NCBI GenBank assembly: GCA_050124975.1
Contig: JASFEF010000003.1
Location: 1-62,358 of the forward strand
From: Candidatus Thorarchaeota archaeon
GTDB lineage: Archaea > Asgardarchaeota > Thorarchaeia > Thorarchaeales > Thorarchaeaceae
Direction: 5' to 3'
Length of the DNA stretch: 62,358 nt
Positions within the stretch are counted from its first letter, which is position 1. Each line of letters starts with the position of its first letter. Of the stretch, positions 1 to 62,358 are shown piece after piece. Below the pieces are notes generated by a model that worked only from the letters and a program-made list of their open reading frames with translations, searched no databases and was not told the DNA's origin. A program made the translations under genes and the position numbers.

Positions 1-95
1 CAGGGGTTGGAGTAATTCTCAAACGAGATATTGCACCTAACAAACTCGTGATTGCAAAACAGGACCAATCTAAAATTGATTCAGAACGTAGATAG
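1..95 (+). CDS. 3' end of a truncated gene, possibly a hexapeptide-repeat (left-handed beta-helix) acyltransferase C-terminus
   Basis: The frame starting at nt 3 reads GVGVILKRDIAPNKLVIAKQDQSKIDSERR and stops at 93-95. The GxGxxL..DI.PN.LV pattern is typical of LbH transferase C-termini. The gene is cut by the window edge. Confidence 0.3.
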   Translation, partial: GVGVILKRDIAPNKLVIAKQDQSKIDSERR

Positions 96-107
96 TGAGG
101 AGAGGCC

Positions 108-1634
108 TTGTCATCTAAAACGCTGAAAGAGTTCAACACTACTGTGAAGAACATAAGCAGTGTTGATGTCTTGTTCGGATACTGTTACCCCTCCACATAC
201 CGAGCAGGGATGACCGGACTTGCATTACACATTTTCTACTCCATTCTAAACTCAAGACCAGATACCTCGTGTGAGCGTTACTTCCGGTTTGATACTTCAT
301 CGCCTGCTCTTTCGGTAGAGAGTCGGAGACCCCTGAGGAACAATCACATCATTGGATTTTCTCTCACATATGAGGAGGATATACTCAATTTAGTGAAGAT
401 GCTTGATTCTGGAGATGTGCCTGTGCTTGCTGAAAAGCGGACTGATGATGACCCCATCGTGATTGTGGGAGGCCCTGTTGTCACTGCAAACCCAGAGCCC
501 TTTGTTGATTTTGTAGATGCGTTTGTGATAGGTGAGGGGGATATAGTCATTCATGAGATTGTAGAAGCGGTTATGGCAGAAAGCTCCCGCAAAGAGGTCT
601 TGTCACAGTTTGCTGAACTCAATGGTGTTTATGTCCCGACCATACCAAAGGAGAAGATAGAACGTAATATCATACTTGACCTTGACTCACTCGACTATCC
701 TATCGCTCAGATCATCCCTGATGTTTCAGAGGGTTCTCGACTCGAGCCTGTCTTTGGCAAGTCATTCCTTCTAGAGGTGACTAGAGGCTGCGGTCACTCA
801 TGTCGATTCTGTCTTATTGGTCATGTATGTCAACCTAGAAGGACAAGAACTCTGAACAGACTGAAGGACCTCATAAGACTAGGAACAGAGAACACTCCGG
901 TCGACAAGGTTTCCATGATAGGCTCTTCTTTAGGAGATCTTGATGGGTTGGAGGGCCTTGTTTGTTGGTCCGTAGACCAAGGATTGGGAGTATCAGTGCC
1001 CTCTCTGCGTGCAGACTCCGTGAGTAAACCACTTCTTGAGTGTCTAGTCAAAAGCGGGCAACGAACTTTGACAATTGCCCCAGAAACAGGATCAACGAAG
1101 CTACGAAAATCAATTGGCAAAGGGTTGAGTGATACTGATATTGAAAATGCTGTAGAACTCGCAGCTCGTTCTGGATATAATTCTCTCAAACTCTACTTCA
1201 TAATCGGACTACCTGGAGAGACTGACGATGACCTCAAAGACTCCATCAATATGATTTTGAAACTAGTAAAAACCTCTGGATTGAAGGTCACCGCAAGTGT
1301 AAACCCATTCATTCCAAAGGCTCAGACCAGATGGGAGCGAGAACCTCAGCCCCCTCTAGACGAAATTCGTAGAAGGCTAAAACTAGTGGAGAGGGGAGTG
1401 AAAGAAGGTTCAAAGGCCACCATCGAATCGCTTGATCCAAGAAACGCAAGAATTCAAGCCGCACTCTCAGTTGGAGACCGTTCATTGGGAAAAGTGATTC
1501 AAAGTGCGGCAGTGTTTGGTGGGTATGCAGGATGGCGTCGAGCTGAGAAGGAAACTGGAGTTGAATTCTTCTCATTAGCAAATAACATAGAGAGACTACA
1601 AAATGAGCTGCCTTGGTCCTTTTTGCGCAATTAA
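108..1634 (+). CDS. Radical SAM protein with an N-terminal B12-binding-like domain
   Basis: CxxxCxxC cluster motif in TRGCGHSCRFCLIG. An N-terminal Rossmann-like segment (IVIVGGP...VIGEGD) is typical of class B-like radical SAM enzymes. TTG start preceded by GAGGAGAGG. Confidence 0.8.
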   Translation: MSSKTLKEFNTTVKNISSVDVLFGYCYPSTYRAGMTGLALHIFYSILNSRPDTSCERYFRFDTSSPALSVESRRPLRNNHIIGFSLTYEEDILNLVKMLDSGDVPVLAEKRTDDDPIVIVGGPVVTANPEPFVDFVDAFVIGEGDIVIHEIVEAVMAESSRKEVLSQFAELNGVYVPTIPKEKIERNIILDLDSLDYPIAQIIPDVSEGSRLEPVFGKSFLLEVTRGCGHSCRFCLIGHVCQPRRTRTLNRLKDLIRLGTENTPVDKVSMIGSSLGDLDGLEGLVCWSVDQGLGVSVPSLRADSVSKPLLECLVKSGQRTLTIAPETGSTKLRKSIGKGLSDTDIENAVELAARSGYNSLKLYFIIGLPGETDDDLKDSINMILKLVKTSGLKVTASVNPFIPKAQTRWEREPQPPLDEIRRRLKLVERGVKEGSKATIESLDPRNARIQAALSVGDRSLGKVIQSAAVFGGYAGWRRAEKETGVEFFSLANNIERLQNELPWSFLRN

Positions 1635-1742
1635 CGACTATAAGGCGAGCGCCGTCTTGGCAAAGCTCTTAAGTTAATTCTTGGAAGTCACTCTTGAGAT
1701 ACGCCATGACAAAGACTGGTCATGGTTGTCTGGTGACGATGC

Positions 1743-2087
1743 ATGTCTGAAGATGGTGAATTTCGGGAGGTCTTTCCCGCGCTCAGTAAAGAACTTGAAG
1801 AGCAAACCACGAAGACATTCAAGATAGATGGTGTCCGGACAATGGCGGAGGAAACAGATTCTACGGGAGGAAAAGAAACATTCACACCGGATGTCGTGGA
1901 CTATATTCGACGATGTGACACAGTGTCACAGGCTCTGGAAATAGTTGATTTTCTCATGAAACAAAATGAAATTAGTCCATCACAGGCCAAGGAAATAAAA
2001 GGTCAGCTGAAGGCTGATGGCTTGAGAAGCTTTGGTTCGAAGAAGGAAAAGGACCATTACCTCCACCACGGAATCGGCGAAGAGTAG
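1743..2087 (+). CDS. Small conserved hypothetical protein
   Basis: 114-aa ORF with coding-like acidic/helical composition and no competing ORF. Family not recognised with certainty. Confidence 0.45.
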   Translation: MSEDGEFREVFPALSKELEEQTTKTFKIDGVRTMAEETDSTGGKETFTPDVVDYIRRCDTVSQALEIVDFLMKQNEISPSQAKEIKGQLKADGLRSFGSKKEKDHYLHHGIGEE

Positions 2088-2211
2088 TACGGATAACCCC
2101 AAAACGGGGCACAGACTACTATGGGTTTTACAGGCTTATTAGAGTCAGTCTGGTAACTAAAGAGCACTGAGGGCAGTGTCATTCCTTGCACTTTGTCAGT
2201 GGAGGGGAAAG

Positions 2212-2661
2212 ATGAAGAAGAAACCTAAACTAAGTAGGAAACTATCAAAGATAGTCCGTGAGGCGGTATCTGAAGACCTAGAAACCTATGATATGCACAA
2301 GTGGAAAGCTGCGTGTAAAGGATTTGGACCAATTCACTATGTGAGTAGTACTAGAAGAATGTGGCTTGACAAGAATCAATATCGAATCGAAGGTGCAAGA
2401 GAGATTGTAGAATTCATGGATAAATGGATGACTCATTTTCGTAATATGGACGAGTTTGAGAACTATGTTGTGGCTGCAATAAAACAAGAGATTATTCTTG
2501 TCATCAGAAGAGCCCATCTGAGGATAAAGGATGAGAAAGGAATTCTGAATAGTGTAAAACTGAATGGATTCAAGACACTCATCAAGTGGGCGGATAATCC
2601 AATCGAACTCAGGAAAGGCCCTTACAAAGGACGCAAAACACTACCAAAGAGGTCAACGTAG
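2212..2661 (+). CDS. Hypothetical basic protein
   Basis: ORF 2176-2661. The internal ATG at 2212 (MKKKPKLSRK...) is the more plausible start. No recognisable motif. Confidence 0.4.
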   Translation: MKKKPKLSRKLSKIVREAVSEDLETYDMHKWKAACKGFGPIHYVSSTRRMWLDKNQYRIEGAREIVEFMDKWMTHFRNMDEFENYVVAAIKQEIILVIRRAHLRIKDEKGILNSVKLNGFKTLIKWADNPIELRKGPYKGRKTLPKRST

Positions 2662-2664
2662 CTA

Positions 2665-3375
2665 TTAGGGAGGTTTTCCTAATCCTCCTAAGTGGTAAAT
2701 CAACTGTTGGAGATAGGTCAGATTCATCCATTTCTTAACTTCATTTCTTGGATTCCGCCGTTCTAGAGCGTATTGAGCTAGAACTCTGAGCAGGTCACCC
2801 TTGAAACCCACAACTCCGTGAATCTTGTGTCCACGTCTTGAGAACGATTTCATGGTCTCTGCTTGACACGGAATTCGAATCAAGCAGTCAGGATTCAGAG
2901 AATGAAATGCAACTGTAGGAGTTTCTAATATCGACACAACATCCTCTCCCAGAGCAGCCATGTATCGCTTTCCCAAGGCAAGGTAGATGAGATCAAAATC
3001 GTTCTCCATCAGGTTGATGAATGATTCCTTAATCTTCAGTTTTTTGGCCTGTTTTCGTAGTTTTGTCATTTTCATGGATGTGAAACTACAGTCGTAGGGA
3101 GGAACTAGATCTTCTTCGTGCAATATACCGAATCCAGCGGATATGATGACTAATTGCACTGCAACACTAGGAATTGCTCTCAGCAAGTCAACAGCCTTGA
3201 CGAGTTCAGAGCTTTGGGGGCCAGTGTACATATCACGCGCCTGCACACAATCCGAAGAAAGTCGCTTTTTCCAGTAGTTGATATCATGTTCTTCATCGAT
3301 GTCAGTACATGTAGGTTGGTTGGAGTTGGTAGAGGTTTTTTTCTTGCCACAACTGCCTACTACTAAGACCCTCAC
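2665..3375 (-). CDS. Hypothetical protein (possibly DUF6884-like)
   Basis: 236-aa ORF. The motifs MYTGPQS ... ISAGFGIL ... PPYD resemble a family of uncharacterised prokaryotic proteins. It sits where atpD would be expected but does not resemble AtpD. Confidence 0.5.
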   Translation of the reverse strand: MRVLVVGSCGKKKTSTNSNQPTCTDIDEEHDINYWKKRLSSDCVQARDMYTGPQSSELVKAVDLLRAIPSVAVQLVIISAGFGILHEEDLVPPYDCSFTSMKMTKLRKQAKKLKIKESFINLMENDFDLIYLALGKRYMAALGEDVVSILETPTVAFHSLNPDCLIRIPCQAETMKSFSRRGHKIHGVVGFKGDLLRVLAQYALERRNPRNEVKKWMNLTYLQQLIYHLGGLGKPP

Positions 3376-3432
3376 TACTTCTTCCTCGAACTACAAGTAA
3401 GTATTAGCGTTCTTAAACACCGACAAGCTCGC

Positions 3433-4833
3433 TTAGTTTGGTTTGTAGACTCCCTTGTCACGGGCCCAGGATATTGTTTTAGGATCACAGCGCTTGAGCT
3501 CACGTTCAGGGAAGTCACTTAGTAGGTTCCAACCGATGTCAAGTGTTTGCTCAAATGATCGGTCCTCAAACTCACCCTGATTGATGAATTGGGACTCAAA
3601 CTTGTCTGCAAATTTGAGATACTTCTGGTCTCTTTCTGTCAGTGCCTCAGATCCGACGACTGCCACAAGATCACGAAGGTCTCGACCCTCGGAATAGGCA
3701 TAGTAGAGTTGTGCCTGTATTTCCTTGTGATCAAACCGGGTCATTCCTTCACCAATTCCTTCTTTCATCAATCGACTCAGAGATGGACCAGGATCGATTG
3801 GTGGGAAGATACCTCTCCTATGAAGTCCTCTTCCAACAATTATCTGACCCTCAGTGATGTATCCTGTGAGGTCAGGAATAGGATGAGTCATGTCATCCTG
3901 TGGCATGGAGAGAATTGGCATTTGAGTGATTGTTCCATTCCTTCCATGTATACGACCAGCTCGTTCATAGATTAGACTGAGGTCGGTGTAAAGATAACCA
4001 GGATATCCACGTCGTCCAGGCACCTCAGACCTTGCAGCACTAATCTCACGCAGTGCCTCTGCGTAGTTGGTCATATCTGTGAGAATAACTAGGACGTGCA
4101 TATCAGCCGTATAAGCCAAGTATTCTGCTGCGGTGAGTGCAGCCCTAGGAGTTATAATACGTTCAATGGCAGGGTCATTTGCAAGATTCAGAAAGAGTGT
4201 GGTATGTTCAAGAGCTCCTGTTTCTTCGAATGACTGCATGAAGTATTGAGCCTCAGTGGCTGTAATACCCATCGCACCGAACACAATAGCGAAATCACCC
4301 TCCTCACCGGGAATCTTAGCCTGTCGCACAATCTGTGCAGCTAGTCTATTATGAGGAAGACCGGAGCCTGAAAAGATTGGGAGTTTCTGTCCACGGACCA
4401 GTGTGTTAAGCCCATCAATCGCAGACACACCAGTCTGGATAGGCTGTCGTGGATATTGCCGTGCATAAGGATTGATTGGAGATCCGTAAATATCCCAGTG
4501 GTCCTCTGCAGTCAAGGGAGGTCCTTTGTCTAAGGGATTTCCAGCACCATCGAGTACTCTGCCCAGAATCTCTGATGAAACTGGAAGTTTAAGAGTTTCA
4601 CCCGTGAATCGTACAGCCGTTACATCCGTGTCAAGACCACTTGTACCTTCGAAAACCTGTATAACAGCACGGCCTTTGCCTGTTTCCAGAACTGTGCCTG
4701 TCAGTAACTCTCCAGTAGGAGACCTAATCTTCACGACTTCGTTGAATGATACATCATGCGTATTTTCAGCAACTAGTAACGGGCCACTAACATCAGAAAT
4801 TGTTCTGTACACGATTGAGGATTCTTTGGACAT
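3433..4833 (-). CDS. atpB: A-type (A1Ao) ATP synthase subunit B
   Basis: 466 aa. The N-terminus [16 protein letters not shown], the non-catalytic nucleotide-site region and the C-terminal helical domain are typical of archaeal/V-type B subunits. Confidence 0.95.
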
Positions 4834-4911
4834 TGTAGATACCGCCGTGGTCTTTCAGTATATGCTTCACTGCCGTAAAAGCAGCCGAGTTTTAAGAGTT
4901 ACGAAGTGCAT

Positions 4912-5427
4912 CTACAACCATACAACAACATGCAAGAAAGCAAGAATTGGTGCTAGCATCAATGCTCTAACTATTAGGGACTTGCCTTTTCCAGTAATAT
5001 CGTTTGCATTTGGTGTGAAGTATAGAATAGCTCCCACCAATAGACAGATTGCAGCAACAGCATCACCCAACCAGACTAGTAGGGAGATTAGCTCAACGTC
5101 ACTCATTCCAACAAATTGAAGCCATGCTGTTGTGGCACTCTCTAGCGTGATTGTTTCAACGCCACTGAATTGAGCAAACAGATTGACGATTAAGGGACCA
5201 ACGAAATATAGGACAATTCCCAATCCAACTAAGAACTTTGCCAGCCCATCACCTAGTCCAGTGGCGTATACCATAAACCCGATTAGAACGAAGATTAAGT
5301 AGCCACGGATGGCCAATGCAAAAAAGACATTCAAGATATCACTAACAGTATTGAACCAGTTCTCAGGCATCTGTAGATCAAAGGGAGATTGAAGCATTAG
5401 AAGCACTAGACTGACCATATGGCTCAC
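4912..5427 (-). CDS. Multi-pass membrane protein of unknown function
   Basis: 171 aa with 4-5 hydrophobic helices. Located between atpB and udg on the same strand. Confidence 0.55.
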   Translation of the reverse strand: MSHMVSLVLLMLQSPFDLQMPENWFNTVSDILNVFFALAIRGYLIFVLIGFMVYATGLGDGLAKFLVGLGIVLYFVGPLIVNLFAQFSGVETITLESATTAWLQFVGMSDVELISLLVWLGDAVAAICLLVGAILYFTPNANDITGKGKSLIVRALMLAPILAFLHVVVWL

Positions 5428-5462
5428 AGAAAGGAGTCAGTATGAGTGGATATAACGACCAC

Positions 5463-6014
5463 TCAAACGAGTTCTTGGCTGAGAAGATGAAAGTCCTTTC
5501 TCATTGCAGTTTTTATCTTGGGAAATCTGAGGGCTGCGGCAGGATGATAGGTCATGAAGTATTTCCTGTCACCATTTTCAAAGAACTTACCATGAGCCTC
5601 TGAAACCTTCCAAGGACCAATGAAAGAGGAGATTGCTACACCTCCTAAGAGAACTATGATTTGGGGGTTGATTATCTCAATCTGCCGCTCGAGATATGGT
5701 TTACAGGTATCAATCTCAGTCTTAGTAGGAGACCTGTTTCTCGGAGGTCTTGACTTTAGAATTGACGTGATAAAGACAGTGTTTCTAGAAAGTCCGATTT
5801 CTTGAATCATAGATATCAAGAGCTCTCCAGATTTTCCAACAAAAGGGCGACCAGACTCATCCTCTTTTGCACCGGGGGCCTCACCGACAAACATCACACT
5901 AGAGGTAATTGGTCCCTCACCCGGAACTGCATTCGTACGGGTCTTGTGTAAAGGACAAAGTGCGCAGTGTCTAATCTCATTATGCAGATCTTCAAGCTGT
6001 TCCTTACGCGTCAT
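5463..6014 (-). CDS. udg: Uracil-DNA glycosylase, family 4
   Basis: CALCPLHKTRTNAVPGEG ... MFVGEAPGAKEDESGRPFVGKSG ... HPAA match the family 4 UDG Fe-S cysteine and GEAPG motifs. Confidence 0.9.
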   Translation of the reverse strand: MTRKEQLEDLHNEIRHCALCPLHKTRTNAVPGEGPITSSVMFVGEAPGAKEDESGRPFVGKSGELLISMIQEIGLSRNTVFITSILKSRPPRNRSPTKTEIDTCKPYLERQIEIINPQIIVLLGGVAISSFIGPWKVSEAHGKFFENGDRKYFMTYHPAAALRFPKIKTAMRKDFHLLSQELV

Positions 6015-6079
6015 GTCTACTAGCTAAAATACACACATAGCGATAAAGGCCACGTATTTTCTGTGGCAACTTCGTTCAA

Positions 6080-7885
6080 TCATGCAGATTCTTGGTACAA
6101 AAGACCTGACTCTGACATCTCTTGGAGTAGTGATTGAAACTCTCCTTCTATCTTCTTCTCAATTGCATCCATTGTTTCATCATATGAGTCCCAAGGTGAG
6201 ATCTTCATTCTGGCGATGTTGTCAAGAACACTAAGCTCTAAGATTCTCCGGACTTGAACACCCATTTGTACAGCTTCTGTCATTTTGTGTGCGAAGTTGA
6301 TGATTATCTTCAACATTCGGTATGTCTTCCCGAGGGGTGAATACGTATCAATCTCATGTAGCGCACTCTGTGTCAGGAAGTCTTCCTTGATCATACGTGC
6401 AGCCTCTAGAATCGCACGTTCGGATTCTGGAAGTGCATCAGGACCTACAAGCTGGACAATTTCCCTAAGTTCTTGGTCCTTCTGGAGGAGAGCAAGAGCC
6501 TCTGTGACCAGTTCGGGCCAGTCGTCACCCATATTCTCTCTTTGCCATCTCTGAAGTGTGCCAAAGTAAAGTGAGTAGCTTGTCAGTGTGTTGATTGCCG
6601 GGAAGAACCTTCGAGCTGCAAGATCCTTATCCAGTGCCCAGAACACCTTTACAATCCGTAGAGTTGCTTGGGTGACAGGTTCTGAGAAGTCACCACCTGG
6701 AGGTGAAACAGCCCCACAGAGTGTGATTGAGCCGAGTTTTTCATCTGACCCAAGTGTCTTCACTCTTCCACCGCGCTCGTAGAACTGAGCCAGTCTTGAC
6801 CCAAGGTATGCGGGATAGCCCTCTTCAGATGGAAGCTGACCTAGACGACTTGAAATCTCACGCAACGCCTCAGCCCAACGGGAGGTGGAGTCAGCCATCA
6901 GAGCAACATCATAGCCTTGATCCCTGAAATATTCGGCAATTGTGACCGCCACATAGATTGAGGCTTCTCGAGCTGCAACAGGCATATTCGATGTGTTGGC
7001 AATAAGGACTGTCCGTTCCATCAAGGGGCGACCTGACTTCGGGTCTTTCAGATGTGGCCACTCCTCCAGTGCCTCAGTCATCTCATTTCCACGTTCACCA
7101 CATCCGACATAGACAACAACCTGTGCGTCAGCCCATTTGGCAAACTGGTGTAAAGTTACAGTCTTTCCAGTTCCGAAACCTCCTGGAATGGCACCTGTAC
7201 CACCTTTTGCTTGAGGCATGAAGGTATCAATGACTCGTTGTCCAGTCACAAGTGGAGTGTCCATCCCAACACGATCTTTGAATGGGCGACCCACTCTGAC
7301 AGGAGTCCTCTGCATCATCATGACATCATGGACATCGCCATGTTGGTCCTTTACCTTGCAGATGGTTTCATTGACTGTATACTCACCCTTATTGGCCAGT
7401 TCAACGATTTCACCCTGTACTCCCAAAGGAATGAGAATTTTAGATGTGATGATTCCAGTTTCAGGCACCTCGCCAATAATGTCGCCAGGTTCTACTTTGT
7501 TTCCTACTTTGACTGAGGGATTGAATTCCCATTTCTTCTCCTTATTGAGACCTTCAACACTAAGCCCTCTTGTGATAAAGTCGCCGGACATCTCACGTAG
7601 ATCGGGCAGAGGTCTCTGAATACCATCATAGATTGATCCTAGAAGGCCTGGACCGAGTTCTACTGACAACGAATCACCAGTGGCTTCCACTGGTTCACCG
7701 GGGGCAATACCAGATGTTTCTTCATAGACTTGGGCTGTAAACTCCTTATCTCCGACTTCAATCACTTCACCAATAATCTGCTGGTGCCCTACTCGAACAA
7801 CTTCATACATTCGAACAGCAGGAATACCAGAACACTGAACTACAGGTCCTGCAATGTTTTCAATTCGCCCAATTACTTTGGTCAA
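6080..7885 (-). CDS. atpA: A-type ATP synthase catalytic subunit A
   Basis: 601 aa. P-loop GGFGTGKTV, the non-homologous insert region of A subunits and a conserved C-terminal domain. No intein. Confidence 0.95.
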
Positions 7886-7912
7886 GGTTCAAATCTCCGG
7901 TTCAATCATAGA

Positions 7913-8269
7913 TTAGATGTTTATCTCGATTCCAACAGCTCTGCGAATCAGTTCTTTTAGCACTGTTTCATAGGCGCCAGTGGTTCCGTCTCTGTCAGGT
8001 ATCAGCAATATAACTGGTACGGGCGACTGGGACAGTTCAACAATCACATCTTCTACTTCTGCGGCCAAAGGTTCTGTGATCATGATAAGCCCCATAGAGG
8101 GGTTTCTGAAGAACTGATACAGCAAATCACGGGTTTCTTCGGGTGTTTTCGGAATAGCACATTCGCTAACACCGACCAACCGAAACCCGGTGACCGTATC
8201 CCTATCGCCAATCACTGCAATTTTATCACTAGACATGGATGCTACCACTGTAGTCGGACTTAGACTCAT
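7913..8269 (-). CDS. atpF: A-type ATP synthase subunit F
   Basis: KIAVIGDRDTVTGFRLVGV ... ILLIPD is the typical AtpF signature. The long ORF (to 8359) would overlap pyrI, so an internal ATG at 8269 or 8236 is the likely start. Confidence 0.85.
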   Translation of the reverse strand: MSLSPTTVVASMSSDKIAVIGDRDTVTGFRLVGVSECAIPKTPEETRDLLYQFFRNPSMGLIMITEPLAAEVEDVIVELSQSPVPVILLIPDRDGTTGAYETVLKELIRRAVGIEINI

Positions 8270-8318
8270 GCCAAGCTGTCCACTAAAAAAGCATTTGGAA
8301 TTGACGGGAGTACGAGTA

Positions 8319-8810
8319 TTAACCAGTAAATTGAGAAATGAAGTCTTGTTCTTCAACAATTGTCCAGCAATAGAGACATTTCAGCTTCACTGGTGTCTTT
8401 GATACGACTTCATACTTGCTTTGGATTGGCTCTCGCTCCTTGTTTGTCACGCACCTCTGATTTGGACACTGGAAGATGTCAGAGATTATCTCTGGAAGTT
8501 CAACTCTAGTCTTCTTTATGATTTTGAAATCCTCGATAAGGTTGATTGTGGCCTCTGGTGCAACAAGGGCAATCCGAGCAACCTCCTCATCTTCAAGGAA
8601 TCGATGTTCAACCTTCACAATGTCTTTCTTTCCAATCTTTGAGCTGGTTATGTTCATCGCCAATGAAACTATGTTCCCATCTTCGCCAGTAATTCCTAGG
8701 ATTTTAAGAACCTCTAGGGCTTTACCAGCCCTGATATGATCAATCACAGTTCCGTCATGAATTTTGACAATTCTGATCTTTTCAACACCAACTTTCTCAG
8801 ACATGTCCAA
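8319..8810 (-). CDS. pyrI: Aspartate carbamoyltransferase regulatory subunit
   Basis: VKIHDGTVIDHI allosteric-domain motif and the C-terminal zinc domain CPNQRCVTN ... LKCLYC. Confidence 0.9.
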   Translation of the reverse strand: MDMSEKVGVEKIRIVKIHDGTVIDHIRAGKALEVLKILGITGEDGNIVSLAMNITSSKIGKKDIVKVEHRFLEDEEVARIALVAPEATINLIEDFKIIKKTRVELPEIISDIFQCPNQRCVTNKEREPIQSKYEVVSKTPVKLKCLYCWTIVEEQDFISQFTG

Positions 8811-10240
8811 TCACACGCAGGTTCGTCCTATCAATCACCCGGTTTTAGACCTTCCCGTTTCCCGAAACCTAGACATTCCTAGACATTAGAGTCTTGGACT
8901 GATGTTCGGTTCCTGTTTCCTAGAGGTCCGCTCGACAAGTCCTGAGGACCCACCAAGTCTTACATCCTCTCCACAGGCAGTTAGGGTCTCCGGCAAACTG
9001 ACGGTGACCAGATTTAGTGCAGCGTTCAGATCCCTGTCGATCTGTAGCCCACACTGTTCACAAACATACTCTCGTTCCGAGAGCAATAACTCCTTCTTTA
9101 TGTGTCCACAGTGTGAACACAGCTTTGAGGAGGGAAAGGTCCTGGGCACAACGACAAGTTGCGAACCATACCACTGGCACTTGTACTCCAGTTGCCTCCT
9201 AAACTCGTAGAATCCCACATCTCCGATTGCCCGGGCCAGCCTCCGGTTCTTCATCATACCAGACACACACAAGTCCTCAATCACTATCTTGCTGTGGCTC
9301 TTGGCAAGATAGGTGGTTAACTTATGCAGATTATCCTGTCGGATGTTGAAAATTCTCAGGTACATCCTGGCTAAGCGTAACTTTGCTTTCTCGCTGTTCT
9401 TGCTCCCCTTCTTCTTTCGCGAGAGGCTTTTCGAGAACTGTCTGATTTTTTTGAGTTTCCTCCCAAAGGCTCGTGGATTGGCAAAGACAGTTCCATCAGA
9501 GAGTGTGGCCATTGTCTTGACACCAAGGTCCACACCCACCACCTGTCTATCTCTGGGTGTTGGATCAGGAATCTCCTCCTCCACAGTGACTGACACAAAC
9601 CATCGGTCAGCCCTCCTCCTCACTGTAATTGAGAGTATCCTTCCAGAATGATATCTTTCTCGCTTCTCCTTGATTCGGACCTTTCCGATTCGTGGGAGCT
9701 GAATCTTCCTTCCTTCGAACCTGATTGTCCCAGTCAGTCTGAAACTGTCCCTCACTCCCTTTCTCTTGAAGCGGGGAAATCCTATATTTTGTCCCTTCTT
9801 TAATCCTCGATAGAAGTTCTGGAAGGCTCGATGAAGGTCTCTGAGAGCCTCCTGTGGTGCGCACTTCGAACAGTCGTACATCCAAGGGAACTGGGTCTTC
9901 TTCAGACTGTTCAGTAGCTTGTGTTGCTTCATGGCATCAGTGAATCGTTCCTTTCCCTGGTTTGTCTTGATGAGAGTGATGCGTTGTTCGAGACCCCAGT
10001 TGTATGTAAAACGTGCGACTCCTGCATGTTGGTGAAGAGAAGACCTCTGATGGTTGTTGGGGTCGAGCTCGTACCTGTAGGCTTTGATAACCAACATGAG
10101 AGTCAGATGGTAGTGATGATAGTATAATAAAAGGTCATACGGAATTCAGTACATCTCTTAAGACAACAACTTGTTCTATGTTTCAGATTGTCTGAGTTCT
10201 TGGCAGTTGCTATCAAACTCTCCAAGCTTAAAGGCGAAGG
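8811..10240 (-). mobile_element. IS200/IS605-family (IS1341-like) element carrying only tnpB. Ends not defined.
   Basis: tnpB fills 8886-10097. No tnpA lies within the flanks. The boundaries given are simply the flanking intergenic limits. Confidence 0.5.
8886..10097 (-). CDS. tnpB: TnpB (OrfB) RNA-guided endonuclease, IS200/IS605 family
   Basis: N-terminal AYRYELDPN...FTYNWGLEQR. RuvC-I VGVDLGVK, RuvC-II IVIEDL, zinc ribbon CSHCG...CEQCG, RuvC-III DRDLNAALNL. Confidence 0.9.
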   Translation of the reverse strand: MLVIKAYRYELDPNNHQRSSLHQHAGVARFTYNWGLEQRITLIKTNQGKERFTDAMKQHKLLNSLKKTQFPWMYDCSKCAPQEALRDLHRAFQNFYRGLKKGQNIGFPRFKRKGVRDSFRLTGTIRFEGRKIQLPRIGKVRIKEKRERYHSGRILSITVRRRADRWFVSVTVEEEIPDPTPRDRQVVGVDLGVKTMATLSDGTVFANPRAFGRKLKKIRQFSKSLSRKKKGSKNSEKAKLRLARMYLRIFNIRQDNLHKLTTYLAKSHSKIVIEDLCVSGMMKNRRLARAIGDVGFYEFRRQLEYKCQWYGSQLVVVPRTFPSSKLCSHCGHIKKELLLSEREYVCEQCGLQIDRDLNAALNLVTVSLPETLTACGEDVRLGGSSGLVERTSRKQEPNISPRL

Positions 10241-10288
10241 TTGATATGCACAGCAGATGGACCACTCCCAGAAGACGGTGATGGTGTC

Positions 10289-11632
10289 TTGGTTTTAGAA
10301 GGACTTGGAAAATCACTCAACTCAGCTCTAAAGAAGCTCTTCGGCGCAAGTGTCGTAGACGAGGAATTAGTGAAGGAGTTAGTGAAAGACATCCAACGTG
10401 CCCTATTGGTTGCTGACGTGGATGTCAATCTTGTTATGGCAATAACTGAGAGAGTACAAGAACAAGCCCTAGACGAAACCCTGCCAAGAGGTGTATCACG
10501 TCGTGAACATGTAGTCCGTGTTGTTTGGGACACTCTGGCATTTTTCTTGGGAGAGAAGACAGTTCCATTGACAATCAACCCAGGAAAGCCCAACCTTGTT
10601 ATGATGGTGGGCATTCAAGGATCGGGAAAGACAACAACCATCGGGAAACTTGCCCGATACTATCAGAAGCGGGGTATTAAGACGGGAGTGATCTGTGCAG
10701 ACAATTTCAGACCAGGAGCCTATAACCAGTTAAAGCAACTTGCTGAGAAATCAAATGTTCCTTTCTGGGGAGATGAGGAAGAAAAAGACGCCACAAAGCT
10801 AGCAAAGAAAGGCGTTAAAGAGATGCAGAAGAAAGGGATTGAACTCATTCTCCTAGACACTTCGGGTAGGCATAGAGAAGAAACTGGACTCATCAAAGAA
10901 ATGCGCGATATCTCAAAGAGTGTAAAACCCCAAGAGATTGTCTTGGTCATAGATGGCACTCTTGGTCAGCAAGCAGGGGTTCAAGCTGCTGCTTTCCAGA
11001 AGGCAACAGACATTGGATCGATAATAATCACTAAACTTGATGGAGGTGCCAAAGGTGGTGGTGCGCTCTCAGCTGTTGCAGCAACACAAGCGCCAATCAA
11101 GTTCATTGGTGTTGGAGAAGGAATGGATGCCATTGAGCCTTTCAATCCAACAAAGTTTGCTGGACGACTTCTTGGAATGTCAGATATCCGAGGACTCATA
11201 GATAAAGTGCGGGAGGCTCAGATTGAGGTCGAAGAAGACGCTGCGAAGAGGATTATGAAGGGGCAGTTCTCATTGAAGGATATGATGGCCCAGATGAAGC
11301 AGCTCAAGAAGATGGGGCCGATTGGGAAAGTCCTGGAGATGTTAGGCCTTCAATACAAACTCCCTGAAGGAATGGCGGAGATTCAAGAAGAGAACATGAA
11401 GCGATGGGAAGTAATAATGAATTCAATGACAAAGACTGAGTTAGAGGAGCCCAAGTTGATCAAATCGTCAAGGATCAAGCGAATTGCCAAAGGCTCTGGA
11501 ACCTCTCAGAAAGATGTCAGAGACCTCCTCAAGCAACATGAACAAATGAAGAAGATGATGAAGGCGATGGGTAAACAACGCAGAGGCCGGAAAGGAGGAA
11601 TTCCTGGATTTCCAGGTCTTCCAGGTACATGA
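10289..11632 (+). CDS. srp54: Signal recognition particle protein SRP54
   Basis: NG domain GIQGSGKTTT, DTSGR and TKLDG, plus a Met-rich M domain. The ORF opens at 10241, but TTG at 10289 gives the canonical MVLEGLGKSL N-terminus. Confidence 0.95.
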   Translation: MVLEGLGKSLNSALKKLFGASVVDEELVKELVKDIQRALLVADVDVNLVMAITERVQEQALDETLPRGVSRREHVVRVVWDTLAFFLGEKTVPLTINPGKPNLVMMVGIQGSGKTTTIGKLARYYQKRGIKTGVICADNFRPGAYNQLKQLAEKSNVPFWGDEEEKDATKLAKKGVKEMQKKGIELILLDTSGRHREETGLIKEMRDISKSVKPQEIVLVIDGTLGQQAGVQAAAFQKATDIGSIIITKLDGGAKGGGALSAVAATQAPIKFIGVGEGMDAIEPFNPTKFAGRLLGMSDIRGLIDKVREAQIEVEEDAAKRIMKGQFSLKDMMAQMKQLKKMGPIGKVLEMLGLQYKLPEGMAEIQEENMKRWEVIMNSMTKTELEEPKLIKSSRIKRIAKGSGTSQKDVRDLLKQHEQMKKMMKAMGKQRRGRKGGIPGFPGLPGT

Positions 11633-11649
11633 AACGTTCATAGTAGATT

Positions 11650-12111
11650 GTGATTATAGTGCGCCGCTTTCTTGTTAAGTTCGAGAAGTTCCCAATTGAC
11701 AGAAGTTCTGTGAAGTCCGGACAGAACAGCCCTGAAGTGATTATTGCATGTCGCTGCGTCAATGTAGGATTGTTCATTTCAGGAGATCTTCGTCGAGATG
11801 TGATTGTATCATTAGCCATAGGAACTGAAGAAGATTTTCGGGTAGTATCATTTCCAGGACACTCCCTGAGAAGGGTTTCGCCAGATGAGCGATCAATCTC
11901 ATTCTTCCTACTGAAAGCAATGGAAAAAATGCAGAATCTTGAACTAGGAGAAGCATCCATAATGGACAATGGAATCGAGCTTGAAAGGTCATCACTAGAC
12001 GAATTGGTTGAATTATGGGGGTCTAGTGTTATCCAAGTACCTTCAGACAGTCCAGAGAGGTTCATCCTTGATGCCAATCTTTCTGCAGATAGACTAGAAA
12101 ACACACCATGA
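11650..12111 (+). CDS. trmY: SPOUT methyltransferase resembling tRNA (pseudouridine54-N1)-methyltransferase TrmY
   Basis: CRCV..GLFIS..LRRDV and PDERSISFFLLKA match the TrmY (DUF358) signatures as I recall them. The antisense ORF 11529-12104 is rejected. Confidence 0.65.
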   Translation: MIIVRRFLVKFEKFPIDRSSVKSGQNSPEVIIACRCVNVGLFISGDLRRDVIVSLAIGTEEDFRVVSFPGHSLRRVSPDERSISFFLLKAMEKMQNLELGEASIMDNGIELERSSLDELVELWGSSVIQVPSDSPERFILDANLSADRLENTP

Positions 12112-12173
12112 AGAAAGCTTCATAATATCAGCATTCCAATTTTCCAATTGAACCAATCATCGAGTGTGAAACT

Positions 12174-13352
12174 TTGCCTACCAATACATCTCCAGAGTTT
12201 GATAGACAGAGGATAGTTTACGAAGAAACAGAAGACCTCGCTCAGAGGATAGTAGAGCTGGAGAAACTTCTATCTCTTGCACCCAGACATAAGGGTGCAG
12301 AGCGAATGAAGGGTGACTACAGGAAGAAACTAGCGACACTTAAAGCTCAGTTAGAGAAGAAACGAGAACAGGATCGTGCTCGTCGGAGTGGGGGCGGTTC
12401 AGAAGAGGGAGTTGTCAGAAAAGAAGGAGCTGGACAAATCTGTCTCATCGGTGTTACAAACAGTGGAAAATCAACACTCATCAATGCAGTCACCAATGCA
12501 GAGTTTGATGTCGGAGACTATCCCTTCACAACACCGATTCCAACACCAGCCATGTTGACTCTTGAAGACATTAATATTCAGCTCGTAGAACTTCCAGGAG
12601 TCTTTGAAGGCAGCCACGAAGCGGGGATAGGTCGACAAGCTTTAGCAGTGGCTCGAAACTCTGATTGTATTGCCCTAGTTATTGACCTCTCCAAAGATAT
12701 TGATTCACAGATGAACATCATACTTGGGGAATTAAATGCAGCAAGAATTCGTCTTAACAAGGAGAAATCAGCGGTTAGGATTGAGAGAGTGGGACTTGGG
12801 GGCCATATGATCTATGGAGCTCAGAATTTTCAAGGAGACATTGAAGAAGTAAGAGAATATCTTCAAGCTCGCAAAATCACAAACATAATTGTCCGATTCC
12901 AAAAACCAGCAACCTTCGATCAGTTTGTTGATGCCATGGACACTAGTGTTGCATATGTTCGTGCAATGATTGTGGCTACAAAGGGTGACGCAGAGGGATC
13001 TGAAGCGAGATTCAAAGAGCTGGAAGAGAAGTACAGTCACCGGTTTGATATAATCCCTATTTCTGCCGAAAAGAATGAAAATCTCGATGGGATGAGCTGG
13101 TCATTCTATGAACATCTCGACATACTACGGGTCTATACAAAGATACCAGGGAAGAGAAGAGAAGACAAACCAATTGTGCTTCCTGAAGGTTCTGTAGTGG
13201 AGGATGCAGCAGGGAAAGTGCACAAGGAACTATTTGTAGAGAGGTTCCGTTCTGCAGTCATACTCAGGGCTAATGATAAGATAAAGAGAAGAACTGTAGG
13301 CCTTAGCTATCCACTTGAGGATGGAGACGTATTGCAGCTCGCCCATAGGTAG
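12174..13352 (+). CDS. OBG/DRG-family GTPase with a C-terminal TGS domain
   Basis: G1 GVTNSGKST, G2 DYPFTT, G3 ELPG, G4 TKGD. C-terminal TGS-like segment (...EDGDVLQL). N-terminal coiled-coil extension. Confidence 0.85.
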   Translation: MPTNTSPEFDRQRIVYEETEDLAQRIVELEKLLSLAPRHKGAERMKGDYRKKLATLKAQLEKKREQDRARRSGGGSEEGVVRKEGAGQICLIGVTNSGKSTLINAVTNAEFDVGDYPFTTPIPTPAMLTLEDINIQLVELPGVFEGSHEAGIGRQALAVARNSDCIALVIDLSKDIDSQMNIILGELNAARIRLNKEKSAVRIERVGLGGHMIYGAQNFQGDIEEVREYLQARKITNIIVRFQKPATFDQFVDAMDTSVAYVRAMIVATKGDAEGSEARFKELEEKYSHRFDIIPISAEKNENLDGMSWSFYEHLDILRVYTKIPGKRREDKPIVLPEGSVVEDAAGKVHKELFVERFRSAVILRANDKIKRRTVGLSYPLEDGDVLQLAHR

Positions 13353-13355
13353 GGA

Positions 13356-14099
13356 TTGCACTTGGTTGAATTTCCAAATCTGGTTGTTGTTCTTGTGGGT
13401 CCGGAGAATCCGGGAAATGTTGGTTTTGTGACGAGAACGTTAGCAAACTTTGGAGTGCATGAACTAAGAATAGTGGGTGAAGATCATCGACAAGACCAGT
13501 TTGCAAAGATGTTCTCAGTACACGCCCATGAGATTCTGGACAATGCAGGTATCTTTGATGATTTGGGCTCTGCTCTCTCGGATGTTGATCTAGCATGGGC
13601 TGCAACTGCGAGGGCAGGCAGAAATCATAGTGTCACACGAGCCTTGGTTCCACTTGCTGAACTGCCCAATCCGAATTCGCTCGAGAGTCGGATTGCGTTG
13701 GTCTTTGGTAGAGAGAGTACGGGACTGTTCAATGAGGAGATGGAACTATGTGACTTGGCATTTACAATACCCACTTCGAAGGACTATCCAAGCCTCAACC
13801 TCAGTCACGCGGTGTCTGTAGTCCTCTATCATCTTTTCTCAAAGTATGCCCCCGAGGAGCCTCGTCAACCTTCAGAAGCACGAGCTGCAACGTATCAAGA
13901 ACGAGAGCAGGTGTACAAGTTCTTTGATGATGTTGTAGATCAACTGCGTCTAAAAGAACATAGAGTTCCGATTGCCAAACAGGTCTTCAGAAACCTTCTA
14001 GGCAGGGCATACATGACAGGCAGGGAGGTTGCTACGCTCACAGGTGTAGTACGACGAATCAGCGAACTAGTAAATGATAGCAAACAGCTCGTGGACTAG
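13356..14099 (+). CDS. SPOUT (TrmH/TrmJ-type) RNA 2'-O-methyltransferase
   Basis: VVVLVGPENPGNVGFVTRTLANFG and ALVFGRESTGL...IPT...SLNLSHAVSVVLY are class-defining SpoU/TrmJ motifs. Confidence 0.8.
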   Translation: MHLVEFPNLVVVLVGPENPGNVGFVTRTLANFGVHELRIVGEDHRQDQFAKMFSVHAHEILDNAGIFDDLGSALSDVDLAWAATARAGRNHSVTRALVPLAELPNPNSLESRIALVFGRESTGLFNEEMELCDLAFTIPTSKDYPSLNLSHAVSVVLYHLFSKYAPEEPRQPSEARAATYQEREQVYKFFDDVVDQLRLKEHRVPIAKQVFRNLLGRAYMTGREVATLTGVVRRISELVNDSKQLVD

Positions 14100-14635
14100 T
14101 TTCCATAACCCATCTTTCGTTTGATGTCTGGGTCAATCTTGTCAAAGGCAATCTTGCAGGGAGTGGGCATCTTTGGCGCAGCTTTCTTCAGTGCAGCCAT
14201 TGCCTGTTTGATGTGACGAGGGTTGGTGCGAATTGTAATCAAGGGTTGACCAGGTCTAACTCTTGCTGCAATACCTATCACCTTACCCCAAGCTTTTCGC
14301 ATTCCATCCTGAACACGATCTGCACCAGCTCCAGAGATCATCTTGTTCTCTCTGAGGTAATGGTAGGGTTTCACACGTATCCTCAGGTGATAGTTCTGTC
14401 TACCAACTCTCTTGGTCATATGTCGGTTAGAAGCAATACGGGCAGCCTCTAGGGCTTGATGCCTAATCTGGCACCTCTCAAGACCAACCAGTGATAGCTC
14501 TACCTCAAAATCTCCACGAGTGTTGCCCATGTCAAAGCTCACTATTCGGCTTGCAGGCTGTCTGTGGATGTACTTCTTGCGGACGAATGGAGGGCGGTCG
14601 CACTCCCTGTAACAATGTCCAGGTCTCTTTCCCAT
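14096..14635 (-). CDS. rpl10e: 50S ribosomal protein L10e (uL16)
   Basis: MGKRPGHCYR... N-terminus. The ATG at 14635 is preceded by AGGTGAT, complementary to the 16S 3' end, at 5-nt spacing. Confidence 0.95.
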   Translation of the reverse strand: MGKRPGHCYRECDRPPFVRKKYIHRQPASRIVSFDMGNTRGDFEVELSLVGLERCQIRHQALEAARIASNRHMTKRVGRQNYHLRIRVKPYHYLRENKMISGAGADRVQDGMRKAWGKVIGIAARVRPGQPLITIRTNPRHIKQAMAALKKAAPKMPTPCKIAFDKIDPDIKRKMGYGN

Positions 14636-14705
14636 GATTATCACCTGATTGGTCTACGGTCTATAGCATGACCGAATTAGCTCGAACCCGCGAGGATTTC
14701 AATAA

Positions 14706-14721
14706 AAGGATTATGGACTGT
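14706..14721 (+). repeat. Copy of a 16-nt intergenic repeat, AAGGATTATGGACTGT
   Basis: Identical 16-mer at 17532-17547. This copy lies about 70-85 nt upstream of rpl10e, next to an AATAAAA (TATA-like on the minus strand) tract. Confidence 0.7.
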
Positions 14722-14851
14722 GACCTGGGAACAGAGTAGGAAATCGAGTAGATTCTCAAGTGATTATTGTTTTCCTCGAAGAGCATAAATTGATTCATGT
14801 CAATGTATTCTCCGTGGCGTGCGCAAGCACGATTCAGATTTTGGGGGATAA

Positions 14852-15634
14852 ATGTTGAATCCAATCGAGATTAGAAATCTTGTAAAGTCCTATGGCAATT
14901 TGATTGCTGTCAATAACCTATCCTTCGATGTTCGTGAAGGTGAGATCTATGGTCTATTAGGACCAAACGGTGCTGGAAAGACAACAACCTTGAAAGTTAT
15001 GATGGGACTCTTAGATCCTGATTCAGGAACTGTCAATGTCTTTGGAACCAATTCGATCTCTGATCCTATTGAAGTTAAAAAAAGAGTAGGATATGTTCCT
15101 GAAGAACAGCTTCTCTATAATTCGTTAACCTCTCGAGAGATTCTTGAGTTCGTAGCATCAATTCGTGGTCTCGATTATTTTCATGCAAAAAACCGAGTGA
15201 CCGAGATGGCGCGTGCGCTTGATTTTACAAGTCACTATGATAAACCAATTGTGACACTATCTCAGGGGAATAAACAGAAGGCAATGCTTCTCATAGCAAT
15301 GCTACATGCTCCTGATTTGCTGATACTCGATGAGCCTTTCTCTGGGCTAGATGTTAGAACGACTCGTATAATGAAGGATGTTGTTCGTATTCACACAGAA
15401 AAAGGCAGGTCAGTATTACTCAGTACACACGTAATGGAGATGGCAGAGGGTCTGTGTGATCGTGTTGGTATTATCGATGATGGTGTGTTAGTGGCAGAAG
15501 GAACTCTGGAGGAACTTCGGAATCAAGCAGAATCTGAAGGAGCTACGCTGGAGAATGTCTTTCTGAAACTAACAGGTGAAGAGGAGGAAGTCAGAGCGGG
15601 TGTCGATACATTACGGGAGGCTTTGGACAATTGA
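14852..15634 (+). CDS. ABC transporter ATP-binding protein
   Basis: Walker A GPNGAGKTT, signature LSQGNKQK, Walker B LLILDEP. Confidence 0.9.
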   Translation: MLNPIEIRNLVKSYGNLIAVNNLSFDVREGEIYGLLGPNGAGKTTTLKVMMGLLDPDSGTVNVFGTNSISDPIEVKKRVGYVPEEQLLYNSLTSREILEFVASIRGLDYFHAKNRVTEMARALDFTSHYDKPIVTLSQGNKQKAMLLIAMLHAPDLLILDEPFSGLDVRTTRIMKDVVRIHTEKGRSVLLSTHVMEMAEGLCDRVGIIDDGVLVAEGTLEELRNQAESEGATLENVFLKLTGEEEEVRAGVDTLREALDN

Positions 15635-17277
15635 GTTTTCGTGAGCGTTGGAAGATTGCAGGTACCATCGCTCAGGAAATCAGATTTTATGGATTGCTAG
15701 AAGCCAATCCGTCCAATCTTTCTAGAATCAAAGAGAAACCTGAGCAGGTTGTTAAACAAATTAAGAGAAGTGCAACATGGAATGCAGTCCTGACAGGGTT
15801 TATCATTATTATGATTGGTGTTCTGATGGTTGCATCAGTATTGTTCCTTGGAATACCTGGTGAACTCGAACTGAATTTTGCTATATCACTTGGAATCTTC
15901 CTTGGTCTGGGTTTTGTTATAATTTTCTTTGTGAATCTGACCTCCGCAACTGGATTCTTCAATGCAGGCGCTATGTTATTACCTGCTACATTACCATTAA
16001 GCAGATCCGATTTGGAGGGATTGATGACCTTGGTCTTTGTACGAATATTCGTAGCTCCCTTCGTCTTGCTTCTGACTATTTTTCCGATAATAACATCTCT
16101 TGTTTTTGGGATTGTCACAGGAATCTTTGTTCTTGGAGCATTAGCAACAACACTGATTTTGGCCTTGGGTGCCCTAATCAGAGCTGCGGGATGGTTTCAT
16201 CAAAAATCGCAGTCTGGTGACGAATCAGCATTTTCGGTCATCATTCGAGTTGGGGCAGGTATAGGAATGACTCTCGGTATTGTCATGGCCTACAGTGCCA
16301 TGAATTTTGTACCATATATTGTTGAATTTATCATCTATGTTTCAACAGCTTTTAGTCCGGAAGTCCTGAGTGTTTTTGCACTGGTTTTCCCATTCTCCTT
16401 TGGATTCGTTGCGGCAATATTGACATATGGTCCTGTATTCTCTCTCCCAACAAGCATTATTGCTACTGCAGCATCAATCATCTATGTTTTTCTTGGTATG
16501 CGAAGTTATCGTTCAAGCGGTCGAATATTGCGTTCTCTTGCGCTAGGCGGTGTGCCCATGACAGTAGCATCCGCAATAAAGCCAATCGATCTGCGTATCT
16601 CTTCTTCAATTCCGGCTCTTATTAGAAAAGATATCCGTGTCGCAACTCGGAGTCTTGGTTCAATTATGCTCCTTGTGTTTCCTTTTCTAATGATCTTTGC
16701 AATCCTTCCTACTTTGTTCATCGGATACACTGAATCTACCGTTATACGGAGTTTTTCTGTTTTAATGATGGTGGGATATGCTACTATGTTTGCAGGACTA
16801 TCAATGATGGGGCTACTTGGTCTTGATACACAGGGAGCGTCAGTGTACGAAGGATTACCACTTCAAACAAGACAAGTTCTTAACTCGAAGATAGCAATAT
16901 TTGCCATTTCTTATACACTTACATTGTTGATTGTTTTTGTGTTACTTCTATCTAGTAGCTTAATTTCACCATTTCTTCTGTTAATACCATTATTTCAACT
17001 GCCTTGTGCGTATTCGATTGGGGGAGCTGTAGGTGGTGCAATATATCGGATACGTGGTGGTGGTCGAGTAACTTCAGTAAATCTTGTAGGTGATCAGGTA
17101 GTATCACTCATAGCACTGATAGTAAGCGTAACAGTTGGCTTTCTACCTTTGATTGGTTATTCTGTTATCTTATTGCAAACTGGAAGTCATTTGCTATCAG
17201 TCATCTCCCAACTGTCAATATCAATGCTTGAAATGGTTCTGTTGTTAATTGGTATACCCCGTGTCTTGAGAGATTAA
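15631..17277 (+). CDS. ABC-transporter-associated polytopic membrane protein (putative permease)
   Basis: 548 aa with 12 or more hydrophobic helices. Its start overlaps the ATPase stop by 4 nt. Confidence 0.7.
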   Translation: MSFRERWKIAGTIAQEIRFYGLLEANPSNLSRIKEKPEQVVKQIKRSATWNAVLTGFIIIMIGVLMVASVLFLGIPGELELNFAISLGIFLGLGFVIIFFVNLTSATGFFNAGAMLLPATLPLSRSDLEGLMTLVFVRIFVAPFVLLLTIFPIITSLVFGIVTGIFVLGALATTLILALGALIRAAGWFHQKSQSGDESAFSVIIRVGAGIGMTLGIVMAYSAMNFVPYIVEFIIYVSTAFSPEVLSVFALVFPFSFGFVAAILTYGPVFSLPTSIIATAASIIYVFLGMRSYRSSGRILRSLALGGVPMTVASAIKPIDLRISSSIPALIRKDIRVATRSLGSIMLLVFPFLMIFAILPTLFIGYTESTVIRSFSVLMMVGYATMFAGLSMMGLLGLDTQGASVYEGLPLQTRQVLNSKIAIFAISYTLTLLIVFVLLLSSSLISPFLLLIPLFQLPCAYSIGGAVGGAIYRIRGGGRVTSVNLVGDQVVSLIALIVSVTVGFLPLIGYSVILLQTGSHLLSVISQLSISMLEMVLLLIGIPRVLRD

Positions 17278-17491
17278 ATAGAAGATATTGTTGTCAACCT
17301 GTAGACTTGGATTCTTTCTTGCTGTAGGGATTGTCATCGTTGCTGAACTGGTCGGGTGGTATCGATTAATTGAGAGTAGATGATATGTGTTTCATACGAG
17401 AAATAAACACCCTAATCTGAATTGTTTCTGAGAGAGAACCACACTGGTAGGACTAGCAAGTGAAGCCGCGTTCCTAGACTGATGCGTGACA

Positions 17492-17547
17492 TCTCGATGA
17501 TCGGTATCTCAAATAACCGGAGCGCAGGTCTAAGGATTATGGACTGT
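17492..17547 (+). repeat. Interspersed intergenic repeat, copy B
   Basis: 17492-17526 matches 18434-18468 at 32 of 35 positions (TCTCGATRATCGGTATCTCAAAYAACCRGAGCGCA). The tail 17532-17547 is identical to 14706-14721. Confidence 0.75.
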
Positions 17548-17745
17548 TCATACCTTGTTCCGCTTTCTGAACTCAAGTGTGGCAAGAATCAAGATAACGA
17601 TTCCTACAAATAAAAAACCATAGTTGAGATAGCCCAACCATGGTATGGGTACAGTAGTATTGAAGCCAGCGAGTAGTATAAGGACTACACCTATAATTGC
17701 TAATAGAACCCAATAATTCTCCGACTTCTCCATCGCAACCACCAC
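17548..17745 (-). CDS. Small two-helix membrane protein
   Basis: 65-aa ORF with two clear hydrophobic helices. No homology recognised. Confidence 0.4.
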   Translation of the reverse strand: MVVAMEKSENYWVLLAIIGVVLILLAGFNTTVPIPWLGYLNYGFLFVGIVILILATLEFRKRNKV

Positions 17746-17858
17746 CCAAATAGGTTCATTGATTTCTTAAAAGCAAATCATTCAGATGCTGTGCCGTACG
17801 AAAGACAGATGTGATTTCGAACTAATGCATAACTAGACATCATCTGGATGGAGATGAT

Positions 17859-18311
17859 TTGGAGAAGCGCTTGCGGTTGCCCTATGTTGCAGTGGTCCTT
17901 AGTTTACTACTGCCATATGGTGTCATTGAAGGACCCTCGTGGATTGGGACAATCGTACAACAGTGGTTGTTTCCATTCTGGGAAATCGTCAACGTTTCAG
18001 GTACCCACAATTATAGAGCATTCCATTTTCTATTTCCATTCCCTTGGTACGAATTCCCACTGGTTTTGCTGGGTCTGATGTGGTTTATTCTAGGCTTATC
18101 AACAAGCAAGCTCCTGCAAGAGCTCTATATGGGACGAATTCAACGGCGGTTCTTCATATTGCTGCTACTAGGAGCACTGGCATCCCAATACATAATGACC
18201 TATCTGATGCTTTATCATGTCTACATATTCACACTGGACTACGTGCTTCCTTGGCCTGTTCATACACTACTTGTGTTGTCACTAGCTGTTTTGTACAAGA
18301 AGGCACAATAA
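17859..18311 (+). CDS. Membrane protein, unknown function
   Basis: 150 aa with 4 hydrophobic helices and a TTG start. The overlapping alternative frames look non-coding. Confidence 0.5.
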   Translation: MEKRLRLPYVAVVLSLLLPYGVIEGPSWIGTIVQQWLFPFWEIVNVSGTHNYRAFHFLFPFPWYEFPLVLLGLMWFILGLSTSKLLQELYMGRIQRRFFILLLLGALASQYIMTYLMLYHVYIFTLDYVLPWPVHTLLVLSLAVLYKKAQ

Positions 18312-18433
18312 TACATACAGTCAAAATGTAAATATAAAATAATAAAACATATTATTGTGCGTGGAGCTCTGATTGTCACACTAAAGCACGTGCTTTGCTT
18401 GGGGTTGCATGCACACTTCCTTCTAGCTGTGTT

Positions 18434-18468
18434 TCTCGATAATCGGTATCTCAAACAACCAGAGCGCA
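18434..18468 (+). repeat. Interspersed intergenic repeat, copy C
   Basis: 32/35 identity to 17492-17526 in the same orientation. It contains the CGATNATCG palindrome and lies 68-102 nt upstream of the 18536 start codon. Confidence 0.75.
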
Positions 18469-18535
18469 TGCAATTCTAGAAACCCTTCAACATTAATACG
18501 GACTGCAGCAGTATTGTAATTGGGTAGAGGTTTCG

Positions 18536-19069
18536 ATGACTACTGAACATTCAAGCCAGCAGGAGAGAGGAGTCAGGAAATGGTCACGGTCAACTCTTCT
18601 TGTGGTGGTCATAATTCTCATCACTATAGGTGGCACGACCTATTTAGTAGTACAGCGAGAACAGTATACTCGAGTGGTCTACGAAATTGAGGGGCACATA
18701 CTTGAGATTGGTGTCGATTGGCTCTATGGAGAATTCAGGGGGACGGACCTTCCGGGTGACATGTATCTTATGGTGGGCATCGTTGGAGAGATAGCTGAAG
18801 GAACTGGGGGATCTGTGCGATACAATTTCAACCATCGACAGATGGCCCTCGAAGAATATCTTCAGTTGAACGAAACTGAACATGAGGATATGTTCGGTCG
18901 TAGCGAGTCTAGAGAGTACGGTGTACCGGGAACACGTTTCGGGGGCGGTGGATGGGGTGGACCAATCAGAGATGAGACCTATGTGTGGGCTCTCCGTTTC
19001 CTAGAGGTAGGAGGAAGGACTTCAGGAAACATCACTATTTCGTTTCAAGTCATCATTCGTCTTCTTTGA
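18536..19069 (+). CDS. Hypothetical protein with an N-terminal membrane anchor
   Basis: 177 aa. One N-terminal TM helix (LLVVVIILITIGGTTYLVV) followed by a soluble domain. SD-like GGTAGAGGT upstream. Confidence 0.5.
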   Translation: MTTEHSSQQERGVRKWSRSTLLVVVIILITIGGTTYLVVQREQYTRVVYEIEGHILEIGVDWLYGEFRGTDLPGDMYLMVGIVGEIAEGTGGSVRYNFNHRQMALEEYLQLNETEHEDMFGRSESREYGVPGTRFGGGGWGGPIRDETYVWALRFLEVGGRTSGNITISFQVIIRLL

Positions 19070-19153
19070 TTTCTACTTAGGATGCATTGATAACCCCTCA
19101 TGTATTATATCAGGACAGGGATTTTGCAAGACACTGAAAAGGAGTATTGAAAA

Positions 19154-19375
19154 GTGGGAAAGACAGGAGTCGCAGGTGGCGTTTTGGTCTTCATTTTTGG
19201 TTTACTTTTATTCATTGATGATTTACATGATTTTGTGCCAGGAACCGAGTTTCTTCAGTGGTTACCAGATATTTCTGATCCATTCATCATCGGTGGATTC
19301 CAGTTACATCATCTTTACCTTGGCATAATAATCATGCTGATTGGACTAGCCATCGCCGTGAAGTATGATGAGTAG
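19154..19375 (+). CDS. Small membrane protein
   Basis: 73 aa with two hydrophobic helices. GTG start preceded by AAAGGAG. Confidence 0.4.
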   Translation: MGKTGVAGGVLVFIFGLLLFIDDLHDFVPGTEFLQWLPDISDPFIIGGFQLHHLYLGIIIMLIGLAIAVKYDE

Positions 19376-19387
19376 TTGACTAAAGGT

Positions 19388-19792
19388 CTACTTCTCACTC
19401 TTGACTCGAGGTTCTGCTACGACCTGTATTGGATTGCCCTCGGGGTCCTTCAGGTTAAAGTAGGAAACCATGTCAGGGATATCAGTTATGTCAGATGTGT
19501 CAATGCCCTTACTCTCGAGATATGTCTTACATGAATCAAGGTCCTCAACATCCATTGTGAGCGTTCCTGAACCCTGACGATGTTCACCCTCTCGTATCAG
19601 ATTGATGCCCAGCTTGGCTCCTTCTGCGGGGAGTGCGAACTCAGCCCACCCGACCTCTGCTCCTCCATCCCATTTGATTTCTAATCCCATGACTTCGGAA
19701 TAGAACTTCTTTGCACGGTCGAAGTCCTTCACTTGATACTGAAAATACACTGATCCCTTTTTGTAAGGCATTGGCCATTTCTTGTCGCCCAT
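19388..19792 (-). CDS. VOC/glyoxalase-family protein
   Basis: VYFQYQVKDFDRAKKFYSEVMGLEI and the paired beta-alpha-beta-beta-beta pattern. The internal ATG at 19792 avoids overlap with the upstream gene. Confidence 0.8.
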   Translation of the reverse strand: MGDKKWPMPYKKGSVYFQYQVKDFDRAKKFYSEVMGLEIKWDGGAEVGWAEFALPAEGAKLGINLIREGEHRQGSGTLTMDVEDLDSCKTYLESKGIDTSDITDIPDMVSYFNLKDPEGNPIQVVAEPRVKSEK

Positions 19793-19859
19793 AATAATCA
19801 CGTCACTCAATATGTAGAGTCTAAATTTAACTATTGTGAATAATGGTTTGGGGTGAAAC

Positions 19860-20792
19860 TCAATTCTGAAGGGATCCAAGGACAATCAATGGAAACAGAA
19901 TGGTAGCATCGCCTATGACTGTTTCAAAGTTTGCTCCAGTCTGGACCTTTTGCCAAGACACCCCCTCGACTAGAGGTGCACCCCCAAGGCTACCACCCTC
20001 GGGTCGATCAAGCGTGATTTGTACAGCCATATCGAGACCTCCCCTCAAAATCGTAGACCCCATTGTGAAATGTTTCGTGAGACCTCCCCCGAGCATGAGT
20101 GCCCCTGTCTTCTTCTGTTCTGTCACAATTTCACCCAAGATTCTGAGGTCCTTTACAAAATCAAGTGCAAGGGGCTTAGTTGTGCTATACGTGTAGAGGT
20201 GAAGACCCAGCATGGAGTCCATGAGCCCGGGAGAGAATAGGGGAATATCATAATCAGCAGCCTGCTTAACGATTGAGTTGTTATCATCTATAGTCATACC
20301 AAGTTCAGTGAGAAACTCACTGGGAGCAAGGGTTGTTAGTTTTTCCTTAGGAAGACCATCAAGGAACTTGTAGATACCCTTCTCGAGGAGCTCAAAGTCC
20401 TTCTCATGTACAAATATGTCCGCAATTCTCCCCATTCCAGCCTCTCGGAGTTCAGTATCATCCTTTGAGGATGGAACTCTAAAGTGACTACCCCCATATG
20501 CCTCAACGAGGTCATGAACAATGTTTGCGCCACTAGTGACAATGGCTTGGATGTGCTCTTTCTCTACAAGATAACGTACAATGTTACGTAGACCCCCAGG
20601 AACCATGGGACCGGACATAGAGAGAAATGTGAAGCAATCTTTGTCGTCAAACATGCGCTTCACAATTTCAGAAGCTCTTCCCAGTCTTCCTGCACCAAGA
20701 ACGCCAACCTTGTCCATGGCTTTGACATACTCGGGGATGGTTTTGATTTGAGTAGGATCTACATGGTTGACCTTGTCCAAAATAGTCACCAC
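19860..20792 (-). CDS. dys: Deoxyhypusine synthase
   Basis: 310 aa. SGPMVPGGLR...AIVTSGANIVHDL...GGGLTKHF are characteristic DHS NAD/spermidine-site motifs. Confidence 0.92.
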   Translation of the reverse strand: MVTILDKVNHVDPTQIKTIPEYVKAMDKVGVLGAGRLGRASEIVKRMFDDKDCFTFLSMSGPMVPGGLRNIVRYLVEKEHIQAIVTSGANIVHDLVEAYGGSHFRVPSSKDDTELREAGMGRIADIFVHEKDFELLEKGIYKFLDGLPKEKLTTLAPSEFLTELGMTIDDNNSIVKQAADYDIPLFSPGLMDSMLGLHLYTYSTTKPLALDFVKDLRILGEIVTEQKKTGALMLGGGLTKHFTMGSTILRGGLDMAVQITLDRPEGGSLGGAPLVEGVSWQKVQTGANFETVIGDATILFPLIVLGSLQN

Positions 20793-21054
20793 CAGCGAAC
20801 CCTTTGCTAGTTGTGATAAGTCATTCTGTCGAAAAGAAATGAAAGAAACGAGCCCGGATCGTTTTCCGGGAGGGCATGACCCGGACCCGTAAATCCAGAA
20901 CGAATTCTATGCATGTTATTGTAGATAGAATGTTTAGCTTTCTCTCATCCCGAAGTTCTATTTGATGCATGACTGTGTCATGGGGAGTGTTCCGAAAGTA
21001 ATCAGTAATAGCGCACTTCAATACGTTTAAACGCTAAGATTCGAGGCATGTCCC

Positions 21055-21690
21055 ATGCAACTGACTCCCTATAGCACTCTTCCACTTGTTATCATTGTTC
21101 ATGCGCTATTCTTACAGGGAGTCTGGCTTTACTTGGGTCGTCGTGCTAGGGACAGGTATCTAGGAGACATCATGCACTTCCGGAGCCCCTCATCCTCCAT
21201 GTCAAGATATTACAACTGGCGTGTTGCAGGATTCGCGAATGCATTGATAGAGGGGGTAGTCTTCTTGTCAATCTTGTTGATTTCACTAGTCCTACTATCA
21301 GTGGCAATAGCCAATCTTGAAACGTTCATGGCGGCGAACCTCTATGTTCTGTTTGTGATGTTTCTATCATTTATGAGCTCCATGCAGATGGCATGGCGTG
21401 TTAGGGAGATCAACCAACGTGAGAGCAACATATTGTCCTCACTTGGTGCATCGATTGACAAGATAGGAGTAGCGCGAGATATTGTTGAGAACCTCATGAT
21501 TCAGGGCTCGATGGGGGACGGAAGAGTATGGTTTGCACTCTATAGACTAGCTCAAAGACCAAATCAGGTCGGATGGGCAATAAGGGATGTATTGATAGAG
21601 AAAGGCAGAGAGATGAAGGAAATGTACAAGTACGAAACACGTGAGCCTGATTCAGCTGTGCGTGACAAAGGACCTGGAATTGAATCTTGA
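21055..21690 (+). CDS. Membrane protein, unknown function
   Basis: 211 aa. Three N-terminal hydrophobic helices and a soluble C-terminal domain. Confidence 0.5.
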   Translation: MQLTPYSTLPLVIIVHALFLQGVWLYLGRRARDRYLGDIMHFRSPSSSMSRYYNWRVAGFANALIEGVVFLSILLISLVLLSVAIANLETFMAANLYVLFVMFLSFMSSMQMAWRVREINQRESNILSSLGASIDKIGVARDIVENLMIQGSMGDGRVWFALYRLAQRPNQVGWAIRDVLIEKGREMKEMYKYETREPDSAVRDKGPGIES

Positions 21691-21771
21691 TTGAACTGCA
21701 GAGTCTATTCAGTAAGTCTTATATCCGATTCCTAGGGGCGTTGACGAGAATCCCACTGGGAGGAACTCTGT

Positions 21772-22056
21772 ATGTCGAAGAGTGACGTTTTGAAAGGCCG
21801 CAGAGGCGTTGTCACAAGCTATCGTAGGGGAAAGCACCTACAGCATCCAAATCAAGTGATTTTGCTATTCGATGAGATCAAGACCAGATCCGAGGCTGCA
21901 ACACTTATTGGTAGAAAGGTGAAGTGGAGCTCGCCTGAAGAGAAGGAGTTCCTAGGGAAAGTGTTAGGACCACATGGAAACAGTGGTGCTGTTCGAGCAA
22001 AGTTCCGAACCAATCTTCCTGGTCAAGCCATTGGTACACCGGTTGTTCTGCTATAG
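21772..22056 (+). CDS. rpl35ae: 50S ribosomal protein L35Ae (eL33)
   Basis: GVVTSYRRGKHLQHPNQVIL...GRKVKW...GKVLGPHGNSGAVRAKF is the L35Ae signature. GGGAGGA SD upstream. Confidence 0.9.
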   Translation: MSKSDVLKGRRGVVTSYRRGKHLQHPNQVILLFDEIKTRSEAATLIGRKVKWSSPEEKEFLGKVLGPHGNSGAVRAKFRTNLPGQAIGTPVVLL

Positions 22057-22213
22057 ACAATCACGAAGTTTTGTCCAATCATCAGTGGATGCTTATTAGG
22101 CATTATTGATGAGCTGATTATCCAGTGATTGTAAGTATTCACATTCTCGTTTTCAATATCCTCAAGTAATCAAAAACGCAAATGTTCATTTGTTTTCTTA
22201 GGTATTTGTATGT

Positions 22214-22630
22214 GTGGTGAGTGTGGAATCAGAGAAATTGTTGGCAAGTATCGGACTAGTAGTAGGCGTAGTTTTACTTGTTCTGGCAGGACTCTCAGTA
22301 GGAGGTTTTCCTCACAACTACACATTGATTCTCGTTGAACTCATTTTAGGAATCGTTTTCGTCGTATTGGTAATGGGAACTTTGTTGCCAGTACTTGCAA
22401 AAAGACCTGAGAATCGGAGGTCTGTGACTCTTGCCTTTCTTGGTATCATTGTAACAGTGTCTGGAGGAAATCTCCTGATATTCACACCTGTTTCAATAAT
22501 CGTCTTCCAATCCAGCTGGTGGGTTTTCACACTGACTGGTATGCTACTGTTCATCATCGGCATCTTTCTCATCTACAAGTATTGGTCTTACAGAGCAAGC
22601 TTAGAAGAGCAACTTGCTTCTGTCCATTAA
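22214..22630 (+). CDS. Membrane protein, unknown function
   Basis: 138 aa with four hydrophobic helices. Confidence 0.5.
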   Translation: MVSVESEKLLASIGLVVGVVLLVLAGLSVGGFPHNYTLILVELILGIVFVVLVMGTLLPVLAKRPENRRSVTLAFLGIIVTVSGGNLLIFTPVSIIVFQSSWWVFTLTGMLLFIIGIFLIYKYWSYRASLEEQLASVH

Positions 22631-22797
22631 GTTCTTTGTGTCAAGAGAGCAATTGTAGTATCATAAAGAAGTTTTATCAATCAATAATCGAAACCAGACA
22701 AGGCTCCGATGATGCAATTGGCTATCTGAGGGCAGAAATGCCCAGCGACGAGTCATAGTTAGACTGAGGAGCCACTCTTGTATGGCGGAGAATCAGG

Positions 22798-23358
22798 ATG
22801 CTTCAGTGGTTGATGTATTTCTCAGCATATTTCTTTGCAGGACTTACACTGAAGCTCGGAGATGACTTACTTGACGAACTGGACCAGCCGAACGTGGCAT
22901 GGGTCCCACTGACTCTTGCCGGTCTTCTGTTCGGTCTCCTTATGACGGTTTCAGAGTGGGATTTGGTTCTCTTGACCAGTATCGTGATTGGAGTCCTAGT
23001 TTCAGGGAAGGTTAATCGTCCTCAATTCATTGTAGGCTTTGTACTGATTTTCAGTACACTATTCGTTCTCGGAATTCCAGTCATCACACGTTGGTTAGAC
23101 TGGTTGACTGTGCTCATCATTCTGTTCTTGGCGGCTGTTCTTGATGAGAAAGGTAATGATTGGACTGATAGAAACACGTTTCCTCTAGCCTACAAACTAT
23201 TTGAGCACAGGTTTGTCCTGAAGATAGTTGCACTCTGCCTAGTAATACCTTGGCCGATGTTTCTCTTCACAGCAATTGGACTTTGGATGTTTGATCTTGG
23301 ATACGAATTTGTAGGATGGTTGGTCAGACGAACATCAAGCAAGCGTCTTGTAAGCTAG
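22798..23358 (+). CDS. Membrane protein, unknown function
   Basis: 186 aa with 5-6 hydrophobic helices. Confidence 0.5.
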   Translation: MLQWLMYFSAYFFAGLTLKLGDDLLDELDQPNVAWVPLTLAGLLFGLLMTVSEWDLVLLTSIVIGVLVSGKVNRPQFIVGFVLIFSTLFVLGIPVITRWLDWLTVLIILFLAAVLDEKGNDWTDRNTFPLAYKLFEHRFVLKIVALCLVIPWPMFLFTAIGLWMFDLGYEFVGWLVRRTSSKRLVS

Positions 23359-24342
23359 ACTGCAACACACATCTAGAAAAACAGGCTTCAGTCCATTCTC
23401 TTTTGCGAGGTCAACTCCATCTTGACTGATCAGGGCTATTCCATTCACGCCACTGAGAACAGCATATTTGTCAGTCTCTATCTTGTGCTTTCCCATCGGT
23501 CGAGCACATCCTAAAAGAAGTGGGACCTCTTTCATTCCTAGTCTCGCCACAGTCATCACGCGACCAATGTCCTCAGGACTGGGAGGATTAACACCCCCCA
23601 TTGATGTCTTTCTGATAGGGCTCAAAGCAATAATCACAACTGCTGAAGGATTACCTTGTGCAATCAAGTCCAAAGCCTCAATCTCTCCAGCAAGTTTTCC
23701 ATAATCGAGTCCAACAAGGACATGTGGTACAGTCGGCACTCCAAAGTCCTCTAGAATGTCAAGTGACTGCCGCATCTTTCTTGGTCCATCCTTAATGTGA
23801 TAAACCTCTCTGGAAACACTATCGTCACCAATGACGTCAAGCATGGCAGCATCAATCTGTGCTTCAGCTAAACCCTGTGCTGTTTTATCACTGACCAGGC
23901 CTGTGTGGACCACTATATCAAGACCGAGTTCAGATTTCACCCTTTGAATAGAGTCAGTGAATCTCTCTAATGGCACAAATCCCTTAGAGTCCGACCCTCC
24001 ACTGATAAGCACACCTTCCCCTCCCAGTGACTTGATTTCCTTACATCTCTCAAATAGGCTCTCTGGTGTGATTGTGGACTCCATACCCTTGAGAAGATGT
24101 CCTTCGCAGTGTTCACACATGAGTGAGCATGATGTGCCTGTGACGCTCAATGAAACGAAATTATGTGGACCAACCTGAGCATGATCTTTGATTTCGTATG
24201 GATATGCAGTTGGACTATAACATAGAAGATCCTTACCATAAATTGTCAGACGCTGGTCCAGTCCTTCTTGCATCATCACTTGAAGGTCATCATCAGAAGC
24301 GTTCAAGATAGCATTGCCTTCGTTGATAATGTCAAAGCTCAC
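23335..24342 (-). CDS. Radical SAM protein (BioB/LipA-like fold, specific function unknown)
   Basis: CxxxCxxC in GTSCSLMCEHCEG, followed by the GGE-like LISGGSD motif. Confidence 0.8.
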   Translation of the reverse strand: MSFDIINEGNAILNASDDDLQVMMQEGLDQRLTIYGKDLLCYSPTAYPYEIKDHAQVGPHNFVSLSVTGTSCSLMCEHCEGHLLKGMESTITPESLFERCKEIKSLGGEGVLISGGSDSKGFVPLERFTDSIQRVKSELGLDIVVHTGLVSDKTAQGLAEAQIDAAMLDVIGDDSVSREVYHIKDGPRKMRQSLDILEDFGVPTVPHVLVGLDYGKLAGEIEALDLIAQGNPSAVVIIALSPIRKTSMGGVNPPSPEDIGRVMTVARLGMKEVPLLLGCARPMGKHKIETDKYAVLSGVNGIALISQDGVDLAKENGLKPVFLDVCCSLAYKTLA

Positions 24343-24545
24343 AGGAGTGCCTCCAGACTACGCTGGTAATCCCGGCTTTTAGGATTGTCATGTGTACTAG
24401 ATGACAATAAACAAGTACATCTTAGTTATCTCTAGGACTCCGTGATTCACACGAACATACATGGTTTGATGTGACTCCAGTGTCATTCTGGCAAATGATA
24501 AAAAGGAGGAACAAACCAGCAACAGGAGAGAGGTCTGAATCATAG

Positions 24546-25286
24546 ATGAAAGAAGCCAAGAAAATCTTCAAGACTGCTCTGAATGAAGGTAGAACCTTTG
24601 TCCTAGAGCATGAAGCAAAGGACATTATGAAGGCATACGGAATCCCTATACCGTCATATGCAACTGCCAGCACTCCTGATGAGGCAGTTGAGAAGTCAGA
24701 AGCAATAGGTTTCCCGGTTGTGCTCAAGATTCTATCAAAGGATATTCTGCATAAGTCAGATGCAGGAGGAGTGAAGATCAACCTGAAAGACGAAGATGCT
24801 GTTCGAAAGGCCTTTGATGAGATTATGGAGAATGCAAAGAAGTACGGAAAGGAAAAGGGAATCGAAGTAGACTTGAGCAGAGGTGTGTTCATCTCTGACT
24901 TCGCAGACATGGGAACAGAGATTATTGTGGGAGTCACAAAGGACCCACAGTTTGGTCATGCCCTTATGGCAGGTCTCGGCGGCATCTTTGTTGAAGTTCT
25001 CAAAGATGTGTCTTTCAGATTGATTCCATTCTCAGAAGCTGATGCTAGAGAGATGCTGAGTGAACTCAAAGCCTACAAGATTCTTGAAGGTGTAAGAGGT
25101 GAAGGTCCACGTGATGTAGACGCACTGATTAAAGTCATGCTAGCAGTGTCCAAGATGATTGAAGAGAATCCTGAGATAACAGAACTCGACTGTAACCCAA
25201 CCTTTGTGTATGAGAAAGGAAAAGGCGCTATTGTTGTTGATGCAAGAATTCTGATTGATGGGCCAGACAAAACTCCTAGTCACTAA
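24546..25286 (+). CDS. ADP-forming acetyl-CoA synthetase beta subunit-like ATP-grasp protein
   Basis: LEHEAKDIMKAYGIPIP...GFPVVLKILSKDILHKSDAGGVKINL is the ACD beta / ATP-grasp_5 signature. No alpha subunit in the window. Confidence 0.85.
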   Translation: MKEAKKIFKTALNEGRTFVLEHEAKDIMKAYGIPIPSYATASTPDEAVEKSEAIGFPVVLKILSKDILHKSDAGGVKINLKDEDAVRKAFDEIMENAKKYGKEKGIEVDLSRGVFISDFADMGTEIIVGVTKDPQFGHALMAGLGGIFVEVLKDVSFRLIPFSEADAREMLSELKAYKILEGVRGEGPRDVDALIKVMLAVSKMIEENPEITELDCNPTFVYEKGKGAIVVDARILIDGPDKTPSH

Positions 25287-26472
25287 TCAGATCATGAAGA
25301 AGAATTAGACCTCTCTTGAGATCGATGTCCTCCAACGGAGCTTCTTGTGAAGTCTTCGTAGCAGTAGCCAGAAGCAGCAGGAGTGCAATCAATCGAGGAA
25401 CAAGACGGGCATACTGAAGAAGGAAGTCTTTGTTTCCAGTTGAGTCTACAACTAGACCTTCAAGACGCCTTGTCACAAGCTGAATCCTCTCCTCAGCCCC
25501 CGGACCTAGTACGAGGCCTTGAAAGAGCTCCACTGCAGCTGTTTCGTTCTGAAGGAAGTCTGATGATACACCAATTTGCTCAAACATTTGCAAAGCACTG
25601 ATGATTATGGGATCATAATGTTCCTCTTCAAGCCGGTTTATCTCTTGCCTTACCGCCTGAAGTTGACCCAGAAATCGTAATGAGTTTGTCAATATGGTTC
25701 GCGAAGCACCAGAAGTAGCTGCAGCCATTCTAGCTAGATGTTCACCATGGACCTTCTCGAGACTTGAAGCAACTGACGCGTTCAGTTTTCTATCAAATCC
25801 AGGAGAGAATCCAACACTTGCTGCTCTTGGTAGAACAGAGTGTGATCCTAACCGACGAATCATAGTAAGTGCTTTGAAATCTTCACTTGGTACATAGAAG
25901 AAGAGTATTCGAAGAATATCGTATGCTGTTTCAAAGTCGTTCTCTACTATCACATTTCGGCCTTGTCCTTTGCAGGCGAACGCGCTTAGAATGGCCCATG
26001 AGGAAGCAATAGCTTCACTGAGTTCCTTCCTTTGAGTTTCATCTGCAACCTCATGTTCTTCAAGGAATCGAATCAATTTCTCTGAGGAGCCGGAAATCCT
26101 CTGGAGTGTGTTGGGTCCGAATTGCAAATCTACAACGGACTTGATGAAACCCCTTGGTTCTCGGGATGGTGGTCTTAAGACCAGACCTGGTTCTTTTCGT
26201 GTCATTGTCCACCATTTTGAAGTCGAAGTGAAGTAGTCAAGAAGGTCTATTGCTTCAGTGACATCTGAGAGAGTTGCTACATCTCTTGTTTCAAGATATG
26301 TCACAAGCTTCGTGAAAAGTTTGAGAAAGAGTGTTAGATGATCGGAAATCCTAGACCCCAGAAACTTAGCGTCTGTAAACCGTACTGCCACTGTATTGAT
26401 TTGGTCAGATATGTTGTCCTCTAGACGTGTCCTTAGCAAACCTCTGTAGACATCAACTGGAGTCCTTGCCAA
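25276..26472 (-). CDS. Hypothetical 398-aa predominantly helical protein
   Basis: Long uninterrupted ORF with coding-like composition. No motif recognised. Confidence 0.55.
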   Translation of the reverse strand: MARTPVDVYRGLLRTRLEDNISDQINTVAVRFTDAKFLGSRISDHLTLFLKLFTKLVTYLETRDVATLSDVTEAIDLLDYFTSTSKWWTMTRKEPGLVLRPPSREPRGFIKSVVDLQFGPNTLQRISGSSEKLIRFLEEHEVADETQRKELSEAIASSWAILSAFACKGQGRNVIVENDFETAYDILRILFFYVPSEDFKALTMIRRLGSHSVLPRAASVGFSPGFDRKLNASVASSLEKVHGEHLARMAAATSGASRTILTNSLRFLGQLQAVRQEINRLEEEHYDPIIISALQMFEQIGVSSDFLQNETAAVELFQGLVLGPGAEERIQLVTRRLEGLVVDSTGNKDFLLQYARLVPRLIALLLLLATATKTSQEAPLEDIDLKRGLILLHDLISD

Positions 26473-26534
26473 AGCCCTGTAGTCTCCTGTTGTGTCAATT
26501 CACCTAAATTCGGAATATAAAAGCTGACAAGACG

Positions 26535-27311
26535 CTACTTGCCATATCTTCTAGAGCGGGCTCCATAGGAACGTAAAGCGCGCCATATGTCAATCCGTCG
26601 AACGGCAGGCCAGTAGATTTGTGCGAAGTAGAGTTCAGAATATGCAGACTGCCATAATAGAAATCCAGAGAGTCGTTCCTCACCGGATGTACGTATAATG
26701 AGGTCAGGATCAGGAATACCATTTGTGTAAAGGTGACCCTCTATGATGCCCTCGTTAATCTGTGAGGGTTCCAATTCACCAGACTCTATCTTTTCACCGA
26801 TTGCTTTCACAGCATCGACTAATTCAGCGCGACCAGAGTATCCAATAGCTACATTGAGAATATGGTCATCGTATTCCTTTGTTTCTTCTTCAGCTTCTCG
26901 GATCGCTTTCCGAACTCTCTCGGGTAGAAGGTCGACTCTTCCAATGGCCTGTATACGAACACGATGACGGTGAACATCAGGGTTTCCAACTACTTCACCA
27001 AACTTTTCCTCGGCGAGAGCCATAATCTCTTCAACTTCATCTTCGTTTCTCTCGAAGTTTTCGATGGAGAAAGCATACAATGTGCATACTTTGACATTTG
27101 CCTCCCACAGAATTCGCAGGACCTCCATCACTTTGGCTGCACCGCGGTGATGCCCAAACCATGGGACCTCAAGCCCATGTTTTCTCGCGTATCGACGGTT
27201 TCCATCTAAAATGATACCTACATGTCGTGGGGCTCTATCCTTGTCTAACTGTCTGAAAAGAAAGTATTCGTATAGTCTGTACATAGGACCGGATAGGTTC
27301 AACTCTAACAC
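26535..27311 (-). CDS. uppS: cis-Prenyltransferase (undecaprenyl diphosphate synthase family)
   Basis: HVGIILDGNRRYARKHG and the RTSGEERLSGFLLWQSAYSELYF motifs. Confidence 0.92.
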   Translation of the reverse strand: MLELNLSGPMYRLYEYFLFRQLDKDRAPRHVGIILDGNRRYARKHGLEVPWFGHHRGAAKVMEVLRILWEANVKVCTLYAFSIENFERNEDEVEEIMALAEEKFGEVVGNPDVHRHRVRIQAIGRVDLLPERVRKAIREAEEETKEYDDHILNVAIGYSGRAELVDAVKAIGEKIESGELEPSQINEGIIEGHLYTNGIPDPDLIIRTSGEERLSGFLLWQSAYSELYFAQIYWPAVRRIDIWRALRSYGARSRRYGK

Positions 27312-27375
27312 ACTCTGATTTAGTTAGAAATGGAGAATTCAGCTTAATAGAGTTGATGTTATGATTGCAGATGTA

Positions 27376-27747
27376 CTAGATCATTTTCGAAATCTTCTCT
27401 GCAGCACGTTTCATATCTAAGAATATGAGACCTAGTTTTGCGTTTGCAGTAGTGGAAACAGTCAGACACGCATTGATTCCAGCAGCAGTGACCAACAGCC
27501 AGCCATCGATTCCCTTGACATTGACTTGCTCAAGGTTCCCCTTTCCGAGCTCTATCGCTGCTCTCTCGCCAAGACTCAGCATAGCGGCAGTCATTGCGGC
27601 AACCTTTGCCTCATCTACATCAGTGGGAAGAGCTGATACGATTGGTAACCCTTCTACACTGACTATAGCGCAGGCTTCAATCTCTGGAATGCTCCCCTGC
27701 AGTTCATTCAGAACACCTTCGAGAGTATCTTCGCGGGTTTCTGCCAT
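27376..27747 (-). CDS. Roadblock/LC7 domain protein (MglB-like)
   Basis: The alpha-beta-beta-alpha-beta-beta-alpha pattern is visible in ACAIVSVEGLPIVSALP...VAAMTAAMLSLGERAAIELGKGNLEQVNVKGIDGWLLVTAAG...LGLIFLDMKRA. Its start is 13 nt after the GTPase stop, with an AGGTGAG SD. Confidence 0.85.
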   Translation of the reverse strand: MAETREDTLEGVLNELQGSIPEIEACAIVSVEGLPIVSALPTDVDEAKVAAMTAAMLSLGERAAIELGKGNLEQVNVKGIDGWLLVTAAGINACLTVSTTANAKLGLIFLDMKRAAEKISKMI

Positions 27748-27760
27748 TTGGTCTCACCTG

Positions 27761-28333
27761 TCATTTGTACATTCTTTTCAGGATGACTTCTCTTGCTATT
27801 GCTTGAAATGCCCTCTTAACTCCTACGCCCTGTACAGCAATGGTTTCATAGATGGGTACATTCCCACCTAGGCCTAGGAGATCAAGCATTTCATCTCGTG
27901 ACATCCTGTTTGGTAGGTCTCGCTTGTTAAGCATGACCACTATTGGAATCTCACGCCCAAGGGCATCACCGAGGAACAACTTCAGCTCCTCAAAGCTCTC
28001 TGTGTTCTCATCACGCTGGTCTGGTGAGGAGTCGGCAACAAAGAGAATTCCGTCGGTACCCTGTAGGACTACCTTCCTCTGATGTCTATGTCTCTTCTGT
28101 CCAGCCACAGTAAAGACGTCGAACAGAACTCTGCCGCCAGCACTCATGGGCACGTAGTCAAAAAACAGCGTACGATTGGTCTCATCCTCGATTGCAGTGA
28201 ACTCGCCTTTCTGTAGTCCTTCGACTTTTCCATAAAGCCAACGGAGAGCAGTTGTCTTACCACCCAGGGACGGGCCATAGAATACTAGTTTGAGATGAAT
28301 GCGTCCCTTGTCGTCTTTTCGAATTGTAAACAC
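27761..28333 (-). CDS. MglA-family small Ras-like GTPase
   Basis: G1 YGPSLGGKTT. Switch I NRTLFFDYVP. MglA-specific G3 FTVAGQ, with Thr in place of the canonical Asp. G4 NKRD. G5-region GVGV. Collinear with Myxococcus MglA as I recall it. Confidence 0.85.
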   Translation of the reverse strand: MFTIRKDDKGRIHLKLVFYGPSLGGKTTALRWLYGKVEGLQKGEFTAIEDETNRTLFFDYVPMSAGGRVLFDVFTVAGQKRHRHQRKVVLQGTDGILFVADSSPDQRDENTESFEELKLFLGDALGREIPIVVMLNKRDLPNRMSRDEMLDLLGLGGNVPIYETIAVQGVGVKRAFQAIAREVILKRMYK

Positions 28334-28582
28334 CTCGTCGTGTCACTGCAGAGGTCCCTGTAATGGGATGTTGATTGAAAGAAAAGTTCTGTCTAATAAA
28401 AGCCTTTGTGGCACCGAAGGGTGCTTCTGGACGGCATTGTTGCTAGATTGGACTCCTCAATTCAATACACACTGAGTAGTGGAATGCCAGACGTAGATAC
28501 AACTGTATGTGTTATGTTTGTTTTGACTCACTCAAATTGGATATTGTGGAAATTCCAAATCATTATCACCGTTCGAGAGAGG

Positions 28583-28948
28583 ATGAATGCAGAGGGAAAC
28601 CATTTGACTGAAGAACAGGAACATAAGACCTGTCCATCCTGTGGGGAGATGATGGAGGAGGGGTATCTCATTAGCAAGATGGGTGTTTACTGGGATGATC
28701 ATGTCCCAAGATTTGTCGCACCAGGCACACTCCTATCACCCAATACAACAGAGGTTTTCAAGATGCATTACGTTCACTCGTACAGGTGTCGATTCTGTAA
28801 AATCATTCAATATGGAGAACCATCTGATTTTGTGCGATTTGCATGTCCACACTGTGAGGCAAAATATGAGTATGAGATTCCAAAAGACACTGATCAGATT
28901 GTCTGTCAGAACTGCGCCAAGAAATTCTCCAGAACTAATATTCACTAA
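28583..28948 (+). CDS. Double zinc-ribbon protein
   Basis: CPSCG...CRFC followed by CPHCE...CQNC. ATG at 28583 is preceded by GAGAGAGG. The upstream part of ORF 28406-28948 looks non-coding. Confidence 0.6.
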   Translation: MNAEGNHLTEEQEHKTCPSCGEMMEEGYLISKMGVYWDDHVPRFVAPGTLLSPNTTEVFKMHYVHSYRCRFCKIIQYGEPSDFVRFACPHCEAKYEYEIPKDTDQIVCQNCAKKFSRTNIH

Positions 28949-28985
28949 CGAGTAAATCTGCTAGGTGTGATAACAACTACTAGAC

Positions 28986-29478
28986 TCAAACTCTTTCTAG
29001 TTCAGCTAGGGCTGACTTCAGGTCCTCTTCGTCAAGCTCGCTTTCCTTCGGAGATAGCGGTTCCACCGCAAGGAACTTGTCGAGCTCATCAGCCAGTTGC
29101 ACACCTTGTTTCTTCATCACAAGTCGGATCAGACCGATGTTGACCTCTGCCTCTGAAACCACACACAGTACACCTTTCCCACAGGCTGAGGCGAAGATTT
29201 TGCCCTCTGAGAACTCAGAAGTGACTATCTCAAGCTCCCCAATCTGCAGGTTCTTGCCCTGCTCCTCACTTGCACAGAAGACCGCACTGGCGATAGCTCC
29301 AATTGAGTCGACGTCTACTGGGTAGTAGGACAGCTTGGACACGTTTGCGATGGTCAATCCCGTTTTAGACGGCTTGTAGAAATTACTTGCCTTTGTCTAC
29401 GAGAATGACCTTCTTGATGCCCTTGTCCTGTCTGATAATTTCCGTGAGGATCTTATCGAAGGCTTTTGGATCACTCAT
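28986..29478 (-). pseudogene. Roadblock/LC7 gene split by a +1 frame change (or a recoded gene)
   Basis: ATG at 29478 (SD GAGGTG) encodes MSDPKAFDKILTEIIRQDKGIKKVILVDKGK, then TAA at 29383-29385. This is helix 1 and strand 1 of a Roadblock fold. The rest of the domain (IGAIASAVFCASEEQGKNLQIGELEIVTSEF...VLCVVSEAEVNIGLIRLVMKK) is in the +1 frame, open from 29396 to 28986. Confidence 0.6.
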
Positions 29479-29504
29479 TAATAGTACACCTCTATCATAA
29501 TTTC

Positions 29505-29804
29505 CTACTGAGTGTTCTTAAGGACTACTAGGATGAGTCCTTCTTTCACTTCCGGTGCGATGTTAATCTGACCTTTGGTTGTATCCAAGGTCAGGAACGA
29601 CAGCGACCCCTCTTGAAGTTCTCGCACTGCGTCTAGTGCTTTTCCCACAAGGGAGGTGATTATCGCAGCGACGTTCTCTGTAGTTTCGGGGTCTAGATCA
29701 CTACTGAGTGGTAGACCATCCATGTTGGTCACAACAATTCCTCGTACTCCTTCCTGTTCTTTTATTTTGGAAAGAATCCCTTGAAGTTTTTCTTGACTAA
29801 TCAA
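29505..29804 (-). CDS. Roadblock/LC7 domain protein
   Basis: LQGILSKIKEQEGVRGIVVTNMDGLPLSS...VAAIITSLVGKALDAVRELQEGSLSFLTLDTTKGQINIAP...LILVVL. A TTG at 29804 with GAGGAC 8 nt upstream is preferred over the Cys-rich extension to 30020. Confidence 0.75.
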   Translation of the reverse strand: MISQEKLQGILSKIKEQEGVRGIVVTNMDGLPLSSDLDPETTENVAAIITSLVGKALDAVRELQEGSLSFLTLDTTKGQINIAPEVKEGLILVVLKNTQ

Positions 29805-29929
29805 CGTACAGAGTCCTCGCTGATTCAACTGTGTCGTATCATCTACGCCGCAGTTGACTATTTTAGACTTGTGGAGATATGTTACCAGTCCACAGGCATC
29901 ATTTGCGCATTTGGAGAATATTTGGGGTT

Positions 29930-29978
29930 GTGTTACATAGAAAAAGAGGTTGGTCGTGCTCGAAAAACACGCACGACC
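29930..29978 (-). terminator. Hairpin plus T-tract downstream of the vWA gene
   Basis: A perfect 8-bp stem (29952-29959 with 29971-29978) and an 11-nt loop lie 25 nt after the stop at 30004. On the minus strand this is followed by AACCTCTTTTTCT. Confidence 0.45.
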
Positions 29979-30003
29979 GTTGAACGTAATATCAGAGCTA
30001 TAC

Positions 30004-31620
30004 TCATTCTTTGTCTTCAAAGAGCTTCTTAGAACTTCGTTTGCTCTGAGCGAGGCTTCCAGTGAAGGCTTCGTCTGCAGCTCCCGAGGGTGCTGATGCA
30101 GGAGCGGCTTCTAGCATCTCCTCTTGACGAGCAATCTCCTCTTCTTCATCGTTCAGAACATTGTCAGTCTTGTCTAACATTGCTTGAACGGCTTTGGGAG
30201 CTCCTTTCGCCTTGGTCTTCAGAGCCTTTCTGAATTTAGCTATTCGCTTTCGACCGCCCGCTCTGTCACCACGGAATGACTCTTCACCAGCCTTTTGTGT
30301 CACGAATGTGGCACCGACAGTAGGATCAAGGGTTTCCATGATCTCATCCTCCTTCTTGGAAACCTTGAGCTTGGTGGTTACAGCACGGACCCTTCGGGCA
30401 CCTTCCTCATCAGTGTAGGTCACTTGGACCTGTATGGGAACCTCAGGCTCTTTGATTTCCTTTTCAGGTTCGACCTCAAAGTAGAGCTCGTGGTCTTCGC
30501 CAACAACTCCAATCTTGCTCTCGCTAGACTTCTTCAATTGGTCCACAACAGCTCTTGAAACTCCAGATGCATCTTTGACCTTCACACCAGGTGGGGTGAT
30601 TAGACGAACCTCCACATCCCTACCAAGGAGCGATGCTCCGGCAAGTTCTGAGAGGCTTCTGTCAAGCTCGTTGGGCGTGACGTAATACATCTGACCGCCC
30701 GTGGCTTCTGGTAAGAGTCCCAAGGTCTGAAGCTCCATGCCTGCTCTGGACGCAATACCAACGACATCAACTGCTGTACCTAGTTCCATGAACATCTTTC
30801 CAAGGTCTTCATAGTACTTGCTCGCGGGAGTGACTTGGTATCCCTCAAGAGCGCCAATTCCCTCATTGGCAAGTCCGTCTGTAAGAAGAACCACTCTTCC
30901 GACATTTCGATGCTTGGCAATGACAAAGGCCATCCCTACAGCAGGTCCTAGAGCCGTGCCGCCTTGATCACGGAGTGCCTGAACATGCTTCTTCAGCCTG
31001 TCCTTGTTCTTGCCCACGCCTATCAACTTGATATTGTCAAGGAGCTTCTTCGTGGAGTTCATGATATCCTTCAAGCTTGCAAAGGATTCTCTAGGAAGCT
31101 CAACGGGATTTCCATTCTCAAGATTTCTAGCCACAACAGAACTCTCAAACTCTATCAAACCGAACATTGTGTCAGGTGCATTTGCAGCAAGACTGTCAAT
31201 AGATGTGTTTAGACTGCGTTTTACAGCAGCTAAGTTTGCTCCGGCCATTGATCCCGAAACATCAATGAGTCCTAGGAAGGACATACCGCCAACAGCAATC
31301 GCCTCTGTAGCGGTTTCTGGATCTGGGGGTGCTTCGATAACGAAATCCGTGTCGTCACCTGCTACCACAATCTCCCCCTCAATTACATTCAGAGTTCCGC
31401 AGAACGGGCATACAAAGTGCTTGCCCACCTTTGGGTCCTCTTCGATTTGGTCCACACTAAGGAGAAAGCCATTGCACTTGTGGCAGGCGATTGGCTTTCC
31501 TACAATCTTTGTTGTTTCATGCGCAAGATGACCAAATTCTACACGCAAGACATATGGAATGTCGCTCAGGACCTTCTTCGAAGCCGGAAAAGCTTCTGAG
31601 CTAGTTCTCAACATAGGCAT
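30004..31620 (-). CDS. Zinc-ribbon + von Willebrand A (MIDAS) + beta-rich domain protein with a charged disordered tail. Sec23/24-like domain order.
   Basis: Zinc ribbon CHKCN-x22-CPFCG. vWA with complete MIDAS (DVSGSM, GGTALG, LLTDGLAN). Then VDVVGIAS...LQTLGLLPEATGGQMYYV and a beta-rich segment (RDVEVRLITPPGVKVKDASG...IQVQVTYTDEEG). The last ~100 aa are K/E/A-rich. Confidence 0.85.
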   Translation of the reverse strand: MPMLRTSSEAFPASKKVLSDIPYVLRVEFGHLAHETTKIVGKPIACHKCNGFLLSVDQIEEDPKVGKHFVCPFCGTLNVIEGEIVVAGDDTDFVIEAPPDPETATEAIAVGGMSFLGLIDVSGSMAGANLAAVKRSLNTSIDSLAANAPDTMFGLIEFESSVVARNLENGNPVELPRESFASLKDIMNSTKKLLDNIKLIGVGKNKDRLKKHVQALRDQGGTALGPAVGMAFVIAKHRNVGRVVLLTDGLANEGIGALEGYQVTPASKYYEDLGKMFMELGTAVDVVGIASRAGMELQTLGLLPEATGGQMYYVTPNELDRSLSELAGASLLGRDVEVRLITPPGVKVKDASGVSRAVVDQLKKSSESKIGVVGEDHELYFEVEPEKEIKEPEVPIQVQVTYTDEEGARRVRAVTTKLKVSKKEDEIMETLDPTVGATFVTQKAGEESFRGDRAGGRKRIAKFRKALKTKAKGAPKAVQAMLDKTDNVLNDEEEEIARQEEMLEAAPASAPSGAADEAFTGSLAQSKRSSKKLFEDKE

Positions 31621-31813
31621 CTAATACTAGTCTCCAAAATTTATTGGCTGACCTTTACGTGAGCGGTTTTAAGTGAATCGACGAAGAATTGCATTCACAA
31701 AGCACAATCTTACTCCGAAAAAGAGAATAACAGACCGACGCGTAAGATATTTACACACCTATTGTCAGAACTGCGGGTAGACAATTCAGACCACAAGGGA
31801 GGAAAACTCACAG

Positions 31814-32176
31814 ATGGCTGATCAAGCAAAGATTGAACAAGTTGTACAGGAAACGATGGCTGCGAACGCAGATCTCGAAGGCATTGTCATATGTGATGCC
31901 AAAGGAAATGTAGTATTTGGGCATACTATAAGCGGGGGAACAAAGCATGCAGATGTGTCGAATCTTGCTGTGAAGATAGCAGCTAATTCTTCTCAGCTTT
32001 CGGCTGGTCTGGATAAGGGAGGTCTGAAGGAAGTCAGTATTGCATCAGACAACGGTTTCATTATAATCCTCGGCGACGTAAAACTTGTACTGGCAGGAAT
32101 CGCAGGCGAAGGCGCAAGAGAGTCATTAGGGCTTCTTAGGATGGCTCTGAGAAGAGCACTCTTGCAGATTGTTTGA
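31814..32176 (+). CDS. Roadblock/LC7 domain protein
   Basis: LEGIVICDAKGNVVFGHT...SNLAVKIAANSSQLSAGLDKGGLKEVSIASDNGFIIILGDVKLVLAGIAG...LGLLRMALRRA. Strong SD AAGGGAGGAAAA. Confidence 0.85.
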   Translation: MADQAKIEQVVQETMAANADLEGIVICDAKGNVVFGHTISGGTKHADVSNLAVKIAANSSQLSAGLDKGGLKEVSIASDNGFIIILGDVKLVLAGIAGEGARESLGLLRMALRRALLQIV

Positions 32177-32377
32177 TAGAAAGCGACCGAAAAAGTCAAC
32201 AGAGTTACACTTTTCAGCAGTTTAGAGGATGCCCTCTAAGCCTGAATACATAATCCAGATGTAGCTGGAGTAATACTAGGGTCATACCAACCGTATTTAG
32301 GACTGTGTAAAATCGGAATAACACACTTGGTCACGCCAGGGTTGTTCTGACTGTAACTTGCCGGAAGGGAACGGGAC

Positions 32378-35300
32378 TTGGTTCACATTGAGAAGCTTGT
32401 ATGCAAAGGCTTCAAATCATTCGGACGAGATTCAGTCAGTATCAAGCTCAACCAAGGATTCACCTGCATTGTTGGACCAAATGGATCCGGTAAATCCAAT
32501 GTTGTTGATGCTATTCTTTTTGTACTTGGGCAACTGAGTGCAAAAACTCTACGTGCCAATGTGTTCTCAGATTTACTTTATTCTCCACCAAAGCCCAATA
32601 TGCCTCCAAAGGCCAAGTCTGCTCATGTAGAACTCCATTTCAACAACAAAGACAGGAAGCTGCAGATTGATGCAGACAGGGTGGTGATTGAGAGGCAGTT
32701 AGATGATTCAGGAAAGTCTGTGTGTCGAATCAATGGGAAAGTTGTGACCCGTGCTGCAGTGTTGGATGTATTAGGCGCCATTGGGGTCGACCCTAATGGA
32801 TACAACCTTGTTCTTCAGGGCGAGATTGCTCAGATGGTCAAGGTTAGCCCAAGTGAGCGAAGAAAACTGATTGAGGAGATTGCAGGAATATCGGCATATG
32901 ATGAGCAGAAAGATCGTGCTCTGAAGAAACTAGCTGAGAGTGAAACTAACCTAGGAAAGGTCGACATGCAACTCCAGGAACGGCGTCGTCATCTTGAGAA
33001 ACTGGAAGAGGACATGTCGGATGCCCGTAGATATCAGAATCTCCACGAACAGATACGAAAACACAGGGTCGACATTCTCGCATGGAGTACCATCAAGGGA
33101 AGATCACGGATAGAAACGATTAACGAAACTTTGGCACAGCGCGCTGAAGAGGCAGAGAGTCTTGTCAAGGAGTTAGTAGAAGTAGAAACTGGTGTTGAAG
33201 GAACGGACACAGAGATTGAGAAGATAGACCATGATATCGATCAGATCACTGGCGGAGACTCAACCAGGGTATCAGAGCAGTATGGTATAGTATCTGCGGC
33301 TGTGACTCATGTTAAGGGAGACTTGGACAGAGCTCAGGCAGAGTTTGACAGGGCAAATGGTGAAAAAACAGCCCTAAAAGAAGAACTCGAAACTGTTCAG
33401 GATGAAATCAGTCACAATGAACAAATCTTGACTGACAAAACAAATGAACTCACTTCTCTAGAAAAGGAGATGGCGGCTACAACTGCAGAGATTATTCGAT
33501 TAGAGGAGATGTCAGAGAAAGCACAAACGGCATACTATGAAACGACACTACGCCTACAGGATTTGAACAACCAGATGAGGCACTTGGATGAGGGTGTTTC
33601 TGAAATTCGATCAACGATTAAATCTGACAACAGAGAGCTTGGACTAGCTTATGAGGAACTCAGAGATGCAACTGAGAGTCTTGAGAAGGCTGAAGCGGAG
33701 ATTTCACAGTTAAAGGAAACAATTCCTGAAAAGAAAACCGAGTTTGGAAGATCTGAAGAACTTGAAAAGACCAAGCAGGCTGAAATCGACAGTCTGACAA
33801 AACAACTCTCGACTGTGGATGCGGAAGTTGTAGAGAGTGCGAAAATAGTATCCCAGACCAGAGAAGAGCTGATTAAGGTACAAGCTCGTCAAGAAGCCTT
33901 GAAAGAAGCAGAGGATGCTTTTCTAAAACGCCGCCGTGCGATTGCCACAGTCTTAGAGCTGAGAGATGCTGGTGCTATAAGTGGAATCCACGGGACTGTA
34001 GCAGAACTGGGAACAATTGACCCAGATTATGCAGTAGCGTTAGAGATCGCTGGGGGAAATAGGCTCTCCCATATTGTAGTTGAGAATGAGCAGGTTGCGA
34101 CAGAATGTGTCAATGTCTTGAAGAGTGAGAAAGTTGGTAGGGCGTCCTTTATTCCGCTTGACAAAATCAAGACAAGTGCTCCAGGAAAACTACCCAAAGA
34201 TGATGGTGTTGTTGACTTTGCACTTAACCTTGTCAAGTTTGATCCAAAAATGCGACCAGCTTTCGAGTTTGTATTCTCAGATACAATTGTGACTGAAGAT
34301 TTCGATACTGCAAAGCGACAAGGATTCCGGGGCCAGAGAGCTGTTTCTCTTGACGGAGACCTCATAGAACGCTCCGGTCTAATGACTGGGGGTTATTTCC
34401 AGAAGACCACGGCTGGTCTATCATTGCAGGTGGAAGACACCAGTCCTGAAATTGCAGAGCGTCTTCAAGGCTTAGAACAGATACTGACCGACCTTCGCAG
34501 CAAACAAGACTCTCTTAGAAAAGAGCGGTCAGACCATGAAAAAGAGGTGCAAGGTCTCTCAAAGACAAACTATAGGCTCCGTATGGAGCTAGAGAGAATC
34601 GAAGAGCGATTCGAGGATCAAAAAACTAGGGCGGAGATTCTGCAAGAGAGAATAGACAAGGCCAATCTCACCATAAGCGAGCTCGAAACTCAGGTAAAGG
34701 AACTTCAAGAGCGGGATGAAGAGCTCACTGTTCAGCGTGAGCGGGTAAGAGCTCAACGTGATGAGGCTAACGAAATCTTGGCTACATCTGATGCAAACAA
34801 GCTCAATCAGGAAATCAAGGACCTGAAGGAAGTACAGGAACAATACAACAGACAGAGGGAAAAACTGCAGGCTGAGATAACCTCAGTGAGAGTCGCGCTT
34901 GATGAGCGACTCGGACCCAAGGCGATTGACATAGAATCCAAGATCCAGTCTCAAGATGCCATAATTCCAGGTCTTGAGGAGGAAGTGAAACGACTACAGA
35001 TGGGACTCTCAGAGAGAGAGAGCGAGTTCGACAAGCTCAAGGAAGAGAGAGAGAAAATCGATGAAGCTGTCAAGGATAAACGGGTTCGTCAACTTGAGCT
35101 GAAGGAGGATCTTCGAAACCTGAGGCTGAAACACGAGGAAATACGTGAGGCACAGACATCGAATGAAAAGGCAGTTTACCGACTCCAGACTGAACAGAAC
35201 AGACTCGAAACTGATATCGTTGCCTATGTAGCTGAACTGAACACGGTGGCAGAGGCTCAAGTGGCTCTTGAAGAGAGAGAAGAAGAACGAGAACTTACCT

Positions 35301-35968
35301 ACAAGGAACTTGAAGAACTTGAAGATAAGATCAAAGAGATTGAGAGAGAACTCGAAGCTATGGGACCTGTCAATCTGAAATCACTCACGGACTATGACAT
35401 GGAAAAAGACCGGTATGAGGAGATTGTTGACAAGAAGACTCGCCTTGAAGATGAACGGAGAGAGATTCTGGTCTTCATGGAAGAGCTTGAGGCGGAAAAG
35501 ACACAGAAGTTCCTCACGGTCTACAACGAGATTGCTGACAACTTTGCTACAGTATTTGCACAGCTATCACCAGAGGGTGAAGCTAACCTTATGCTTGAGA
35601 ACCCCGAACATCCTCTAATGGGAGGAATCACCGTCAGATCAAAACCTCGAGGAAAAGAACTCGTTACTCTTGATGCCATGAGCGGTGGAGAGAAAACCCT
35701 TACAGGGCTTGCGCTCATCTTTGCAATTCAAATGTATAGTCCTGCTAGCTTTTACATTTTTGATGAAATAGATGCAGCTCTTGACAATGTCAACGCCCAT
35801 AATGTAGCACTCCTCATTTCGGAGATGTCAAAGAATTCACAGTTTGTAGTTGTATCACTCAGGGACACCACAGTTCGAAAGGCTGATTTGCTGGTGGGAA
35901 TATCAAACCAGGATGGAATCTCTAGAATTGTTTCAGTTGATTTGGAGGAGGTTGGTGCATCAGCATGA
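32378..35968 (+). CDS. smc: Chromosome segregation protein SMC
   Basis: 1196 aa. N-terminal Walker A GPNGSGKSN, long coiled coils, a hinge (GIHGTVAELG...), and C-terminal signature LSGGEKTL with Walker B FYIFDEIDAALD. Confidence 0.95.
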   Translation: MVHIEKLVCKGFKSFGRDSVSIKLNQGFTCIVGPNGSGKSNVVDAILFVLGQLSAKTLRANVFSDLLYSPPKPNMPPKAKSAHVELHFNNKDRKLQIDADRVVIERQLDDSGKSVCRINGKVVTRAAVLDVLGAIGVDPNGYNLVLQGEIAQMVKVSPSERRKLIEEIAGISAYDEQKDRALKKLAESETNLGKVDMQLQERRRHLEKLEEDMSDARRYQNLHEQIRKHRVDILAWSTIKGRSRIETINETLAQRAEEAESLVKELVEVETGVEGTDTEIEKIDHDIDQITGGDSTRVSEQYGIVSAAVTHVKGDLDRAQAEFDRANGEKTALKEELETVQDEISHNEQILTDKTNELTSLEKEMAATTAEIIRLEEMSEKAQTAYYETTLRLQDLNNQMRHLDEGVSEIRSTIKSDNRELGLAYEELRDATESLEKAEAEISQLKETIPEKKTEFGRSEELEKTKQAEIDSLTKQLSTVDAEVVESAKIVSQTREELIKVQARQEALKEAEDAFLKRRRAIATVLELRDAGAISGIHGTVAELGTIDPDYAVALEIAGGNRLSHIVVENEQVATECVNVLKSEKVGRASFIPLDKIKTSAPGKLPKDDGVVDFALNLVKFDPKMRPAFEFVFSDTIVTEDFDTAKRQGFRGQRAVSLDGDLIERSGLMTGGYFQKTTAGLSLQVEDTSPEIAERLQGLEQILTDLRSKQDSLRKERSDHEKEVQGLSKTNYRLRMELERIEERFEDQKTRAEILQERIDKANLTISELETQVKELQERDEELTVQRERVRAQRDEANEILATSDANKLNQEIKDLKEVQEQYNRQREKLQAEITSVRVALDERLGPKAIDIESKIQSQDAIIPGLEEEVKRLQMGLSERESEFDKLKEEREKIDEAVKDKRVRQLELKEDLRNLRLKHEEIREAQTSNEKAVYRLQTEQNRLETDIVAYVAELNTVAEAQVALEEREEERELTYKELEELEDKIKEIERELEAMGPVNLKSLTDYDMEKDRYEEIVDKKTRLEDERREILVFMEELEAEKTQKFLTVYNEIADNFATVFAQLSPEGEANLMLENPEHPLMGGITVRSKPRGKELVTLDAMSGGEKTLTGLALIFAIQMYSPASFYIFDEIDAALDNVNAHNVALLISEMSKNSQFVVVSLRDTTVRKADLLVGISNQDGISRIVSVDLEEVGASA

Positions 35969-36687
35969 TGGATGACGATTCTCCTTTCTGGGCGACGCCA
36001 CCCTACATACTTCTCACTGATGTCCTTCAGCTAGATAAAGTTGAACCTTGGAATGTTGATGTGGGAAAACTTGTCGTAGGCTTCCTTGATGAGATGAAAA
36101 GACTTGGTGACATCGACTTTCGCATATCAGGCAATGCATTGTATTCGGCATCAGTGATTTTCATGAGAAAGACCAGAGAACTAGTTGAACTCGGTCTCTT
36201 GCCACCAGACGAGGAGGAAGAGGACGGGGATTTGGTCATTCCACTAATTCGTCCTCCATTCAGACTAACAAATCGACGTGTGACTCTTGAAGAGTTACTC
36301 GTAGCCATGGATCATGTCCTCAGTAAGGGTGTTAGACAACGTTCTACACCTACAAAACGGAAATACAGCGTTAAAGCAGACCCTTTGACATTCCAGATGA
36401 ACATTGGCCGAGCCAACATTGAGGAAACAATTGCTGAGGTCTATGGGGACCTCTGTAGAATCATGAAGATCGGTGATGTTTCGAAGTTCATTGATGTGCT
36501 CATGAACAATACTAGACGAGAGATTGTACGTGTATTCTTCTCACTGTTGTTCCTTTTTGGAAGAGCATTCATTGACCTTTGGATGGATGATGAGGGGGTC
36601 ATCTGGATCAAACTTCTGGAACCACCTGAGGTTACTGATGAGGAGGAGACTCCTGAGGAGGAGATTCAACCAGAGATTGAAGCCTAG
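35965..36687 (+). CDS. scpA: Segregation and condensation protein A (kleisin)
   Basis: ATGA overlap with the smc stop. Size and position match scpA in archaeal smc-scpA-scpB operons. It has an acidic C-terminus and a winged-helix-like C-terminal segment. Confidence 0.8.
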   Translation: MMDDDSPFWATPPYILLTDVLQLDKVEPWNVDVGKLVVGFLDEMKRLGDIDFRISGNALYSASVIFMRKTRELVELGLLPPDEEEEDGDLVIPLIRPPFRLTNRRVTLEELLVAMDHVLSKGVRQRSTPTKRKYSVKADPLTFQMNIGRANIEETIAEVYGDLCRIMKIGDVSKFIDVLMNNTRREIVRVFFSLLFLFGRAFIDLWMDDEGVIWIKLLEPPEVTDEEETPEEEIQPEIEA

Positions 36688-36697
36688 GGTGATAGTA

Positions 36698-37252
36698 TTG
36701 AATGAGGATATGATTACGCTAGAAGCAGCCCTCTACGTTTCAGGTAGAGCGCTGACTCTGGAGGAGCTAGCAGACATCATTGGAAAATCTCAATCAACTG
36801 CTCAGAAGATACTTGACGAGTTAAGCTTCGAGTACAACAAACGAGAAGGGGCTTTAGAAGTAGTGGCTCTACCAAAGGACCGGTATGTAATGCAGCTCAA
36901 ACCAGAACTCACACCCAGGGTTGGAAAACTGATACCTGGAGGCCTCCTGTCCTTCGCGACTCTTCAAACATTGGTCTTTATTGCCCTCAAACAACCAATC
37001 ATGCAGTCAGATCTTGTTGCCCAACGGGGCACTCATTCTTACGATCACATTAGAGATTTGGTTGACAAGAAGTTCGTTGATGCTGTTCCTGAAGGTCGTT
37101 CCAAGCTTTTGACAACAACTCAGCTGTTTGCAGATTACTTCGGTCTTGATAATGACCGTGTCAAACTCAAAGCCCAACTCAAGTTCAAAATGAAGAAGAT
37201 TCTTGAAGACCAGCGCGAGGTGGAAGAGGCTGCTGGACTGGCTCCAAGCTAG
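36698..37252 (+). CDS. scpB: Segregation and condensation protein B
   Basis: LEAALYVSGRALTLEELADIIG... and a second winged helix (LQTLVFIALKQPIMQSDL) are typical of ScpB. TTG at 36698 is preceded by GGTGAT at 4-nt spacing. ATG at 36710 is an alternative start. Confidence 0.85.
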   Translation: MNEDMITLEAALYVSGRALTLEELADIIGKSQSTAQKILDELSFEYNKREGALEVVALPKDRYVMQLKPELTPRVGKLIPGGLLSFATLQTLVFIALKQPIMQSDLVAQRGTHSYDHIRDLVDKKFVDAVPEGRSKLLTTTQLFADYFGLDNDRVKLKAQLKFKMKKILEDQREVEEAAGLAPS

Positions 37253-37319
37253 ATTCCGAGCGGAATGAATATCGACAACCACAGTAGGATTCCTAAGACC
37301 AACAAGAACCTTCGAAACA

Positions 37320-38339
37320 CTAGCATACCCGTGGAATAGGTTCGCCATAGGGCACTTGGATTATCTTACGACCACCAATTGTTGTTCTCATGACAACTCT
37401 TGCCTTGCCATCGAGGACCGTACCAACGGCTTGGGCATCGGTTGTAGTCTTATGTTTAGATAGCGCAGCAAGAATGTCGTCTGTTTTGTTAGAATCTACA
37501 CTCATCACTACTGTTCCCTCACAGCTCATGTGTAGTGGATCTAGTCCCAGAACGTTACACAGAGACCGAACTGCTGGACGAATTGGGATTTGGTCTTCCT
37601 GAAGTTCAAACTCAACTTTAGATTTTGATGCAATTTCATTCAGAGCAACCGCTGTGCCACCTCTAGTGGGGTCTTTCATGGCATGCACCCCGCCTACATC
37701 AAGACAGGAGCGTATGGGTTCCCAGAGAGGTGCGACGTCACTAGTCAAATCGGTCTCGAACTTCAGACCTTCTCGATGTGCAAGTAAGGATGTGCCATGA
37801 TCACCAATTGGTCCAGTTACAATTATGTCATCACCCACCCTTGCACCACTGTCAGAAACAGGACGTTCAAGATATGGAATTCCAATACCTGTTGTTGACA
37901 TTACAATTCCATCAAGGGTTCCTGGAGGCATGACCTTAGTGTCACCAGCTATCATTGCAATATCGAGGGGTTCAATGACGCTATTGAGAGACCTTAGCAT
38001 GGTTTCTAGTACTGAAATCTCAACTCCTTCTTCTACAATCACTGTGTTTGTCATTGCAATAGGTTGAGCGCCCATAACAGCTAAATCGTTGATTGTTCCA
38101 CAGGCAGTCAGTATACCTAGATTGCCACCTGGAAATACAATAGGATGTATTGTATGAGCATCGGTACACACAATCAGATTAGCACCTGCCACTTGAAGAG
38201 TGGCGCCATCGTCCATCTCGTCTAGACCAATTTCCCCAATCTTTCTTCGACCAAAAGCAGGGATTATGACGTCCTCAAGTAGACGCTGCATTATCTTGCC
38301 ACCGGCTCCATGTGCAGTTTCAATCTTTGGCATATTCAT
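37320..38339 (-). CDS. hypE: [NiFe]-hydrogenase maturation protein HypE
   Basis: AIR-synthase-like fold with the HGAGG N-terminal motif and the diagnostic C-terminal PRVC. Confidence 0.92.
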   Translation of the reverse strand: MNMPKIETAHGAGGKIMQRLLEDVIIPAFGRRKIGEIGLDEMDDGATLQVAGANLIVCTDAHTIHPIVFPGGNLGILTACGTINDLAVMGAQPIAMTNTVIVEEGVEISVLETMLRSLNSVIEPLDIAMIAGDTKVMPPGTLDGIVMSTTGIGIPYLERPVSDSGARVGDDIIVTGPIGDHGTSLLAHREGLKFETDLTSDVAPLWEPIRSCLDVGGVHAMKDPTRGGTAVALNEIASKSKVEFELQEDQIPIRPAVRSLCNVLGLDPLHMSCEGTVVMSVDSNKTDDILAALSKHKTTTDAQAVGTVLDGKARVVMRTTIGGRKIIQVPYGEPIPRVC

Positions 38340-38482
38340 CCTCCGACTATGTAGTACTCTGAGTCAGACCTCGGAAGTATTTGAAGAGGTCGCTCTAGAC
38401 ATGAAAGAGAAGTTGGCCACTAAGCAACATTTAAAACGAATCTACAAGGAGCCTCATTGACCCAACCATGGGGTAATCAGAT

Positions 38483-38860
38483 ATGGGTGTCTGGCATAGA
38501 AGATCAACACGTACAGTCACTGGAGCTCGATTGAGGCGATTCAGGAGTAAGAGGAAACACCAGATGGGTCGCACTCCAACTGAAACCCTAATGGGTGAAC
38601 CAAAAAGGAGAACAATCGACAGTAGACGAAAAGCAAAGAAGACACCTGGCCTTCGTCTAAATCAGGTCAATGTCACGGATCCCTCAAAGAATATCACATT
38701 CCGTGCTGAATTGCAAGACGTTGAGAAGAACGAGGCAAACATGGACTATCAACGCCGAAAAGTCATCACACGCGGTACGATTATCAAGACATCAAAGGGT
38801 CGTGCAAAAGTGACCAGCAGGCCTGGTCAGGACGGCATTATCAATGCAGTACTAGAGTAG
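38483..38860 (+). CDS. rps8e: 30S ribosomal protein S8e
   Basis: MGVWHRRSTRTVTGARL...RKHQMGR... and the C-terminal ITSRPGQDGIINAVL are characteristic of S8e. Confidence 0.92.
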   Translation: MGVWHRRSTRTVTGARLRRFRSKRKHQMGRTPTETLMGEPKRRTIDSRRKAKKTPGLRLNQVNVTDPSKNITFRAELQDVEKNEANMDYQRRKVITRGTIIKTSKGRAKVTSRPGQDGIINAVLE

Positions 38861-38890
38861 ATAGCTCTTTTCAACAATGATTATTCGAAT

Positions 38891-39286
38891 CTAACTTGCA
38901 GTGGACCCTGCGATTTCAGCTTCAATACTCGTTATTACGAAGTCCTTCCCACCAGTGATTTTGGTTGAACTGCTTCCGCATTTTGAGCACTTCATGGGTG
39001 CAAAAGCAGCTATCTGATCTGGGATGTTAGGGTCTATCAGTGAATCCCCTTCAAATCCACAGTCGTTGCAAAAAAGTCGACCTTTGACTGTCTTGATCCG
39101 TAGTTCTGCACCTTCTAGAATGGAGTTTCTACTGGCGATTTCGAAATTAAACACTAGTTGCTCAGGGATTAGAAATGTGAATTCTCCCACTTCAATATTG
39201 ACAACGGACACCTTTGTTGCTTTGTTGTTCTTTGCTGCTTCGAGAGCAGTATCAACAATAGAACAGGCTGCAGAGAATTCGTGCAA
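38891..39286 (-). CDS. hypA: Hydrogenase nickel-incorporation protein HypA
   Basis: MHE N-terminal Ni-binding motif and zinc site CNDCG...CSKCG. Confidence 0.9.
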   Translation of the reverse strand: MHEFSAACSIVDTALEAAKNNKATKVSVVNIEVGEFTFLIPEQLVFNFEIASRNSILEGAELRIKTVKGRLFCNDCGFEGDSLIDPNIPDQIAAFAPMKCSKCGSSSTKITGGKDFVITSIEAEIAGSTAS

Positions 39287-39415
39287 TTAGTGACACCGTT
39301 GTGAACAGCATTGTAGTCTAGTTAAGGCATTTCCGCTATAGTCAAAGGTCAGACTCTTTATATGAAACAATGTTCTTTGAAGGCAAGTCCTGTTGTGATG
39401 TAAGAGGGAGTCGCT

Positions 39416-39964
39416 TTGTCCAAGACATCTAAAACATCAAAAAAGGCAACCGCATCAAAGAAGACTACAGGTACTAAGAAGTCTGCAGCTAAACCAAAGA
39501 AGAAGGCTTCCAAAACAAAACCCAAAGAAAAGAAGGCTGCAAAGAAAAAGAAGACTGTGAAGAAAAAACCAGCAAAGAAAGCACCTAGCAAGAGAAACCG
39601 TGAGATGCTTAGTGAACTGGAAACCGAGATAAAGAGTGATGATGAGCAGGTGTGCCTAGGGGCTGTTGAACGTCTAGGTGTTCTCAAACATCCTGATGCA
39701 ACACAGGTCTTGATAATCGCATTAGCGGACCCAAGGTACATGGTCAGGATTCACGCAGCAGCTCAACTTGGAGAACGAAAAGACAAGAAATCTGTTGATG
39801 CCCTAGTCAAATCACTCAATGATGAGTCCATTTTCGTAAGACAGACGGTAGCAGGAGCCTTGGAGAACATCGGAGGCGCTAAGGCAAAGAAAGCAGTTTC
39901 CAAAGCCGAGAAAGACGGTTTGCTTCTGGACGAGCTCCCAGAAGGTAAGAGGTTGGGCGAGTAG
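39416..39964 (+). CDS. Lys-rich tail fused to HEAT (PBS-lyase-type) repeats
   Basis: The first ~60 aa are very rich in K, with A/T/S/P (KKATASKKTTGTKKSAAKPKKKASKTKPKEKKAAKKKKTVKKKPAKKAP). They are followed by three HEAT-like repeats (A..LG.L....A...L..AL.D....VR..AA.AL). TTG start with a GAGGGAG SD. Confidence 0.75.
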   Translation: MSKTSKTSKKATASKKTTGTKKSAAKPKKKASKTKPKEKKAAKKKKTVKKKPAKKAPSKRNREMLSELETEIKSDDEQVCLGAVERLGVLKHPDATQVLIIALADPRYMVRIHAAAQLGERKDKKSVDALVKSLNDESIFVRQTVAGALENIGGAKAKKAVSKAEKDGLLLDELPEGKRLGE

Positions 39965-40075
39965 GACTTGAATGTGTTTTTGTTTCTCTCCAAGCATGGA
40001 TGTATTCAACTACACTCTGCTTATATTGAAAAAAGACAGGGAATTTTGTAGAAGATTTGACGGAGACTTACTATC

Positions 40076-40630
40076 TTGAATGGTTCCCCTAACGATGAGA
40101 TTGCAAAAATCGAGTCAATGATCAAAGATCTAGATTTGGACTACATGCGTGGACTGGTATCTGAAGAGGAGTATAACAAGAAACTGGATAAATTGAAACA
40201 GCAGTTGGGACAGGCCGGTGGATCGCCTCAGGATGTTGCTTCAGTTCAGAGAATAGAGGTGGAACCATCTGAAATTCAAGCCACCAAGCTTCATCCACCA
40301 CCAGTTGAGAAGAAGGCAACAGTAGATCCTGTTTCAGCTGTGAAAAGAACAGTAGAGGGCATGAGAAGACTCGCCTTGGAAAGGATAGCACAAGAGGCGG
40401 GTGTATCCATGATGAATGTCACTAAGATCCTCAGCGACCTTCTTGATGGTAGAGAACTATCTGGAAGAATAGATCACGATAGAGGAGACTTCATTCTAGG
40501 CACCGGATCTGGGCCCCCTCCCAAGACCATTGCTGTGTGTCCCTTCTGCAGAAACGATCTGAAACGAATCGCTGTCAAGGGTGAAACAGTGACCTGCACC
40601 ATGTGTAAGGAGTCATTCATCATTTCGTAG
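40076..40630 (+). CDS. SHOCT-like helix + winged-helix-like domain + C-terminal zinc-ribbon protein
   Basis: DLDYMRGLVSEEEYNKKLDKLKQQL (SHOCT-like). LERIAQEAGVSMMNVTKILSDLLDGRELSGRIDHDRGDFI (wHTH, PCI-like pattern). CPFCRN...CTMCK. Confidence 0.6.
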   Translation: MNGSPNDEIAKIESMIKDLDLDYMRGLVSEEEYNKKLDKLKQQLGQAGGSPQDVASVQRIEVEPSEIQATKLHPPPVEKKATVDPVSAVKRTVEGMRRLALERIAQEAGVSMMNVTKILSDLLDGRELSGRIDHDRGDFILGTGSGPPPKTIAVCPFCRNDLKRIAVKGETVTCTMCKESFIIS

Positions 40631-40645
40631 TGACATCTTAGGTGA

Positions 40646-41923
40646 GTGCAGATGGACTTCTTTCAGGCTTGTCTGAAAGCTGATAATCGGGCAGCTGTTA
40701 ATGCGATTCGGAAGATGATTCCCTCTGCTCGTCCGTCAGCAATTTGGGCTGTCCTTATGCATGGAGCGGCATGGCATGAACAGATTACATATGATACACC
40801 ACACTCAACGATTCTCGTCAATTCTGTTCATAGGATGATTGAAGATTTTGGTAGTCATCCTGGACTTGCTCCTGATGTTCCACCAGAATCAGTCAAGGTG
40901 GCACTTGAAGAGGAAAGGAAAACAGATGTTCAAGAACTACTCATTGAACGCCTTGCACTGCATTTGGTAGATATTGATCACTGGAAACTGGAGAAGGGTC
41001 CAAGCTACAATGTTGAGAGGGGTATTGATTCACCCGATAACGCCGTCCGAAAGCTCGAGAGCACAATACGGCAAAAGAGCTTGGTAGGTTCTTGGGAAGC
41101 ATCAGTCATTCTAGCAGCAAGAGATGAGCCTATTCGGCTAAGACGTGTCATTGCCTCAGTTGCTGCAGAAGAGCCGGATAGGCTGGGACATGCATTCATC
41201 ATGCCTCTATCACTCATTGCGGAGTTACCTGGAGCCGAGTATACTCGACCACAAATTGCATCCTTGTGGCATCTCATGGAGTATCTCGTGCGGAAGGTTC
41301 CCTCAAAATCACCAGATGGGTTTTCACAAGATGATAATCTGAAGAACCTAGTGAAGCCAGTTGATTTAGCAGCATATGAGAATGTCTTCAGGAACTCTAT
41401 CGTTTCATATGGGATACTTGGACACAATGCAATATTTGCTCAGAGAATAGTAGATGCCAACCGTCGGGGCCTTATGACAAAAGAGATGATTCAATGGCTT
41501 GTTGAAAAACTAAAACAGAACATTGGCGACGAGATGGTTTCTGACGATAGTCTGACATGTGAGAAGATATTGAAGAAAGAAGTGCAAGCAGACTGGAACC
41601 AGCAACCCGAGCTTATCAGACTTCCTCACACAAAAGGTATTGAGGAATGGATTAGTTCGGATGACATCTCTGAATTATGGAACACAATGACTCATGAAAA
41701 ATCCAGCGAGTTCGAAAACAGACTCGTTGATTTTGATGGTGAGTGGTCACTTGTTCGGTGCTGCCAATACATCATGGCCACACTTCTGAGTGAACCACGC
41801 GCATCTCATGTGATAATCTTCACCCATGCGGCTTGGAATCTCGTGGATTATGGTCTAGTTCCCAATGATCTAGCTGCTCTTCAAGTTCACAGGATGCTGC
41901 GTAAACACTTGAGTGAGTGGTGA
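40646..41923 (+). CDS. Hypothetical 425-aa helical protein
   Basis: Long ORF with coding-like composition. No motif recognised. Confidence 0.6.
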   Translation: MQMDFFQACLKADNRAAVNAIRKMIPSARPSAIWAVLMHGAAWHEQITYDTPHSTILVNSVHRMIEDFGSHPGLAPDVPPESVKVALEEERKTDVQELLIERLALHLVDIDHWKLEKGPSYNVERGIDSPDNAVRKLESTIRQKSLVGSWEASVILAARDEPIRLRRVIASVAAEEPDRLGHAFIMPLSLIAELPGAEYTRPQIASLWHLMEYLVRKVPSKSPDGFSQDDNLKNLVKPVDLAAYENVFRNSIVSYGILGHNAIFAQRIVDANRRGLMTKEMIQWLVEKLKQNIGDEMVSDDSLTCEKILKKEVQADWNQQPELIRLPHTKGIEEWISSDDISELWNTMTHEKSSEFENRLVDFDGEWSLVRCCQYIMATLLSEPRASHVIIFTHAAWNLVDYGLVPNDLAALQVHRMLRKHLSEW

Positions 41924-41947
41924 TTATTTCCTCATTTCTTACGAAGA

Positions 41948-42208
41948 ATGAAGATATTATCGCTCTTAGGGAAGAGACACACATTCAGTATTCTACGAAT
42001 TTTAACACAGGATGGTGTTTTGAGGTTCAATACTATCGCTAAGAGAGTCGGGGGGAGCACAAAAACTATCACTGAGAGATTGAATGAACTTGTTGCTCAT
42101 GGGGTAGTAAAAAGAGAGGCTTTTGCAGAAATTCCTCCCCGTGTGGAGTACTCTCTTACAGAAATGGGACTTGGTCTTAAACCAACATTCAGATACATCA
42201 AAGAATAG
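41948..42208 (+). CDS. HxlR-family winged-helix transcriptional regulator
   Basis: FSILRIL...LRFNTIAKRVGGSTKTITERLNELVAHGVVKRE...PPRVEYSLTEMG is the HxlR signature. Confidence 0.85.
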   Translation: MKILSLLGKRHTFSILRILTQDGVLRFNTIAKRVGGSTKTITERLNELVAHGVVKREAFAEIPPRVEYSLTEMGLGLKPTFRYIKE

Positions 42209-42276
42209 GGAGAAAAATGGGATTTGTTTAGATGTAAGAAAAACAGGAGAAGGAGAGGGATATACCCTCTCTGGAG

Positions 42277-43839
42277 TTACTTCTCATCACCTAGTCTGTA
42301 GGACTCTGCAAGAAGGTCTGGAATATAGCGGACCTTCATCTTGGTGCCCTTCATCATATCGTTGATTTGGATTGTACAGAAGGGACATTCGGTAGTCACC
42401 ATATCTGCTCCGGTTGCCTCTATGTACTCCTTCTTTGTTGTGGCAATCTTCTGGGACAGTTCACGCAAACCTGCGCGGACTCCACCACCTGCGCCACAAC
42501 AACGATTCTTGTAAGGATCATCGATGTATTCAACACCGGGAATCATCTTGAGAATCTCTATTGGTTCATCATAGACATGCTGACCTCTACCAAGGTGGCA
42601 TGGTTCATGATAGGTGATTTTTAGATTGACCTCTCCCTTTGGTGGAACAATGTTCTCCTTGCCAATAACCTGGATCATGTACTCAGCCATGTCATAGACC
42701 TTGTAAAGAGGTGGTTCACCACGTTCCTCTTCAATGAAAGGTCGGTGGTCCTCACGGAGTGTCTTTCCACATCCAGCACATGCTACTACTACTGTGTCGC
42801 AATCATATTTCTTGCAAGCATCTTCAAAAATCTCAGTGACCCTTTTTGCTGCTGCGTGAGCAGTAGTGAGGTCTCCAGTCCTGAAAGCAGGACTTGCACA
42901 GCACCATTGTTCCTTCGGAACGACTACATCGATACTATTACGGTTCAGGACATCTATCAATGCTTTTCCAGTGCTCTGCATCCGGTAATCAATGAGACAA
43001 CCAGTGAAGAAGGCGACGCGACCACGGGGGTTGTCAACAAAGAACTCCTCTGTGTTAATATCCGATAGTAGTGGGGTGTCCTTCTCAGGAACTGCACGAC
43101 CAGTGGTGTTGACTGAATCAATGAATCCTTGTTGACCTTCAGCTAATGGATAACCTGCTTCTACGGCTTTTGCCCGCAGAAGTTCGACTGCAAGAGCAGG
43201 AATCTTGATACTTTTTGGACATATGTCCTCACACATCTTACAGGTTGTACAGCTGTAGACCGATTCATTCATTGCCATCGCAACTCGGTCTTCGACATCT
43301 CTTGGGTCTAGCTCCAATCTAGCAAGCTGTCGGATAATCATAGGTCCTGGATAATCCCAAGTTTCATGCACAATAGGGCAATTCGACAGGCATGCACTAC
43401 ATTCGATGCATTTTCTAATCTCACGGAGTTTCTCAATCTGCTCTGCATGGATTATTTCTGGATGCTCAGGTTTTTTGTCACGTGCCACATAAGGACGAAT
43501 TCGTCTGATACGAAAAGTTGTCTGGGCCATGTCAGAAACGAGGTCCTTGATGATTGGCATCTTCTCAAGGGGTTCAAGAACGAGATCTTCATCTGGTTCT
43601 ACTTTGGTTCGGCATGCAATACGAGCGATTGTATTCACTCTCACAGCACATGAACCACACTGACCACCTCGGCACTCCCATCTGAATGCGAGGCTGGAGT
43701 CAAACTTGTCTTGAATGTATAGCAATGCGTCCAAAACGGTCATACCAGGCTCATATTCTACCTCAAAGTCTTGGAAATATGGTGCATCATCAGTATCAGG
43801 ATTATATCGCTGCACGCTTGTTTTGATTGTCTTTGCCAT
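42277..43839 (-). CDS. Fumarate reductase/succinate dehydrogenase Fe-S subunit fused to an HdrD-like CCG-domain module (TfrB-like)
   Basis: N-terminal 2Fe-2S CRGGQCGSCAV. Ferredoxin motifs CIECSACLSNCP and CTTCKMCEDICP. Two C-terminal CCG-type cysteine motifs (FFTGC..., CCGAGGG). Confidence 0.85.
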   Translation of the reverse strand: MAKTIKTSVQRYNPDTDDAPYFQDFEVEYEPGMTVLDALLYIQDKFDSSLAFRWECRGGQCGSCAVRVNTIARIACRTKVEPDEDLVLEPLEKMPIIKDLVSDMAQTTFRIRRIRPYVARDKKPEHPEIIHAEQIEKLREIRKCIECSACLSNCPIVHETWDYPGPMIIRQLARLELDPRDVEDRVAMAMNESVYSCTTCKMCEDICPKSIKIPALAVELLRAKAVEAGYPLAEGQQGFIDSVNTTGRAVPEKDTPLLSDINTEEFFVDNPRGRVAFFTGCLIDYRMQSTGKALIDVLNRNSIDVVVPKEQWCCASPAFRTGDLTTAHAAAKRVTEIFEDACKKYDCDTVVVACAGCGKTLREDHRPFIEEERGEPPLYKVYDMAEYMIQVIGKENIVPPKGEVNLKITYHEPCHLGRGQHVYDEPIEILKMIPGVEYIDDPYKNRCCGAGGGVRAGLRELSQKIATTKKEYIEATGADMVTTECPFCTIQINDMMKGTKMKVRYIPDLLAESYRLGDEK

Positions 43840-43851
43840 CTTGTAGCCTCC

Positions 43852-45540
43852 TTATGGTGGCGTGATCTTGGTAATCACCAGGTCTTCCTTTCGCAGCTCC
43901 ATCTTGCCATCCTTACCCTTGCGGATAATGATATTGTAATAGCCCTTATCATTGGGGTCACCATCTACTCGGTAGTGAGCTCCCCTACTTCCCTTTCGCA
44001 TCACTGCAGCCTCGGCAACCATTCTGGCGGTCGTGACCATGTGGACGAATTCCATAGCCTGATGCCATCCAGGATTGAAACGTTTGACGGGAACATCGAC
44101 TTTGATCTTTGGTACTACTTCTTTCTCAATTCGTCGAAGTTCTTTGACTGCATGTTGCATTTCTTCCTCCTTTCTGAAAATCTGAACCTTACTCCACATG
44201 AGATCAGTCAGTTCATCACGAGCGTCTGCTGGAGACACTCCTTCCTTTCGACTGAGCATTGCTTCAAGCCTTTCAAATTCGTTCTTAATCACCTCTCGGT
44301 CAACGCCCAGATGAGTTGTTTCCTTGGCATATTTGGCGGCATTTTCACCAGATAAAGCACCAAAAACCTGAGTGTCTGCAAGCGCATTTCCACCAAGTCT
44401 GTTTCCACCGTGGACACCACCTGTACACTCTCCTGCAGCATAGAGACCAGGAATATTTGTGGATGAGTTTTCATCGATTTTGATGCCACCCATGAAATGA
44501 TGTGCCGTTGGTGAAACCTGCATTGGTTCCTCTCGGATGTCAACTCCAGCGTCTTCGAATTGTTCAATCATGCTCTCTAGTCTGAACTCAATAATAGAAC
44601 TTGGAAGGTGAGATATGCTTAGGTAGACTCCTCCATCTGGAGAGCCTTTTCCCTCGAGGACCTCGGTCATAATTGATCGTGCGACTTGGTCGCGACCTGC
44701 GAGTTCCATGACCTCTGGATAGTATTTGTTCATGAATCTCTCACCTTTGTTGTTCAGAAGGATTCCTCCCTCTCCACGAACTGCCTCTGTTACCAAGCGA
44801 CCCTTGGCTGATTCAGGTTTGACCATTCCAGTTGGATGAAACTGAATCATTTCCATATCCATCATCTCGCAGCCAGCCTCATAGGCCATGCCATAACCAT
44901 CTCCGACATCTAACTGCGCATTACTAGTAACGCTGAAGATCCTACCTGCTCCTCCGGTGGCCATCACCACTGATTTCGCACGGAACACAAGATAGTCACC
45001 ATACTTCAGGTCTACAGCACAAACGCCAGAAATCTTGCCATCTGTGACAAGGAGTCGGGTTGCGAAGACCTCATCAAACACGCGTACAGATGTCTTGCGA
45101 ATCCCCTCAGTGAGAGAGACCATTATCTCTGAACCAGTTCTATCTGAAGCGTAGGCGGTTCTACGCCAGCTCTGTTTTCCAAACACTCTCTGAGCTATCT
45201 TGCCTTCTGGTGTTCTATCAAAGACTGCACCCATGTCCTCTAGGTCAAATATCCTCTGAGGGGCATCCCTCACCAGAATCTCTGCAAGAATCTGGTTGTT
45301 CAGATAGTTGCCCCCCACAATAGTGTCTTTGAAGTGAGTTTCAGGGTCATCATCTGGGTCTACATTTCCCAGGGATACATTGTAGCCACCCTCGGCCATG
45401 GCTGTATGTGCCTTGCCGAGAAGCTCTTTGCTTAACATGATAACGTCCAGGTTGTGCTCTGATGCTTCAATTGCAGCACGGCAACCTGCACCACCAGCAC
45501 CTACAACAAGAACATCGCACATGATTGTCTTGTAGTCCAA
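43852..45540 (-). CDS. Fumarate reductase/succinate dehydrogenase flavoprotein subunit (TfrA/SdhA-like)
   Basis: FAD dinucleotide fold VLVVGAGGAGCRAA, the HPTG region and conserved catalytic segments. Confidence 0.92.
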   Translation of the reverse strand: MDYKTIMCDVLVVGAGGAGCRAAIEASEHNLDVIMLSKELLGKAHTAMAEGGYNVSLGNVDPDDDPETHFKDTIVGGNYLNNQILAEILVRDAPQRIFDLEDMGAVFDRTPEGKIAQRVFGKQSWRRTAYASDRTGSEIMVSLTEGIRKTSVRVFDEVFATRLLVTDGKISGVCAVDLKYGDYLVFRAKSVVMATGGAGRIFSVTSNAQLDVGDGYGMAYEAGCEMMDMEMIQFHPTGMVKPESAKGRLVTEAVRGEGGILLNNKGERFMNKYYPEVMELAGRDQVARSIMTEVLEGKGSPDGGVYLSISHLPSSIIEFRLESMIEQFEDAGVDIREEPMQVSPTAHHFMGGIKIDENSSTNIPGLYAAGECTGGVHGGNRLGGNALADTQVFGALSGENAAKYAKETTHLGVDREVIKNEFERLEAMLSRKEGVSPADARDELTDLMWSKVQIFRKEEEMQHAVKELRRIEKEVVPKIKVDVPVKRFNPGWHQAMEFVHMVTTARMVAEAAVMRKGSRGAHYRVDGDPNDKGYYNIIIRKGKDGKMELRKEDLVITKITPP

Positions 45541-45614
45541 CTACAGTCCTCCAGTGGAGAGTTTTCTCCTTGGTTAAGCCGTCGGGACAGGTGCCTCTCT
45601 TTAAGAGTTACTGT

Positions 45615-45654
45615 TTAACGAAAAGAAAAGAAACAGGCAGACGTGTGTCTGCCT
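45615..45654 (-). terminator. Hairpin plus T-rich tract after the fumarase beta gene
   Basis: AGGCAGAC-GTGT-GTCTGCCT is a perfect 8-bp stem at 45635-45654, 12 nt after the stop at 45666. On the minus strand it is followed by GTTTCTTTTCTTTTCG. Confidence 0.5.
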
Positions 45655-45665
45655 AGTTCTAGAAC

Positions 45666-46274
45666 TCACTCCTTGACTCCAATCTTAGCGTAGACATCAG
45701 CCTTCCGTGAAGCCACGACCTTGTCCATGTCATCATGCATACTGTTCCCATGAGAGTCCATGGTGACCAGTAGGGGTCCAAACTCCTCTGCTGTGATGAC
45801 CCAGAGTGCCTCTGGCATGCCCAAGTCTTGCCATTCGTAAGCACGAACTTCTTTGAGTCCCTTTGCTGCCAATGCACCACATCCACCTGTGTAGCTACAG
45901 TACACTGAACCAACTTCCTTCAAAGCATCAAGGGTCTTCTTCCCCATTCCACCCTTTCCAACAAGGATTCGAGCCTTGTATTTTCGAAGGAACTCGTCCT
46001 CGAAGAGTTCCATTCTAATGCTGGTAGTTGGTCCAGCAGATACAATCTTCCATTTTCCATCCTTTTGCCATGCCACGGGACCAACATGGTAGATTACACT
46101 ACCCTCAAAGTCTACAGGAGGTTTCTCGCCTTTCTCAAACATATGAAGAGCTCTCTCATGTGCCTCGTCACGAGCAGTGTATACATGATCACCAGTGACA
46201 TAGACAACATCGCCAACCTTCAGCTTACGGGCATCCTCTTCAGAGATTGGGGTTGTTAGATGATATTCTGCCAT
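45666..46274 (-). CDS. Class I fumarate hydratase, beta (C-terminal) subunit
   Basis: LKVGDVVYVTGDHVYTARDEAHERA...ILVGKGGMG... is the typical Fe-S hydro-lyase beta-subunit pattern. Confidence 0.9.
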   Translation of the reverse strand: MAEYHLTTPISEEDARKLKVGDVVYVTGDHVYTARDEAHERALHMFEKGEKPPVDFEGSVIYHVGPVAWQKDGKWKIVSAGPTTSIRMELFEDEFLRKYKARILVGKGGMGKKTLDALKEVGSVYCSYTGGCGALAAKGLKEVRAYEWQDLGMPEALWVITAEEFGPLLVTMDSHGNSMHDDMDKVVASRKADVYAKIGVKE

Positions 46275-46275
46275 C

Positions 46276-47163
46276 TTAGTTTCCCTCCACTGGATGTGTC
46301 AAATAAGTGACCTTCAGATCTTTCGAGATTATCGCAGTACTTCGTCGAGCAGCCCAACATTGAACTGCAACTCCGACAGGCAGACTGGCAGGGTGACGCA
46401 TGGCATAGTCGACCTTCACACCAAGGACTGTGGTCTTTCCTCCGAGTCCCATAGGTCCAATCCCTGTCGAGTTAATGGCATCCATGAGCTCTTCCTCAAT
46501 CTTTGCTACTTCTGGTTCAGGGTGTTTGTCATCAAGAGGACGCATGAGCTGTTGTTTAGCAATCTTGATTGCAATGTCTGAACCTCCGCCAATACCAACA
46601 CCTATGATGTTGGGTGAACAGGCCTTTCCCATGTAGGAAAGGGCATTGTCGACTACGAGTTTCTTCACTCCTGTTAGACCAACTCCAGGCTTGAGCATTC
46701 CAACAATGCTGACGTTCTCACTGCCTCCTCCCTTAGGAAATGCTGTAATCTCCACAGAGTCCCCATCCACAATCTCCCAGTTTATCCATGGAATCTTCAC
46801 TCCAGTGTTGTCGCCAGAGTTGCCTCCAACAATGGGATGGACTGCGTTTGGTCTGATTGGGACCTCTTTGGTTGCCTTTCGGCTGGCCTGAGTGAGCGCT
46901 TCTTTGATTTCACCCATGTAGGGGAACTTCGCACCGACTTTGACATAGAAAATCATGATTCCTGTGTCCTGACACATAGGAACACCAGTTCCTGCTATCT
47001 CTAGATTAGTCAGGATAGCAGAGAGTTGGGTCTTTGCAGTTTCATCTGTTTCATTCTTGCTGGCTGTTTCAAGAGCCACCTTTATGTCTGAAGGTAGTTC
47101 AGTGACTGCCTTCTTCAACAGACGAAATGTAGTATCATGAATTACTTGATACGGGTCTTCCAT
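46276..47163 (-). CDS. Class I fumarate hydratase, alpha (N-terminal) subunit
   Basis: GVPMCQDTGIMIFYVKVG and the CSPNIIGVGIGG motifs. The ATG at 47163 is preferred over the upstream extension to 47217. Confidence 0.9.
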   Translation of the reverse strand: MEDPYQVIHDTTFRLLKKAVTELPSDIKVALETASKNETDETAKTQLSAILTNLEIAGTGVPMCQDTGIMIFYVKVGAKFPYMGEIKEALTQASRKATKEVPIRPNAVHPIVGGNSGDNTGVKIPWINWEIVDGDSVEITAFPKGGGSENVSIVGMLKPGVGLTGVKKLVVDNALSYMGKACSPNIIGVGIGGGSDIAIKIAKQQLMRPLDDKHPEPEVAKIEEELMDAINSTGIGPMGLGGKTTVLGVKVDYAMRHPASLPVGVAVQCWAARRSTAIISKDLKVTYLTHPVEGN

Positions 47164-47318
47164 TTGATCAGCTTCTGAACTTGATTCTGTGAGGTACAAT
47201 AGTATGTCCCCACACACAGGCCGCGGAAACCGACGGGGGCTTAATCTGTGTTACTATCAAGACCAAAGGCTATGACTATATACGGGAGTATTCCAACTGG
47301 AAAGCAGGAGTCTGATGA

Positions 47319-47819
47319 GTGATGGTTCTAGACCTATCAGTTGCAGCAATTTCATCATTTCTTACTATCACTACACTCCTTGTGATTTATTCGATTCTAG
47401 ATGTCCGTGAAAGGAGGGTTCCTAACGAGTTTATTGTTGTAGGAGGTATTGTGGGGAGTGCTGTAATACTACTCACTGGCCACTTTCTTTCTAACTTGGT
47501 TCTTCACGTGACTGCATTGGTGATTGTTTTTGCAATGAGTTACACGCTTTTCAGAATGCGATCTATTGGTGGAGCGGATGTCAAGAGCCTGCTACTAGTC
47601 GCGTTAATCAGTCCGGGGATAGAACTTAGAGCGTTGAACATCCCAATTCTAGAAGCAGTTACCGGGATGGGAATAGAATTCTTCGTTATGCTTTTGGGTG
47701 GGTATCTCTATTGGAGAAGCAGAATATACAGTGAAAAGACCACTCCGCCATTGATACCGTTCTTATTACTTGGTTATCTGGCAGTCCAACTGCTTGCCTT
47801 ACCTCTTAGCTTTCTTTGA
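47319..47819 (+). CDS. A24-family aspartic peptidase (prepilin/prearchaellin peptidase-like)
   Basis: A polytopic membrane protein with the two catalytic-Asp contexts LDVRERRVPNE and IGGADVKSLL. Confidence 0.75.
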   Translation: MMVLDLSVAAISSFLTITTLLVIYSILDVRERRVPNEFIVVGGIVGSAVILLTGHFLSNLVLHVTALVIVFAMSYTLFRMRSIGGADVKSLLLVALISPGIELRALNIPILEAVTGMGIEFFVMLLGGYLYWRSRIYSEKTTPPLIPFLLLGYLAVQLLALPLSFL

Positions 47820-48539
47820 ACTAGACCTCTTCTTGGACATCTCGATACCTGACTTTCCAATCTTGAAAGCATGTTTCTTCAAGCTATGAGGTGTCTGTTT
47901 CATCTTCCAGACGAGAAGGTCTCTCTTTAGTGACCCATCCGCTTCTGAAAGGTTGAGTGTGATTAGTCCCTGAGTAACGAATTGCTCAACACCTGCACGA
48001 CTCTGAGAGTCGGGTTCTATTATCTCACTGATGAAAAGGGAAGTCACTTTGAGTTCTCGAAGTAACGCACTGATTCTGAAGAGCTCATTTCTTACTTCAG
48101 ATGGCTCACTGAATCTAATCCCGAGTCCTGAAATACAGTCAATGACGAGGCGCTTTGCTTTTGTTTCATCGATAGCTCTGTAAATCTCTTCTGCAAGAGT
48201 ACTCATGTCAAAACCCCGACGAAGGGCGTATTTCTCAGAAGTAGGCAAGCCGGCCTTACCCGAGGCAGCATCAATGATAGTTAATGCATTCTTTTCTTCC
48301 AAGTCACGTAGATTCCAACCAAACTGAGATGCTTCAGACCTGAGCTCATTTGGACGTGTTTCCAGGGTGACAAACACACCCGGTTCATCATACTTGGTGA
48401 TTCCATTGTATAGAAATTGAAGTCCGAAGACCGTCTTTCCAGACCCTGATTGTCCTGACAGCAGGACTGTGCTTCCCTCAATTATACCACCACCGATTAG
48501 CTTGTCGAGCCCGGTGATTCCAGTTTTCGCACGGGTCAT
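47799..48539 (-). CDS. KaiC-like RecA-superfamily ATPase (single domain)
   Basis: TGITGLDKLIGGGIIEGSTVLLSGQSGSGKTVFGLQF (Walker A) and Walker B LVIDCISGL. Basic C-terminal tail. Confidence 0.85.
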   Translation of the reverse strand: MTRAKTGITGLDKLIGGGIIEGSTVLLSGQSGSGKTVFGLQFLYNGITKYDEPGVFVTLETRPNELRSEASQFGWNLRDLEEKNALTIIDAASGKAGLPTSEKYALRRGFDMSTLAEEIYRAIDETKAKRLVIDCISGLGIRFSEPSEVRNELFRISALLRELKVTSLFISEIIEPDSQSRAGVEQFVTQGLITLNLSEADGSLKRDLLVWKMKQTPHSLKKHAFKIGKSGIEMSKKRSSSKKAKR

Positions 48540-48550
48540 AGAATTTCAAC

Positions 48551-49021
48551 TCACTTTGGACTACCGCTGATTTCCCAGCCCTTGACAACAGCACTTACTG
48601 GAGTCATAATCACATTCACAACATCTGGGGATTTTCGAAGGGTTTCTGCGCGTTTTTTAAGGTCTTCTTCATCCACACCCATAGTGAGTGCGTGGACGAC
48701 CATCGGTTCTTCATCCACAGCTACCCAAAGGAATTGTTCATTCTCTGCAAGCTCTTCTGCAAAACTATGGGTTCTGTCCTTGCTGATCTCGGGGAGGATA
48801 TGGCCGCCTATCTCAATTCTAAAGATGGCAGAAGTATTGTATCCAAAGGCTTCAGGACGAACCAATGCACAATAACGTGTAACCGTATTATTTTCCTTCA
48901 GTCTCTTCGCTCTGAAGTGAATGGTGGTGTCTGGTTGTTTGAGGTCCTTTGCAATCTTAGTGAAGGGTGTCTTTGCATCCTTCTGCAGTATACGAATAAG
49001 GTCTCTATCTAGTTGGTCCAT
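48551..49021 (-). CDS. Lrp/AsnC-family transcriptional regulator
   Basis: LDRDLIRILQKDAKTPFTKIAKDLKQPDTTIHFRAKRLKENN HTH, followed by a RAM-like domain. Confidence 0.9.
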   Translation of the reverse strand: MDQLDRDLIRILQKDAKTPFTKIAKDLKQPDTTIHFRAKRLKENNTVTRYCALVRPEAFGYNTSAIFRIEIGGHILPEISKDRTHSFAEELAENEQFLWVAVDEEPMVVHALTMGVDEEDLKKRAETLRKSPDVVNVIMTPVSAVVKGWEISGSPK

Positions 49022-49204
49022 TGTCTAGATACCACCATGCCCATCAGGAAGGGTTCTTGCGCGGTCAGTAATTCCACTGAGAGCGCTATTAAGGGTTTTT
49101 TGTACTATTCGCAATTATTGAGAGTCTTATTGAGAATGATACTAGAAATGATATCAGAGATGCCGATGGAAGTATGAAATTCTTGTGATTCTCACAACCA
49201 AGAA

Positions 49205-49561
49205 TCAGAGTGTTGCTAGAATCTCAGGGGAGATTGTGAAGGCATACATCAATGTCCATAGCACTACCCATAGCATCAGATATGAGGGTAGTGAGTTTGT
49301 GATCATCTTCTGTGTACCACCCAAATCCTCTAAGGAAATCTCCAGTAGATACCGAATGACATAGAGAGACAGCACATAGACGAGGAATCCGAATATCACT
49401 CCACGAGTTCCTGCGAAAACTGGACCTGCAATACCACAGACCAAAGCGCTGATAATAGCGAAGAAGATTTTCACATAGTACTGTTGGTCATTTGGAGAAT
49501 CATCCCATCGTCCAAACATACGTTTGAAGATGTTCTGTAACGGATCGAGATTCATCGTCAA
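49205..49561 (-). CDS. Small glycine-rich two/three-helix membrane protein (possible EMC6/Rab5ip-like family)
   Basis: The 118-aa segments ISALVCGIAGPVFAGTRGVIFGFLVYVL and SYLMLWVVLWTLMYAF parallel, as I recall it, the human EMC6 segments [24 protein letters not shown] and TYVLFWTFLYGMV. Confidence 0.45.
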   Translation of the reverse strand: MTMNLDPLQNIFKRMFGRWDDSPNDQQYYVKIFFAIISALVCGIAGPVFAGTRGVIFGFLVYVLSLYVIRYLLEISLEDLGGTQKMITNSLPSYLMLWVVLWTLMYAFTISPEILATL

Positions 49562-49634
49562 TCACAGCCTGATTGAGGGCTGGTTCAATCGACGAGGTTA
49601 TAATCATGTCGGTCTGATTGCGTAGTGAGATAAT

Positions 49635-51650
49635 ATGAAGGACTCAATGAGTAACGTTGACATTAGGCTCATTTTACCAGAGCTACGTGAGTCCGCAGAA
49701 GGTGCCTTCATCAAGAATGTGTATCAGTATGGTGACATCTTTGTACTCAAGCTCTATCAGCCAGGGGGTGGCACGTCACAGCTCCTCATCCACCCGGGTC
49801 ACCGTATTCACCTCACTGAGTTCGCACGGAAAGCCTCTCGGACTCCTCCGAAGTTCTGTACAGTGTTGAGGAAATATCTCAGAGATAAACGGATCAGTTC
49901 TGTGAAACAGCACGAGTTGGACAGAATTGTCGTGTTTGAGGTTGGGGATGAGGAGAATTCATACAAACTTGTTGCTGAGCTGTTTGGAAACGGAAACCTG
50001 CTTCTTCTAGACCCAAAGGATACCATCTTTGTGGCCATGAGGTACAGGAGAATGCGAGACCGGGATATCATCCCAAAAGCAACCTATGAGTTCCCGCCTC
50101 CTCGGGGAGCCGATGTACTGACTCTAGAATCAGACTCACTTCAAGATATTATTGCAGATTCAAATGCCAATATAGTTCGGACATTGGCAAGTCGACTTAA
50201 TCTTGACTCATTGAGTTGTGAGGAGATTTGTGCTCTATCTAAGGTTTCTCCGAAAGTAATGAGTTCAGAGATTGATGGCCAGACTCTGTCAGACCTCCAA
50301 ACAGGTTTGGCGGTATTTGTTGAGAGATTGAAGGCAGGAGTTAAGGAGCCTAACATAGTTCTTGATGATGAACCAGTTGAAGATGATGAGCCTGAGTTTA
50401 TTGCTTTCTTGCCATTTCGGTTTGAGCTCTATCAGGAGTTACCAATAGAAACATTCGATACATTCAGTCAAGCCATTGACGAGTTCTCAGGAGTGTCTGA
50501 GAGCGAGTTGGAGGATGAGCAAGAGCAAGATGTTCTGTCTAGAGAACAGAAACGATTGCAGAGGATTATCGACAAACAGAACGAGAGCATAGAAAAATTG
50601 GTGACAAAAGCCAAAGTTCTCAGAGCCAATGGAGAGCTGATTTACTCACATTTCACCATCATCAAAGAAGTGTTGGAAACTGTCACAAAGGCTAGATCAG
50701 GAGGAACACAGTGGGAGGAGATCATCACCAAGATTGAGCAGGGCAGGGAACAGGGAATCCCATCTGCACAGTTGATTCAGAGAATCATTCCATCCCAAGG
50801 CCAAATCATAGTGAAACTGAATGACACGGACATAACCTTGGACATTCGACTCTCCGCTCAGGATAATGCCTCCCTTGCATATGATCAGGCAAAGAAAGCA
50901 GAATCAAAGATGGAAGGCGCCAAGAAACAGATTGTGAAAACAAAGGAAAAACTGGAAAAAGTGGAAGTGAAAGTTGCAGAACCTGATGTCAAGAGAGTCC
51001 CTGTGAAGACCAGGAAGAAACGGTGGTATGAGAAGTTTCGTTGGTTCATCTCGTCTGAGGGTTATTTAGTATTGGGAGGTCGTGATGCAAAGAGCAACGA
51101 GAACCTCGCGAAACGTCAAATGGGAGCCAATGATGTCTTCCTGCATGCAGCTCTCCACGGAGCGCCATATACAGTAGTCAAAGTGCCAGATGAACCACCT
51201 GGACAGACAACTTTGGAAGAAGCGGCACAATTTGCAGTCACGTTTTCTAGAGCTTGGCAGGATGGTTTGTCTAGTGGTGACGCATACTGGGTAAACCCCG
51301 AACAGGTGAGCTTCAGTCCACCCTCAGGAGAATATCTGCCCACAGGTGCTGTGATGCTGTATGGCTCGAAGAACTATATTCGTAGAATGTCTGTTGAGCT
51401 AGCTGTGGGAGTTATCCTTGAGGACGAGTACGCTATTCCAATTTCTGGTCCACCTTCAGCAGTAACAGCTCAAACAGAGTTCTATGTACGAGTGATGCCA
51501 GGTGATATGAAAAAAGGACAGCTTGTCAAAGAGGTGCTCAATCAACTCAAAGGCCTAGTGCCTGATGAGAGTGCAGATTTGGTCAGTCAAATTCCTCAGG
51601 AAGATATGATGCGGGTGTTGCCCACTGGAGGAGGAAAAATCGCACGCTAA
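49635..51650 (+). CDS. NFACT-family protein (Rqc2/NEMF/RqcH homolog)
   Basis: NFACT-N N-terminus, a central coiled coil and an NFACT-R region (RWFISSEGYLVLGGRDAKSNE...DVFLHAALHGAPYTVVK). Confidence 0.9.
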   Translation: MKDSMSNVDIRLILPELRESAEGAFIKNVYQYGDIFVLKLYQPGGGTSQLLIHPGHRIHLTEFARKASRTPPKFCTVLRKYLRDKRISSVKQHELDRIVVFEVGDEENSYKLVAELFGNGNLLLLDPKDTIFVAMRYRRMRDRDIIPKATYEFPPPRGADVLTLESDSLQDIIADSNANIVRTLASRLNLDSLSCEEICALSKVSPKVMSSEIDGQTLSDLQTGLAVFVERLKAGVKEPNIVLDDEPVEDDEPEFIAFLPFRFELYQELPIETFDTFSQAIDEFSGVSESELEDEQEQDVLSREQKRLQRIIDKQNESIEKLVTKAKVLRANGELIYSHFTIIKEVLETVTKARSGGTQWEEIITKIEQGREQGIPSAQLIQRIIPSQGQIIVKLNDTDITLDIRLSAQDNASLAYDQAKKAESKMEGAKKQIVKTKEKLEKVEVKVAEPDVKRVPVKTRKKRWYEKFRWFISSEGYLVLGGRDAKSNENLAKRQMGANDVFLHAALHGAPYTVVKVPDEPPGQTTLEEAAQFAVTFSRAWQDGLSSGDAYWVNPEQVSFSPPSGEYLPTGAVMLYGSKNYIRRMSVELAVGVILEDEYAIPISGPPSAVTAQTEFYVRVMPGDMKKGQLVKEVLNQLKGLVPDESADLVSQIPQEDMMRVLPTGGGKIAR

Positions 51651-51775
51651 GAGTTTGACGTACAAAAGCACAGACACATTTAAAATCAGACGAGTGGCAG
51701 TCCAGCTCGAGAAGACACTCTACCAGTTGGTGGTTGAGCGTCTGACCAACTTCTGAAAGAATTGAGGTAAAGCAA

Positions 51776-52333
51776 ATGTCTGAGCCCTCTCATTCAATGT
51801 TTGTGAGAGACATCATGTCTGTCAATGTAGTGACGATGCCTCCTGATGCAACAATCTTCGAAGTTGCTTCTTCGATGAATAAGATGGACATAGGTTCCAT
51901 TATCATTGCGGATCAAGACCGTCCTCTTGGAATCATAACTGAAGCCGATATTGTAAGACGTGTCATAGCGGATGAGAAGGATGCAAAGACCACAGCAGCC
52001 AGAGATATCATGTCATCACCTATAATTCATGTAGAGCCTGGAACTGCACTAACTGAAGCCATGCGAGTGATGGCAAGAAGCAACATTCGCCGTGTAGCAG
52101 TTTTGAGGAATGACTCCTTGGCTGGAATCATCACTTCAAGGGATCTACTTCGGTGGTCTCCAGAGCTCATCGACATTCTTGTAGAGTCATTACGTCTCAG
52201 AAATGAGGGTGCCAAATACGAAGAGGATGCTGAAGATATCGCCTATGGAGGCGAATGTGATAGCTGTGGAGAGTACTCAACTGAATTGATTGAGGAAGAT
52301 GGCGATTATCTATGCGAAAATTGTCGCAGTTAG
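51776..52333 (+). CDS. CBS-domain pair protein with a C-terminal zinc ribbon
   Basis: Two CBS repeats (VRDIMS...GIITEADIV and ARDIMSSP...GIITSRDLL) plus CDSCG...CENC. Confidence 0.85.
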   Translation: MSEPSHSMFVRDIMSVNVVTMPPDATIFEVASSMNKMDIGSIIIADQDRPLGIITEADIVRRVIADEKDAKTTAARDIMSSPIIHVEPGTALTEAMRVMARSNIRRVAVLRNDSLAGIITSRDLLRWSPELIDILVESLRLRNEGAKYEEDAEDIAYGGECDSCGEYSTELIEEDGDYLCENCRS

Positions 52334-52397
52334 TTGGTCACACACTCAGTAACCAGCCTGTATTGTGTATATACAGCTGTGATAGGAGACTATTATC

Positions 52398-53216
52398 ATG
52401 AAAGTGAGCCAGATTATGGTCGAGCCAGTCACTATTGATAAGGACCAGAGATTGTCCTATGCGCTCGAGCTACTAGAGAAGAAGGGTGTTGAAAGGCTAG
52501 TTGTAGTGGAAAATGGGAATGTCAAAGGAATCCTCACATATGCGGACATAGCTGATAGGTTGGGTGTAAGCAAGGTAGTAGCCCTTTCAATAAAGAGGCT
52601 CCATGTATCCAGTGCAATGACTGATACTGTCATTACAGTAGGTCCTGATGAGGAAGTGACGGATGTTGCTCAACTCATGGTTGAACGTGGGATGAGCGGA
52701 TGTCCAGTGGTGGATAACGAAGGTACACTTGTCGGTGTGATCACAAAGGTGCAGATTTCCCAATTGGTCCAGAAGTTCAAGAAAGTAAAAGTTGAGGAGC
52801 TTATGACCACAGAGGACATTCTTCAGGTCAATCCTGTGTCACGCCTAGTGAAAGCCAGAGGGGATATGCTTGCCGCAGGGTACTCTGGATTGCCTGTCAC
52901 TGATGGTGGTCGTGTACTAGGGCTAATCACAGAACGCATGGTCGCTGAAGCCATGGCTCGGTTCACTGTGGAAGTACCAGACAAACACCGTGCAAATCAG
53001 GTGAGACAGATTCGTGTGGTAGATGCTATGCTCCAACAACCACCCCTTGTGACTGCAGACGAGTCGATTGCAGACGCCTCAGTAAAGATGTTAGACGCAA
53101 AGCTGAATACCTTGCCTGTTGTAGGTAAGGGCAACAGGCTAATTGGGATGATTAGCGCAACAGATTTCACACGATTTGTTGCAAACAAGTTTAAGGTCCC
53201 CGATGCATCTGAGTAA
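52398..53216 (+). CDS. Protein with four CBS domains
   Basis: Four repeats of the h-x-x-h-M/V...G-h-h-T motif pattern across 272 aa. Confidence 0.85.
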   Translation: MKVSQIMVEPVTIDKDQRLSYALELLEKKGVERLVVVENGNVKGILTYADIADRLGVSKVVALSIKRLHVSSAMTDTVITVGPDEEVTDVAQLMVERGMSGCPVVDNEGTLVGVITKVQISQLVQKFKKVKVEELMTTEDILQVNPVSRLVKARGDMLAAGYSGLPVTDGGRVLGLITERMVAEAMARFTVEVPDKHRANQVRQIRVVDAMLQQPPLVTADESIADASVKMLDAKLNTLPVVGKGNRLIGMISATDFTRFVANKFKVPDASE

Positions 53217-53266
53217 TGGTTAGTTCAGCGTCAATCTAGCGCTGGCGACCCCGGCGTTGATATCAC

Positions 53267-54580
53267 ATGGCTGTTGATATGGTCCTCAAGGATGGTATTT
53301 TCATAGAGAATGGTAGAGAGACCGTACGCTCTGTGGCGATTGAAGGGGGCAAGATTGAGGGAATCTATGAACATGGGGATGAGCCTCAATATCGACACTC
53401 GATAGATTGTAGAGGGTTCTACATTCTTCCAGGTATGATAGACATTCATGTTCATCTTCGTGATCTTAGGCGAGCTGACAAGGAGGACTACGAAACAGGC
53501 ACGATGGCTGCCGCTGCAGGTGGAGTGACTACAGTCGTTGATATGCCAAACTCGGACCCTCCGGTTCTTGACAAGAGAACACTTGATGAGAAGATCGCTC
53601 GAGCTCAAGAGTCGAGTTATGTGAATGTTGGGTTTTATGCGGGAATCCCCAATAACATTGAGGACTTCGATGTCCAGATGCTTCGGGATATTCTAGGGTT
53701 GAAGGTCTATCCGCATTTACCCCTAGATAAGGATGTAGAATACACGAAAGACAGAATTAGGGAGTGTACAAGACTAGCAGTCGCAAGTGAAATCCCCCTT
53801 CTTTTTCATCCTGACTTACCTGCTCGGGAAAAAGTACCAAAGAACATGGAGGAGTTCTTCCTTGCACACAGCTGTGAGGATGAAGTGAAGTCAGTCCAAT
53901 CGTTCATAGATGCCAAAATCGAGTATGAGGCAAGACTACACGTATGTCATGTCAGCTGCGCAGCAACTGCTAGACTGATCTACGAGAATCGTGCAGAAGA
54001 CACACTAACAGCTGAAGTCAGTCCTCATCATTTGTTCTTGTCAGGGGGAGATTATGCCCATGACGATGGTCTGGCAAAGATGCTTCCGCCATTAAGGTCA
54101 CCCTACGACAACAAGATGTTAATGGAAGCCCTGTGTAAGACATTAGCAATCGATTGTGTTGCTTCTGATCACGCACCACATAAGAAATGGGAGAAAACAG
54201 CACCATTTCTCAAGGCGTTACCCGGGATGCCCGGTCTCGAGACCACACTGCCACTGATGTTGACTGAGGTGTTTGAAAAACGAATGGCGTGGATAGACTA
54301 TCTGAGGGCTTGTTCCTCTGCGCCTGCAAGAATTCTTGGACTCGAAACTAAGGGTATTCTCACAAAGGGTTATGATGCAGACATTGTGCTGGTGCGGATA
54401 CAGGAGAGCAGAATCACAGGGGAGAACTTCTTCTCTAAAGCGAAGATAACTCCATTTGAAGGAAGAAGGGTTCTGGCCAGGGTTGTGACAACCATCGTGG
54501 GAGGAGAGGTTGTGTTTGATAATGGCGAGTTTGTAACAGGACCAGGTATTGCGGGAAGAGTTCCAGTCCAGAAATCTTGA
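53267..54580 (+). CDS. pyrC: Dihydroorotase (cyclic amidohydrolase superfamily)
   Basis: Metal-binding DIHVHLRD, GGVTTVVDMPN and the later SDHAPH motif. Confidence 0.85.
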   Translation: MAVDMVLKDGIFIENGRETVRSVAIEGGKIEGIYEHGDEPQYRHSIDCRGFYILPGMIDIHVHLRDLRRADKEDYETGTMAAAAGGVTTVVDMPNSDPPVLDKRTLDEKIARAQESSYVNVGFYAGIPNNIEDFDVQMLRDILGLKVYPHLPLDKDVEYTKDRIRECTRLAVASEIPLLFHPDLPAREKVPKNMEEFFLAHSCEDEVKSVQSFIDAKIEYEARLHVCHVSCAATARLIYENRAEDTLTAEVSPHHLFLSGGDYAHDDGLAKMLPPLRSPYDNKMLMEALCKTLAIDCVASDHAPHKKWEKTAPFLKALPGMPGLETTLPLMLTEVFEKRMAWIDYLRACSSAPARILGLETKGILTKGYDADIVLVRIQESRITGENFFSKAKITPFEGRRVLARVVTTIVGGEVVFDNGEFVTGPGIAGRVPVQKS

Positions 54581-54633
54581 AGTGTCAAGATAAATAACAA
54601 TGATAATGCACATGTAGATGGAGTTGAAGTCTA

Positions 54634-55266
54634 GTGTCTCACTCATATTCTGACGATGATGGAGTCTTTCTCGTCAATTTGGCCAGAAGAACAGTTGACG
54701 AGATTGTTAAGACTGAACAAAAGACAAAACCGCCAGAAGATACACCAGAGCATCTGCGCGCAAAATCAGGGGTTTTTGTCACACTGAATTCAATTCTTGA
54801 TGGTCGAGTCAATCTGAGGGGCTGCATCGGTCGCCCATATCCTTCTCAGCCTCTTGTCGAGGCTACTATTGATTCTGCAGTGGACTCCGCAATCAATGAT
54901 CCACGCTTTTCAGCTGTTACACCAAAGGAACTAGACTCGATTTTGGTAGACCTAAGTGTCCTAACTCCTCCAAAGAAGATCGAGTACTCAAACCCAGAGG
55001 AGTTACTGGACTTGGTAAAAGTTGGGCGGGATGGATTGATTGCCATCAGAGGAATGTTCCGCGGTCTTCTCCTCCCTCAGGTACCAGTGGACTGGAAATG
55101 GGACACAAAACAATTCCTAGAGCACACCTGCAACAAGGCAGGTCTACCAGCTGACGTTTGGAGGGACCCTGAGACTGAATTTATGTCGTTTCAGGCGGAA
55201 ATCTTTGGTGAGGAGAAACCAAAAGGCAAGATTGTGAGAAACCCAAAACATCCAAGGTGTGATTGA
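54634..55266 (+). CDS. AMMECR1-domain protein
   Basis: GVFVTL...LRGCIG motif and the following conserved region. GTG start. Confidence 0.9.
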   Translation: MSHSYSDDDGVFLVNLARRTVDEIVKTEQKTKPPEDTPEHLRAKSGVFVTLNSILDGRVNLRGCIGRPYPSQPLVEATIDSAVDSAINDPRFSAVTPKELDSILVDLSVLTPPKKIEYSNPEELLDLVKVGRDGLIAIRGMFRGLLLPQVPVDWKWDTKQFLEHTCNKAGLPADVWRDPETEFMSFQAEIFGEEKPKGKIVRNPKHPRCD

Positions 55267-56130
55267 ATGAAATTCGGAAACCTCCCTCCTGAAGTACTAG
55301 AAGCACTGAAGAGATTCTTGGATGAGGATATTAGGTCTGGAGACCTCACAACTCAGTTGACTATCCCAGAGGACACTGATGCATTAGCCACCATCTATGC
55401 GAAGGAAAAATCTGTACTTGCAGGGATTGAGGAAGTCGCAGCAATCGCAGAATTTTCCGGTCTTACCTATGAGGTTCTCGCCTTCGAGGGGAACTGGGTA
55501 GACCCACAACAGCCGGTGATGCGTCTAAAGGGATCTGCCTGGACCTTGTTGACCATAGAACGAGTATGTCTGAATATGGTACAGAGAATGAGTGGGATTG
55601 CTACTAAGGTCTACAACTTGGTCAGTGCTGCAAGAGAAGTGAATCCGAAGGTGAAGATCGCAGCCACGCGGAAGACTACTCCAGGTTTCAGGTTCTTTGA
55701 GAAACGCGCTGTGATGGTTGGTGGCGGTGACCCACACCGTTATGCACTTGATGATATGGTTTTGATAAAGAACAACCATATCACGGCTGCCGGCGGGGTT
55801 CGCGAAGCTGTGACCGCAGCCAGAGAGAAAGTGTCATTCAGTAAGAAAGTATCATGTGAGGCCCGTACTCTTCAGGAAGTCCAAGAGGCTATTGGGGCTG
55901 GAGCGGACATTATTCTGCTAGATAACTTCAAGCCAAAGGATATTGGAGGGCTCATTGAAGTTCTCAAGAAGGAGGGCACACGTGATAAGGTGATACTAGA
56001 GGTTTCTGGAGGGGTCAATGAAGATAATGTCAGGGAATTCGCAAAGACAGAAGTAGATGTGCTATCGTCTGGAGCGTTGACTCACTCATACACGTCCGCG
56101 GATTTCAACATGCTCTTGTCTATGAATTGA
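55267..56130 (+). CDS. nadC: Nicotinate-nucleotide pyrophosphorylase (carboxylating)
   Basis: LDEDIRSGDLTT N-terminal motif, TRKTTPGFR, and the IILLDNF ... EVSGG TIM-barrel motifs. Confidence 0.9.
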   Translation: MKFGNLPPEVLEALKRFLDEDIRSGDLTTQLTIPEDTDALATIYAKEKSVLAGIEEVAAIAEFSGLTYEVLAFEGNWVDPQQPVMRLKGSAWTLLTIERVCLNMVQRMSGIATKVYNLVSAAREVNPKVKIAATRKTTPGFRFFEKRAVMVGGGDPHRYALDDMVLIKNNHITAAGGVREAVTAAREKVSFSKKVSCEARTLQEVQEAIGAGADIILLDNFKPKDIGGLIEVLKKEGTRDKVILEVSGGVNEDNVREFAKTEVDVLSSGALTHSYTSADFNMLLSMN

Positions 56131-56132
56131 CA

Positions 56133-56582
56133 TCATCCAAATGATTGATTGTTGTAGTCGCCATGAAACTCGGTAGGAATCTCACGCAACAGTGTCACTA
56201 GTCTATCTGTGGCTTTTGCAGTCTTTAGTAGCCTTGGCATATTTCCCTTGATGCTAAGCTTTCGTGTGATGAATGCCCGATTTGCACCTATCTTGCCAAG
56301 AAGTATATCTACCCAAACCCTATACGGGGCACTAAGGATGAAAGAAGTTTCTTTCTCCCCGGACCAAATGTCAGTCATCTTGCCAGATTTTATCTCAAAG
56401 CCAACAATCATGGTGTCTTGAACTCCTTTATCAGGCTCAGCCTGTAAGACGAGCGTGTAAGAGTCCTCTACCCCACTAGCTAGTTCAGCATATTCTACAT
56501 CGCTGTTGATTCTCTCCTTGAATTCATTCTTGTATTCGTCAGACCCAAGCTCTAATCTCTTGCTCATTTTGTATTCCTCCAA
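56133..56582 (-). CDS. SCP2 (sterol carrier protein 2)-like domain protein
   Basis: The C-terminal pattern GANRAFITRKLSIKGNMPRLLK is typical of SCP2 domains. It abuts the upstream ADH gene with no gap. Confidence 0.65.
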   Translation of the reverse strand: MEEYKMSKRLELGSDEYKNEFKERINSDVEYAELASGVEDSYTLVLQAEPDKGVQDTMIVGFEIKSGKMTDIWSGEKETSFILSAPYRVWVDILLGKIGANRAFITRKLSIKGNMPRLLKTAKATDRLVTLLREIPTEFHGDYNNQSFG

Positions 56583-57596
56583 CTATATCTTAACCAGCAC
56601 TTTCACATCTTGATTATCTGGACGGGCCAGTGCCTCAAACCCATCAGTGACTACACTACTCAGCGGTATTATTCTAGTTATCATTGGCGTGGGATTGATA
56701 GTACCTTCTGCGAGAAGCCTAATTGCCTCAGGAAACTCTGCATAGCCAAGGTAACTGAACTGAAGACTTAGTTCATTTAACACGCCTCGCATGAAATCAA
56801 CTTCAACTGGTTCCTCGCTAATCCCAAGAACCAAGATAGTTCCACCTCTCTTCACAAGCTGGAAAGACTCAGCACTGGGGCCAGGTGCACCTGTGCATTC
56901 TACAACCACATCGACCCCCACACCTTGAGTCAGACTCTCAATCCTGAGTGGTAATGGCTCCTTTGATGGATTGATAATCTCATCAGCACCTGCTTCTCTA
57001 GCCATCTCAAGGCGAGTGCTCTGTATTTCAGATGCATATACCACTGAAGCGCCTCGTAATTTTGCCATATGTATACTCAAGATTCCAATTGGTCCAGTGC
57101 CTAGGACAAGTACACTGTCACCAGGTTTGAAGTCAATCAAGTTAAACCCACGAACAGCAATTGATAACGGCTCAACAAAAGCACCTGTCTTGTAGTCAAC
57201 TGTATCGGGCAATTGATGAAGCATGGTCTGTGGTACTGCAACGCGCTCAGCCAGCCCACCATCCATTGAGATGCCAATCATCTGCATGTCATCGCAGACT
57301 GAATACTTCTCAGCCTGACAGAAGGCGCATTTGCCACAGGGAAGGAGAGAGTTAGGCACAACTCTGTCACCCTTCTTCCACTTTGTGACTTCTTTACCGA
57401 CTTCAACAACCTCACCAGAAAACTCGTGTCCCAGTATCAACCCAGCTTCATACATCCCGTACTCCCATGCGCTGAGGTCTGACCCACAAATACCAACGAA
57501 CTTCGGTTCGACAAGAACATCTGTAGGACCAAGATTCGGCTCTGGAACATCCCTCACCTGTATCTCGAGAATGCCCTCAAATACAGCAGCTTTCAT
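56583..57596 (-). CDS. Zinc-dependent medium-chain alcohol/polyol dehydrogenase
   Basis: GICGSDL, GHEFSGEVVEVG, structural-zinc Cys cluster CGKCAFCQ...C and Rossmann motif VLGTGPIG. Confidence 0.9.
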   Translation of the reverse strand: MKAAVFEGILEIQVRDVPEPNLGPTDVLVEPKFVGICGSDLSAWEYGMYEAGLILGHEFSGEVVEVGKEVTKWKKGDRVVPNSLLPCGKCAFCQAEKYSVCDDMQMIGISMDGGLAERVAVPQTMLHQLPDTVDYKTGAFVEPLSIAVRGFNLIDFKPGDSVLVLGTGPIGILSIHMAKLRGASVVYASEIQSTRLEMAREAGADEIINPSKEPLPLRIESLTQGVGVDVVVECTGAPGPSAESFQLVKRGGTILVLGISEEPVEVDFMRGVLNELSLQFSYLGYAEFPEAIRLLAEGTINPTPMITRIIPLSSVVTDGFEALARPDNQDVKVLVKI

Positions 57597-59321
57597 CTAT
57601 TCCTCACCTGGAAGCTGGCAACCCTCAAGCCATACTGAGGCGACAGAGTCAAAATCTGGTGGGACTAGGTTAATGTCTGGATCAATGACGATGTCAAGCA
57701 CAGAGGGTAAACCAGAATCCTTGGCCTTTTGAAGTGCAGGGGCGATGTCTTCAGGTTTTTCCACTCTAAGACCAAAACAACCCATAGCTTCAGCAATCTT
57801 GTCATATCTGACATCAACAAAATCTACTCCAACATACCTCTCCTCGTAGAGACCCTTCTGTCCAGCCTTTATCATTCCGTAAGCCCTATCATTTGCAATA
57901 GCTATGATGAATTGGGTGCCCAATCGTTTAGCAGTTTCAAGTTCTTGCGCATTGAACATGAAAGCCCCATCTCCCGATATCACATAGACATCTTTGTCTG
58001 GATGGGCTAGCTTTGACCCAATTGCATACCCTGTTCCAACACCAAGATGACCGGAGTCAGATGGCCAAAGGAACGTTCTCGGTTCATATATTCTGTTCAA
58101 GTAAATCGCCCAGACTGCTATGTTTCCCCCATCCACAATGGAAATTGCATCCCGAGCGTAGAAGTTACGGACCTCTTGAATCATCCTTAGGGGATGAATT
58201 GGGATCTTGTCCGACTTACCTTGCTCGATGAAATCTACGAGCCAGTTATCTTGGGCTTCTCGGCAGTCAGCCATCGACGGACGGGGCTTCGCCTTTGGCT
58301 TGCTCTTGATATGTTTGAGAAGCTCGGATAGAGTGCTTTTAGCATCTCCAACAATTGCCAAGTCCACAACACGGTTGTGTGCAATCATCTCGGGTGCAAT
58401 ATCAATCTGTATCAATCTTTGATCTGCACAGTCCGCCCAGCCTGGTGCTCGTCCCCAGAAATCGAGGTCTCCAAGACGTCCTCCCACGAGTAAGACAAGG
58501 TCTGACTGACATTGTGCACCGATTGCCCCAAAACTAGCAGGTACAAGTGAGAGTGGATGGTCTTCGGGAATCGCACCTCTTGCAGCAACAGATGTTGTGA
58601 CAGGAGCCTGCAGGTGTTCTGCTATAGCAACGAGTTCTTCAGACGCGTTTGACGCGAGAATACCACTACCTGCATGTAAAAGCGGAAACTCTGCTTTCAA
58701 CAACATCTTGGCAGCCTCAGATATGAGAGTAGGGTCTCCCACTGGTGGTTTGGTCATCCTGTACCTATCAGTAGGCACAATTCCATCTTCCAGTGTATCC
58801 TCCTTACATTTCAAGTAAAGGACGTCTGAAGGGATATCCAAGAAGATTGGTCCTGGTCTTCCTGAAGTTGCCTCCCTGAAAGCCCAATGAACAAGATGTG
58901 GAATTCGTTGCCAATGTGAAACAGTTGCACCCCATTTGGTGATAGGCTTAAACAGACTGAGTTGATCTAGCCCTTGTGTGCTTCCATGGTCTGGGTTTAT
59001 CCGCCAGGACTGATTCTGGGCACAGAGTACAATCATTGGAATACTGTCTGCAAAAGCCGGATACACTCCTGGTACCAAATCAGCTGCACCCGGACCTACT
59101 GTTCCTAGGCAAACACCCGGTTCACCTGTGGTTCGAGCCCATGCGTCTGCAGCGTGTGCTGCCGCTTGTTCATGTCGAAAAGTGATAAAATCGATTCCAT
59201 CGGAGGTATAAACAGAGTCAAGTAAGGGATAAAGTTGGTCTCCAGGGACTCCAAAAACATACCTGACTTTTTCTTGTAAGAGGCACTTTGTCAGAACCTC
59301 ACCGCCAGTCATCATAGTCAT
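57597..59321 (-). CDS. Thiamine-diphosphate-dependent enzyme (acetolactate synthase large subunit / sulfoacetaldehyde acetyltransferase-like)
   Basis: N-terminal Pyr domain (YVFGVPGDQL) and the ThDP-binding motif GDGAFMFNAQELETA...IAIANDRAYG. Confidence 0.9.
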   Translation of the reverse strand: MTMMTGGEVLTKCLLQEKVRYVFGVPGDQLYPLLDSVYTSDGIDFITFRHEQAAAHAADAWARTTGEPGVCLGTVGPGAADLVPGVYPAFADSIPMIVLCAQNQSWRINPDHGSTQGLDQLSLFKPITKWGATVSHWQRIPHLVHWAFREATSGRPGPIFLDIPSDVLYLKCKEDTLEDGIVPTDRYRMTKPPVGDPTLISEAAKMLLKAEFPLLHAGSGILASNASEELVAIAEHLQAPVTTSVAARGAIPEDHPLSLVPASFGAIGAQCQSDLVLLVGGRLGDLDFWGRAPGWADCADQRLIQIDIAPEMIAHNRVVDLAIVGDAKSTLSELLKHIKSKPKAKPRPSMADCREAQDNWLVDFIEQGKSDKIPIHPLRMIQEVRNFYARDAISIVDGGNIAVWAIYLNRIYEPRTFLWPSDSGHLGVGTGYAIGSKLAHPDKDVYVISGDGAFMFNAQELETAKRLGTQFIIAIANDRAYGMIKAGQKGLYEERYVGVDFVDVRYDKIAEAMGCFGLRVEKPEDIAPALQKAKDSGLPSVLDIVIDPDINLVPPDFDSVASVWLEGCQLPGEE

Positions 59322-59419
59322 TTGTTTCTCTCCCTCGTTCTAATCCGAGATACCTCATACCCTATGATGCGGTGTGATTTATCAGTTATGACATAATAAG
59401 CGGATAAAACCTGGGTAAG

Positions 59420-59445
59420 TAGTGCTCCGATCGGGATTCGAACTC
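59420..59445 (-). repeat. Degenerate third copy of the tRNA-Glu 3' end
   Basis: TAGTGCTCCGATCGGGATTCGAACTC matches TGGTGCCCCGACCGGGATTCGAACCC (60245-60270) at 22 of 26 positions, in the same orientation. Confidence 0.55.
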
Positions 59446-59477
59446 TAACTCAAAATAATCAGAAAAGCATATCATAA

Positions 59478-59828
59478 ATGTCCCCATATCTTGTTCTTGA
59501 GGAGCCTGTAACAATGCAAGAGAGTCAAGTGATGTTTGGGTTGAGTGGACCAGGTATTCTTGGGATTGGTTATCTTATTGCTATACTGTTGATTGTAATT
59601 GGATACAAAGAGAAAGAGGATATCCACAAGAGAGTTAGATACATCCGTATGGGAGGTGTTCTATTTGGAATAATGATTATTGTAACCGGGCTTACTGTGT
59701 ACGGATACCTAGTAACAGTGATGTTTTTGGTTATGACTCTTCAAGATGTATTCATTCTGGCTTTGGTTTCATCCATTGGTGGCTTGATTATAGGAATCTC
59801 ATGCTATTATCCAATCAGTCAACAATAA
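59478..59828 (+). CDS. Small membrane protein (cassette ORF)
   Basis: 116 aa with three hydrophobic helices. Its stop lies 2 nt before the 31-nt tRNA-derived repeat. Confidence 0.45.
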   Translation: MSPYLVLEEPVTMQESQVMFGLSGPGILGIGYLIAILLIVIGYKEKEDIHKRVRYIRMGGVLFGIMIIVTGLTVYGYLVTVMFLVMTLQDVFILALVSSIGGLIIGISCYYPISQQ

Positions 59829-59830
59829 GA

Positions 59831-59861
59831 TGGTGCCCCGACCGGGATTCGAACCCGGGTC
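59831..59861 (-). repeat. Perfect 31-nt copy of the tRNA-Glu 3' end (att-like)
   Basis: TGGTGCCCCGACCGGGATTCGAACCCGGGTC is identical to 60245-60275. It covers CCA, the discriminator, the 3' acceptor strand, the T arm and 3 nt of the variable region. Confidence 0.9.
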
Positions 59862-60160
59862 TAGATTTTATTGCTTTTATGAAACTGAGACTTCTTCAAT
59901 CGGTTTAGAATGATTACAATCCTTGAACGGATGATGTAGTTTAGTGGGATAGTCAAGACCTTGTATGAACGTATTTGACTCGGTGTTTCAAATACTCTTA
60001 TACTGGCGGCGAGTGCGAATATTATAATCCCACCATATAGTAAGAGACCGAAGAACATTGCTACCCAGACCATACGAAGAGCGATTAATTGTGTATACAG
60101 AATAAATGCTGAAACTACAATAACGAAGATAGCCCCTATTTCATAATCCAGCCGACTCAT
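59861..60160 (-). CDS. Small membrane protein (cassette ORF)
   Basis: 99 aa with two or three hydrophobic helices and a basic tail. Its stop codon abuts the 31-nt repeat. Confidence 0.4.
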   Translation of the reverse strand: MSRLDYEIGAIFVIVVSAFILYTQLIALRMVWVAMFFGLLLYGGIIIFALAASIRVFETPSQIRSYKVLTIPLNYIIRSRIVIILNRLKKSQFHKSNKI

Positions 60161-60244
60161 TTAGTATCTCCAACTAGAGATGAAGTTGCATTAGATGATG
60201 TTTATGTTTTTCCAAAAAGCGTAAACTCTTGAATGAAAATAGAG

Positions 60245-60322
60245 TGGTGCCCCGACCGGGATTCGAACCCGGGTCATAGGGTCGAAAACCCTAGATGCTG
60301 GGCCTGGCTACACTATCGGGGC
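60245..60322 (-). tRNA. tRNA-Glu (anticodon UUC), CCA encoded
   Basis: Manual cloverleaf on the minus strand: acceptor GCCCCGA/TCGGGGC, D arm GTGT..GCAT, anticodon arm TAGGG-TTTTCGA-CCCTA (anticodon TTC), T arm CCGGG-TTCGAAT-CCCGG, discriminator A, CCA. Confidence 0.9.
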
Positions 60323-60350
60323 CTGTAGCATCGAGAACTTTGCCAAGCGG

Positions 60351-60358
60351 TTATTAAG
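60351..60358 (-). promoter_or_regulatory. TATA-like box upstream of tRNA-Glu
   Basis: The minus strand reads CTTAATAA, 29-36 nt upstream of the mature 5' end. Confidence 0.35.
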
Positions 60359-60381
60359 ATTGTGCAGAGGACGCGAATAAA

Positions 60382-60735
60382 CTAGGAAGCAGTTCGAATT
60401 AAGGTGTCCTTGGAGGACTCAGATGCTCGTATTTGATGCACATCACGTAGAACAGATTTGACACTCCTTCTTCCATATCTGAGGAAACCGCTTGAAACTG
60501 CCTGAAGCAGGAATGACCGCAGATCACTTGACTCTGGGACTCCTGAAATCTTGCAGGATCCAGCAACAAGTGTCGGTACAACTAAGATACCATATGCCTC
60601 AGCAATTCGGTATTGTCGCTCAACATCAACCTCGTAGATGTTCTGTTCAGTCCCTAGAGCCTCACTTTCTTCCTCTAGCATTGATTTGAGCACACCACAC
60701 CATGCGCATTGGTCTGAGGTGAATAGTAGAATCAT
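60382..60735 (-). CDS. Thioredoxin/glutaredoxin-fold protein
   Basis: MILLFTSDQCAWCGVLK (CxxC) ... VVPTLV (cis-Pro region). The internal ATG at 60735 is preferred over the ORF start at 60882. Confidence 0.7.
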   Translation of the reverse strand: MILLFTSDQCAWCGVLKSMLEEESEALGTEQNIYEVDVERQYRIAEAYGILVVPTLVAGSCKISGVPESSDLRSFLLQAVSSGFLRYGRRSVKSVLRDVHQIRASESSKDTLIRTAS

Positions 60736-60900
60736 GGAATCCGCACCTAGGAGTTGCCTCGTAGTTGCTCTGATAGAATATAAAGTCCGAAAAAGTACGA
60801 CACTAAAACAGTCCTTCAAAACAACTTCTTGACAGTCAGAATACTCTGAATCGTTCCCAAATCGTGTTGCCTTGACTGACAATCAGAAACCATTCGCAAC

Positions 60901-60908
60901 TTTAATAT
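60901..60908 (+). promoter_or_regulatory. TATA-like box upstream of tRNA(CAU)
   Basis: TTTAATAT lies 36-43 nt upstream of the mature 5' end at 60944. Confidence 0.35.
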
Positions 60909-60943
60909 CTCAAAGCAAATGCAAAGGCCTTGTTCCTGAATCA

Positions 60944-61050
60944 GGGCCCGTAGCTCAGCTTGGTAGAGCAGCAGGCTCATAACCTGTATGTCCGAAGACT
61001 TCCTTCGGCCAGGGGATCGGTCGTGCGTTCAAATCGCGCCGGGCCCACCA
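60944..61050 (+). tRNA. tRNA with anticodon CAU (elongator Met or Ile2), CCA encoded, with a ~30-nt intron-like insert in the variable region
   Basis: Acceptor GGGCCCG/CGGGCCC, D arm GCTC-AGCTTGGTA-GAGC, anticodon arm GCAGG-CTCATAA-CCTGT, T arm GTGCG-TTCAAAT-CGCGC, discriminator A, CCA. There are 35 nt between the anticodon stem and the T stem, where 5 are expected. Confidence 0.85.
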
Positions 61051-61114
61051 TTTTCTAGAATTAGATAGGACCATAAAAGCCTCTCATCCAACGGTATTTT
61101 GAGAGAGTTGGGAG

Positions 61115-61867
61115 GTGGATTCATACTACCAATCATATTTACCATTGAGCCGAGAGAAGCGGATTACAAGTCCTAGAAAGAAGAAAAAGCCAACTGGACT
61201 CCCCAAACATGCAATATGTAGACCTTTGCTTATCGTGCCATTACCCCCTCTCAAAAACCTTAGAGGTGGGCGTAATTCATCCAAACTTGTTTGGTATAGA
61301 TGTGATTTTTGTGGTGCATATTTTCATACAAAAACAAGTAGGATGAAGAAAAGCGAATATGGGTTCTGTAGTAAGAAGTGTCAAGCGAAATTTCATAGTG
61401 AACGACTTAAGGGTCATAGGATATCAAAGAAAACAAGACAGAAAATTTCTGACACTAAACGAGGAATAGAAAGGATAACTGAACCAAAAACTGATGATGG
61501 TTCTACATGGAGAGATTTCTCATCAAATCCAAAGAATCAGTTATGGTATAAAAAAGCGACAGAGTTAGCTACCTCTTATCGTGATACGGGGGAGTGGAAA
61601 CGAAAGTCAAAGGAGATTAAGAAACTAGATAATTACACCTGTCAAGGATGTGGAATTGAGAGGAGAGAAGTAGGTCAAATTGGAGTTCATCATGTGAAGA
61701 AACTTGCAGACTGGATCTATGAAGAAAACAACCCAAGTGAGTATCCAGATGAATTTCTTGTCACTCTATGTCATAGATGTCATACACATACTGAAGCTCA
61801 ACCCGATGAATACAAGTGGCCAATTTCTGCAACAGGAAATGAAACGATAGCGGGGTACCCTAGATAA
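61115..61867 (+). CDS. HNH endonuclease with a NUMOD3-like motif and an FCS-type zinc finger (homing-endonuclease-like)
   Basis: HNH core CQGCG...VHHV...N...LCHRCH. NUMOD3-like LKGHRISKKTRQKISDTKRG. CDFCG...FCSKKC zinc finger. GTG start within GGGAGGTG. Confidence 0.8.
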   Translation: MDSYYQSYLPLSREKRITSPRKKKKPTGLPKHAICRPLLIVPLPPLKNLRGGRNSSKLVWYRCDFCGAYFHTKTSRMKKSEYGFCSKKCQAKFHSERLKGHRISKKTRQKISDTKRGIERITEPKTDDGSTWRDFSSNPKNQLWYKKATELATSYRDTGEWKRKSKEIKKLDNYTCQGCGIERREVGQIGVHHVKKLADWIYEENNPSEYPDEFLVTLCHRCHTHTEAQPDEYKWPISATGNETIAGYPR

Positions 61868-61885
61868 ATCGCGCCGGGCCCACCA
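61866..61885 (+). repeat. 20-nt direct repeat of the tRNA(CAU) 3' end
   Basis: AAATCGCGCCGGGCCCACCA is identical to 61031-61050. It overlaps the stop codon of the HNH gene. Confidence 0.9.
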
Positions 61886-61889
61886 CTTC

Positions 61890-62348
61890 TTACTGACGAT
61901 GTTTCTCACGGATTCCTTCTATTTCTGCTTGAATTTGCTCATAATGTGCAACCAGTTCAGGTTTACCAGATTGAATAGCCTGAGATTTTGCCTGGTCGAG
62001 AAGTGCAAGGAGAGTAGATGCTTCTTTGACAATCTCTAGACCAAGCTTTTGCTGTTTCTTCGGTTTTTCGTTATACTTGGCGATTGTCTTCGCGAGGCTT
62101 TGTCTTTCTTTTGCAATTTTCTTATCCATATTCAAGTGTATCATCTTGTCCAGTGTATCAAGAGGATCTTCTTCAGCCTCAGTAACTGGAGTTGGTTTCT
62201 CCTGTTGAGCTGAGAGTCCAAGAACTCGCTTCAAATCATCTCGGAAGAAGCTGATTAGGAACCCTATGAAGATGACAACAACACCTGCAAGAAAGCCCTC
62301 TATGCTAGATAATAGGAAAGCGATGATACTTACAATGATGAGAATCAC
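61890..62348 (-). CDS. Hypothetical protein with an N-terminal TM helix and a coiled-coil tail (N-terminus may lie beyond the window)
   Basis: 152-aa ORF with a GTG start at 62348. The frame stays open to the window edge. Confidence 0.45.
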   Translation of the reverse strand: MILIIVSIIAFLLSSIEGFLAGVVVIFIGFLISFFRDDLKRVLGLSAQQEKPTPVTEAEEDPLDTLDKMIHLNMDKKIAKERQSLAKTIAKYNEKPKKQQKLGLEIVKEASTLLALLDQAKSQAIQSGKPELVAHYEQIQAEIEGIREKHRQ

Positions 62349-62358
62349 TATGAGTGCG

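Follow-up and report, generated by a model that had tools for sequence, protein, structure and literature searches.

A non-autonomous IS607-type TnpB element between the SRP54 and pyrI genes of a Candidatus Thorarchaeota genome

The window analysed here, the whole stretch of 62,358 nucleotides from contig JASFEF010000003.1 of a Candidatus Thorarchaeota archaeon (genome G000, assembly 88% complete), carries an ordinary non-autonomous TnpB element of the IS607 type, which is unconnected with the location of pyrB. The element has definite boundaries, a matching empty site, ends of the GG type, a structured RNA at its right end and an intact open reading frame (Table 1). Judged from these sequence features it is a non-autonomous derivative of the IS607 family and not a full member, since it contains no serine-recombinase tnpA.

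Boundaries, insertion site and the pyrB question

In silico excision of 1,362 bp restores a sequence that is colinear with, and equal in length to, the empty site of G009, the closest relative compared, apart from three differences within the 11 nt to the left of the junction. A preliminary description of this DNA had placed the element at 8811-10240, a span that is wrong at both limits according to the empty-site comparison: the element starts at 10218 and ends in AACGG, the last GG lying at 8856-8855, beyond which 8854-8811 belongs to the host. In two other sequencing runs, sister elements likewise have loose ends at 8855. Three further wetland runs, which may stem from a single campaign, contain the filled allele; among the contigs of these three DNA runs, which by themselves cannot establish absence, none skipped the element as an empty local target for homing would.

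The target is a G-run (GGGG, then GAAGG) immediately upstream of the pyrI TATA-like box, and the element was inserted between the back-to-back promoter-like motifs of SRP54 and pyrI without a target-site duplication. Clean empty sites are available for the window element and six others of the same genome, and in all seven the junction carries (A/G)(A/G)GG and, to within a single G, nothing is duplicated; RRGG is the target motif deduced from these insertion sites. Nearly all family copies have AACGG right ends, and GG is the commonest dinucleotide (14 times) among 28 automatically picked left junctions, a few of which were mis-picked. Left cores other than GG occur commonly in the family, and an empty GGGG is altered in a similar manner at two filled sites, namely to GAGT in the window (10217-10220) and to GAGA elsewhere (L086:1443-1446).

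A left-end weight matrix trained on other genomes only scored the window left end, which lies only 119 nt from the tnpB ATG, at 28.6 bits, the lowest value among the recognised tnpB left ends of this genome, in which all 14 sites above 20 bits are element ends. The same matrix matches the reverse strand of right ends, and the right-end repeats of the window element are inverted relative to its left-end repeats, which yields an imperfect inverted repeat.

Table 1. Coordinates of the element, its host neighbours and related loci (positions refer to the window unless a locus or contig is named)
Feature	Position	Strand	Remarks
Host pyrI, outside the element	8319..8804	-	TIGR00240 above cut-off; promoter-like motif kept and conserved in relatives
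Predicted guide, host flank	8839..8854	-	length assumed, ~16 nt; contains pyrI TATA-like box 8849-8843
Complete non-autonomous IS607-type element with its two core dinucleotides	8855..10218	-	net insertion 1,362 bp
Right end	8855..8887	-	two 9-nt repeats 10 nt apart (8869-8877, 8879-8887), then AACGG
omega-RNA scaffold core	8855..9009	-	nested stems and pseudoknot (first loop with 3' end); covariation
tnpB	8886..10097	-	403 aa; RuvC D190/E274/D356; zinc finger C327-C330, C346-C349
Probable 5' hairpin of the omega-RNA, within tnpB coding region	9015..9055	-	z -2.7
BRE/TATA-like promoter, ~30 nt before tnpB ATG	10123..10140	-	same motif at same distance in 25 family members
Left end, two degenerate short repeats (putative TnpA-binding motifs)	10175..10216	-	weight-matrix match
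Left core dinucleotide	10217..10218	-	GT; GG in empty alleles and most family members
Host SRP54 promoter-like motif, intact after insertion	10230..10248	+	nearly invariant in 15 relatives; putative function
Host SRP54	10289..11632	+	normal divergent neighbour of pyrI in the Thorarchaeota family
Paralogue C1b, in ribosome-binding motif of pelota, behind LonB-like gene	L088:1544-2906 (G000:C1:13443-14807)		site also in L135 (G017:C27), L136 (G009:C50)
ORF-less mini-elements	L090:1178-1485, L092:1170-1470, L091:1219-1519		also L093, L094
Large Thorarchaeal IS607 elements, ~8 kb	L223-L231		e.g. L225:73-8100

The earlier suggestion was that the element sits where pyrB should precede pyrI, from which one could imagine that a pyrBI operon was disrupted and its pyrB pushed aside or substituted by the element. 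pyrB is indeed missing from the window, and it adjoins pyrI, as was assumed to be normal, in 15 genomes of other, more distant families of the phylum, for which the assumption is reasonable. Within the family, however, none of the 34 relatives that have both genes, all of them without the element, shows linkage of pyrB and pyrI (in G035 the two share one contig, 364 kb apart), an outcome that the preliminary description had itself named as refuting its reading. SRP54 is the divergent upstream neighbour at 28 of 29 pyrI loci of relatives, and a different gene takes its place at the remaining one; the intergenic region measures only 116-146 nt, and neither pyrB nor tnpB was found upstream of pyrI at any of the 29, pyrB thus never occupying the empty site in the family. 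Moreover, the proposed look elsewhere in the genome recovered an intact pyrB on another contig (G000:C1:61613-62506; TIGR00670, 379 bits), which is the sole aspartate carbamoyltransferase gene. The split of pyrB and pyrI predates the insertion, and the displacement of pyrB is refuted, which removes a false story of an insertion sequence breaking pyrBI. The genome holds five genes of the ATCase/OTCase family (L001-L005), namely the one pyrB, two ornithine carbamoyltransferase genes and two other members.

The promoter-like motif of pyrI (8854-8843, putative in function) is kept beside the element, as is that of SRP54, and the insertion site hence looks neutral. The 75 nt reported between tnpB and pyrI are correct if counted to a TTG, whereas the ATG used in relatives lies at 8804, 81 nt away. 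The strongly conserved region upstream of SRP54 (10230-10288) likely comprises BRE/TATA and a short leader, and SRP54 probably starts at TTG 10289 and not at 10241; the idea of a conserved ORF ahead of SRP54 was dismissed because neither frame nor stop is kept. On the other side (3433-8810), atpF directly follows pyrI in nearly all relatives, and atpA and atpB are parted in the window by genes for a uracil-DNA glycosylase and a membrane ORF.

The TnpB protein and its predicted omega-RNA

Profile searches found no tnpA in the window, in line with the description of tnpB as a solo gene. Its D/E/D triad is intact, as had been noted, both by reading of the motifs (VDLG at 189, IEDL at 273, DRDLNAA at 354) and by alignment with the solved TnpB 8h1j/8bf8, whose catalytic positions they match, and the two CxxC pairs, likewise noted before, stand at residues 327 and 346. 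No other natural protein of solved structure matches as well as 8h1j/8bf8 (E 2e-71), which we take to be ISDra2 TnpB. The protein scores above cut-off with the Pfam models HTH_OrfB, OrfB_IS605 and TNB, passes the guided_TnpB model (342 against a cut-off of 100) and has its nearest named relatives (74-83% identity) almost exclusively in Thorarchaeota. Against every close relative its dN/dS is about 0.1, a pairwise value that spans the pre-insertion history too and is no measure of selection at the window site. The glutamate is canonical, 53 residues before the zinc finger, and RuvC-I reads DLG, not the DPG that, together with a relocated glutamate, characterises the TnpB of Fanzor/pro-Fanzor type (PMC10711439); a pro-Fanzor identity was consequently rejected. 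From the position of its promoter motif, the tnpB transcript would be leaderless or have a short leader. A sigma-70 promoter scan was set aside as not applicable to an archaeon.

The assumption that an omega-RNA overlaps the 3' end of tnpB is borne out by a covarying predicted structure across 30 aligned right ends, although the limits given for the scaffold (roughly 8811-9000) have to be corrected, as it ends with the GG at 8856-8855. In this alignment, 85.9% of the cells are paired, and changes on both sides occur at 16 pairs, a count that is inflated by kinship among the sequences; none of 500 shuffles was as good, and slid controls were clearly worse. The pseudoknot is 99% paired, with one position reading U-G, U-A or G-C in 29 of the 30 sequences. 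The predicted RNA extends over about 9055-8855, and a hairpin equivalent to that at its 5' end recurs in the corresponding position of paralogue C14 and of two ORF-less copies. No Rfam family matched in a scan over the scaffold, and a single-sequence fold of the whole scaffold was no better than shuffles (z -0.06).

A guide reading into the pyrI upstream region had also been foreseen, and the predicted guide does coincide with the pyrI promoter flank. This stretch differs between copies and is host-derived in each. Neither a second match within two mismatches nor an off-target site with a clear RRGG was found for the guide in G000; its sole match there, the filled site itself, is preceded by ACGG and not RRGG; self-cutting would thereby be avoided, if position -3 is read as in CboTnpB. 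Taken together, the intact RuvC and zinc finger, the structured right-end RNA and the variable 3' guide point to a predicted OMEGA nuclease.

Because the guide spans the pyrI TATA-like box and read-through would run in the same direction as pyrI-atpF-atpA, one could speculate that TnpB has been domesticated as a TldR-like, RNA-guided regulator of the pyrI-atp promoter. However, the catalytic RuvC residues are all in place, the guide is nothing but adjoining host sequence, which is true of every copy, its sole genomic match follows ACGG and not RRGG, and 29 relatives lack the insertion, all of which makes such a role highly improbable. In the one metatranscriptome available, pyrI and SRP54 are covered and tnpB and the scaffold are not; it consists of contigs only, from which absence, level and strand cannot be read.

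Copies, mobility and spread of the family

Further copies, which the preliminary description had advised to look for, exist in the form of five tnpB paralogues and five ORF-less RNA copies with ends in common. The paralogues have diverged from the window TnpB (67-84% amino-acid identity) and from one another (dS 0.8-1.5), and no two are near-identical; as no tnpA was found in the genome either, no recent transposition is visible. Three of the ORF-less copies have both ends (301-308 bp). These mini-elements comprise the left end, a TATA-like motif, the full omega-RNA and the right end, with empty sites confirmed for two, and they could supply guides in trans. No partial copies were found at the contig ends of G000. 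Of 27 further genomes belonging to the genus, 11 contain family members, none of which is located at the window site. An isolated left-end-like motif of a type known from another genus (19.7 bits) lies near 9245 on the minus strand of G000:C63, with neither tnpB nor a right end found nearby, and one family member in another genome (L042, G015:C19) has no left end and directly follows a tRNA-like sequence.

The question arises which enzyme would move these elements. Searches of the 88%-complete G000 for Y1 transposase, resolvase or IS607 tnpA (NF033518/PF00239, PF01797) found none, absence thus not being established, and two Thorarchaeal tnpA subfamilies used as queries gave no match there. The window TnpB falls into a clade (100/100) of 17 solo elements, 0 of 17 having tnpA. 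Other Thorarchaeal genomes contain large IS607 elements in which tnpA is accompanied by a convergent ORF of 1,200-1,860 aa and a TnpB of ~700 aa, and which end in GG and AACGG. With the left-end matrix of the solo elements they score 25-45 bits, like many solos, against -5 and -15 for the nearest tnpA-tnpB relatives. No such large element was found in the 88%-complete G000, and co-occurrence is partial: several solo-rich genomes carry tnpA of the large-element type, G000 does not. The giant ORF has no Pfam or PDB match, and its identity as Cas1, which would recall the described aCas1-TnpB loci (PMC10691335), is unsupported by profile searches of Pfam, NCBIfam and PDB. The large element is hence a candidate helper, and we tentatively suggest, at somewhat less than even chances, that the solo clade is long-lived and, as its members encode no transposase, makes use of serine TnpA from the ~8-kb element by way of shared end motifs, and that it persists at fixed sites, even across species, by RNA-guided homing. 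An unsampled cognate tnpA-tnpB parent is a possible alternative to a borrowed enzyme.

Transfer across species is seen at pelota. Paralogue C1b has a 95.7% identical counterpart at the same junction in Thorarchaeota AB_25, with a dS of 0.105 compared to 0.87-0.89 in the flanking genes, which makes lateral transfer of this element clear; a third species has a different family member there, and three others are empty. Flank identity reaches 50/50 and 47/50 beside the junctions. However, genomes with an empty site also show higher conservation in the first 150 nt, and with so weak a signal of co-conversion, homing is inseparable from independent insertion at a hot spot, which is possible. At the window site, no signal of flank co-conversion was found.

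From our point of view, the window element very probably is a non-autonomous IS607-family derivative of Thorarchaeota that would rely on insertion in trans, an omega-RNA and selective cutting. A serine TnpA acting in trans would, by the IS607 paradigm, bind the short end repeats, and a circular copy would have recombined into a GG within the run of G that separates the SRP54 promoter from that of pyrI, each of the two being kept. The element's own promoter would then give rise to a tnpB transcript whose 3' part serves as omega-RNA with the pyrI-side flank as guide. TnpB would cut empty alleles only, where RRGG stands beside the guide match, and not the filled allele with its ACGG, and repair from the filled copy would keep or spread the element. 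The GT left core means that the window copy may be locked in; with mismatched cores (GT/GG) and no transposase found in the genome it is now probably hard to excise, and our analysis suggests an intact but probably immobile element.

It could further be imagined that the element, while of the same origin, is by now an inert fossil, either untranscribed or unable to cut, that is intact for lack of time to decay. The core mismatch, the weakest left end, the failure to find a transposase in the 88%-complete genome and the fate of C1b, which in G000 is already frameshifted by a 1-nt deletion near codon 9, would fit with this idea. Against it speak the intact ORF, promoter motif and core RNA stems, the central hairpin of the scaffold, which is divergent in sequence and still folds, and the differences from the family consensus, which are mostly synonymous (39 versus 8 others, counted at conserved codons only). 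We therefore consider the fossil state rather unlikely, though not negligible.

What the non-autonomous IS607 derivative offers is a small TnpB of Asgard origin, suited to a standard assay, with an RNA scaffold, ends and an RRGG target motif that can be read from the sequence; a literature search found no paper naming both Thorarchaeota and TnpB. The remaining interest lies not in the window locus but in the family, with its possibly borrowed transposase and its sharing of sites across species, which provides natural test cases for the trans mobilisation of solo tnpB genes and for TnpB-driven homing, mostly shown in E. coli.

Family assignment and comparison with known systems

Elements such as IS607, IS1535 and ISC1926 are characterised by a GG crossover, the lack of target duplication and short direct repeats at their ends (PMC6188088), and the window element shares with them GG at the target and right terminus, no duplication and short end repeats, its left core being GT. 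In addition, all five loci found for transposase-bearing relatives (L067, L069, L180, L181, L183) have a serine tnpA directly upstream, and the two nearest tnpA-bearing Thorarchaeal elements encode TnpBs 67-69% identical to that of the window and have the right end in common.

The label 'IS1341-like' given before is apt for the tnpB-only architecture but misleading as to lineage, as ends, core, target and autonomous relatives indicate a serine-recombinase IS607 element. If taken literally, it would imply an IS200/IS605 derivative of the IS1341 group moved by a Y1 HUH transposase with TTGAT (10216-10212) as target motif. tnpB is indeed the only gene, TTGAT is the target of ISDra2 (PMC13565253), and the protein reaches 348 bits with the IS200_TnpB model. 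This score, however, is far below the cut-off of 425, while the IS607_TnpB model (NF038280) gives 345.2 bits against a cut-off of 350. The empty sites place TTGAT inside the element, where it varies between copies, the targets are rich in purine and G and show no T-rich tetra- or pentanucleotide, PF01797 was not found in the 88%-complete G000, the transposase-bearing relatives carry serine TnpA, and a distant group of Thorarchaeal TnpBs whose right ends read TTCAC falls into a clade of its own. A Y1-driven origin is thus extremely unlikely. This distant group (L053-L056; 36-39% identity) is IS605-like.

Compared with known systems, the window element resembles the IS1341 group in having tnpB alone between two ends over ~1.3-1.4 kb (PMC9956272, PMC13565253), but that group is classed under IS200/IS605, whereas ends and target here are of the IS607 type; ISDra2 likewise differs as a Y1 element with a TTGAT target. 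With IS607, IS1535 and ISC1926 (PMC6188088) it has in common the direct repeats at each end and an imperfect subterminal inverted repeat, although its repeat motif is unrelated in sequence and it has no transposase gene. ISXfa1 (PMC10711439) and CboIStron (bioRxiv 10.1101/2023.11.20.567912) share with it the GG core at the ends, a G-rich target motif, a scaffold ending in CGG, a pseudoknot to the 3' end and a canonical RuvC. In the IS607-type CboIStron, which has a GG core and a TGGG TAM, mismatched cores block excision, and an element can receive a left core other than GG from its donor circle (10.1101/2023.11.20.567912). Unlike these two, the window element has neither tnpA nor a group I intron, uses an archaeal promoter and shows a deduced RRGG motif instead of TGGG or GGG, with a GT left core. 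Finally, mobilisation of solo TnpBs in trans has already been proposed, alongside standalone omega-RNAs (PMC10691335), and as in those systems, solo tnpB and ORF-less copies here bear the same ends as transposase-bearing elements; what differs is that the element whose left end matches best encodes another kind of TnpB (~700 aa) together with a giant convergent ORF and is not one of the closest tnpA-tnpB relatives.

Follow-up and report, generated by a model that had tools for sequence, protein, structure and literature searches.

A Thorarchaeial Gene Cluster as the Probable Local Form of an Asgard-Wide Module of MglA and Four Roadblock Paralogues

Introduction

A small GTPase, several Roadblock proteins, a zinc-ribbon protein and a Sec23/24-like protein are encoded side by side at the thorarchaeial locus studied here. 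Do they make up one GTPase-regulated assembly, or a smaller module in the company of variable neighbours? We address this question in the window, i.e., the whole stretch of 62,358 nucleotides of DNA that was analysed. All seven open reading frames of the initial annotation are present, at or close to the positions given there. That annotation had proposed an uncharacterised multi-subunit module, centred on a GTPase and equipped with several distinct Roadblock proteins, and this part of the proposal is borne out by a gene order that is kept in other Asgard lineages. With a probability of about two in three, the region holds a small-GTPase module of five genes, MglA and four distinct Roadblock/LC7 paralogues, which is Asgard-wide and occurs here in its Thorarchaeial form. 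A Thorarchaeial MglA-MglB pair and Thorarchaeial Sec23/24 homologues have already been published (PMC11914678, PMC13408092, PMC10933270).

Results and Discussion

The MglA GTPase and the Four Roadblock Proteins

The GTPase gene (27761..28333, minus strand, 190 aa) encodes a true MglA, as had been assumed initially. Its best solved relatives in the PDB are the MglA proteins of M. xanthus and T. thermophilus (E=3e-38, versus 6.5e-12 for Arf), and the hallmarks FTVAGQ and ETNRTLFFD are present along with GPSLGGKT and NKRD. Immediately downstream lies RA (27376..27747, minus strand, 123 aa), a Roadblock/LC7 protein according to Pfam (Robl_LC7, 60.4 bits, E=1.4e-16), whose orthologue profile matches 7f8m (1e-31), cvnB5 (8e-17) and M. 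xanthus MglB (1.5e-7). Translational coupling of the two genes had been suggested; they do not overlap, and a 13-nt spacer with a ribosome-binding-like GGTGA lies between them. The description of RA as the MglB-like Roadblock holds as far as the match to MglB is concerned, but it is not distinctive: RA and RB match MglB about equally in profile searches, RB being at least as MglB-like.

The whole window contains four Roadblock genes instead of the five counted initially, and their family assignment is upheld by Pfam or profile matches. RB (28986..29478, minus strand), a long Roadblock with an acidic C-terminal helix, comprises 154 aa after excision of an insertion discussed below and is MglB/LAMTOR2-3-like. 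In its repaired form it scores 37.9 bits against Robl_LC7 and 31.6 bits against MAPKK1_Int in Pfam; it also matches MglB and LAMTOR2 in the PDB and, weakly but over its full length, the NCBIfam MglB model. RC (29505..29804, minus strand, 99 aa), located 26 nt upstream of RB, is a short Roadblock of the dynein-LC7/LAMTOR5-like "RBLC7" type, with Pfam matches to Robl_LC7 (58.1 bits, 7e-16) and LAMTOR5 (30 bits, 5.5e-7) and PDB matches to Odin RBLC7 7f8f (2e-25) and human DYNLRB1 (about 4e-13). The divergently transcribed RD (31814..32176, plus strand, 120 aa) is the fastest-evolving of the four. Its own Pfam score of 17.9 bits is below the cut-off; the profile of its orthologues matches the solved Roadblock 9jq8 (5e-10) and dynein roadblock (0.002).

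Conservation of the Core Arrangement

The core arrangement consists of the divergent RD followed by RC-RB-MglA-RA, with RC-RB upstream of MglA and RA directly downstream. Orthologous cores in the same order occur in at least six other Asgard lineages: Freyarchaeia (L085), Jordarchaeia (L086), Baldrarchaeia (L088), two further lineages (L089, L090) and, in part, Heimdallarchaeia (L087). Best-hit comparison reveals one-to-one orthology across Asgard classes, with identities of 55-69% for RB, 49-68% for RA, 59-65% for MglA, 36-51% for RC and 26-33% for RD to their non-Thorarchaeial counterparts. In a separate comparison, MglA is 56-67% identical to its orthologues in other Asgard classes. RA orthologues adjoin MglA in six other Asgard lineages, and RD orthologues occupy the same divergent position in Freyarchaeia, Baldrarchaeia, L089 and L090. 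Within Thorarchaeia, mean identities reach 97% for MglA (91-99.5% across 23 loci), 94% for RB (89-100% across 24 loci), 89% for RA and 84% for RC, compared with 74% for SMC and 78% for the Sec23/24-like protein. MglA and RB are thus conserved above SMC.

Spacing in Thorarchaeia is operon-like, with median gaps of 19 nt from RC to RB (25 loci) and 16 nt from MglA to RA, these tight gaps ranging from 9 to 26 nt. Among the five non-Thorarchaeial loci with RC-RB-MglA-RA, the gap from RB to MglA measures 436 nt in Jordarchaeia (L086) and 15-85 nt in the other four. In Thorarchaeia this spacer is widened to 135-3916 nt, with unrelated genes inserted, which makes RC-RB and MglA-RA two transcription units of their own.

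The module is embedded in an old syntenic block, with SMC-ScpAB on one side and UPPS on the other, so that functional linkage would be overrated if it were judged from gene order alone. A UPPS-type cis-prenyltransferase gene (26535..27311, minus strand) is the conserved neighbour downstream of RA, at a distance of 55-74 nt in all Thorarchaeial loci; a Prenyltransf gene follows RA in Baldrarchaeia, L089 and L090, and in Freyarchaeia it is encoded close by. It is conceivable that the cluster reflects inherited synteny only, the Roadblocks and MglA being functionally unrelated genes between SMC and UPPS. This would agree with flanks that are themselves syntenic in Thorarchaeia, Freyarchaeia, Baldrarchaeia and L089, and with the upstream regions of the cluster, among which no shared promoter or other regulatory motif was found. 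We nevertheless regard it as very improbable. In bacteria, MglA and Roadblock proteins are established partners in one functional unit (PDB 3t1q, 6h5b), the gaps are tight both in Thorarchaeia and in most of the other loci, and four distinct Roadblock orthogroups persist in an unchanged order although MglA identity between the classes is only about 60%.

A Putative Intron in RB

RB had been listed as split, and the split is real. An insertion of 28 nt, placed at 29367-29394 or, as a putative bulge-helix-bulge intron, at 29365..29392 (minus strand), separates exon 1 (29393-29478) from exon 2 (28986-29364) and shifts the frame, such that the raw frame meets a stop codon after 31 codons. Taken by itself, the broken frame would fit a recently inactivated pseudogene, with the insert arising from a mutation that shifts the frame or from an error of assembly. 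The insert, however, lies exactly inside a canonical hBHBh' motif (29352-29410). Its minimum free energy fold comprises a central helix of 4 bp (AGAC/GUCU) with an AAA bulge at either end, one on each strand, an outer helix of 12 positions with one mismatch and an inner helix GGC/GCC; the folding energy amounts to -25.1 kcal/mol (z=-4.4), and none of 200 shuffles was as stable. Excision of the 28 nt at the bulges restores VDKTGLTIANV, an exact match to intact orthologues, and the protein repaired in this way has an orthologue with 100% identity.

The distribution of the insert can be read both ways. Close relatives (91-96% Sec23/24-like protein identity) are devoid of it, and an exact scan of the JGI metagenomes gave no match to its core, both of which would favour a recent inactivation. 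On the other hand, a separate Logan assembly contains the insert as well, and so does L084, a diverged locus from a different species (82% identity in the Sec23/24-like protein, 75% in SMC). Between L084 and the window, the 59-nt motif shows three differences, all of which preserve or add base pairs, compared to 99 differences in the remaining 435 nt of RB. RB and MglA are moreover better conserved than the rest of the cluster. Altogether, we consider inactivation or an assembly error improbable and favour a putative, rare intron of the tRNA type (bulge-helix-bulge). The structure is observed and its splicing is what we infer: the tRNA-splicing endonuclease would presumably excise the 28 nt, and RB would then probably be a working gene instead of a pseudogene.

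The Zinc-Ribbon Gene

A 121-aa zinc-ribbon protein (28583..28948, plus strand; Pfam DUF6487, 34.5 bits, plus a C-terminal Zn ribbon) had been counted among the components of the module. Its gene occurs in only three of 27 Thorarchaeial lineages, with homologues restricted to L002 and L005 among the Thorarchaeial loci, and is absent in SMTZ1-45 and in a relative with 96% identity in the Sec23/24-like protein. It sits in the RB-MglA spacer, where unrelated inserts of 0.15-3.9 kb are found elsewhere. Thus, the gene is lineage-variable and outside the conserved module, and the spacer is a hot spot for variable insertions.

The Sec23/24-Like Protein and Its Relation to the Module

The protein initially described as combining a zinc ribbon with a vWA domain in the manner of Sec23/24 (Sec23L, 30004..31620, minus strand, 538 aa) is the known gelsolin-less Sec23/24-like protein of Asgard archaea (Thorarchaeota). 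It is composed of a beta-barrel, a CxxC..CxxC zinc finger, a vWA trunk, a beta-sandwich and a helical C-terminal region. Profile searches, recommended by the initial annotation, place Sec23_trunk (41.7 bits) and Sec23_BS (36.3 bits) above the Pfam cut-offs; zf-Sec23_Sec24 (17 bits) remains below. The AF2 model (pLDDT 88.4, pTM 0.89) has the Sec23/24 fold, its top 46 Foldseek matches all being Sec23/Sec24 (best E=5e-30, TM 0.72; query-normalised TM 0.61-0.75). C46/C49/C71/C74 and D120/S122/S124/T222/D248 are invariant, and the MIDAS is intact. The family profile matches Sec24 at 1.7e-23 and Sec23 at 1e-7; in sequence the protein is nearer to Sec24, and Sec23, which binds Sar1, is more distant.

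Could MglA, the Roadblocks, the zinc-ribbon protein and Sec23L form one COPII-like, GTPase-regulated coat or assembly module, in which MglA-GTP recruits the Sec23L scaffold much as Sar1 recruits Sec23/24? Sec23L lies between RD and RC in 25 of the 25 Thorarchaeial GTDB species loci with enough flanking sequence (Sec23L identities 56-94%), no insertions between Sec23L, RC and RB were seen in Thorarchaeial loci, and the modelled fold is well supported. In a second Asgard lineage (L039, L043, L044, L047, L051), a Ras-family GTPase is encoded 0.7-1.3 kb upstream of Sec23L. Furthermore, Asgard Sec23-like proteins, which are devoid of the gelsolin domain, did not bind an Asgard Arf in a nucleotide-dependent manner (PMC11914678); Arf thus did not behave as their partner, which leaves room for another GTPase.

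The wider distribution points the other way. A neighbourhood survey recovers the MglA-Roadblock core across Asgard archaea, but Sec23L together with it in Thorarchaeia only: in all six other lineages examined, including the partial locus of Heimdallarchaeia, the module comes without Sec23L. Conversely, at 24 Sec23L loci outside the main Thorarchaeial clade (L027 and 23 non-Thorarchaeial Asgard loci), no Roadblock or MglA gene was encountered at a distance of up to 8 kb from Sec23L. In Freyarchaeota, about 850 kb separate Sec23L (2.82 Mb) from the module (1.96 Mb) on chromosome CP147778.1. Even in Thorarchaeia, the Sec23L-RC spacer (29805..30003, minus strand; median length 195 nt) contains a terminator-like hairpin after the Sec23L stop codon (about 29952-29978; T-run at about 29938-29947), followed by a conserved region upstream of RC-RB. 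The hairpin recurs in most Thorarchaeial loci with stem sequences differing by lineage, while the conserved region carries a promoter-like, TATA-like TCTAAAATAG (29858-29867) and the likewise conserved AATGCGCAAA.

Neither a gelsolin domain nor an arginine-finger donor is present in Sec23L, and the affinity to Sec24, the sporadic zinc-ribbon gene and the tolerance of the locus for unrelated inserted genes also speak against a coat. Small GTPases account for about 2% of Asgard genes (PMC10307638), and chance adjacency is therefore not rare. A COPII-like assembly appears unlikely to us, and Sec23L, which had been proposed as a component, would be a neighbour of the module specific to Thorarchaeia, linked to the MglA GTPase by adjacency. 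Its retention inside the module across all sampled Thorarchaeial species is compatible with a real recruitment, and this downgrading could be too strong.

Proposed Function and Comparison with Known Systems

For the five-gene module of MglA and four Roadblocks, we propose that Roadblock dimers would serve as binding platforms for MglA and control whether it is in the GTP or the GDP state. The GAP/GEF roles, the contacts between proteins and the cellular function are assumed here. A Thorarchaeial MglB-like dimer is predicted by AF3 to bind its GTPase (PMC13408092). The Sec23L gene, the strain-variable zinc-ribbon gene and the 28-nt intron of RB would be three later, lineage-specific additions. 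RB and/or RA may constitute an MglB-type GTPase-activating dimer, and the short RC together with the divergent RD could provide adaptor or stacking subunits, a role comparable to that of MglC of Myxococcus and of LAMTOR4/5 of Ragulator.

Conservation of the MglA/Roadblock gene order

The conserved entity of this region consists of one MglA-family small GTPase gene (MglA, 27761-28333, -) and four Roadblock/LC7 genes, namely RA (27376-27747, -), RB (28986-29478, -), RC (29505-29804, -), and RD (31814-32176, +). All genes named in the initial annotation exist, as revealed by an ORF listing of 24-36 kb, and as an observation it is largely right. Its interpretation as one GTPase-regulated, COPII-like assembly module overreaches on two neighbors, the 538-aa Sec23/24-like protein Sec23L (30004-31620, -) and the zinc-ribbon gene ZnR (28583-28948, +).

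A scan of GTDB species genomes with 12 Sec23L sequences gave 50 Asgard loci, and 25 loci of Thorarchaeota (Thor loci; Sec23L identity 56-94%) had enough flanking sequence to judge gene order. This order is the same in all 25: RD is followed by SMC on one side, and divergently from these Sec23L, RC, RB, MglA, RA, a cis-prenyltransferase gene (UPPS, 26535-27311, -), and a gene for a 398-aa protein follow each other. Median gaps are 19 nt for RC to RB (range -4 to 26 nt), 16 nt for MglA to RA (9-20 nt, plus two loci near 790 nt), 65 nt for RA to UPPS (55-74 nt), 195 nt for Sec23L to RC (151-506 nt), and 233 nt for RB to MglA (135-3916 nt). The MglA-RA pair is separated only in two Thor lineages, L016 and L020. 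In the window its spacer comprises 13 nt and contains GGTGA; the proposed translational coupling of the two genes is plausible, although they do not overlap. Mean identities to the window across the Thor loci amount to 97% for MglA, 94% for RB, 89% for RA, 84% for RC, 82% for UPPS, 78% for Sec23L, 75% for RD, and 74% for SMC.

For a comparison seeded with MglA beyond Thor, the contigs of six orthologues were inspected (L085-L090). With protein lengths in aa, the Freyarchaeota locus L085 reads Robl117 followed by SMC and, divergently, Robl105, Robl154, MglA, and Robl121, with UPPS nearby. Baldrarchaeia (L088) carry Robl130 and, on the other side of the divergence, Robl94, Robl155, MglA, Robl135, and UPPS. 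Two further Asgard lineages, L089 and L090, share the Baldr-type order, the RA-like gene of L090 lying on the opposite strand. Jordarchaeales (L086) show Robl100, Robl155, MglA, and Robl123, and Heimdallarchaeota (L087) Robl164 and MglA, with Robl134 further on. Best-hit comparison of Thor and other Asgard loci reveals one-to-one, position-matched orthology for MglA and all four Roadblocks. Sec23L is missing from all six non-Thor loci; MglA and four Roadblock orthogroups are therefore what is conserved. The multi-Roadblock GTPase module suggested before is borne out across Asgard classes: the survey finds MglA and Roadblocks together in Thor, Frey, Baldr, Jord, L089, and L090, and partly in Heimdall, but Sec23L alongside them only in Thor.

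The surroundings are partly shared as well. In Thor, Baldr, L089, and L090 the gene after RA is UPPS, which in Frey is found nearby, and SMC-ScpA-ScpB (window 32378-35968, +) flank RD in Thor, Frey, and L089. Consequently, the module sits within an old syntenic block. The 398-aa protein (25276-26472, -) is kept downstream of UPPS in the Thor loci, evolves fast (42-86% identity), and has no Pfam or NCBIfam match. In L016 (11567-12046) and L020 (13587-14060), a zinc-ribbon protein other than ZnR, about 158 aa long and with a hydrophobic segment at its C-terminus, lies between MglA and RA.

Asgard genomes encode many small GTPases, Roadblock, and longin proteins. In MK-D1, small-GTPase genes are generally located outside operons with Roadblock genes, and the pairing of GTPases and regulators has been called hard to predict from Asgard genome layout (PMC10933270). 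The module is a clear exception, as one GTPase and four specific Roadblock orthogroups stay together across Asgard classes under very strong constraint. In the literature on Asgard Sec23, MglA/MglB, and Roadblock gene clusters, we found no report of this five-gene module. It offers five defined proteins that could be reconstituted and compared with MglB/MglC and Ragulator.

Identity of the GTPase and the four Roadblock proteins

The MglA product of 190 aa contains both a P-loop (GPSLGGKT) and the guanine-specificity motif NKRD. Pfam has no MglA model, its Arf and Ras models matching the product. In a search against solved structures, MglA of M. xanthus and T. thermophilus is matched at E=3e-38 (134 bits), the next branch, Arf, at 6.5e-12. 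FTVAGQ aligns with YTVPGQ of solved MglA, Thr (TxxGQ) taking the position that Asp has in canonical DxxGQ. Switch I (ETNRTLFFD) aligns with ETDRTLFFD and keeps the intrinsic arginine. Orthologues occur in many Asgard classes at 56-67% identity. Thorarchaeota also possess a second MglA-like paralogue family (P0438-P0510) of 268-300 aa, which carries an extension and is 50-54% identical to the window MglA.

Five Roadblock paralogs had been counted. A profile of all four families, run across the whole 62-kb window, finds RA, RB, RC, RD, and no other gene, so that "five" is a miscount. RA, RC, and repaired RB lie above the cut-off (23 bits) of Pfam Robl_LC7 (PF03259). RA scores 60.4 bits and RC 58.1 bits, while the truncated RB ORF (28986-29357, -) reaches 22.8 bits and repaired RB 37.9 bits. 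RD remains under the cut-off with 17.9 bits and was identified via its orthologues: a profile of 16 of them matches the solved Roadblock 9jq8 at 5e-10 and also dynein roadblock in the PDB, and PF03259 matches are found in the RD positional orthologues of Frey and Baldr.

The genes of both RA and RB flank MglA, which raises the question of which one corresponds to MglB. The RA profile matches the prokaryotic Roadblocks 7f8m (1e-31) and CvnB5 (8e-17), and M. xanthus MglB at 1.5e-7. RB matches M. xanthus MglB at 1.8e-6 and both Thermus MglB and LAMTOR2 at 0.002, and it exceeds the Pfam cut-off for the LAMTOR3 model (MAPKK1_Int, 31.6 bits). RB alone aligns to nearly the full length of NCBIfam MglB (positions 17-154 of 161), with a score far under the cut-off; it has a conserved acidic C-terminal helix and is located upstream of MglA, as mglB is in mglBA. 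RC is of the short LC7 type, with matches to Odin RBLC7 (7f8f, 2e-25), human DYNLRB1 (about 4e-13), and the Pfam LAMTOR5 model (30 bits); the RC homologues listed are Thor orthologues of at least 80% identity. A longer RC of 171 aa, with an N-terminal extension overlapping Sec23L, was rejected, as stop codons close the extension in L009, L012, L014, and L016.

The best-supported mechanism, as judged from sequence comparison, would be that MglA acts as a switch whose state is set by platforms of Roadblock dimers. Reasonable hypotheses are a heterodimer of RB and RA, or dimers that stack. An AF3 model of one Thor MglA-MglB pair has been published (PMC13408092).

A predicted mini-intron in RB

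RB had been described as split, and comparison with intact orthologues confirms a 28-nt insertion at 29365-29392 (-). Such an interruption could mark a pseudogene. However, the surrounding sequence (29352-29410, -) forms a whole bulge-helix-bulge (BHB) motif. When 86 nt (29340-29425, -) are folded, both the MFE and the centroid structure contain the hBHBh' motif, as defined in PMC7714728 by a 4-bp central helix, two 3-nt bulges on opposite strands, and outer and inner helices. In RB, the outer helix pairs GGUCAUUCUCGU with ACGGGAUUGACC, the central helix is AGAC/GUCU, an AAA bulge lies on each of the opposite strands, and the inner helix is GGC/GCC. The fold has an energy of -25.1 kcal/mol (z=-4.4), and none of 200 shuffled sequences is equally stable. 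Cutting after the second nucleotide of each bulge takes out exactly 28 nt and yields a product of 154 aa identical to an orthologue; the predicted splice junction would join ...GUAGACAA to AACGGGAUU...

The element is also contained in a separate Logan assembly. An exact metagenome scan for the intron core GGCAAGTAATTTCTACAAGCC gave no match, while a degenerate exon-gap-exon scan of JGI metagenomes recovered the same element in a different species of a diverged Thor lineage (L084, 13835-13906), whose Sec23L and SMC are 82% and 75% identical to those of the window. The two alleles show 3 differences within the 59-nt motif versus 99 in the other 435 nt. No difference falls into the exonic helix arms, for which we estimate a chance of about 3e-4 at the gene-wide per-base rate, and base pairing is preserved or gained by each of the three intron changes (a GC pair becomes GU, and AA/AA becomes two U-A pairs). 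Accordingly, the L084 sequence (13822-13907) again folds into hBHBh', with -29 kcal/mol and z=-6.2. The hBHBh' fold, the exact restoration of the frame by excision, and the structure-preserving L084 allele led us to set aside the pseudogene reading; most likely, the insert is a mini-intron with predicted splicing. As closer relatives lack it, it is patchily distributed, a pattern also shown by the introns of crenarchaeal cbf5 (PMC2738675).

It is very unusual for an mRNA to be a BHB substrate, and only one or two targets of this kind are cited for the archaeal splicing endonuclease (PMC7714728). We found no literature report of a protein-coding BHB intron in an Asgard archaeon. If splicing is confirmed, the RB element will represent one of these rare protein-coding BHB introns.

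Intergenic signals and lineage-specific insertions

At the start of the spacer between Sec23L and RC, a GC-rich hairpin precedes a T-run. Folding of 27 loci revealed that this arrangement recurs in most Thor lineages with differing stem sequences. About 100 nt upstream of RC (window 29805-29925, -) are unusually conserved across Thor species and comprise the well-conserved motif AATGCGCAAA and a TATA-like sequence (TCTAAAATAG, AAGTCTAAAATAG); no Rfam family matches this stretch. Given the hairpin with its T-run and the conserved TATA-like region, RC and RB appear to be served by a promoter of their own, and Sec23L seems to form a separate unit.

Other scans were negative. An Rfam scan of 26500-32500 at E<=1 gave just two sub-threshold C/D-box matches, which were dismissed. 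Sigma-70 and intrinsic-terminator sites are no more numerous than in shuffled sequence, the terminator scan having overlooked the hairpin behind Sec23L with its loop of more than 8 nt. Among the upstream regions of RD, Sec23L, RC, MglA, UPPS, and SMC (21-26 Thor loci), no common conserved 8-mer was found.

In Thorarchaeia, lineage-specific insertions (0.15-3.9 kb) are concentrated in the RB-MglA spacer (window 28334-28985), a hot spot that is also occupied in L003, L006, L012, L015, L020, L023, and L026. The inserts are unrelated genes: a 397-aa protein, a TetR regulator with a methyltransferase, a ClC-like channel, a beta-helix protein, an arrestin-like ORF, and, in L026, a small GTPase that is fragmented and oppositely oriented. 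The gap mostly amounts to 15-85 nt in Asgard classes other than Thorarchaeia, with 436 nt in Jord L086. ZnR is located in this spacer. Only two other lineages carry homologues of ZnR there, and a relative whose Sec23L is 96% identical lacks the gene; its proposed role as a module component is not upheld.

Sec23L: protein family and genomic context

Sec23L exceeds the Pfam cut-offs for Sec23_trunk (41.7 versus 27 bits) and Sec23_BS (36.3 versus 33.5 bits). With 17 bits it stays below the cut-off of 25 for zf-Sec23_Sec24; the zinc-finger cysteines C46/C49/C71/C74 (CxxC..CxxC) are invariant in 26 diverse family members and align with those of the Sec24 zinc finger. The same 26 members share an invariant, complete MIDAS site (DxSxS..T..D; D120, S122, S124, T222, D248). 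The AF2 model (pLDDT 88.4, pTM 0.89) is helical at residues 424-535, and a Foldseek search with it returns Sec23 or Sec24 chains for all of the top 46 matches (best E=5e-30, query-normalized TM 0.61-0.75), followed by the Sulfolobus ArnAB complex (1e-14). The family profile prefers Sec24 (1.7e-23, the alignment starting in the zinc finger and reaching the helical region at profile position 469) over Sec23 (only 1e-7). Pfam reveals no Sec23_helical match at E<=0.1 and no gelsolin domain, and the protein ends at residue 538, past the helical region. Without a gelsolin-like domain, Sec23L is Sec23/24-like and not a full Sec23/Sec24 member.

The closest relatives are all Thorarchaeota proteins, the SMTZ1-45 orthologue being named "SEC24 family transport protein", which marks the window as Thorarchaeotal DNA. 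An exhaustive search resulted in 46 clusters below 1e-30, the strongest with about 500-560 aa, the weaker ones including about 700-950 aa. The family C-terminus (window 30004-30100, -) forms a conserved basic tail after a low-complexity stretch, with a nearly invariant Arg, then Ser, and ...LF in many members. Asgard Sec23-like proteins are known to contain every Sec23 domain except gelsolin, and co-IP of three of them with Asgard Arf gave weak binding independent of nucleotide state (PMC11914678). That study contains no neighborhood analysis.

Sec23L had been suggested as a component of the GTPase module; its absence from the module in all six non-Thor loci speaks against this. Conversely, 24 Sec23L loci outside the main Thor clade (a divergent Thor-labeled MAG, Hermod, Jord, Frey, Odin, and Loki including L. 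ossiferum) have no Roadblock or MglA gene within 8 kb. On a Freyarchaeota chromosome, the module is located at 1.96 Mb and Sec23L at 2.82 Mb; in Hermod-type loci, Sec23L is accompanied by metabolic genes. Most parsimoniously, Sec23L entered the divergent intergenic region between RD and RC in the Thor ancestor. Judging from gene context and spacer signals, it is a Thor-specific, apparently separately transcribed neighbor of the module, so that an ancestral COPII-like unit cannot be deduced from their adjacency. We found no literature report of a Sec23L linkage to an MglA/Roadblock cluster.

Two further contexts deserve mention. The Thorarchaeota-labeled MAG of isolate A361 (L027, 8001-9602) encodes a Sec23L 46% identical to that of the window, without MglA or Roadblock neighbors; it represents either a deep Thor lineage or a paralogue. 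In another Asgard lineage (L043, 5927-9650; also L039, L044, L047, L051), the genes located upstream of Sec23L encode an Rce1-like CAAX protease, a GTPase of the Ras family (Pfam Ras 2.8e-44), and a peroxiredoxin, and L043 and L047 carry a second Ras-family GTPase about 4 kb downstream. The CAAX-type protease adjoining a Ras-like GTPase is curious. We rejected the Ras-family neighbor as support for a general GTPase-Sec23L link and judged the adjacency not significant, owing to the GTPase density of Asgard genomes and the housekeeping synteny of the block.

Now that an Asgard Arf has failed to behave as a partner (PMC11914678), the adjacency makes MglA and the Roadblocks cheap candidate partners of Sec23L. 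A more far-reaching scenario, which we consider improbable, would combine these elements: the module might be a pre-eukaryotic, Ragulator-like Asgard GTPase platform to which Thorarchaeia recruited a Sec23/24-like protein as nucleotide-dependent effector, RB expression being gated in some lineages by mRNA splicing through the tRNA endonuclease. If a Sec23/24-like effector of MglA were real, it would constitute a primitive GTPase-controlled membrane adaptor, and MglA, not Arf, would be the original partner of the Sec23/24 lineage.

Comparison with known systems

The MglA-MglB switch of Myxococcus xanthus and Thermus thermophilus, which also includes MglC and the co-GAP RomY, shares with the module an MglA-family GTPase with hallmark residues, Roadblock genes directly adjoining it with RB upstream as in mglBA, and a Roadblock (RB) whose alignment to MglB, at a score far under the cut-off, takes in nearly the full length with the C-terminal helix. 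In the bacterial system, two or more Roadblock paralogues act on a single GTPase (PMC9481161), as may hold for the Thor module. In contrast, the Thor module has four Roadblock orthogroups versus bacterial MglB and MglC, one of them being of the short dynein-LC7/LAMTOR5-like type. Its host is archaeal, the window contains no RomR/RomX or motility context, and AF3 predicts no binding of the C-terminal helix for the Thor pair (PMC13408092).

Streptomyces conservons (CvnA-D) are likewise prokaryotic operons of an MglA-like GTPase, a Roadblock, and accessory subunits, and RA resembles CvnB5. However, they comprise a single Roadblock along with histidine-kinase-like and DUF742 proteins, which are missing from the Thor module. 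As in Ragulator-Rag (LAMTOR2/3, LAMTOR4/5), several long and short Roadblock paralogues are encoded with a GTPase, RB resembling LAMTOR3 and, in the PDB, LAMTOR2, and RC resembling LAMTOR5. Here, the GTPase is a single-domain MglA, whereas Rag has its own C-terminal Roadblock domain; no LAMTOR1-like anchor is seen, and the similarity is at the domain-family level only.

With respect to archaeal mRNA introns, the RB element agrees with crenarchaeal cbf5 (PMC2738675, PMC7714728) in being a short insert in a protein-coding gene with a canonical 3-4-3 BHB and a patchy occurrence in close relatives. It differs by its location in a Roadblock gene and in an Asgard archaeon of the Thorarchaeia, both new, by its length of just 28 nt, and in that splicing is predicted.

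Sec23L belongs to the Asgard Sec23-like proteins (PMC11914678), with zinc finger, trunk, beta-sandwich, and, in the AF2 model, a helical region, but without gelsolin; new for these proteins are the genomic context, the fully conserved MIDAS site, and the profile preference for Sec24 over Sec23. COPII Sec23/Sec24 show the same arrangement of zinc finger, vWA trunk, and beta-sandwich, and of the helical region as modeled for Sec23L. Sec23L is about 200-400 residues shorter, has a complete MIDAS, and, lacking the gelsolin-like domain that supplies it in Sec23, also lacks the Sar1 GAP arginine; no Sar1, Sec13/31, or paralogous partner gene is located nearby. Sulfolobus ArnA-ArnB (PDB 8s05), described as the archaeal counterpart of the Sec23/24 core (PMC12852372), likewise involves an archaeal protein of vWA, beta-sandwich, and helical parts with a MIDAS that works with a zinc finger. 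There, the zinc finger resides on a separate FHA protein, and the phosphorylation-controlled pair regulates the archaellum, whereas in Sec23L the zinc finger is fused, as in Sec23/24.

Follow-up and report, generated by a model that had tools for sequence, protein, structure and literature searches.

Introduction

The inner layer of the COPII coat is made of Sec23 and Sec24, and the origin of vesicle coats is central to eukaryogenesis. Sec23/24-like proteins of Asgard archaea were reportedly first flagged by Zaremba-Niedzwiedzka et al. in 2017. In a Nat Commun study of 2025, Asgard Sec23-like proteins were modelled, compared by Foldseek, which returned Sec23, and taken into yeast for binding tests; they were found to contain all domains except gelsolin (PMC11914678). 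Three of them co-precipitated weakly and in a nucleotide-independent manner with one Asgard Arf, which was the partner tried in yeast, rather than an MglA- or Ras-type GTPase (PMC11914678). This weak, nucleotide-independent co-precipitation argues against an Arf/Sar1-type effector behaviour.

Two further systems are closely related in architecture. In the archaeal ArnAB complex, a zinc ribbon packs on the beta-sandwich (PMC12852372); the corresponding PDB entry, 8S05, is titled 'ArnAB complex, an archaeal ortholog of the Sec23/24 core motif'. In eukaryotes, Elias and Novotny (2008) described the cpRAS-VWA proteins, in which a circularly permuted Ras domain is fused N-terminally to a conserved C-terminal half containing a putative Cys4 finger and a vWA domain annotated as Sec23/24 trunk, and which also occur in excavates and ciliates (PMC2430557).

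This study examined a Sec23/24-like gene in a 62,358-nt stretch of DNA from a Candidatus Thorarchaeota archaeon (the whole stretch is here referred to as the window, and the gene product as the window protein). Three features seem to be undescribed, as no mention of them was found in the searchable literature, namely, the invariant MIDAS metal site with its TDGxANxGxG motif, the cpRAS-VWA/VWFA proteins as nearest eukaryotic sequences, and a Roadblock/MglA gene block that is kept across Thorarchaeota.

The gene and its family

30004-31620, minus strand: coding sequence of the Thorarchaeota Sec23/24-like protein (ORF call and homologues)

The coding sequence is complete, runs from an ATG to a stop codon at 30004-30006, and encodes 538 aa. 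Among the matches listed, 119 other cluster representatives share 81-96% identity with the window protein, and the named ones are Thorarchaeota/Promethearchaeota MAG proteins, e.g., a 'SEC24 family transport protein' of Ca. Thorarchaeota archaeon SMTZ1-45 (P0026; 91% identity, 100% coverage). Homologues labelled as Hermod-, Hod-, or Promethearchaeota are full-length and collinear at 24-69% identity, and collinear loci are also found in Freya- and Jord-archaeal genomes. The gene encodes an already-described Thorarchaeota member of the Asgard 'Sec23/24-like' family and no new family. The Sec23/24 interpretation offered by the first-pass annotation is therefore right but not new, since the Asgard/Thorarchaeota family has been published (PMC11914678).

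Domain architecture

31501-31620, minus strand: N-terminal beta strands, residues 1-40 (DSSP on the AF2 model)
31381-31494, minus strand: Cys4 zinc ribbon, residues 43-80 (C46, C49, C71, C74)
30631-31284, minus strand: vWA / Sec23-24 'trunk' domain, residues 113-330 (Pfam and model)
30358-30630, minus strand: beta-sandwich domain, residues 331-421 (Pfam and model)
30007-30357, minus strand: C-terminal helical domain, residues 422-538 (AF2 model, homologue matches)

The window protein is soluble and consists of a single chain. Its N-terminal beta strands are followed by a Cys4 zinc ribbon, a vWA 'trunk', a beta-sandwich, and, at the C-terminus, a helical domain. Apart from the missing C-terminal gelsolin domain, this is how Sec23 and Sec24 are built, and the MIDAS metal site is fully intact. 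The AF2 model, built from a 30-sequence alignment, reached a pLDDT of 89.6 and a pTM of 0.89 (single-sequence AF2: pLDDT 38.8). At the N-terminus, DSSP places strands at residues 4-6, 10-12, 23-28, and 37-40 of the model (pLDDT ~83-95). Residues 1-40 pair with the N-terminal region of human Sec24A in the family profile alignment (profile positions 7-458), and by analogy with Sec23/24 these strands probably contribute to a beta-barrel/sandwich. The strands were absent from the first-pass description.

C46, C49, C71, and C74 are the only cysteines in the whole protein. They are invariant in 30 Asgard/Entamoeba homologues and present in ~94-97 of the 109 rows of a wider alignment, the other rows being gaps. 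The Cys4 motif of the proposed zinc ribbon is present, and its spacing, given earlier as C-x2-C-x22-C-x2-C, has to be corrected to C-x2-C-x21-C-x2-C. The best zinc-finger match in Pfam is zf-Sec23_Sec24 (PF04810; 17 bits, E=0.0062), which lies below its gathering threshold of 25; in the family profile search the region aligns to the Sec24 zinc finger, and one eukaryote-tier relative (P0162) scores 27.1 bits against PF04810.

The trunk region, an alternating beta/alpha fold in the AF2 model, matches Sec23_trunk (PF04811) over residues 115-315 at 41.7 bits (E=1.3e-10; gathering threshold 27), as well as VWA and VWA_2. All of the strings that had been assigned to the vWA domain (FLGLIDVSGSMAG, MFGLIEFESSVVARNL, GGTALG, and VVLLTDGLAN) were located in the protein, as were VDVVGIAS and LPEATGGQMYYV. 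What had been called a beta-rich segment proved to be a match to Sec23_BS (PF08033; 36.3 bits, E=9e-9, residues 335-421; gathering threshold 33.5) that is all-beta in the model, with strands at residues 331-341, 346-352, 367-374, 378-385, 393-403, and 409-421.

The final part of the protein had been described as a charged low-complexity tail. A charged composition is indeed found over the final ~110 residues (A 16%, K 12%, E 11%), but this region is not of low complexity: the model contains five helices between residues 424 and 535 with pLDDT mostly >90, and eukaryotic relatives match it out to ~residue 530. According to the model, the 'tail' is a folded helical domain. Sec23_helical (PF04815) gave no Pfam match at E<=1, and Gelsolin gave no Pfam match in this 538-aa protein, which ends after the helices. 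At its extreme C-terminus the window protein carries a basic sequence rich in Ser and Lys, SKRSSKKLF, and similar stretches occur in many homologues; no column of it is marked as conserved in the 30-homologue alignment.

Likeness to Sec23 and Sec24

With the single sequence, the best PDB matches found by phmmer are all Sec24, at <=23.7 bits. The family profile, i.e., the 30-sequence alignment, matches Sec24 with E=8e-25 and 90.7 bits in one collinear stretch (profile positions 41-469) and Sec23A with E=1.5e-10. The stretch runs from the zinc finger into the helical domain; with yeast Sec24, the alignment extends to profile position 469, which lies within the model-helical region. Two proposed local motifs were recovered as well: MFGLIEFESSV, an instance of the hydrophobic-GLI-x-F pattern, aligns with TMVGIVTYDSAV of Toxoplasma Sec24, and PEATGGQMY, the TGG-x-hydrophobic pattern at the end of the trunk, aligns with PQLTGGSVY of human Sec24C. 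A structural comparison, suggested earlier as a check, agrees with this: the top 46 Foldseek/PDB matches of the AF2 model are all Sec23/Sec24 (E 4e-31 to 1e-21, TMq 0.63-0.75; sequence identity 14-18%), and generic vWA proteins and ArnB rank below them with a TM of 0.49.

One alternative is that the protein is a generic prokaryotic vWA/MIDAS protein (TerY-, BatA-, ChlD-, CoxE-, or YegL-like, or of the defence/MoxR type) that resembles Sec23/24 through the shared vWA fold. Names such as 'VWA domain-containing protein', 'uncharacterized protein YegL', and 'Mg-chelatase subunit ChlD' are indeed attached to some copies, and weak bacterial vWA matches occur (L032-L080, E 4e-8 to 3e-4), most of which are confined to the vWA part. 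The Sec23-specific beta-sandwich is nevertheless above its Pfam threshold, the Sec24 profile alignment covers zinc finger, trunk, sandwich, and helices, and the generic vWA structures rank under all 46 Sec23/24 entries rather than being the sole top matches. In addition, the window protein gave no PADLOC match, the NCBIfam scan returned no family and just one far-sub-threshold match, and no MoxR ATPase was found among the Pfam-scanned neighbours. Given the Sec23_BS match, the Sec24 profile alignment, and the Foldseek ranking, this alternative is effectively refuted, and we regard it as highly improbable.

A second alternative is an ArnB-type, phosphorylation-controlled vWA switch for surface-structure/motility genes, with the zinc finger fused in cis. 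ArnB consists of a vWA domain with MIDAS, a beta-sandwich, and a helical domain, and its zinc ribbon is supplied by ArnA (PMC12852372). ArnAB (8S05) and the Catenulispora vWA protein (4FX5) are found by Foldseek with E=4e-15 to 7e-17 (4e-15 for 8S05), the family profile matches 8s05_A with 1e-12, and the SKRSSKKLF-like basic stretch recurs in many homologues. On the other hand, the profile match to ArnB spans positions 109-172 only, the TMq to ArnB is 0.49 as compared with 0.63-0.75 for Sec23/24, and no FHA, kinase, or PP2A/PP2C genes were found within ~12 kb. An ArnB-type switch is thus considered unlikely, and Sec23/24-like identity is the reading followed below.

A strictly conserved MIDAS

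31249-31263, minus strand: first MIDAS motif, D120-V-S122-G-S124 (invariant wherever the column is occupied)
30853-30957, minus strand: MIDAS residues T222 (30955-30957) and D248 (30877-30879), with the family-specific motif LLTDGLANEGIG at residues 245-256 (30853-30888) (alignment)

T222 lies within GGTALGP and D248 within LLTDGLAN. The MIDAS triad (DxSxS, T, D) had been noted as intact, unlike that of Sec23/24, which agrees with the family alignments and with the alignment to yeast Sec24. D120, S122, S124, T222, and D248 are invariant in the 30 Asgard/Entamoeba homologues and likewise, wherever the columns are occupied, in 108 further representatives; T222, T247, D248, G249, N252, and G256 are invariant in 109/109 sequences of the A3 alignment, and the TDGxANxGxG motif is invariant across the family. 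In the family profile alignment, yeast Sec24 reads SGTLPNLGIG at this place, with SGT in place of TDG and hence loss of the Asp. Judging from the sequences, the archaeal proteins probably bind a ligand via a metal ion at this functional-looking, strictly conserved site. Conservation of the MIDAS indicates constraint on the site and does not reveal the ligand. Ligand binding of this kind is not captured by the description of a 'not-yet-functional Sec23'. The term 'precursor-like form', used in the first-pass annotation, expresses an evolutionary inference.

Eukaryotic relatives of the cpRAS-VWA/VWFA family

In single-sequence phmmer searches, the eukaryote-tier representatives, some of which are named as cpRAS proteins (Diadema, Acanthaster), score ~91-129 bits against the window protein, as compared with at most 23.7 bits for Sec24 in the PDB. 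An Asgard-only HMM gives these representatives 164-377 bits (median 232) and a yeast Sec24 fragment 87.5 bits. At the level of sequence similarity, the nearest eukaryotic relatives of the window protein are the members of the cpRAS-VWA/VWFA family, not Sec23/24; such scores do not equal phylogeny, and Sec23/24 may instead have evolved faster. In a rough neighbour-joining tree, the eukaryotic relatives group together, apart from the Asgard proteins (82/100), and are not nested among them.

The Cys4 ribbon, the MIDAS, and TDGxANxGxG are common to the window protein and these eukaryotic relatives, and the matches often span ~residue 129 to ~530 with 22-31% identity in the alignment. Family members were found in opisthokont, amoebozoan, stramenopile, and rhizarian taxa, with named examples, besides Diadema and Acanthaster, from Batillaria, an acanthoecid choanoflagellate, Heterostelium, Entamoeba, Pyxidicula, Platysulcus, Cantina, Chrysoparadoxa, and Cercozoa. 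A cpRAS domain match (phmmer and motif counts) is present in 20 of the 108 eukaryote-tier representatives, in 19 of them at E<=1e-12, and cpRAS therefore defines a subfamily rather than the whole family; the members without it are the 'VWFA domain-containing' proteins. In the window protein, Pfam detected no GTPase domain within the 538 aa.

Genomic neighbourhood

29941-29978, minus strand: hairpin (29952-29978), 26 nt beyond the stop codon, and a T-tract (~29941-29947) after it (RNA fold)
29505-29798, minus strand: RoblA, a short Roadblock/LC7 protein directly downstream (Pfam, PDB, synteny; start uncertain)
28986-29357, minus strand: RoblB, a divergent Roadblock protein (sub-threshold Pfam, weak PDB, conserved synteny)
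27761-28333, minus strand: MglA-type small GTPase (134 bits to Myxococcus/Thermus MglA, TVAGQ G3 motif)
27376-27747, minus strand: RoblC, an MglB-like Roadblock protein (Robl_LC7 60 bits, 90 bits to 7f8m)
31814-32176, plus strand: RoblD, a Roadblock-like gene, divergently oriented and upstream (Robl_LC7 17.9 bits, sub-threshold)

The neighbours within ~12 kb, as identified by Pfam, are Roadblock genes, MglA, UPP synthase, SMC/ScpB, and housekeeping enzymes. RoblA matches Robl_LC7 (58 bits) and LAMTOR5 (30 bits) in Pfam, and 7f8f (89.5 bits) and the dynein light chain roadblock (52 bits) in the PDB; a 171-aa version of its ORF reaching 30020 was discarded as an artefact of the first-start rule. 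RoblB is sub-threshold for Robl_LC7 (22.8 bits) and MAPKK1_Int (19.5 bits), with weak LAMTOR2 / Roadblock matches in the PDB. The Pfam Arf match of the small GTPase raised the candidate of an Arf/Sar-like protein, which was rejected on the scores (MglA 134 bits vs Arf ~45 bits) and the TVAGQ motif.

In every Thorarchaeota locus with enough flank, RoblA adjoins the Sec23/24-like gene, which suggests a functional association of the two. The order in these loci is RoblD, facing away, followed by the Sec23/24-like gene, RoblA, RoblB, a variable insert, MglA, and RoblC. It is kept down to 56% identity of the Sec23/24-like protein, with RoblD at the same position in all Thorarchaeota loci, the frame of RoblB in the other loci overlapping that of RoblA or lying within ~12 nt of it, and the pair of MglA and RoblC retained (E ~1e-117 to 1e-127) beyond the variable insert that separates it from RoblB.

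The gene was also claimed to have its own hairpin/T-tract, which was found as a stem, GGUCGUGC...GCACGACC, followed by CUCUUUUU, with a folding free energy of -22.1 kcal/mol (z=-2.85). Of 18 Thorarchaeota loci, ~13 have a hairpin and T-rich tract, with differing stem sequences, after the orthologous gene, and this element would function as a terminator of the Sec23/24-like gene. Because of this apparent terminator and an opposite-strand ORF (28406-28948) that separates RoblB from MglA, a single operon from the Sec23/24-like gene to MglA was rejected; the inserts between RoblB and MglA are, moreover, variable in length elsewhere.

The synteny is not family-wide. In loci L025 and L027, from another Asgard lineage, a Ras-family GTPase lies ~1 kb upstream on the same strand; at the Hermod-, Odin-labelled, Freya-, and Jord-archaeal loci, Roadblock/MglA synteny is absent and the neighbours are unrelated. 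As the block is confined to Thorarchaeota, it could reflect phylogenetic inertia. Moreover, Asgard genomes are very rich in small GTPases (PMC10933270; 10.1101/2020.10.19.343400), which makes a chance adjacency plausible.

The type of GTPase also bears on a third alternative, namely, that the window protein is a genuine proto-COPII inner-coat subunit, which a Sar1/Arf-like GTPase recruits to membranes and which polymerises or selects cargo for vesicle budding. The four-domain collinear homology and the fold in common with Sec23/24 are what such a subunit would have, and Asgard archaea possess membrane-associated Arf-related GTPases, one of which binds yeast Sec23 GTP-dependently (PMC11914678). 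However, gelsolin, the domain that supplies the catalytic residue and contributes to the interface with Sar1, is absent, and the binding of Asgard Sec23-like proteins to Asgard Arf is weak and independent of nucleotide (PMC11914678). The nearby GTPase is of the MglA type and not Arf/Sar, and the MIDAS is intact, unlike that of the coat proteins. In the Asgard records of chromosome scale (L010, L023, and L028), a pattern scan for related loci, built from 8 sequences, found one Sec23/24-like locus each, so that a heterodimer of the Sec23/Sec24 type is not evident, though diverged paralogues could escape such a scan. A proto-COPII coat subunit is accordingly thought to be quite unlikely.

Proposed function and evolution

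The explanation that we favour overall, with somewhat better than even confidence, combines Sec23/24-like identity with a role as a GTPase-coupled, metal-dependent adaptor that has kept the ancestral form. As regards function, our best guess is that the window protein is coupled to small GTPases as a metal-dependent adaptor rather than as a GAP; it would be neither a Sar1/Arf GAP nor a complete coat subunit. Through the Mg2+ or Mn2+ in its MIDAS, the adaptor may capture a partner or cargo protein by one of its acidic residues, and it may act together with small-GTPase/Roadblock switch modules. Coupling to GTPases is suggested by the adjacency to Roadblock and MglA/MglB genes in Thorarchaeota, the Ras-family neighbour elsewhere, and the cpRAS fusion in eukaryotes.

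With regard to evolution, the Asgard protein and the eukaryotic cpRAS-VWA/VWFA proteins may both keep the ancestral form, and Sec23/24, as derived paralogues, would have lost the final aspartate of the MIDAS and acquired gelsolin. The ancestral GTPase coupling would then be in trans in Asgard archaea, via Roadblock/MglA or Ras-like neighbours, and in cis in eukaryotes, via cpRAS. The broader proposal, to which we give a little less than an even chance, is that the Asgard 'Sec23/24-like' proteins are more than an unfinished Sec23. They would correspond, on the archaeal side, to a separate and still existing eukaryotic family of zinc-finger/MIDAS-vWA/beta-sandwich/helical proteins, to which the cpRAS-VWA proteins belong. 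This family would have existed in LECA, and its ancestral role would be that of a metal-dependent, GTPase-coupled ligand-binding module, with Sec23/24 as derived paralogues. If true, the cpRAS-VWA proteins would be the best living eukaryotic model for pre-COPII function. The MIDAS, the kinship with cpRAS-VWA, and the Roadblock/MglA cluster provide concrete, testable partners for a protein that, in published tests, did not behave as an Arf effector.

Comparison with known systems

The window protein is effectively the same protein as the described Asgard 'Sec23/24-like' proteins (SMTZ1-45, PMC11914678): the domain set is the same, both are without gelsolin, Sec23 is a Foldseek match of both, and there are no substantive differences. 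In the profile alignment and the model, its zinc finger, vWA trunk, beta-sandwich, and helical region follow the order found in Sec24/Sec23 (PDB 1M2V, 1M2O, 3EH1, 2NUT, and others), with which it also shares the local motifs G-[LI]-[IV]-x-[FY] and TGG. It differs from them in being ~200 residues shorter and in not reaching the zinc-finger and helical Pfam models at threshold. In the absence of gelsolin it also has no Sec23-type catalytic/Sar1-contact module, and its MIDAS is intact, whereas yeast Sec24 has SGT instead of TDG.

With Sulfolobus ArnB/ArnE (PDB 8S05) and the Catenulispora vWA protein 4FX5, it has in common a MIDAS-containing vWA domain that is accompanied by a beta-sandwich and by a helical domain at the C-terminus. 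In ArnAB, however, the finger is provided in trans by ArnA and the system is driven by kinase/FHA phospho-signalling, whereas in the window protein the finger is fused in cis and no FHA or kinase neighbours are found within ~12 kb. Lastly, gelsolin is absent from both the window protein and the cpRAS-VWA/VWFA proteins; most of the eukaryotic proteins are extended at the N-terminus by up to ~500 residues, and in ~19 of the 108 representatives this extension is a circularly permuted Ras domain, whereas the window protein is without a Ras domain.

Architecture and fold of the Sec23/24-like protein

The Sec23/24-like protein contains exactly four cysteines (C46, C49, C71 and C74), and the zinc ribbon proposed for it in the first-pass annotation is present, with the spacing C-x2-C-x21-C-x2-C, i.e., one residue less than the x22 given there. 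The MIDAS (the metal-site motif of vWA domains) was found as described, with D120-x-S122-x-S124, T222 and D248 all in place, and all peptide strings quoted previously occur in the protein. In an AF2 model obtained with A1, a 30-sequence family alignment (pLDDT 89.6, pTM 0.89), beta strands at residues 1-40 are followed by the zinc ribbon (43-80), an alpha/beta vWA fold (113-330), a beta-sandwich (331-421) that corresponds to the beta-rich segment previously noted, and five helices within residues 424-535 with pLDDT mostly >90, disorder being limited to residues 102-111. The last ~110 residues, earlier described as a charged low-complexity tail, are indeed rich in A/K/E, but the five confident helices identify them as a folded helical domain.

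The proposed Sec23/24-like domain order is supported by Pfam, profile and Foldseek matches to Sec23 and Sec24. Pfam Sec23_trunk (41.7 bits, gathering threshold 27) and Sec23_BS (36.3 bits, threshold 33.5) were matched, as were VWA and VWA_2, and the best zinc-finger model was zf-Sec23_Sec24, at 17 bits under its threshold of 25. The Pfam scan gave no match to a gelsolin domain or to Sec23_helical, and no catalytic or transmembrane domain was among the matches. The top matches of a single-sequence search of the PDB were all Sec24. With A1 as a profile, yeast Sec24 was matched in one collinear stretch (E=8e-25, 90.7 bits, profile positions 41-469); the match to human Sec24A extended over positions 7-458, and Sec23A reached 1.5e-10. 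Generic vWA proteins ranked under these, with short matches only. When the model was compared with PDB structures in Foldseek, the top 46 matches were without exception Sec23 or Sec24 (E 4e-31 to 1e-21, TMq 0.63-0.75), and the next, each with a TMq of 0.49, were a vWA protein from Catenulispora (4FX5) and ArnAB from Sulfolobus (8S05). Matches to generic vWA families only, the outcome that was to count against the Sec23/24 reading, are clearly not what these three comparisons gave; that the protein is merely a generic vWA protein is effectively excluded and has hardly any probability left. An ArnB-like phospho-switch regulator, with which the protein has its layout and MIDAS in common (PMC12852372), is unlikely, as the structural similarity is much lower than to Sec23/24 (TMq 0.49 for ArnAB) and the ~12 kb flanking the locus contain neither FHA nor kinase genes among the Pfam matches.

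Relatives in Asgard archaea and eukaryotes

The 120 closest database clusters are all at least 81% identical to the Sec23/24-like protein, the named ones all derive from Thorarchaeota or Promethearchaeota MAGs, and one cluster representative (P0026, 91% identity, full length) was deposited as 'SEC24 family transport protein [Ca. Thorarchaeota archaeon SMTZ1-45]'. COPII Sec23/24-related proteins are listed in reviews as Asgard eukaryotic signature proteins (PMC8382908; 10.1101/2024.02.28.582541), and a detailed analysis of Asgard Sec23-like proteins is available (Nat Commun 2025, PMC11914678). According to the latter, these proteins have all Sec23 domains bar gelsolin, lack the Sar1-contact residues, retrieve Sec23 in Foldseek searches and, in yeast, show weak, nucleotide-state-independent co-precipitation with one Asgard Arf. 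The checks proposed in the first-pass annotation are therefore largely already published, and the results presented here reproduce those findings for the Thorarchaeota orthologue: the observation is confirmed and the Sec23/24 interpretation supported, for a feature that was already known. The conserved MIDAS, the affinity to cpRAS-VWA proteins and the Thorarchaeota Roadblock/MglA block seem to be undescribed in the literature searched; no paper tying Asgard Sec23-like proteins to vWA/MIDAS or cpRAS-VWA families was found there, which does not prove that the link is new.

When 1.84 billion representatives were searched exhaustively with the Sec23/24-like protein, 950 relatives were recovered at E<=1e-3, of which 46 reached E<=1e-30. 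A first tier (about 500-565 aa, 27-69% identity, full-length collinear) has named sources in Thor-, Hermod-, Hod- and "Prometh"-archaeota, and was extended by genome scans to Freya-, Jord- and Odin-labelled MAGs. In the second tier, proteins are mostly 580-950 aa, and the match usually starts at about residue 129 and often ends past residue 500. All 16 second-tier proteins with an organism name are eukaryotic: sea urchin and starfish members are named "circularly permutated Ras protein 1-like", and other sources are the mollusc Batillaria, an acanthoecid choanoflagellate, Heterostelium, Entamoeba, Pyxidicula, Platysulcus, Cantina, Chrysoparadoxa and a cercozoan. Two metagenome sequences in this tier carry just a product name ("Mg-chelatase subunit ChlD" and "hypothetical protein"), and members without a name may in part be prokaryotic. 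One second-tier representative (P0178, 584 aa) occurs on contigs as long as 136 kb in metagenomes and thus may itself be prokaryotic, in which case this tier may include archaeal sequences.

These second-tier proteins are the cpRAS-VWA family described by Elias & Novotny (PMC2430557), who noted that the vWA domain is annotated as Sec23/24 trunk and may have a four-Cys finger in front of it, and who reported relatives without cpRAS from Dictyostelium and Entamoeba as well as from ciliates and some metazoans. In a 109-sequence alignment, the four Cys, DxSGS, T222, D248 and TDGxANxGxG are invariant at occupied columns, and the cpRAS domain was matched by 20 of 108 sequences. An Asgard-only HMM scored 164-377 bits (median 232) against second-tier proteins and 87.5 bits against a yeast Sec24 fragment spanning zinc finger to helical domain. 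A neighbour-joining tree rooted on this fragment, only indicative because of the rough distance method and single long outgroup branch, placed a monophyletic Asgard clade (100/100) as sister to a monophyletic eukaryotic clade (82/100). Overall, the Sec23/24-like protein has the Sec23/24 architecture minus gelsolin, with a strictly conserved MIDAS, an adjacent glycine-rich motif and a folded helical C-terminal domain.

Genomic neighbourhood

The Sec23/24-like gene is surrounded by four Roadblock/LC7-type genes (RoblA to RoblD) and the following features.

Features around the Sec23/24-like gene
26535-27311 (-): UPP synthase, downstream, same strand
27376-27747 (-): RoblC, MglB-like Roadblock protein
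27761-28333 (-): MglA-type GTPase, 134 bits to Myxococcus/Thermus MglA, TVAGQ G3 motif
28406-28948 (+): double zinc-ribbon/DUF6487 ORF, opposite strand, between RoblB and MglA
28986-29357 (-): RoblB, divergent Roadblock protein
~29505-29798 (-): RoblA, short Roadblock/LC7 domain, 89.5 bits to PDB 7F8F
29902-29912 (-): conserved intergenic motif AAATGCGCAAA, preceded by an AAATATT-like box
29952-29978 (-): hairpin GGUCGUGC...GCACGACC, then CUCUUUUU; -22.1 kcal/mol, z=-2.85 vs shuffles
30004..31620 (-): Sec23/24-like gene, 538 aa, ATG start
31814-32176 (+): RoblD, fourth Roadblock-like gene, upstream and divergent, then SMC and ScpB

RoblA is of the short RBLC7 type, also exceeds the threshold for Pfam LAMTOR5 and is most similar to the eukaryotic dynein light chain roadblock (52 bits). 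The real protein is ~97-100 aa; a 171-aa ORF overlapping the Sec23/24-like stop (29505-30020, minus strand) is a first-TTG artefact in which the Roadblock domain covers only residues 77-171. Arf identity for the GTPase was ruled out by the MglA match and TVAGQ motif. The MglA gene lies directly upstream of RoblC (27376-28333, minus strand), and this pair is extremely conserved across Thorarchaeota (GTPase E ~1e-117 to 1e-127), even where the adjacent Sec23/24-like protein is down to 56% identity. Gene order is likewise kept, down to that identity, in every Thorarchaeota locus with enough flank. The RoblB-MglA gap carries inserts of 0.1-4 kb in other Thorarchaeota genomes, marking a local insertion hotspot; the DUF6487 ORF has an equivalent in two of the other Thorarchaeota loci (L001 and L004) and is absent from the rest. 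The SMC/ScpB set is oriented divergently to the Roadblock/Sec23/24-like block, and its synteny holds across all Thorarchaeota loci. At 32378-37252 (+), an SMC gene (1196 aa), a 240-aa ORF without Pfam match, possibly ScpA/kleisin, and ScpB lie in this order, which looks like a condensin operon. Four further ORFs of 138-398 aa (21055-21690, 22214-22630 and 22798-23358, plus strand; 25276-26472, minus strand) have no Pfam match at E<=1e-4.

The gene is followed by its own hairpin/T-tract (29941-29978, minus strand), as previously claimed, and this element probably acts as a terminator; a simple terminator scan missed the hairpin because the T-run begins >2 nt past the stem. A hairpin and T-rich tract lie 3' of the orthologue in ~13 of 18 Thorarchaeota loci, 3-60 nt past the stop codon in L001-L013, L021 and L024, and the stems differ wholly between lineages, structure being kept and sequence not; from this recurrence, the element looks to be under selection. 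Such a bacterial-style arrangement is notable, as T-tracts alone are usually considered responsible for termination in archaea. The AAATGCGCAAA motif sits between the terminator-like hairpin and RoblA, ~85-95 nt past the orthologue stop codon in most Thorarchaeota loci. It may be a RoblA promoter or regulatory site, the evidence being its positional conservation, since the two matches in the window at <=1 mismatch are not above chance.

Outside Thorarchaeota, a PadR regulator and an Fe-ADH or acyl-CoA-dehydrogenase-like gene lie beside the Sec23/24-like gene in Hermod- and Odin-labelled loci, and unrelated genes do so in Freya- and Jord-archaeal loci. Two loci of another Asgard lineage encode a Rab-like GTPase of the Ras family (Pfam Ras, ~152 bits) ~1 kb upstream on the same strand (L025, 6171-6734; L027, 6718-7233); it is absent at the related locus L026. 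L025 also has a beta-flower-like small ORF between the two genes. The GTPase/Roadblock association is therefore class-conserved and recurs in other form, without being universal; Asgard genomes encode very large numbers of small GTPases and Roadblock proteins (10.1101/2020.10.19.343400; PMC10933270).

Possible function and relation to COPII proteins

In MIDAS vWA domains generally, the metal captures an acidic side chain or carboxylate presented by a partner. The MIDAS of the Sec23/24-like protein would likewise bind a divalent cation that captures such a group, and the protein would be an adaptor working together with small-GTPase switches. A link to GTPases is suggested by the Thorarchaeota synteny, the Ras-family neighbour in L025/L027 and the eukaryotic cpRAS fusion, three lines that are independent and individually weak, to which the Sec23/24-Sar1 precedent adds. 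With no gelsolin domain, a role as a Sec23-type GAP is unlikely, and the GAP of the Thorarchaeota neighbourhood would be the MglB-like RoblC. The weak, nucleotide-independent Arf binding (PMC11914678) argues against an Arf effector and says nothing on MglA or Ras-type partners. That the protein is a true proto-coat subunit is improbable, slightly more so than the ArnB-like reading.

Together, the conserved MIDAS, the cpRAS-VWA affinity and the Roadblock/MglA block suggest a more specific, testable view of how a pre-COPII module functioned. In the A1 profile alignment, DVSQS and the Thr are retained in yeast Sec24, in which SGT stands opposite the TDG of the Sec23/24-like family; the last MIDAS aspartate has therefore been lost in the coat protein.
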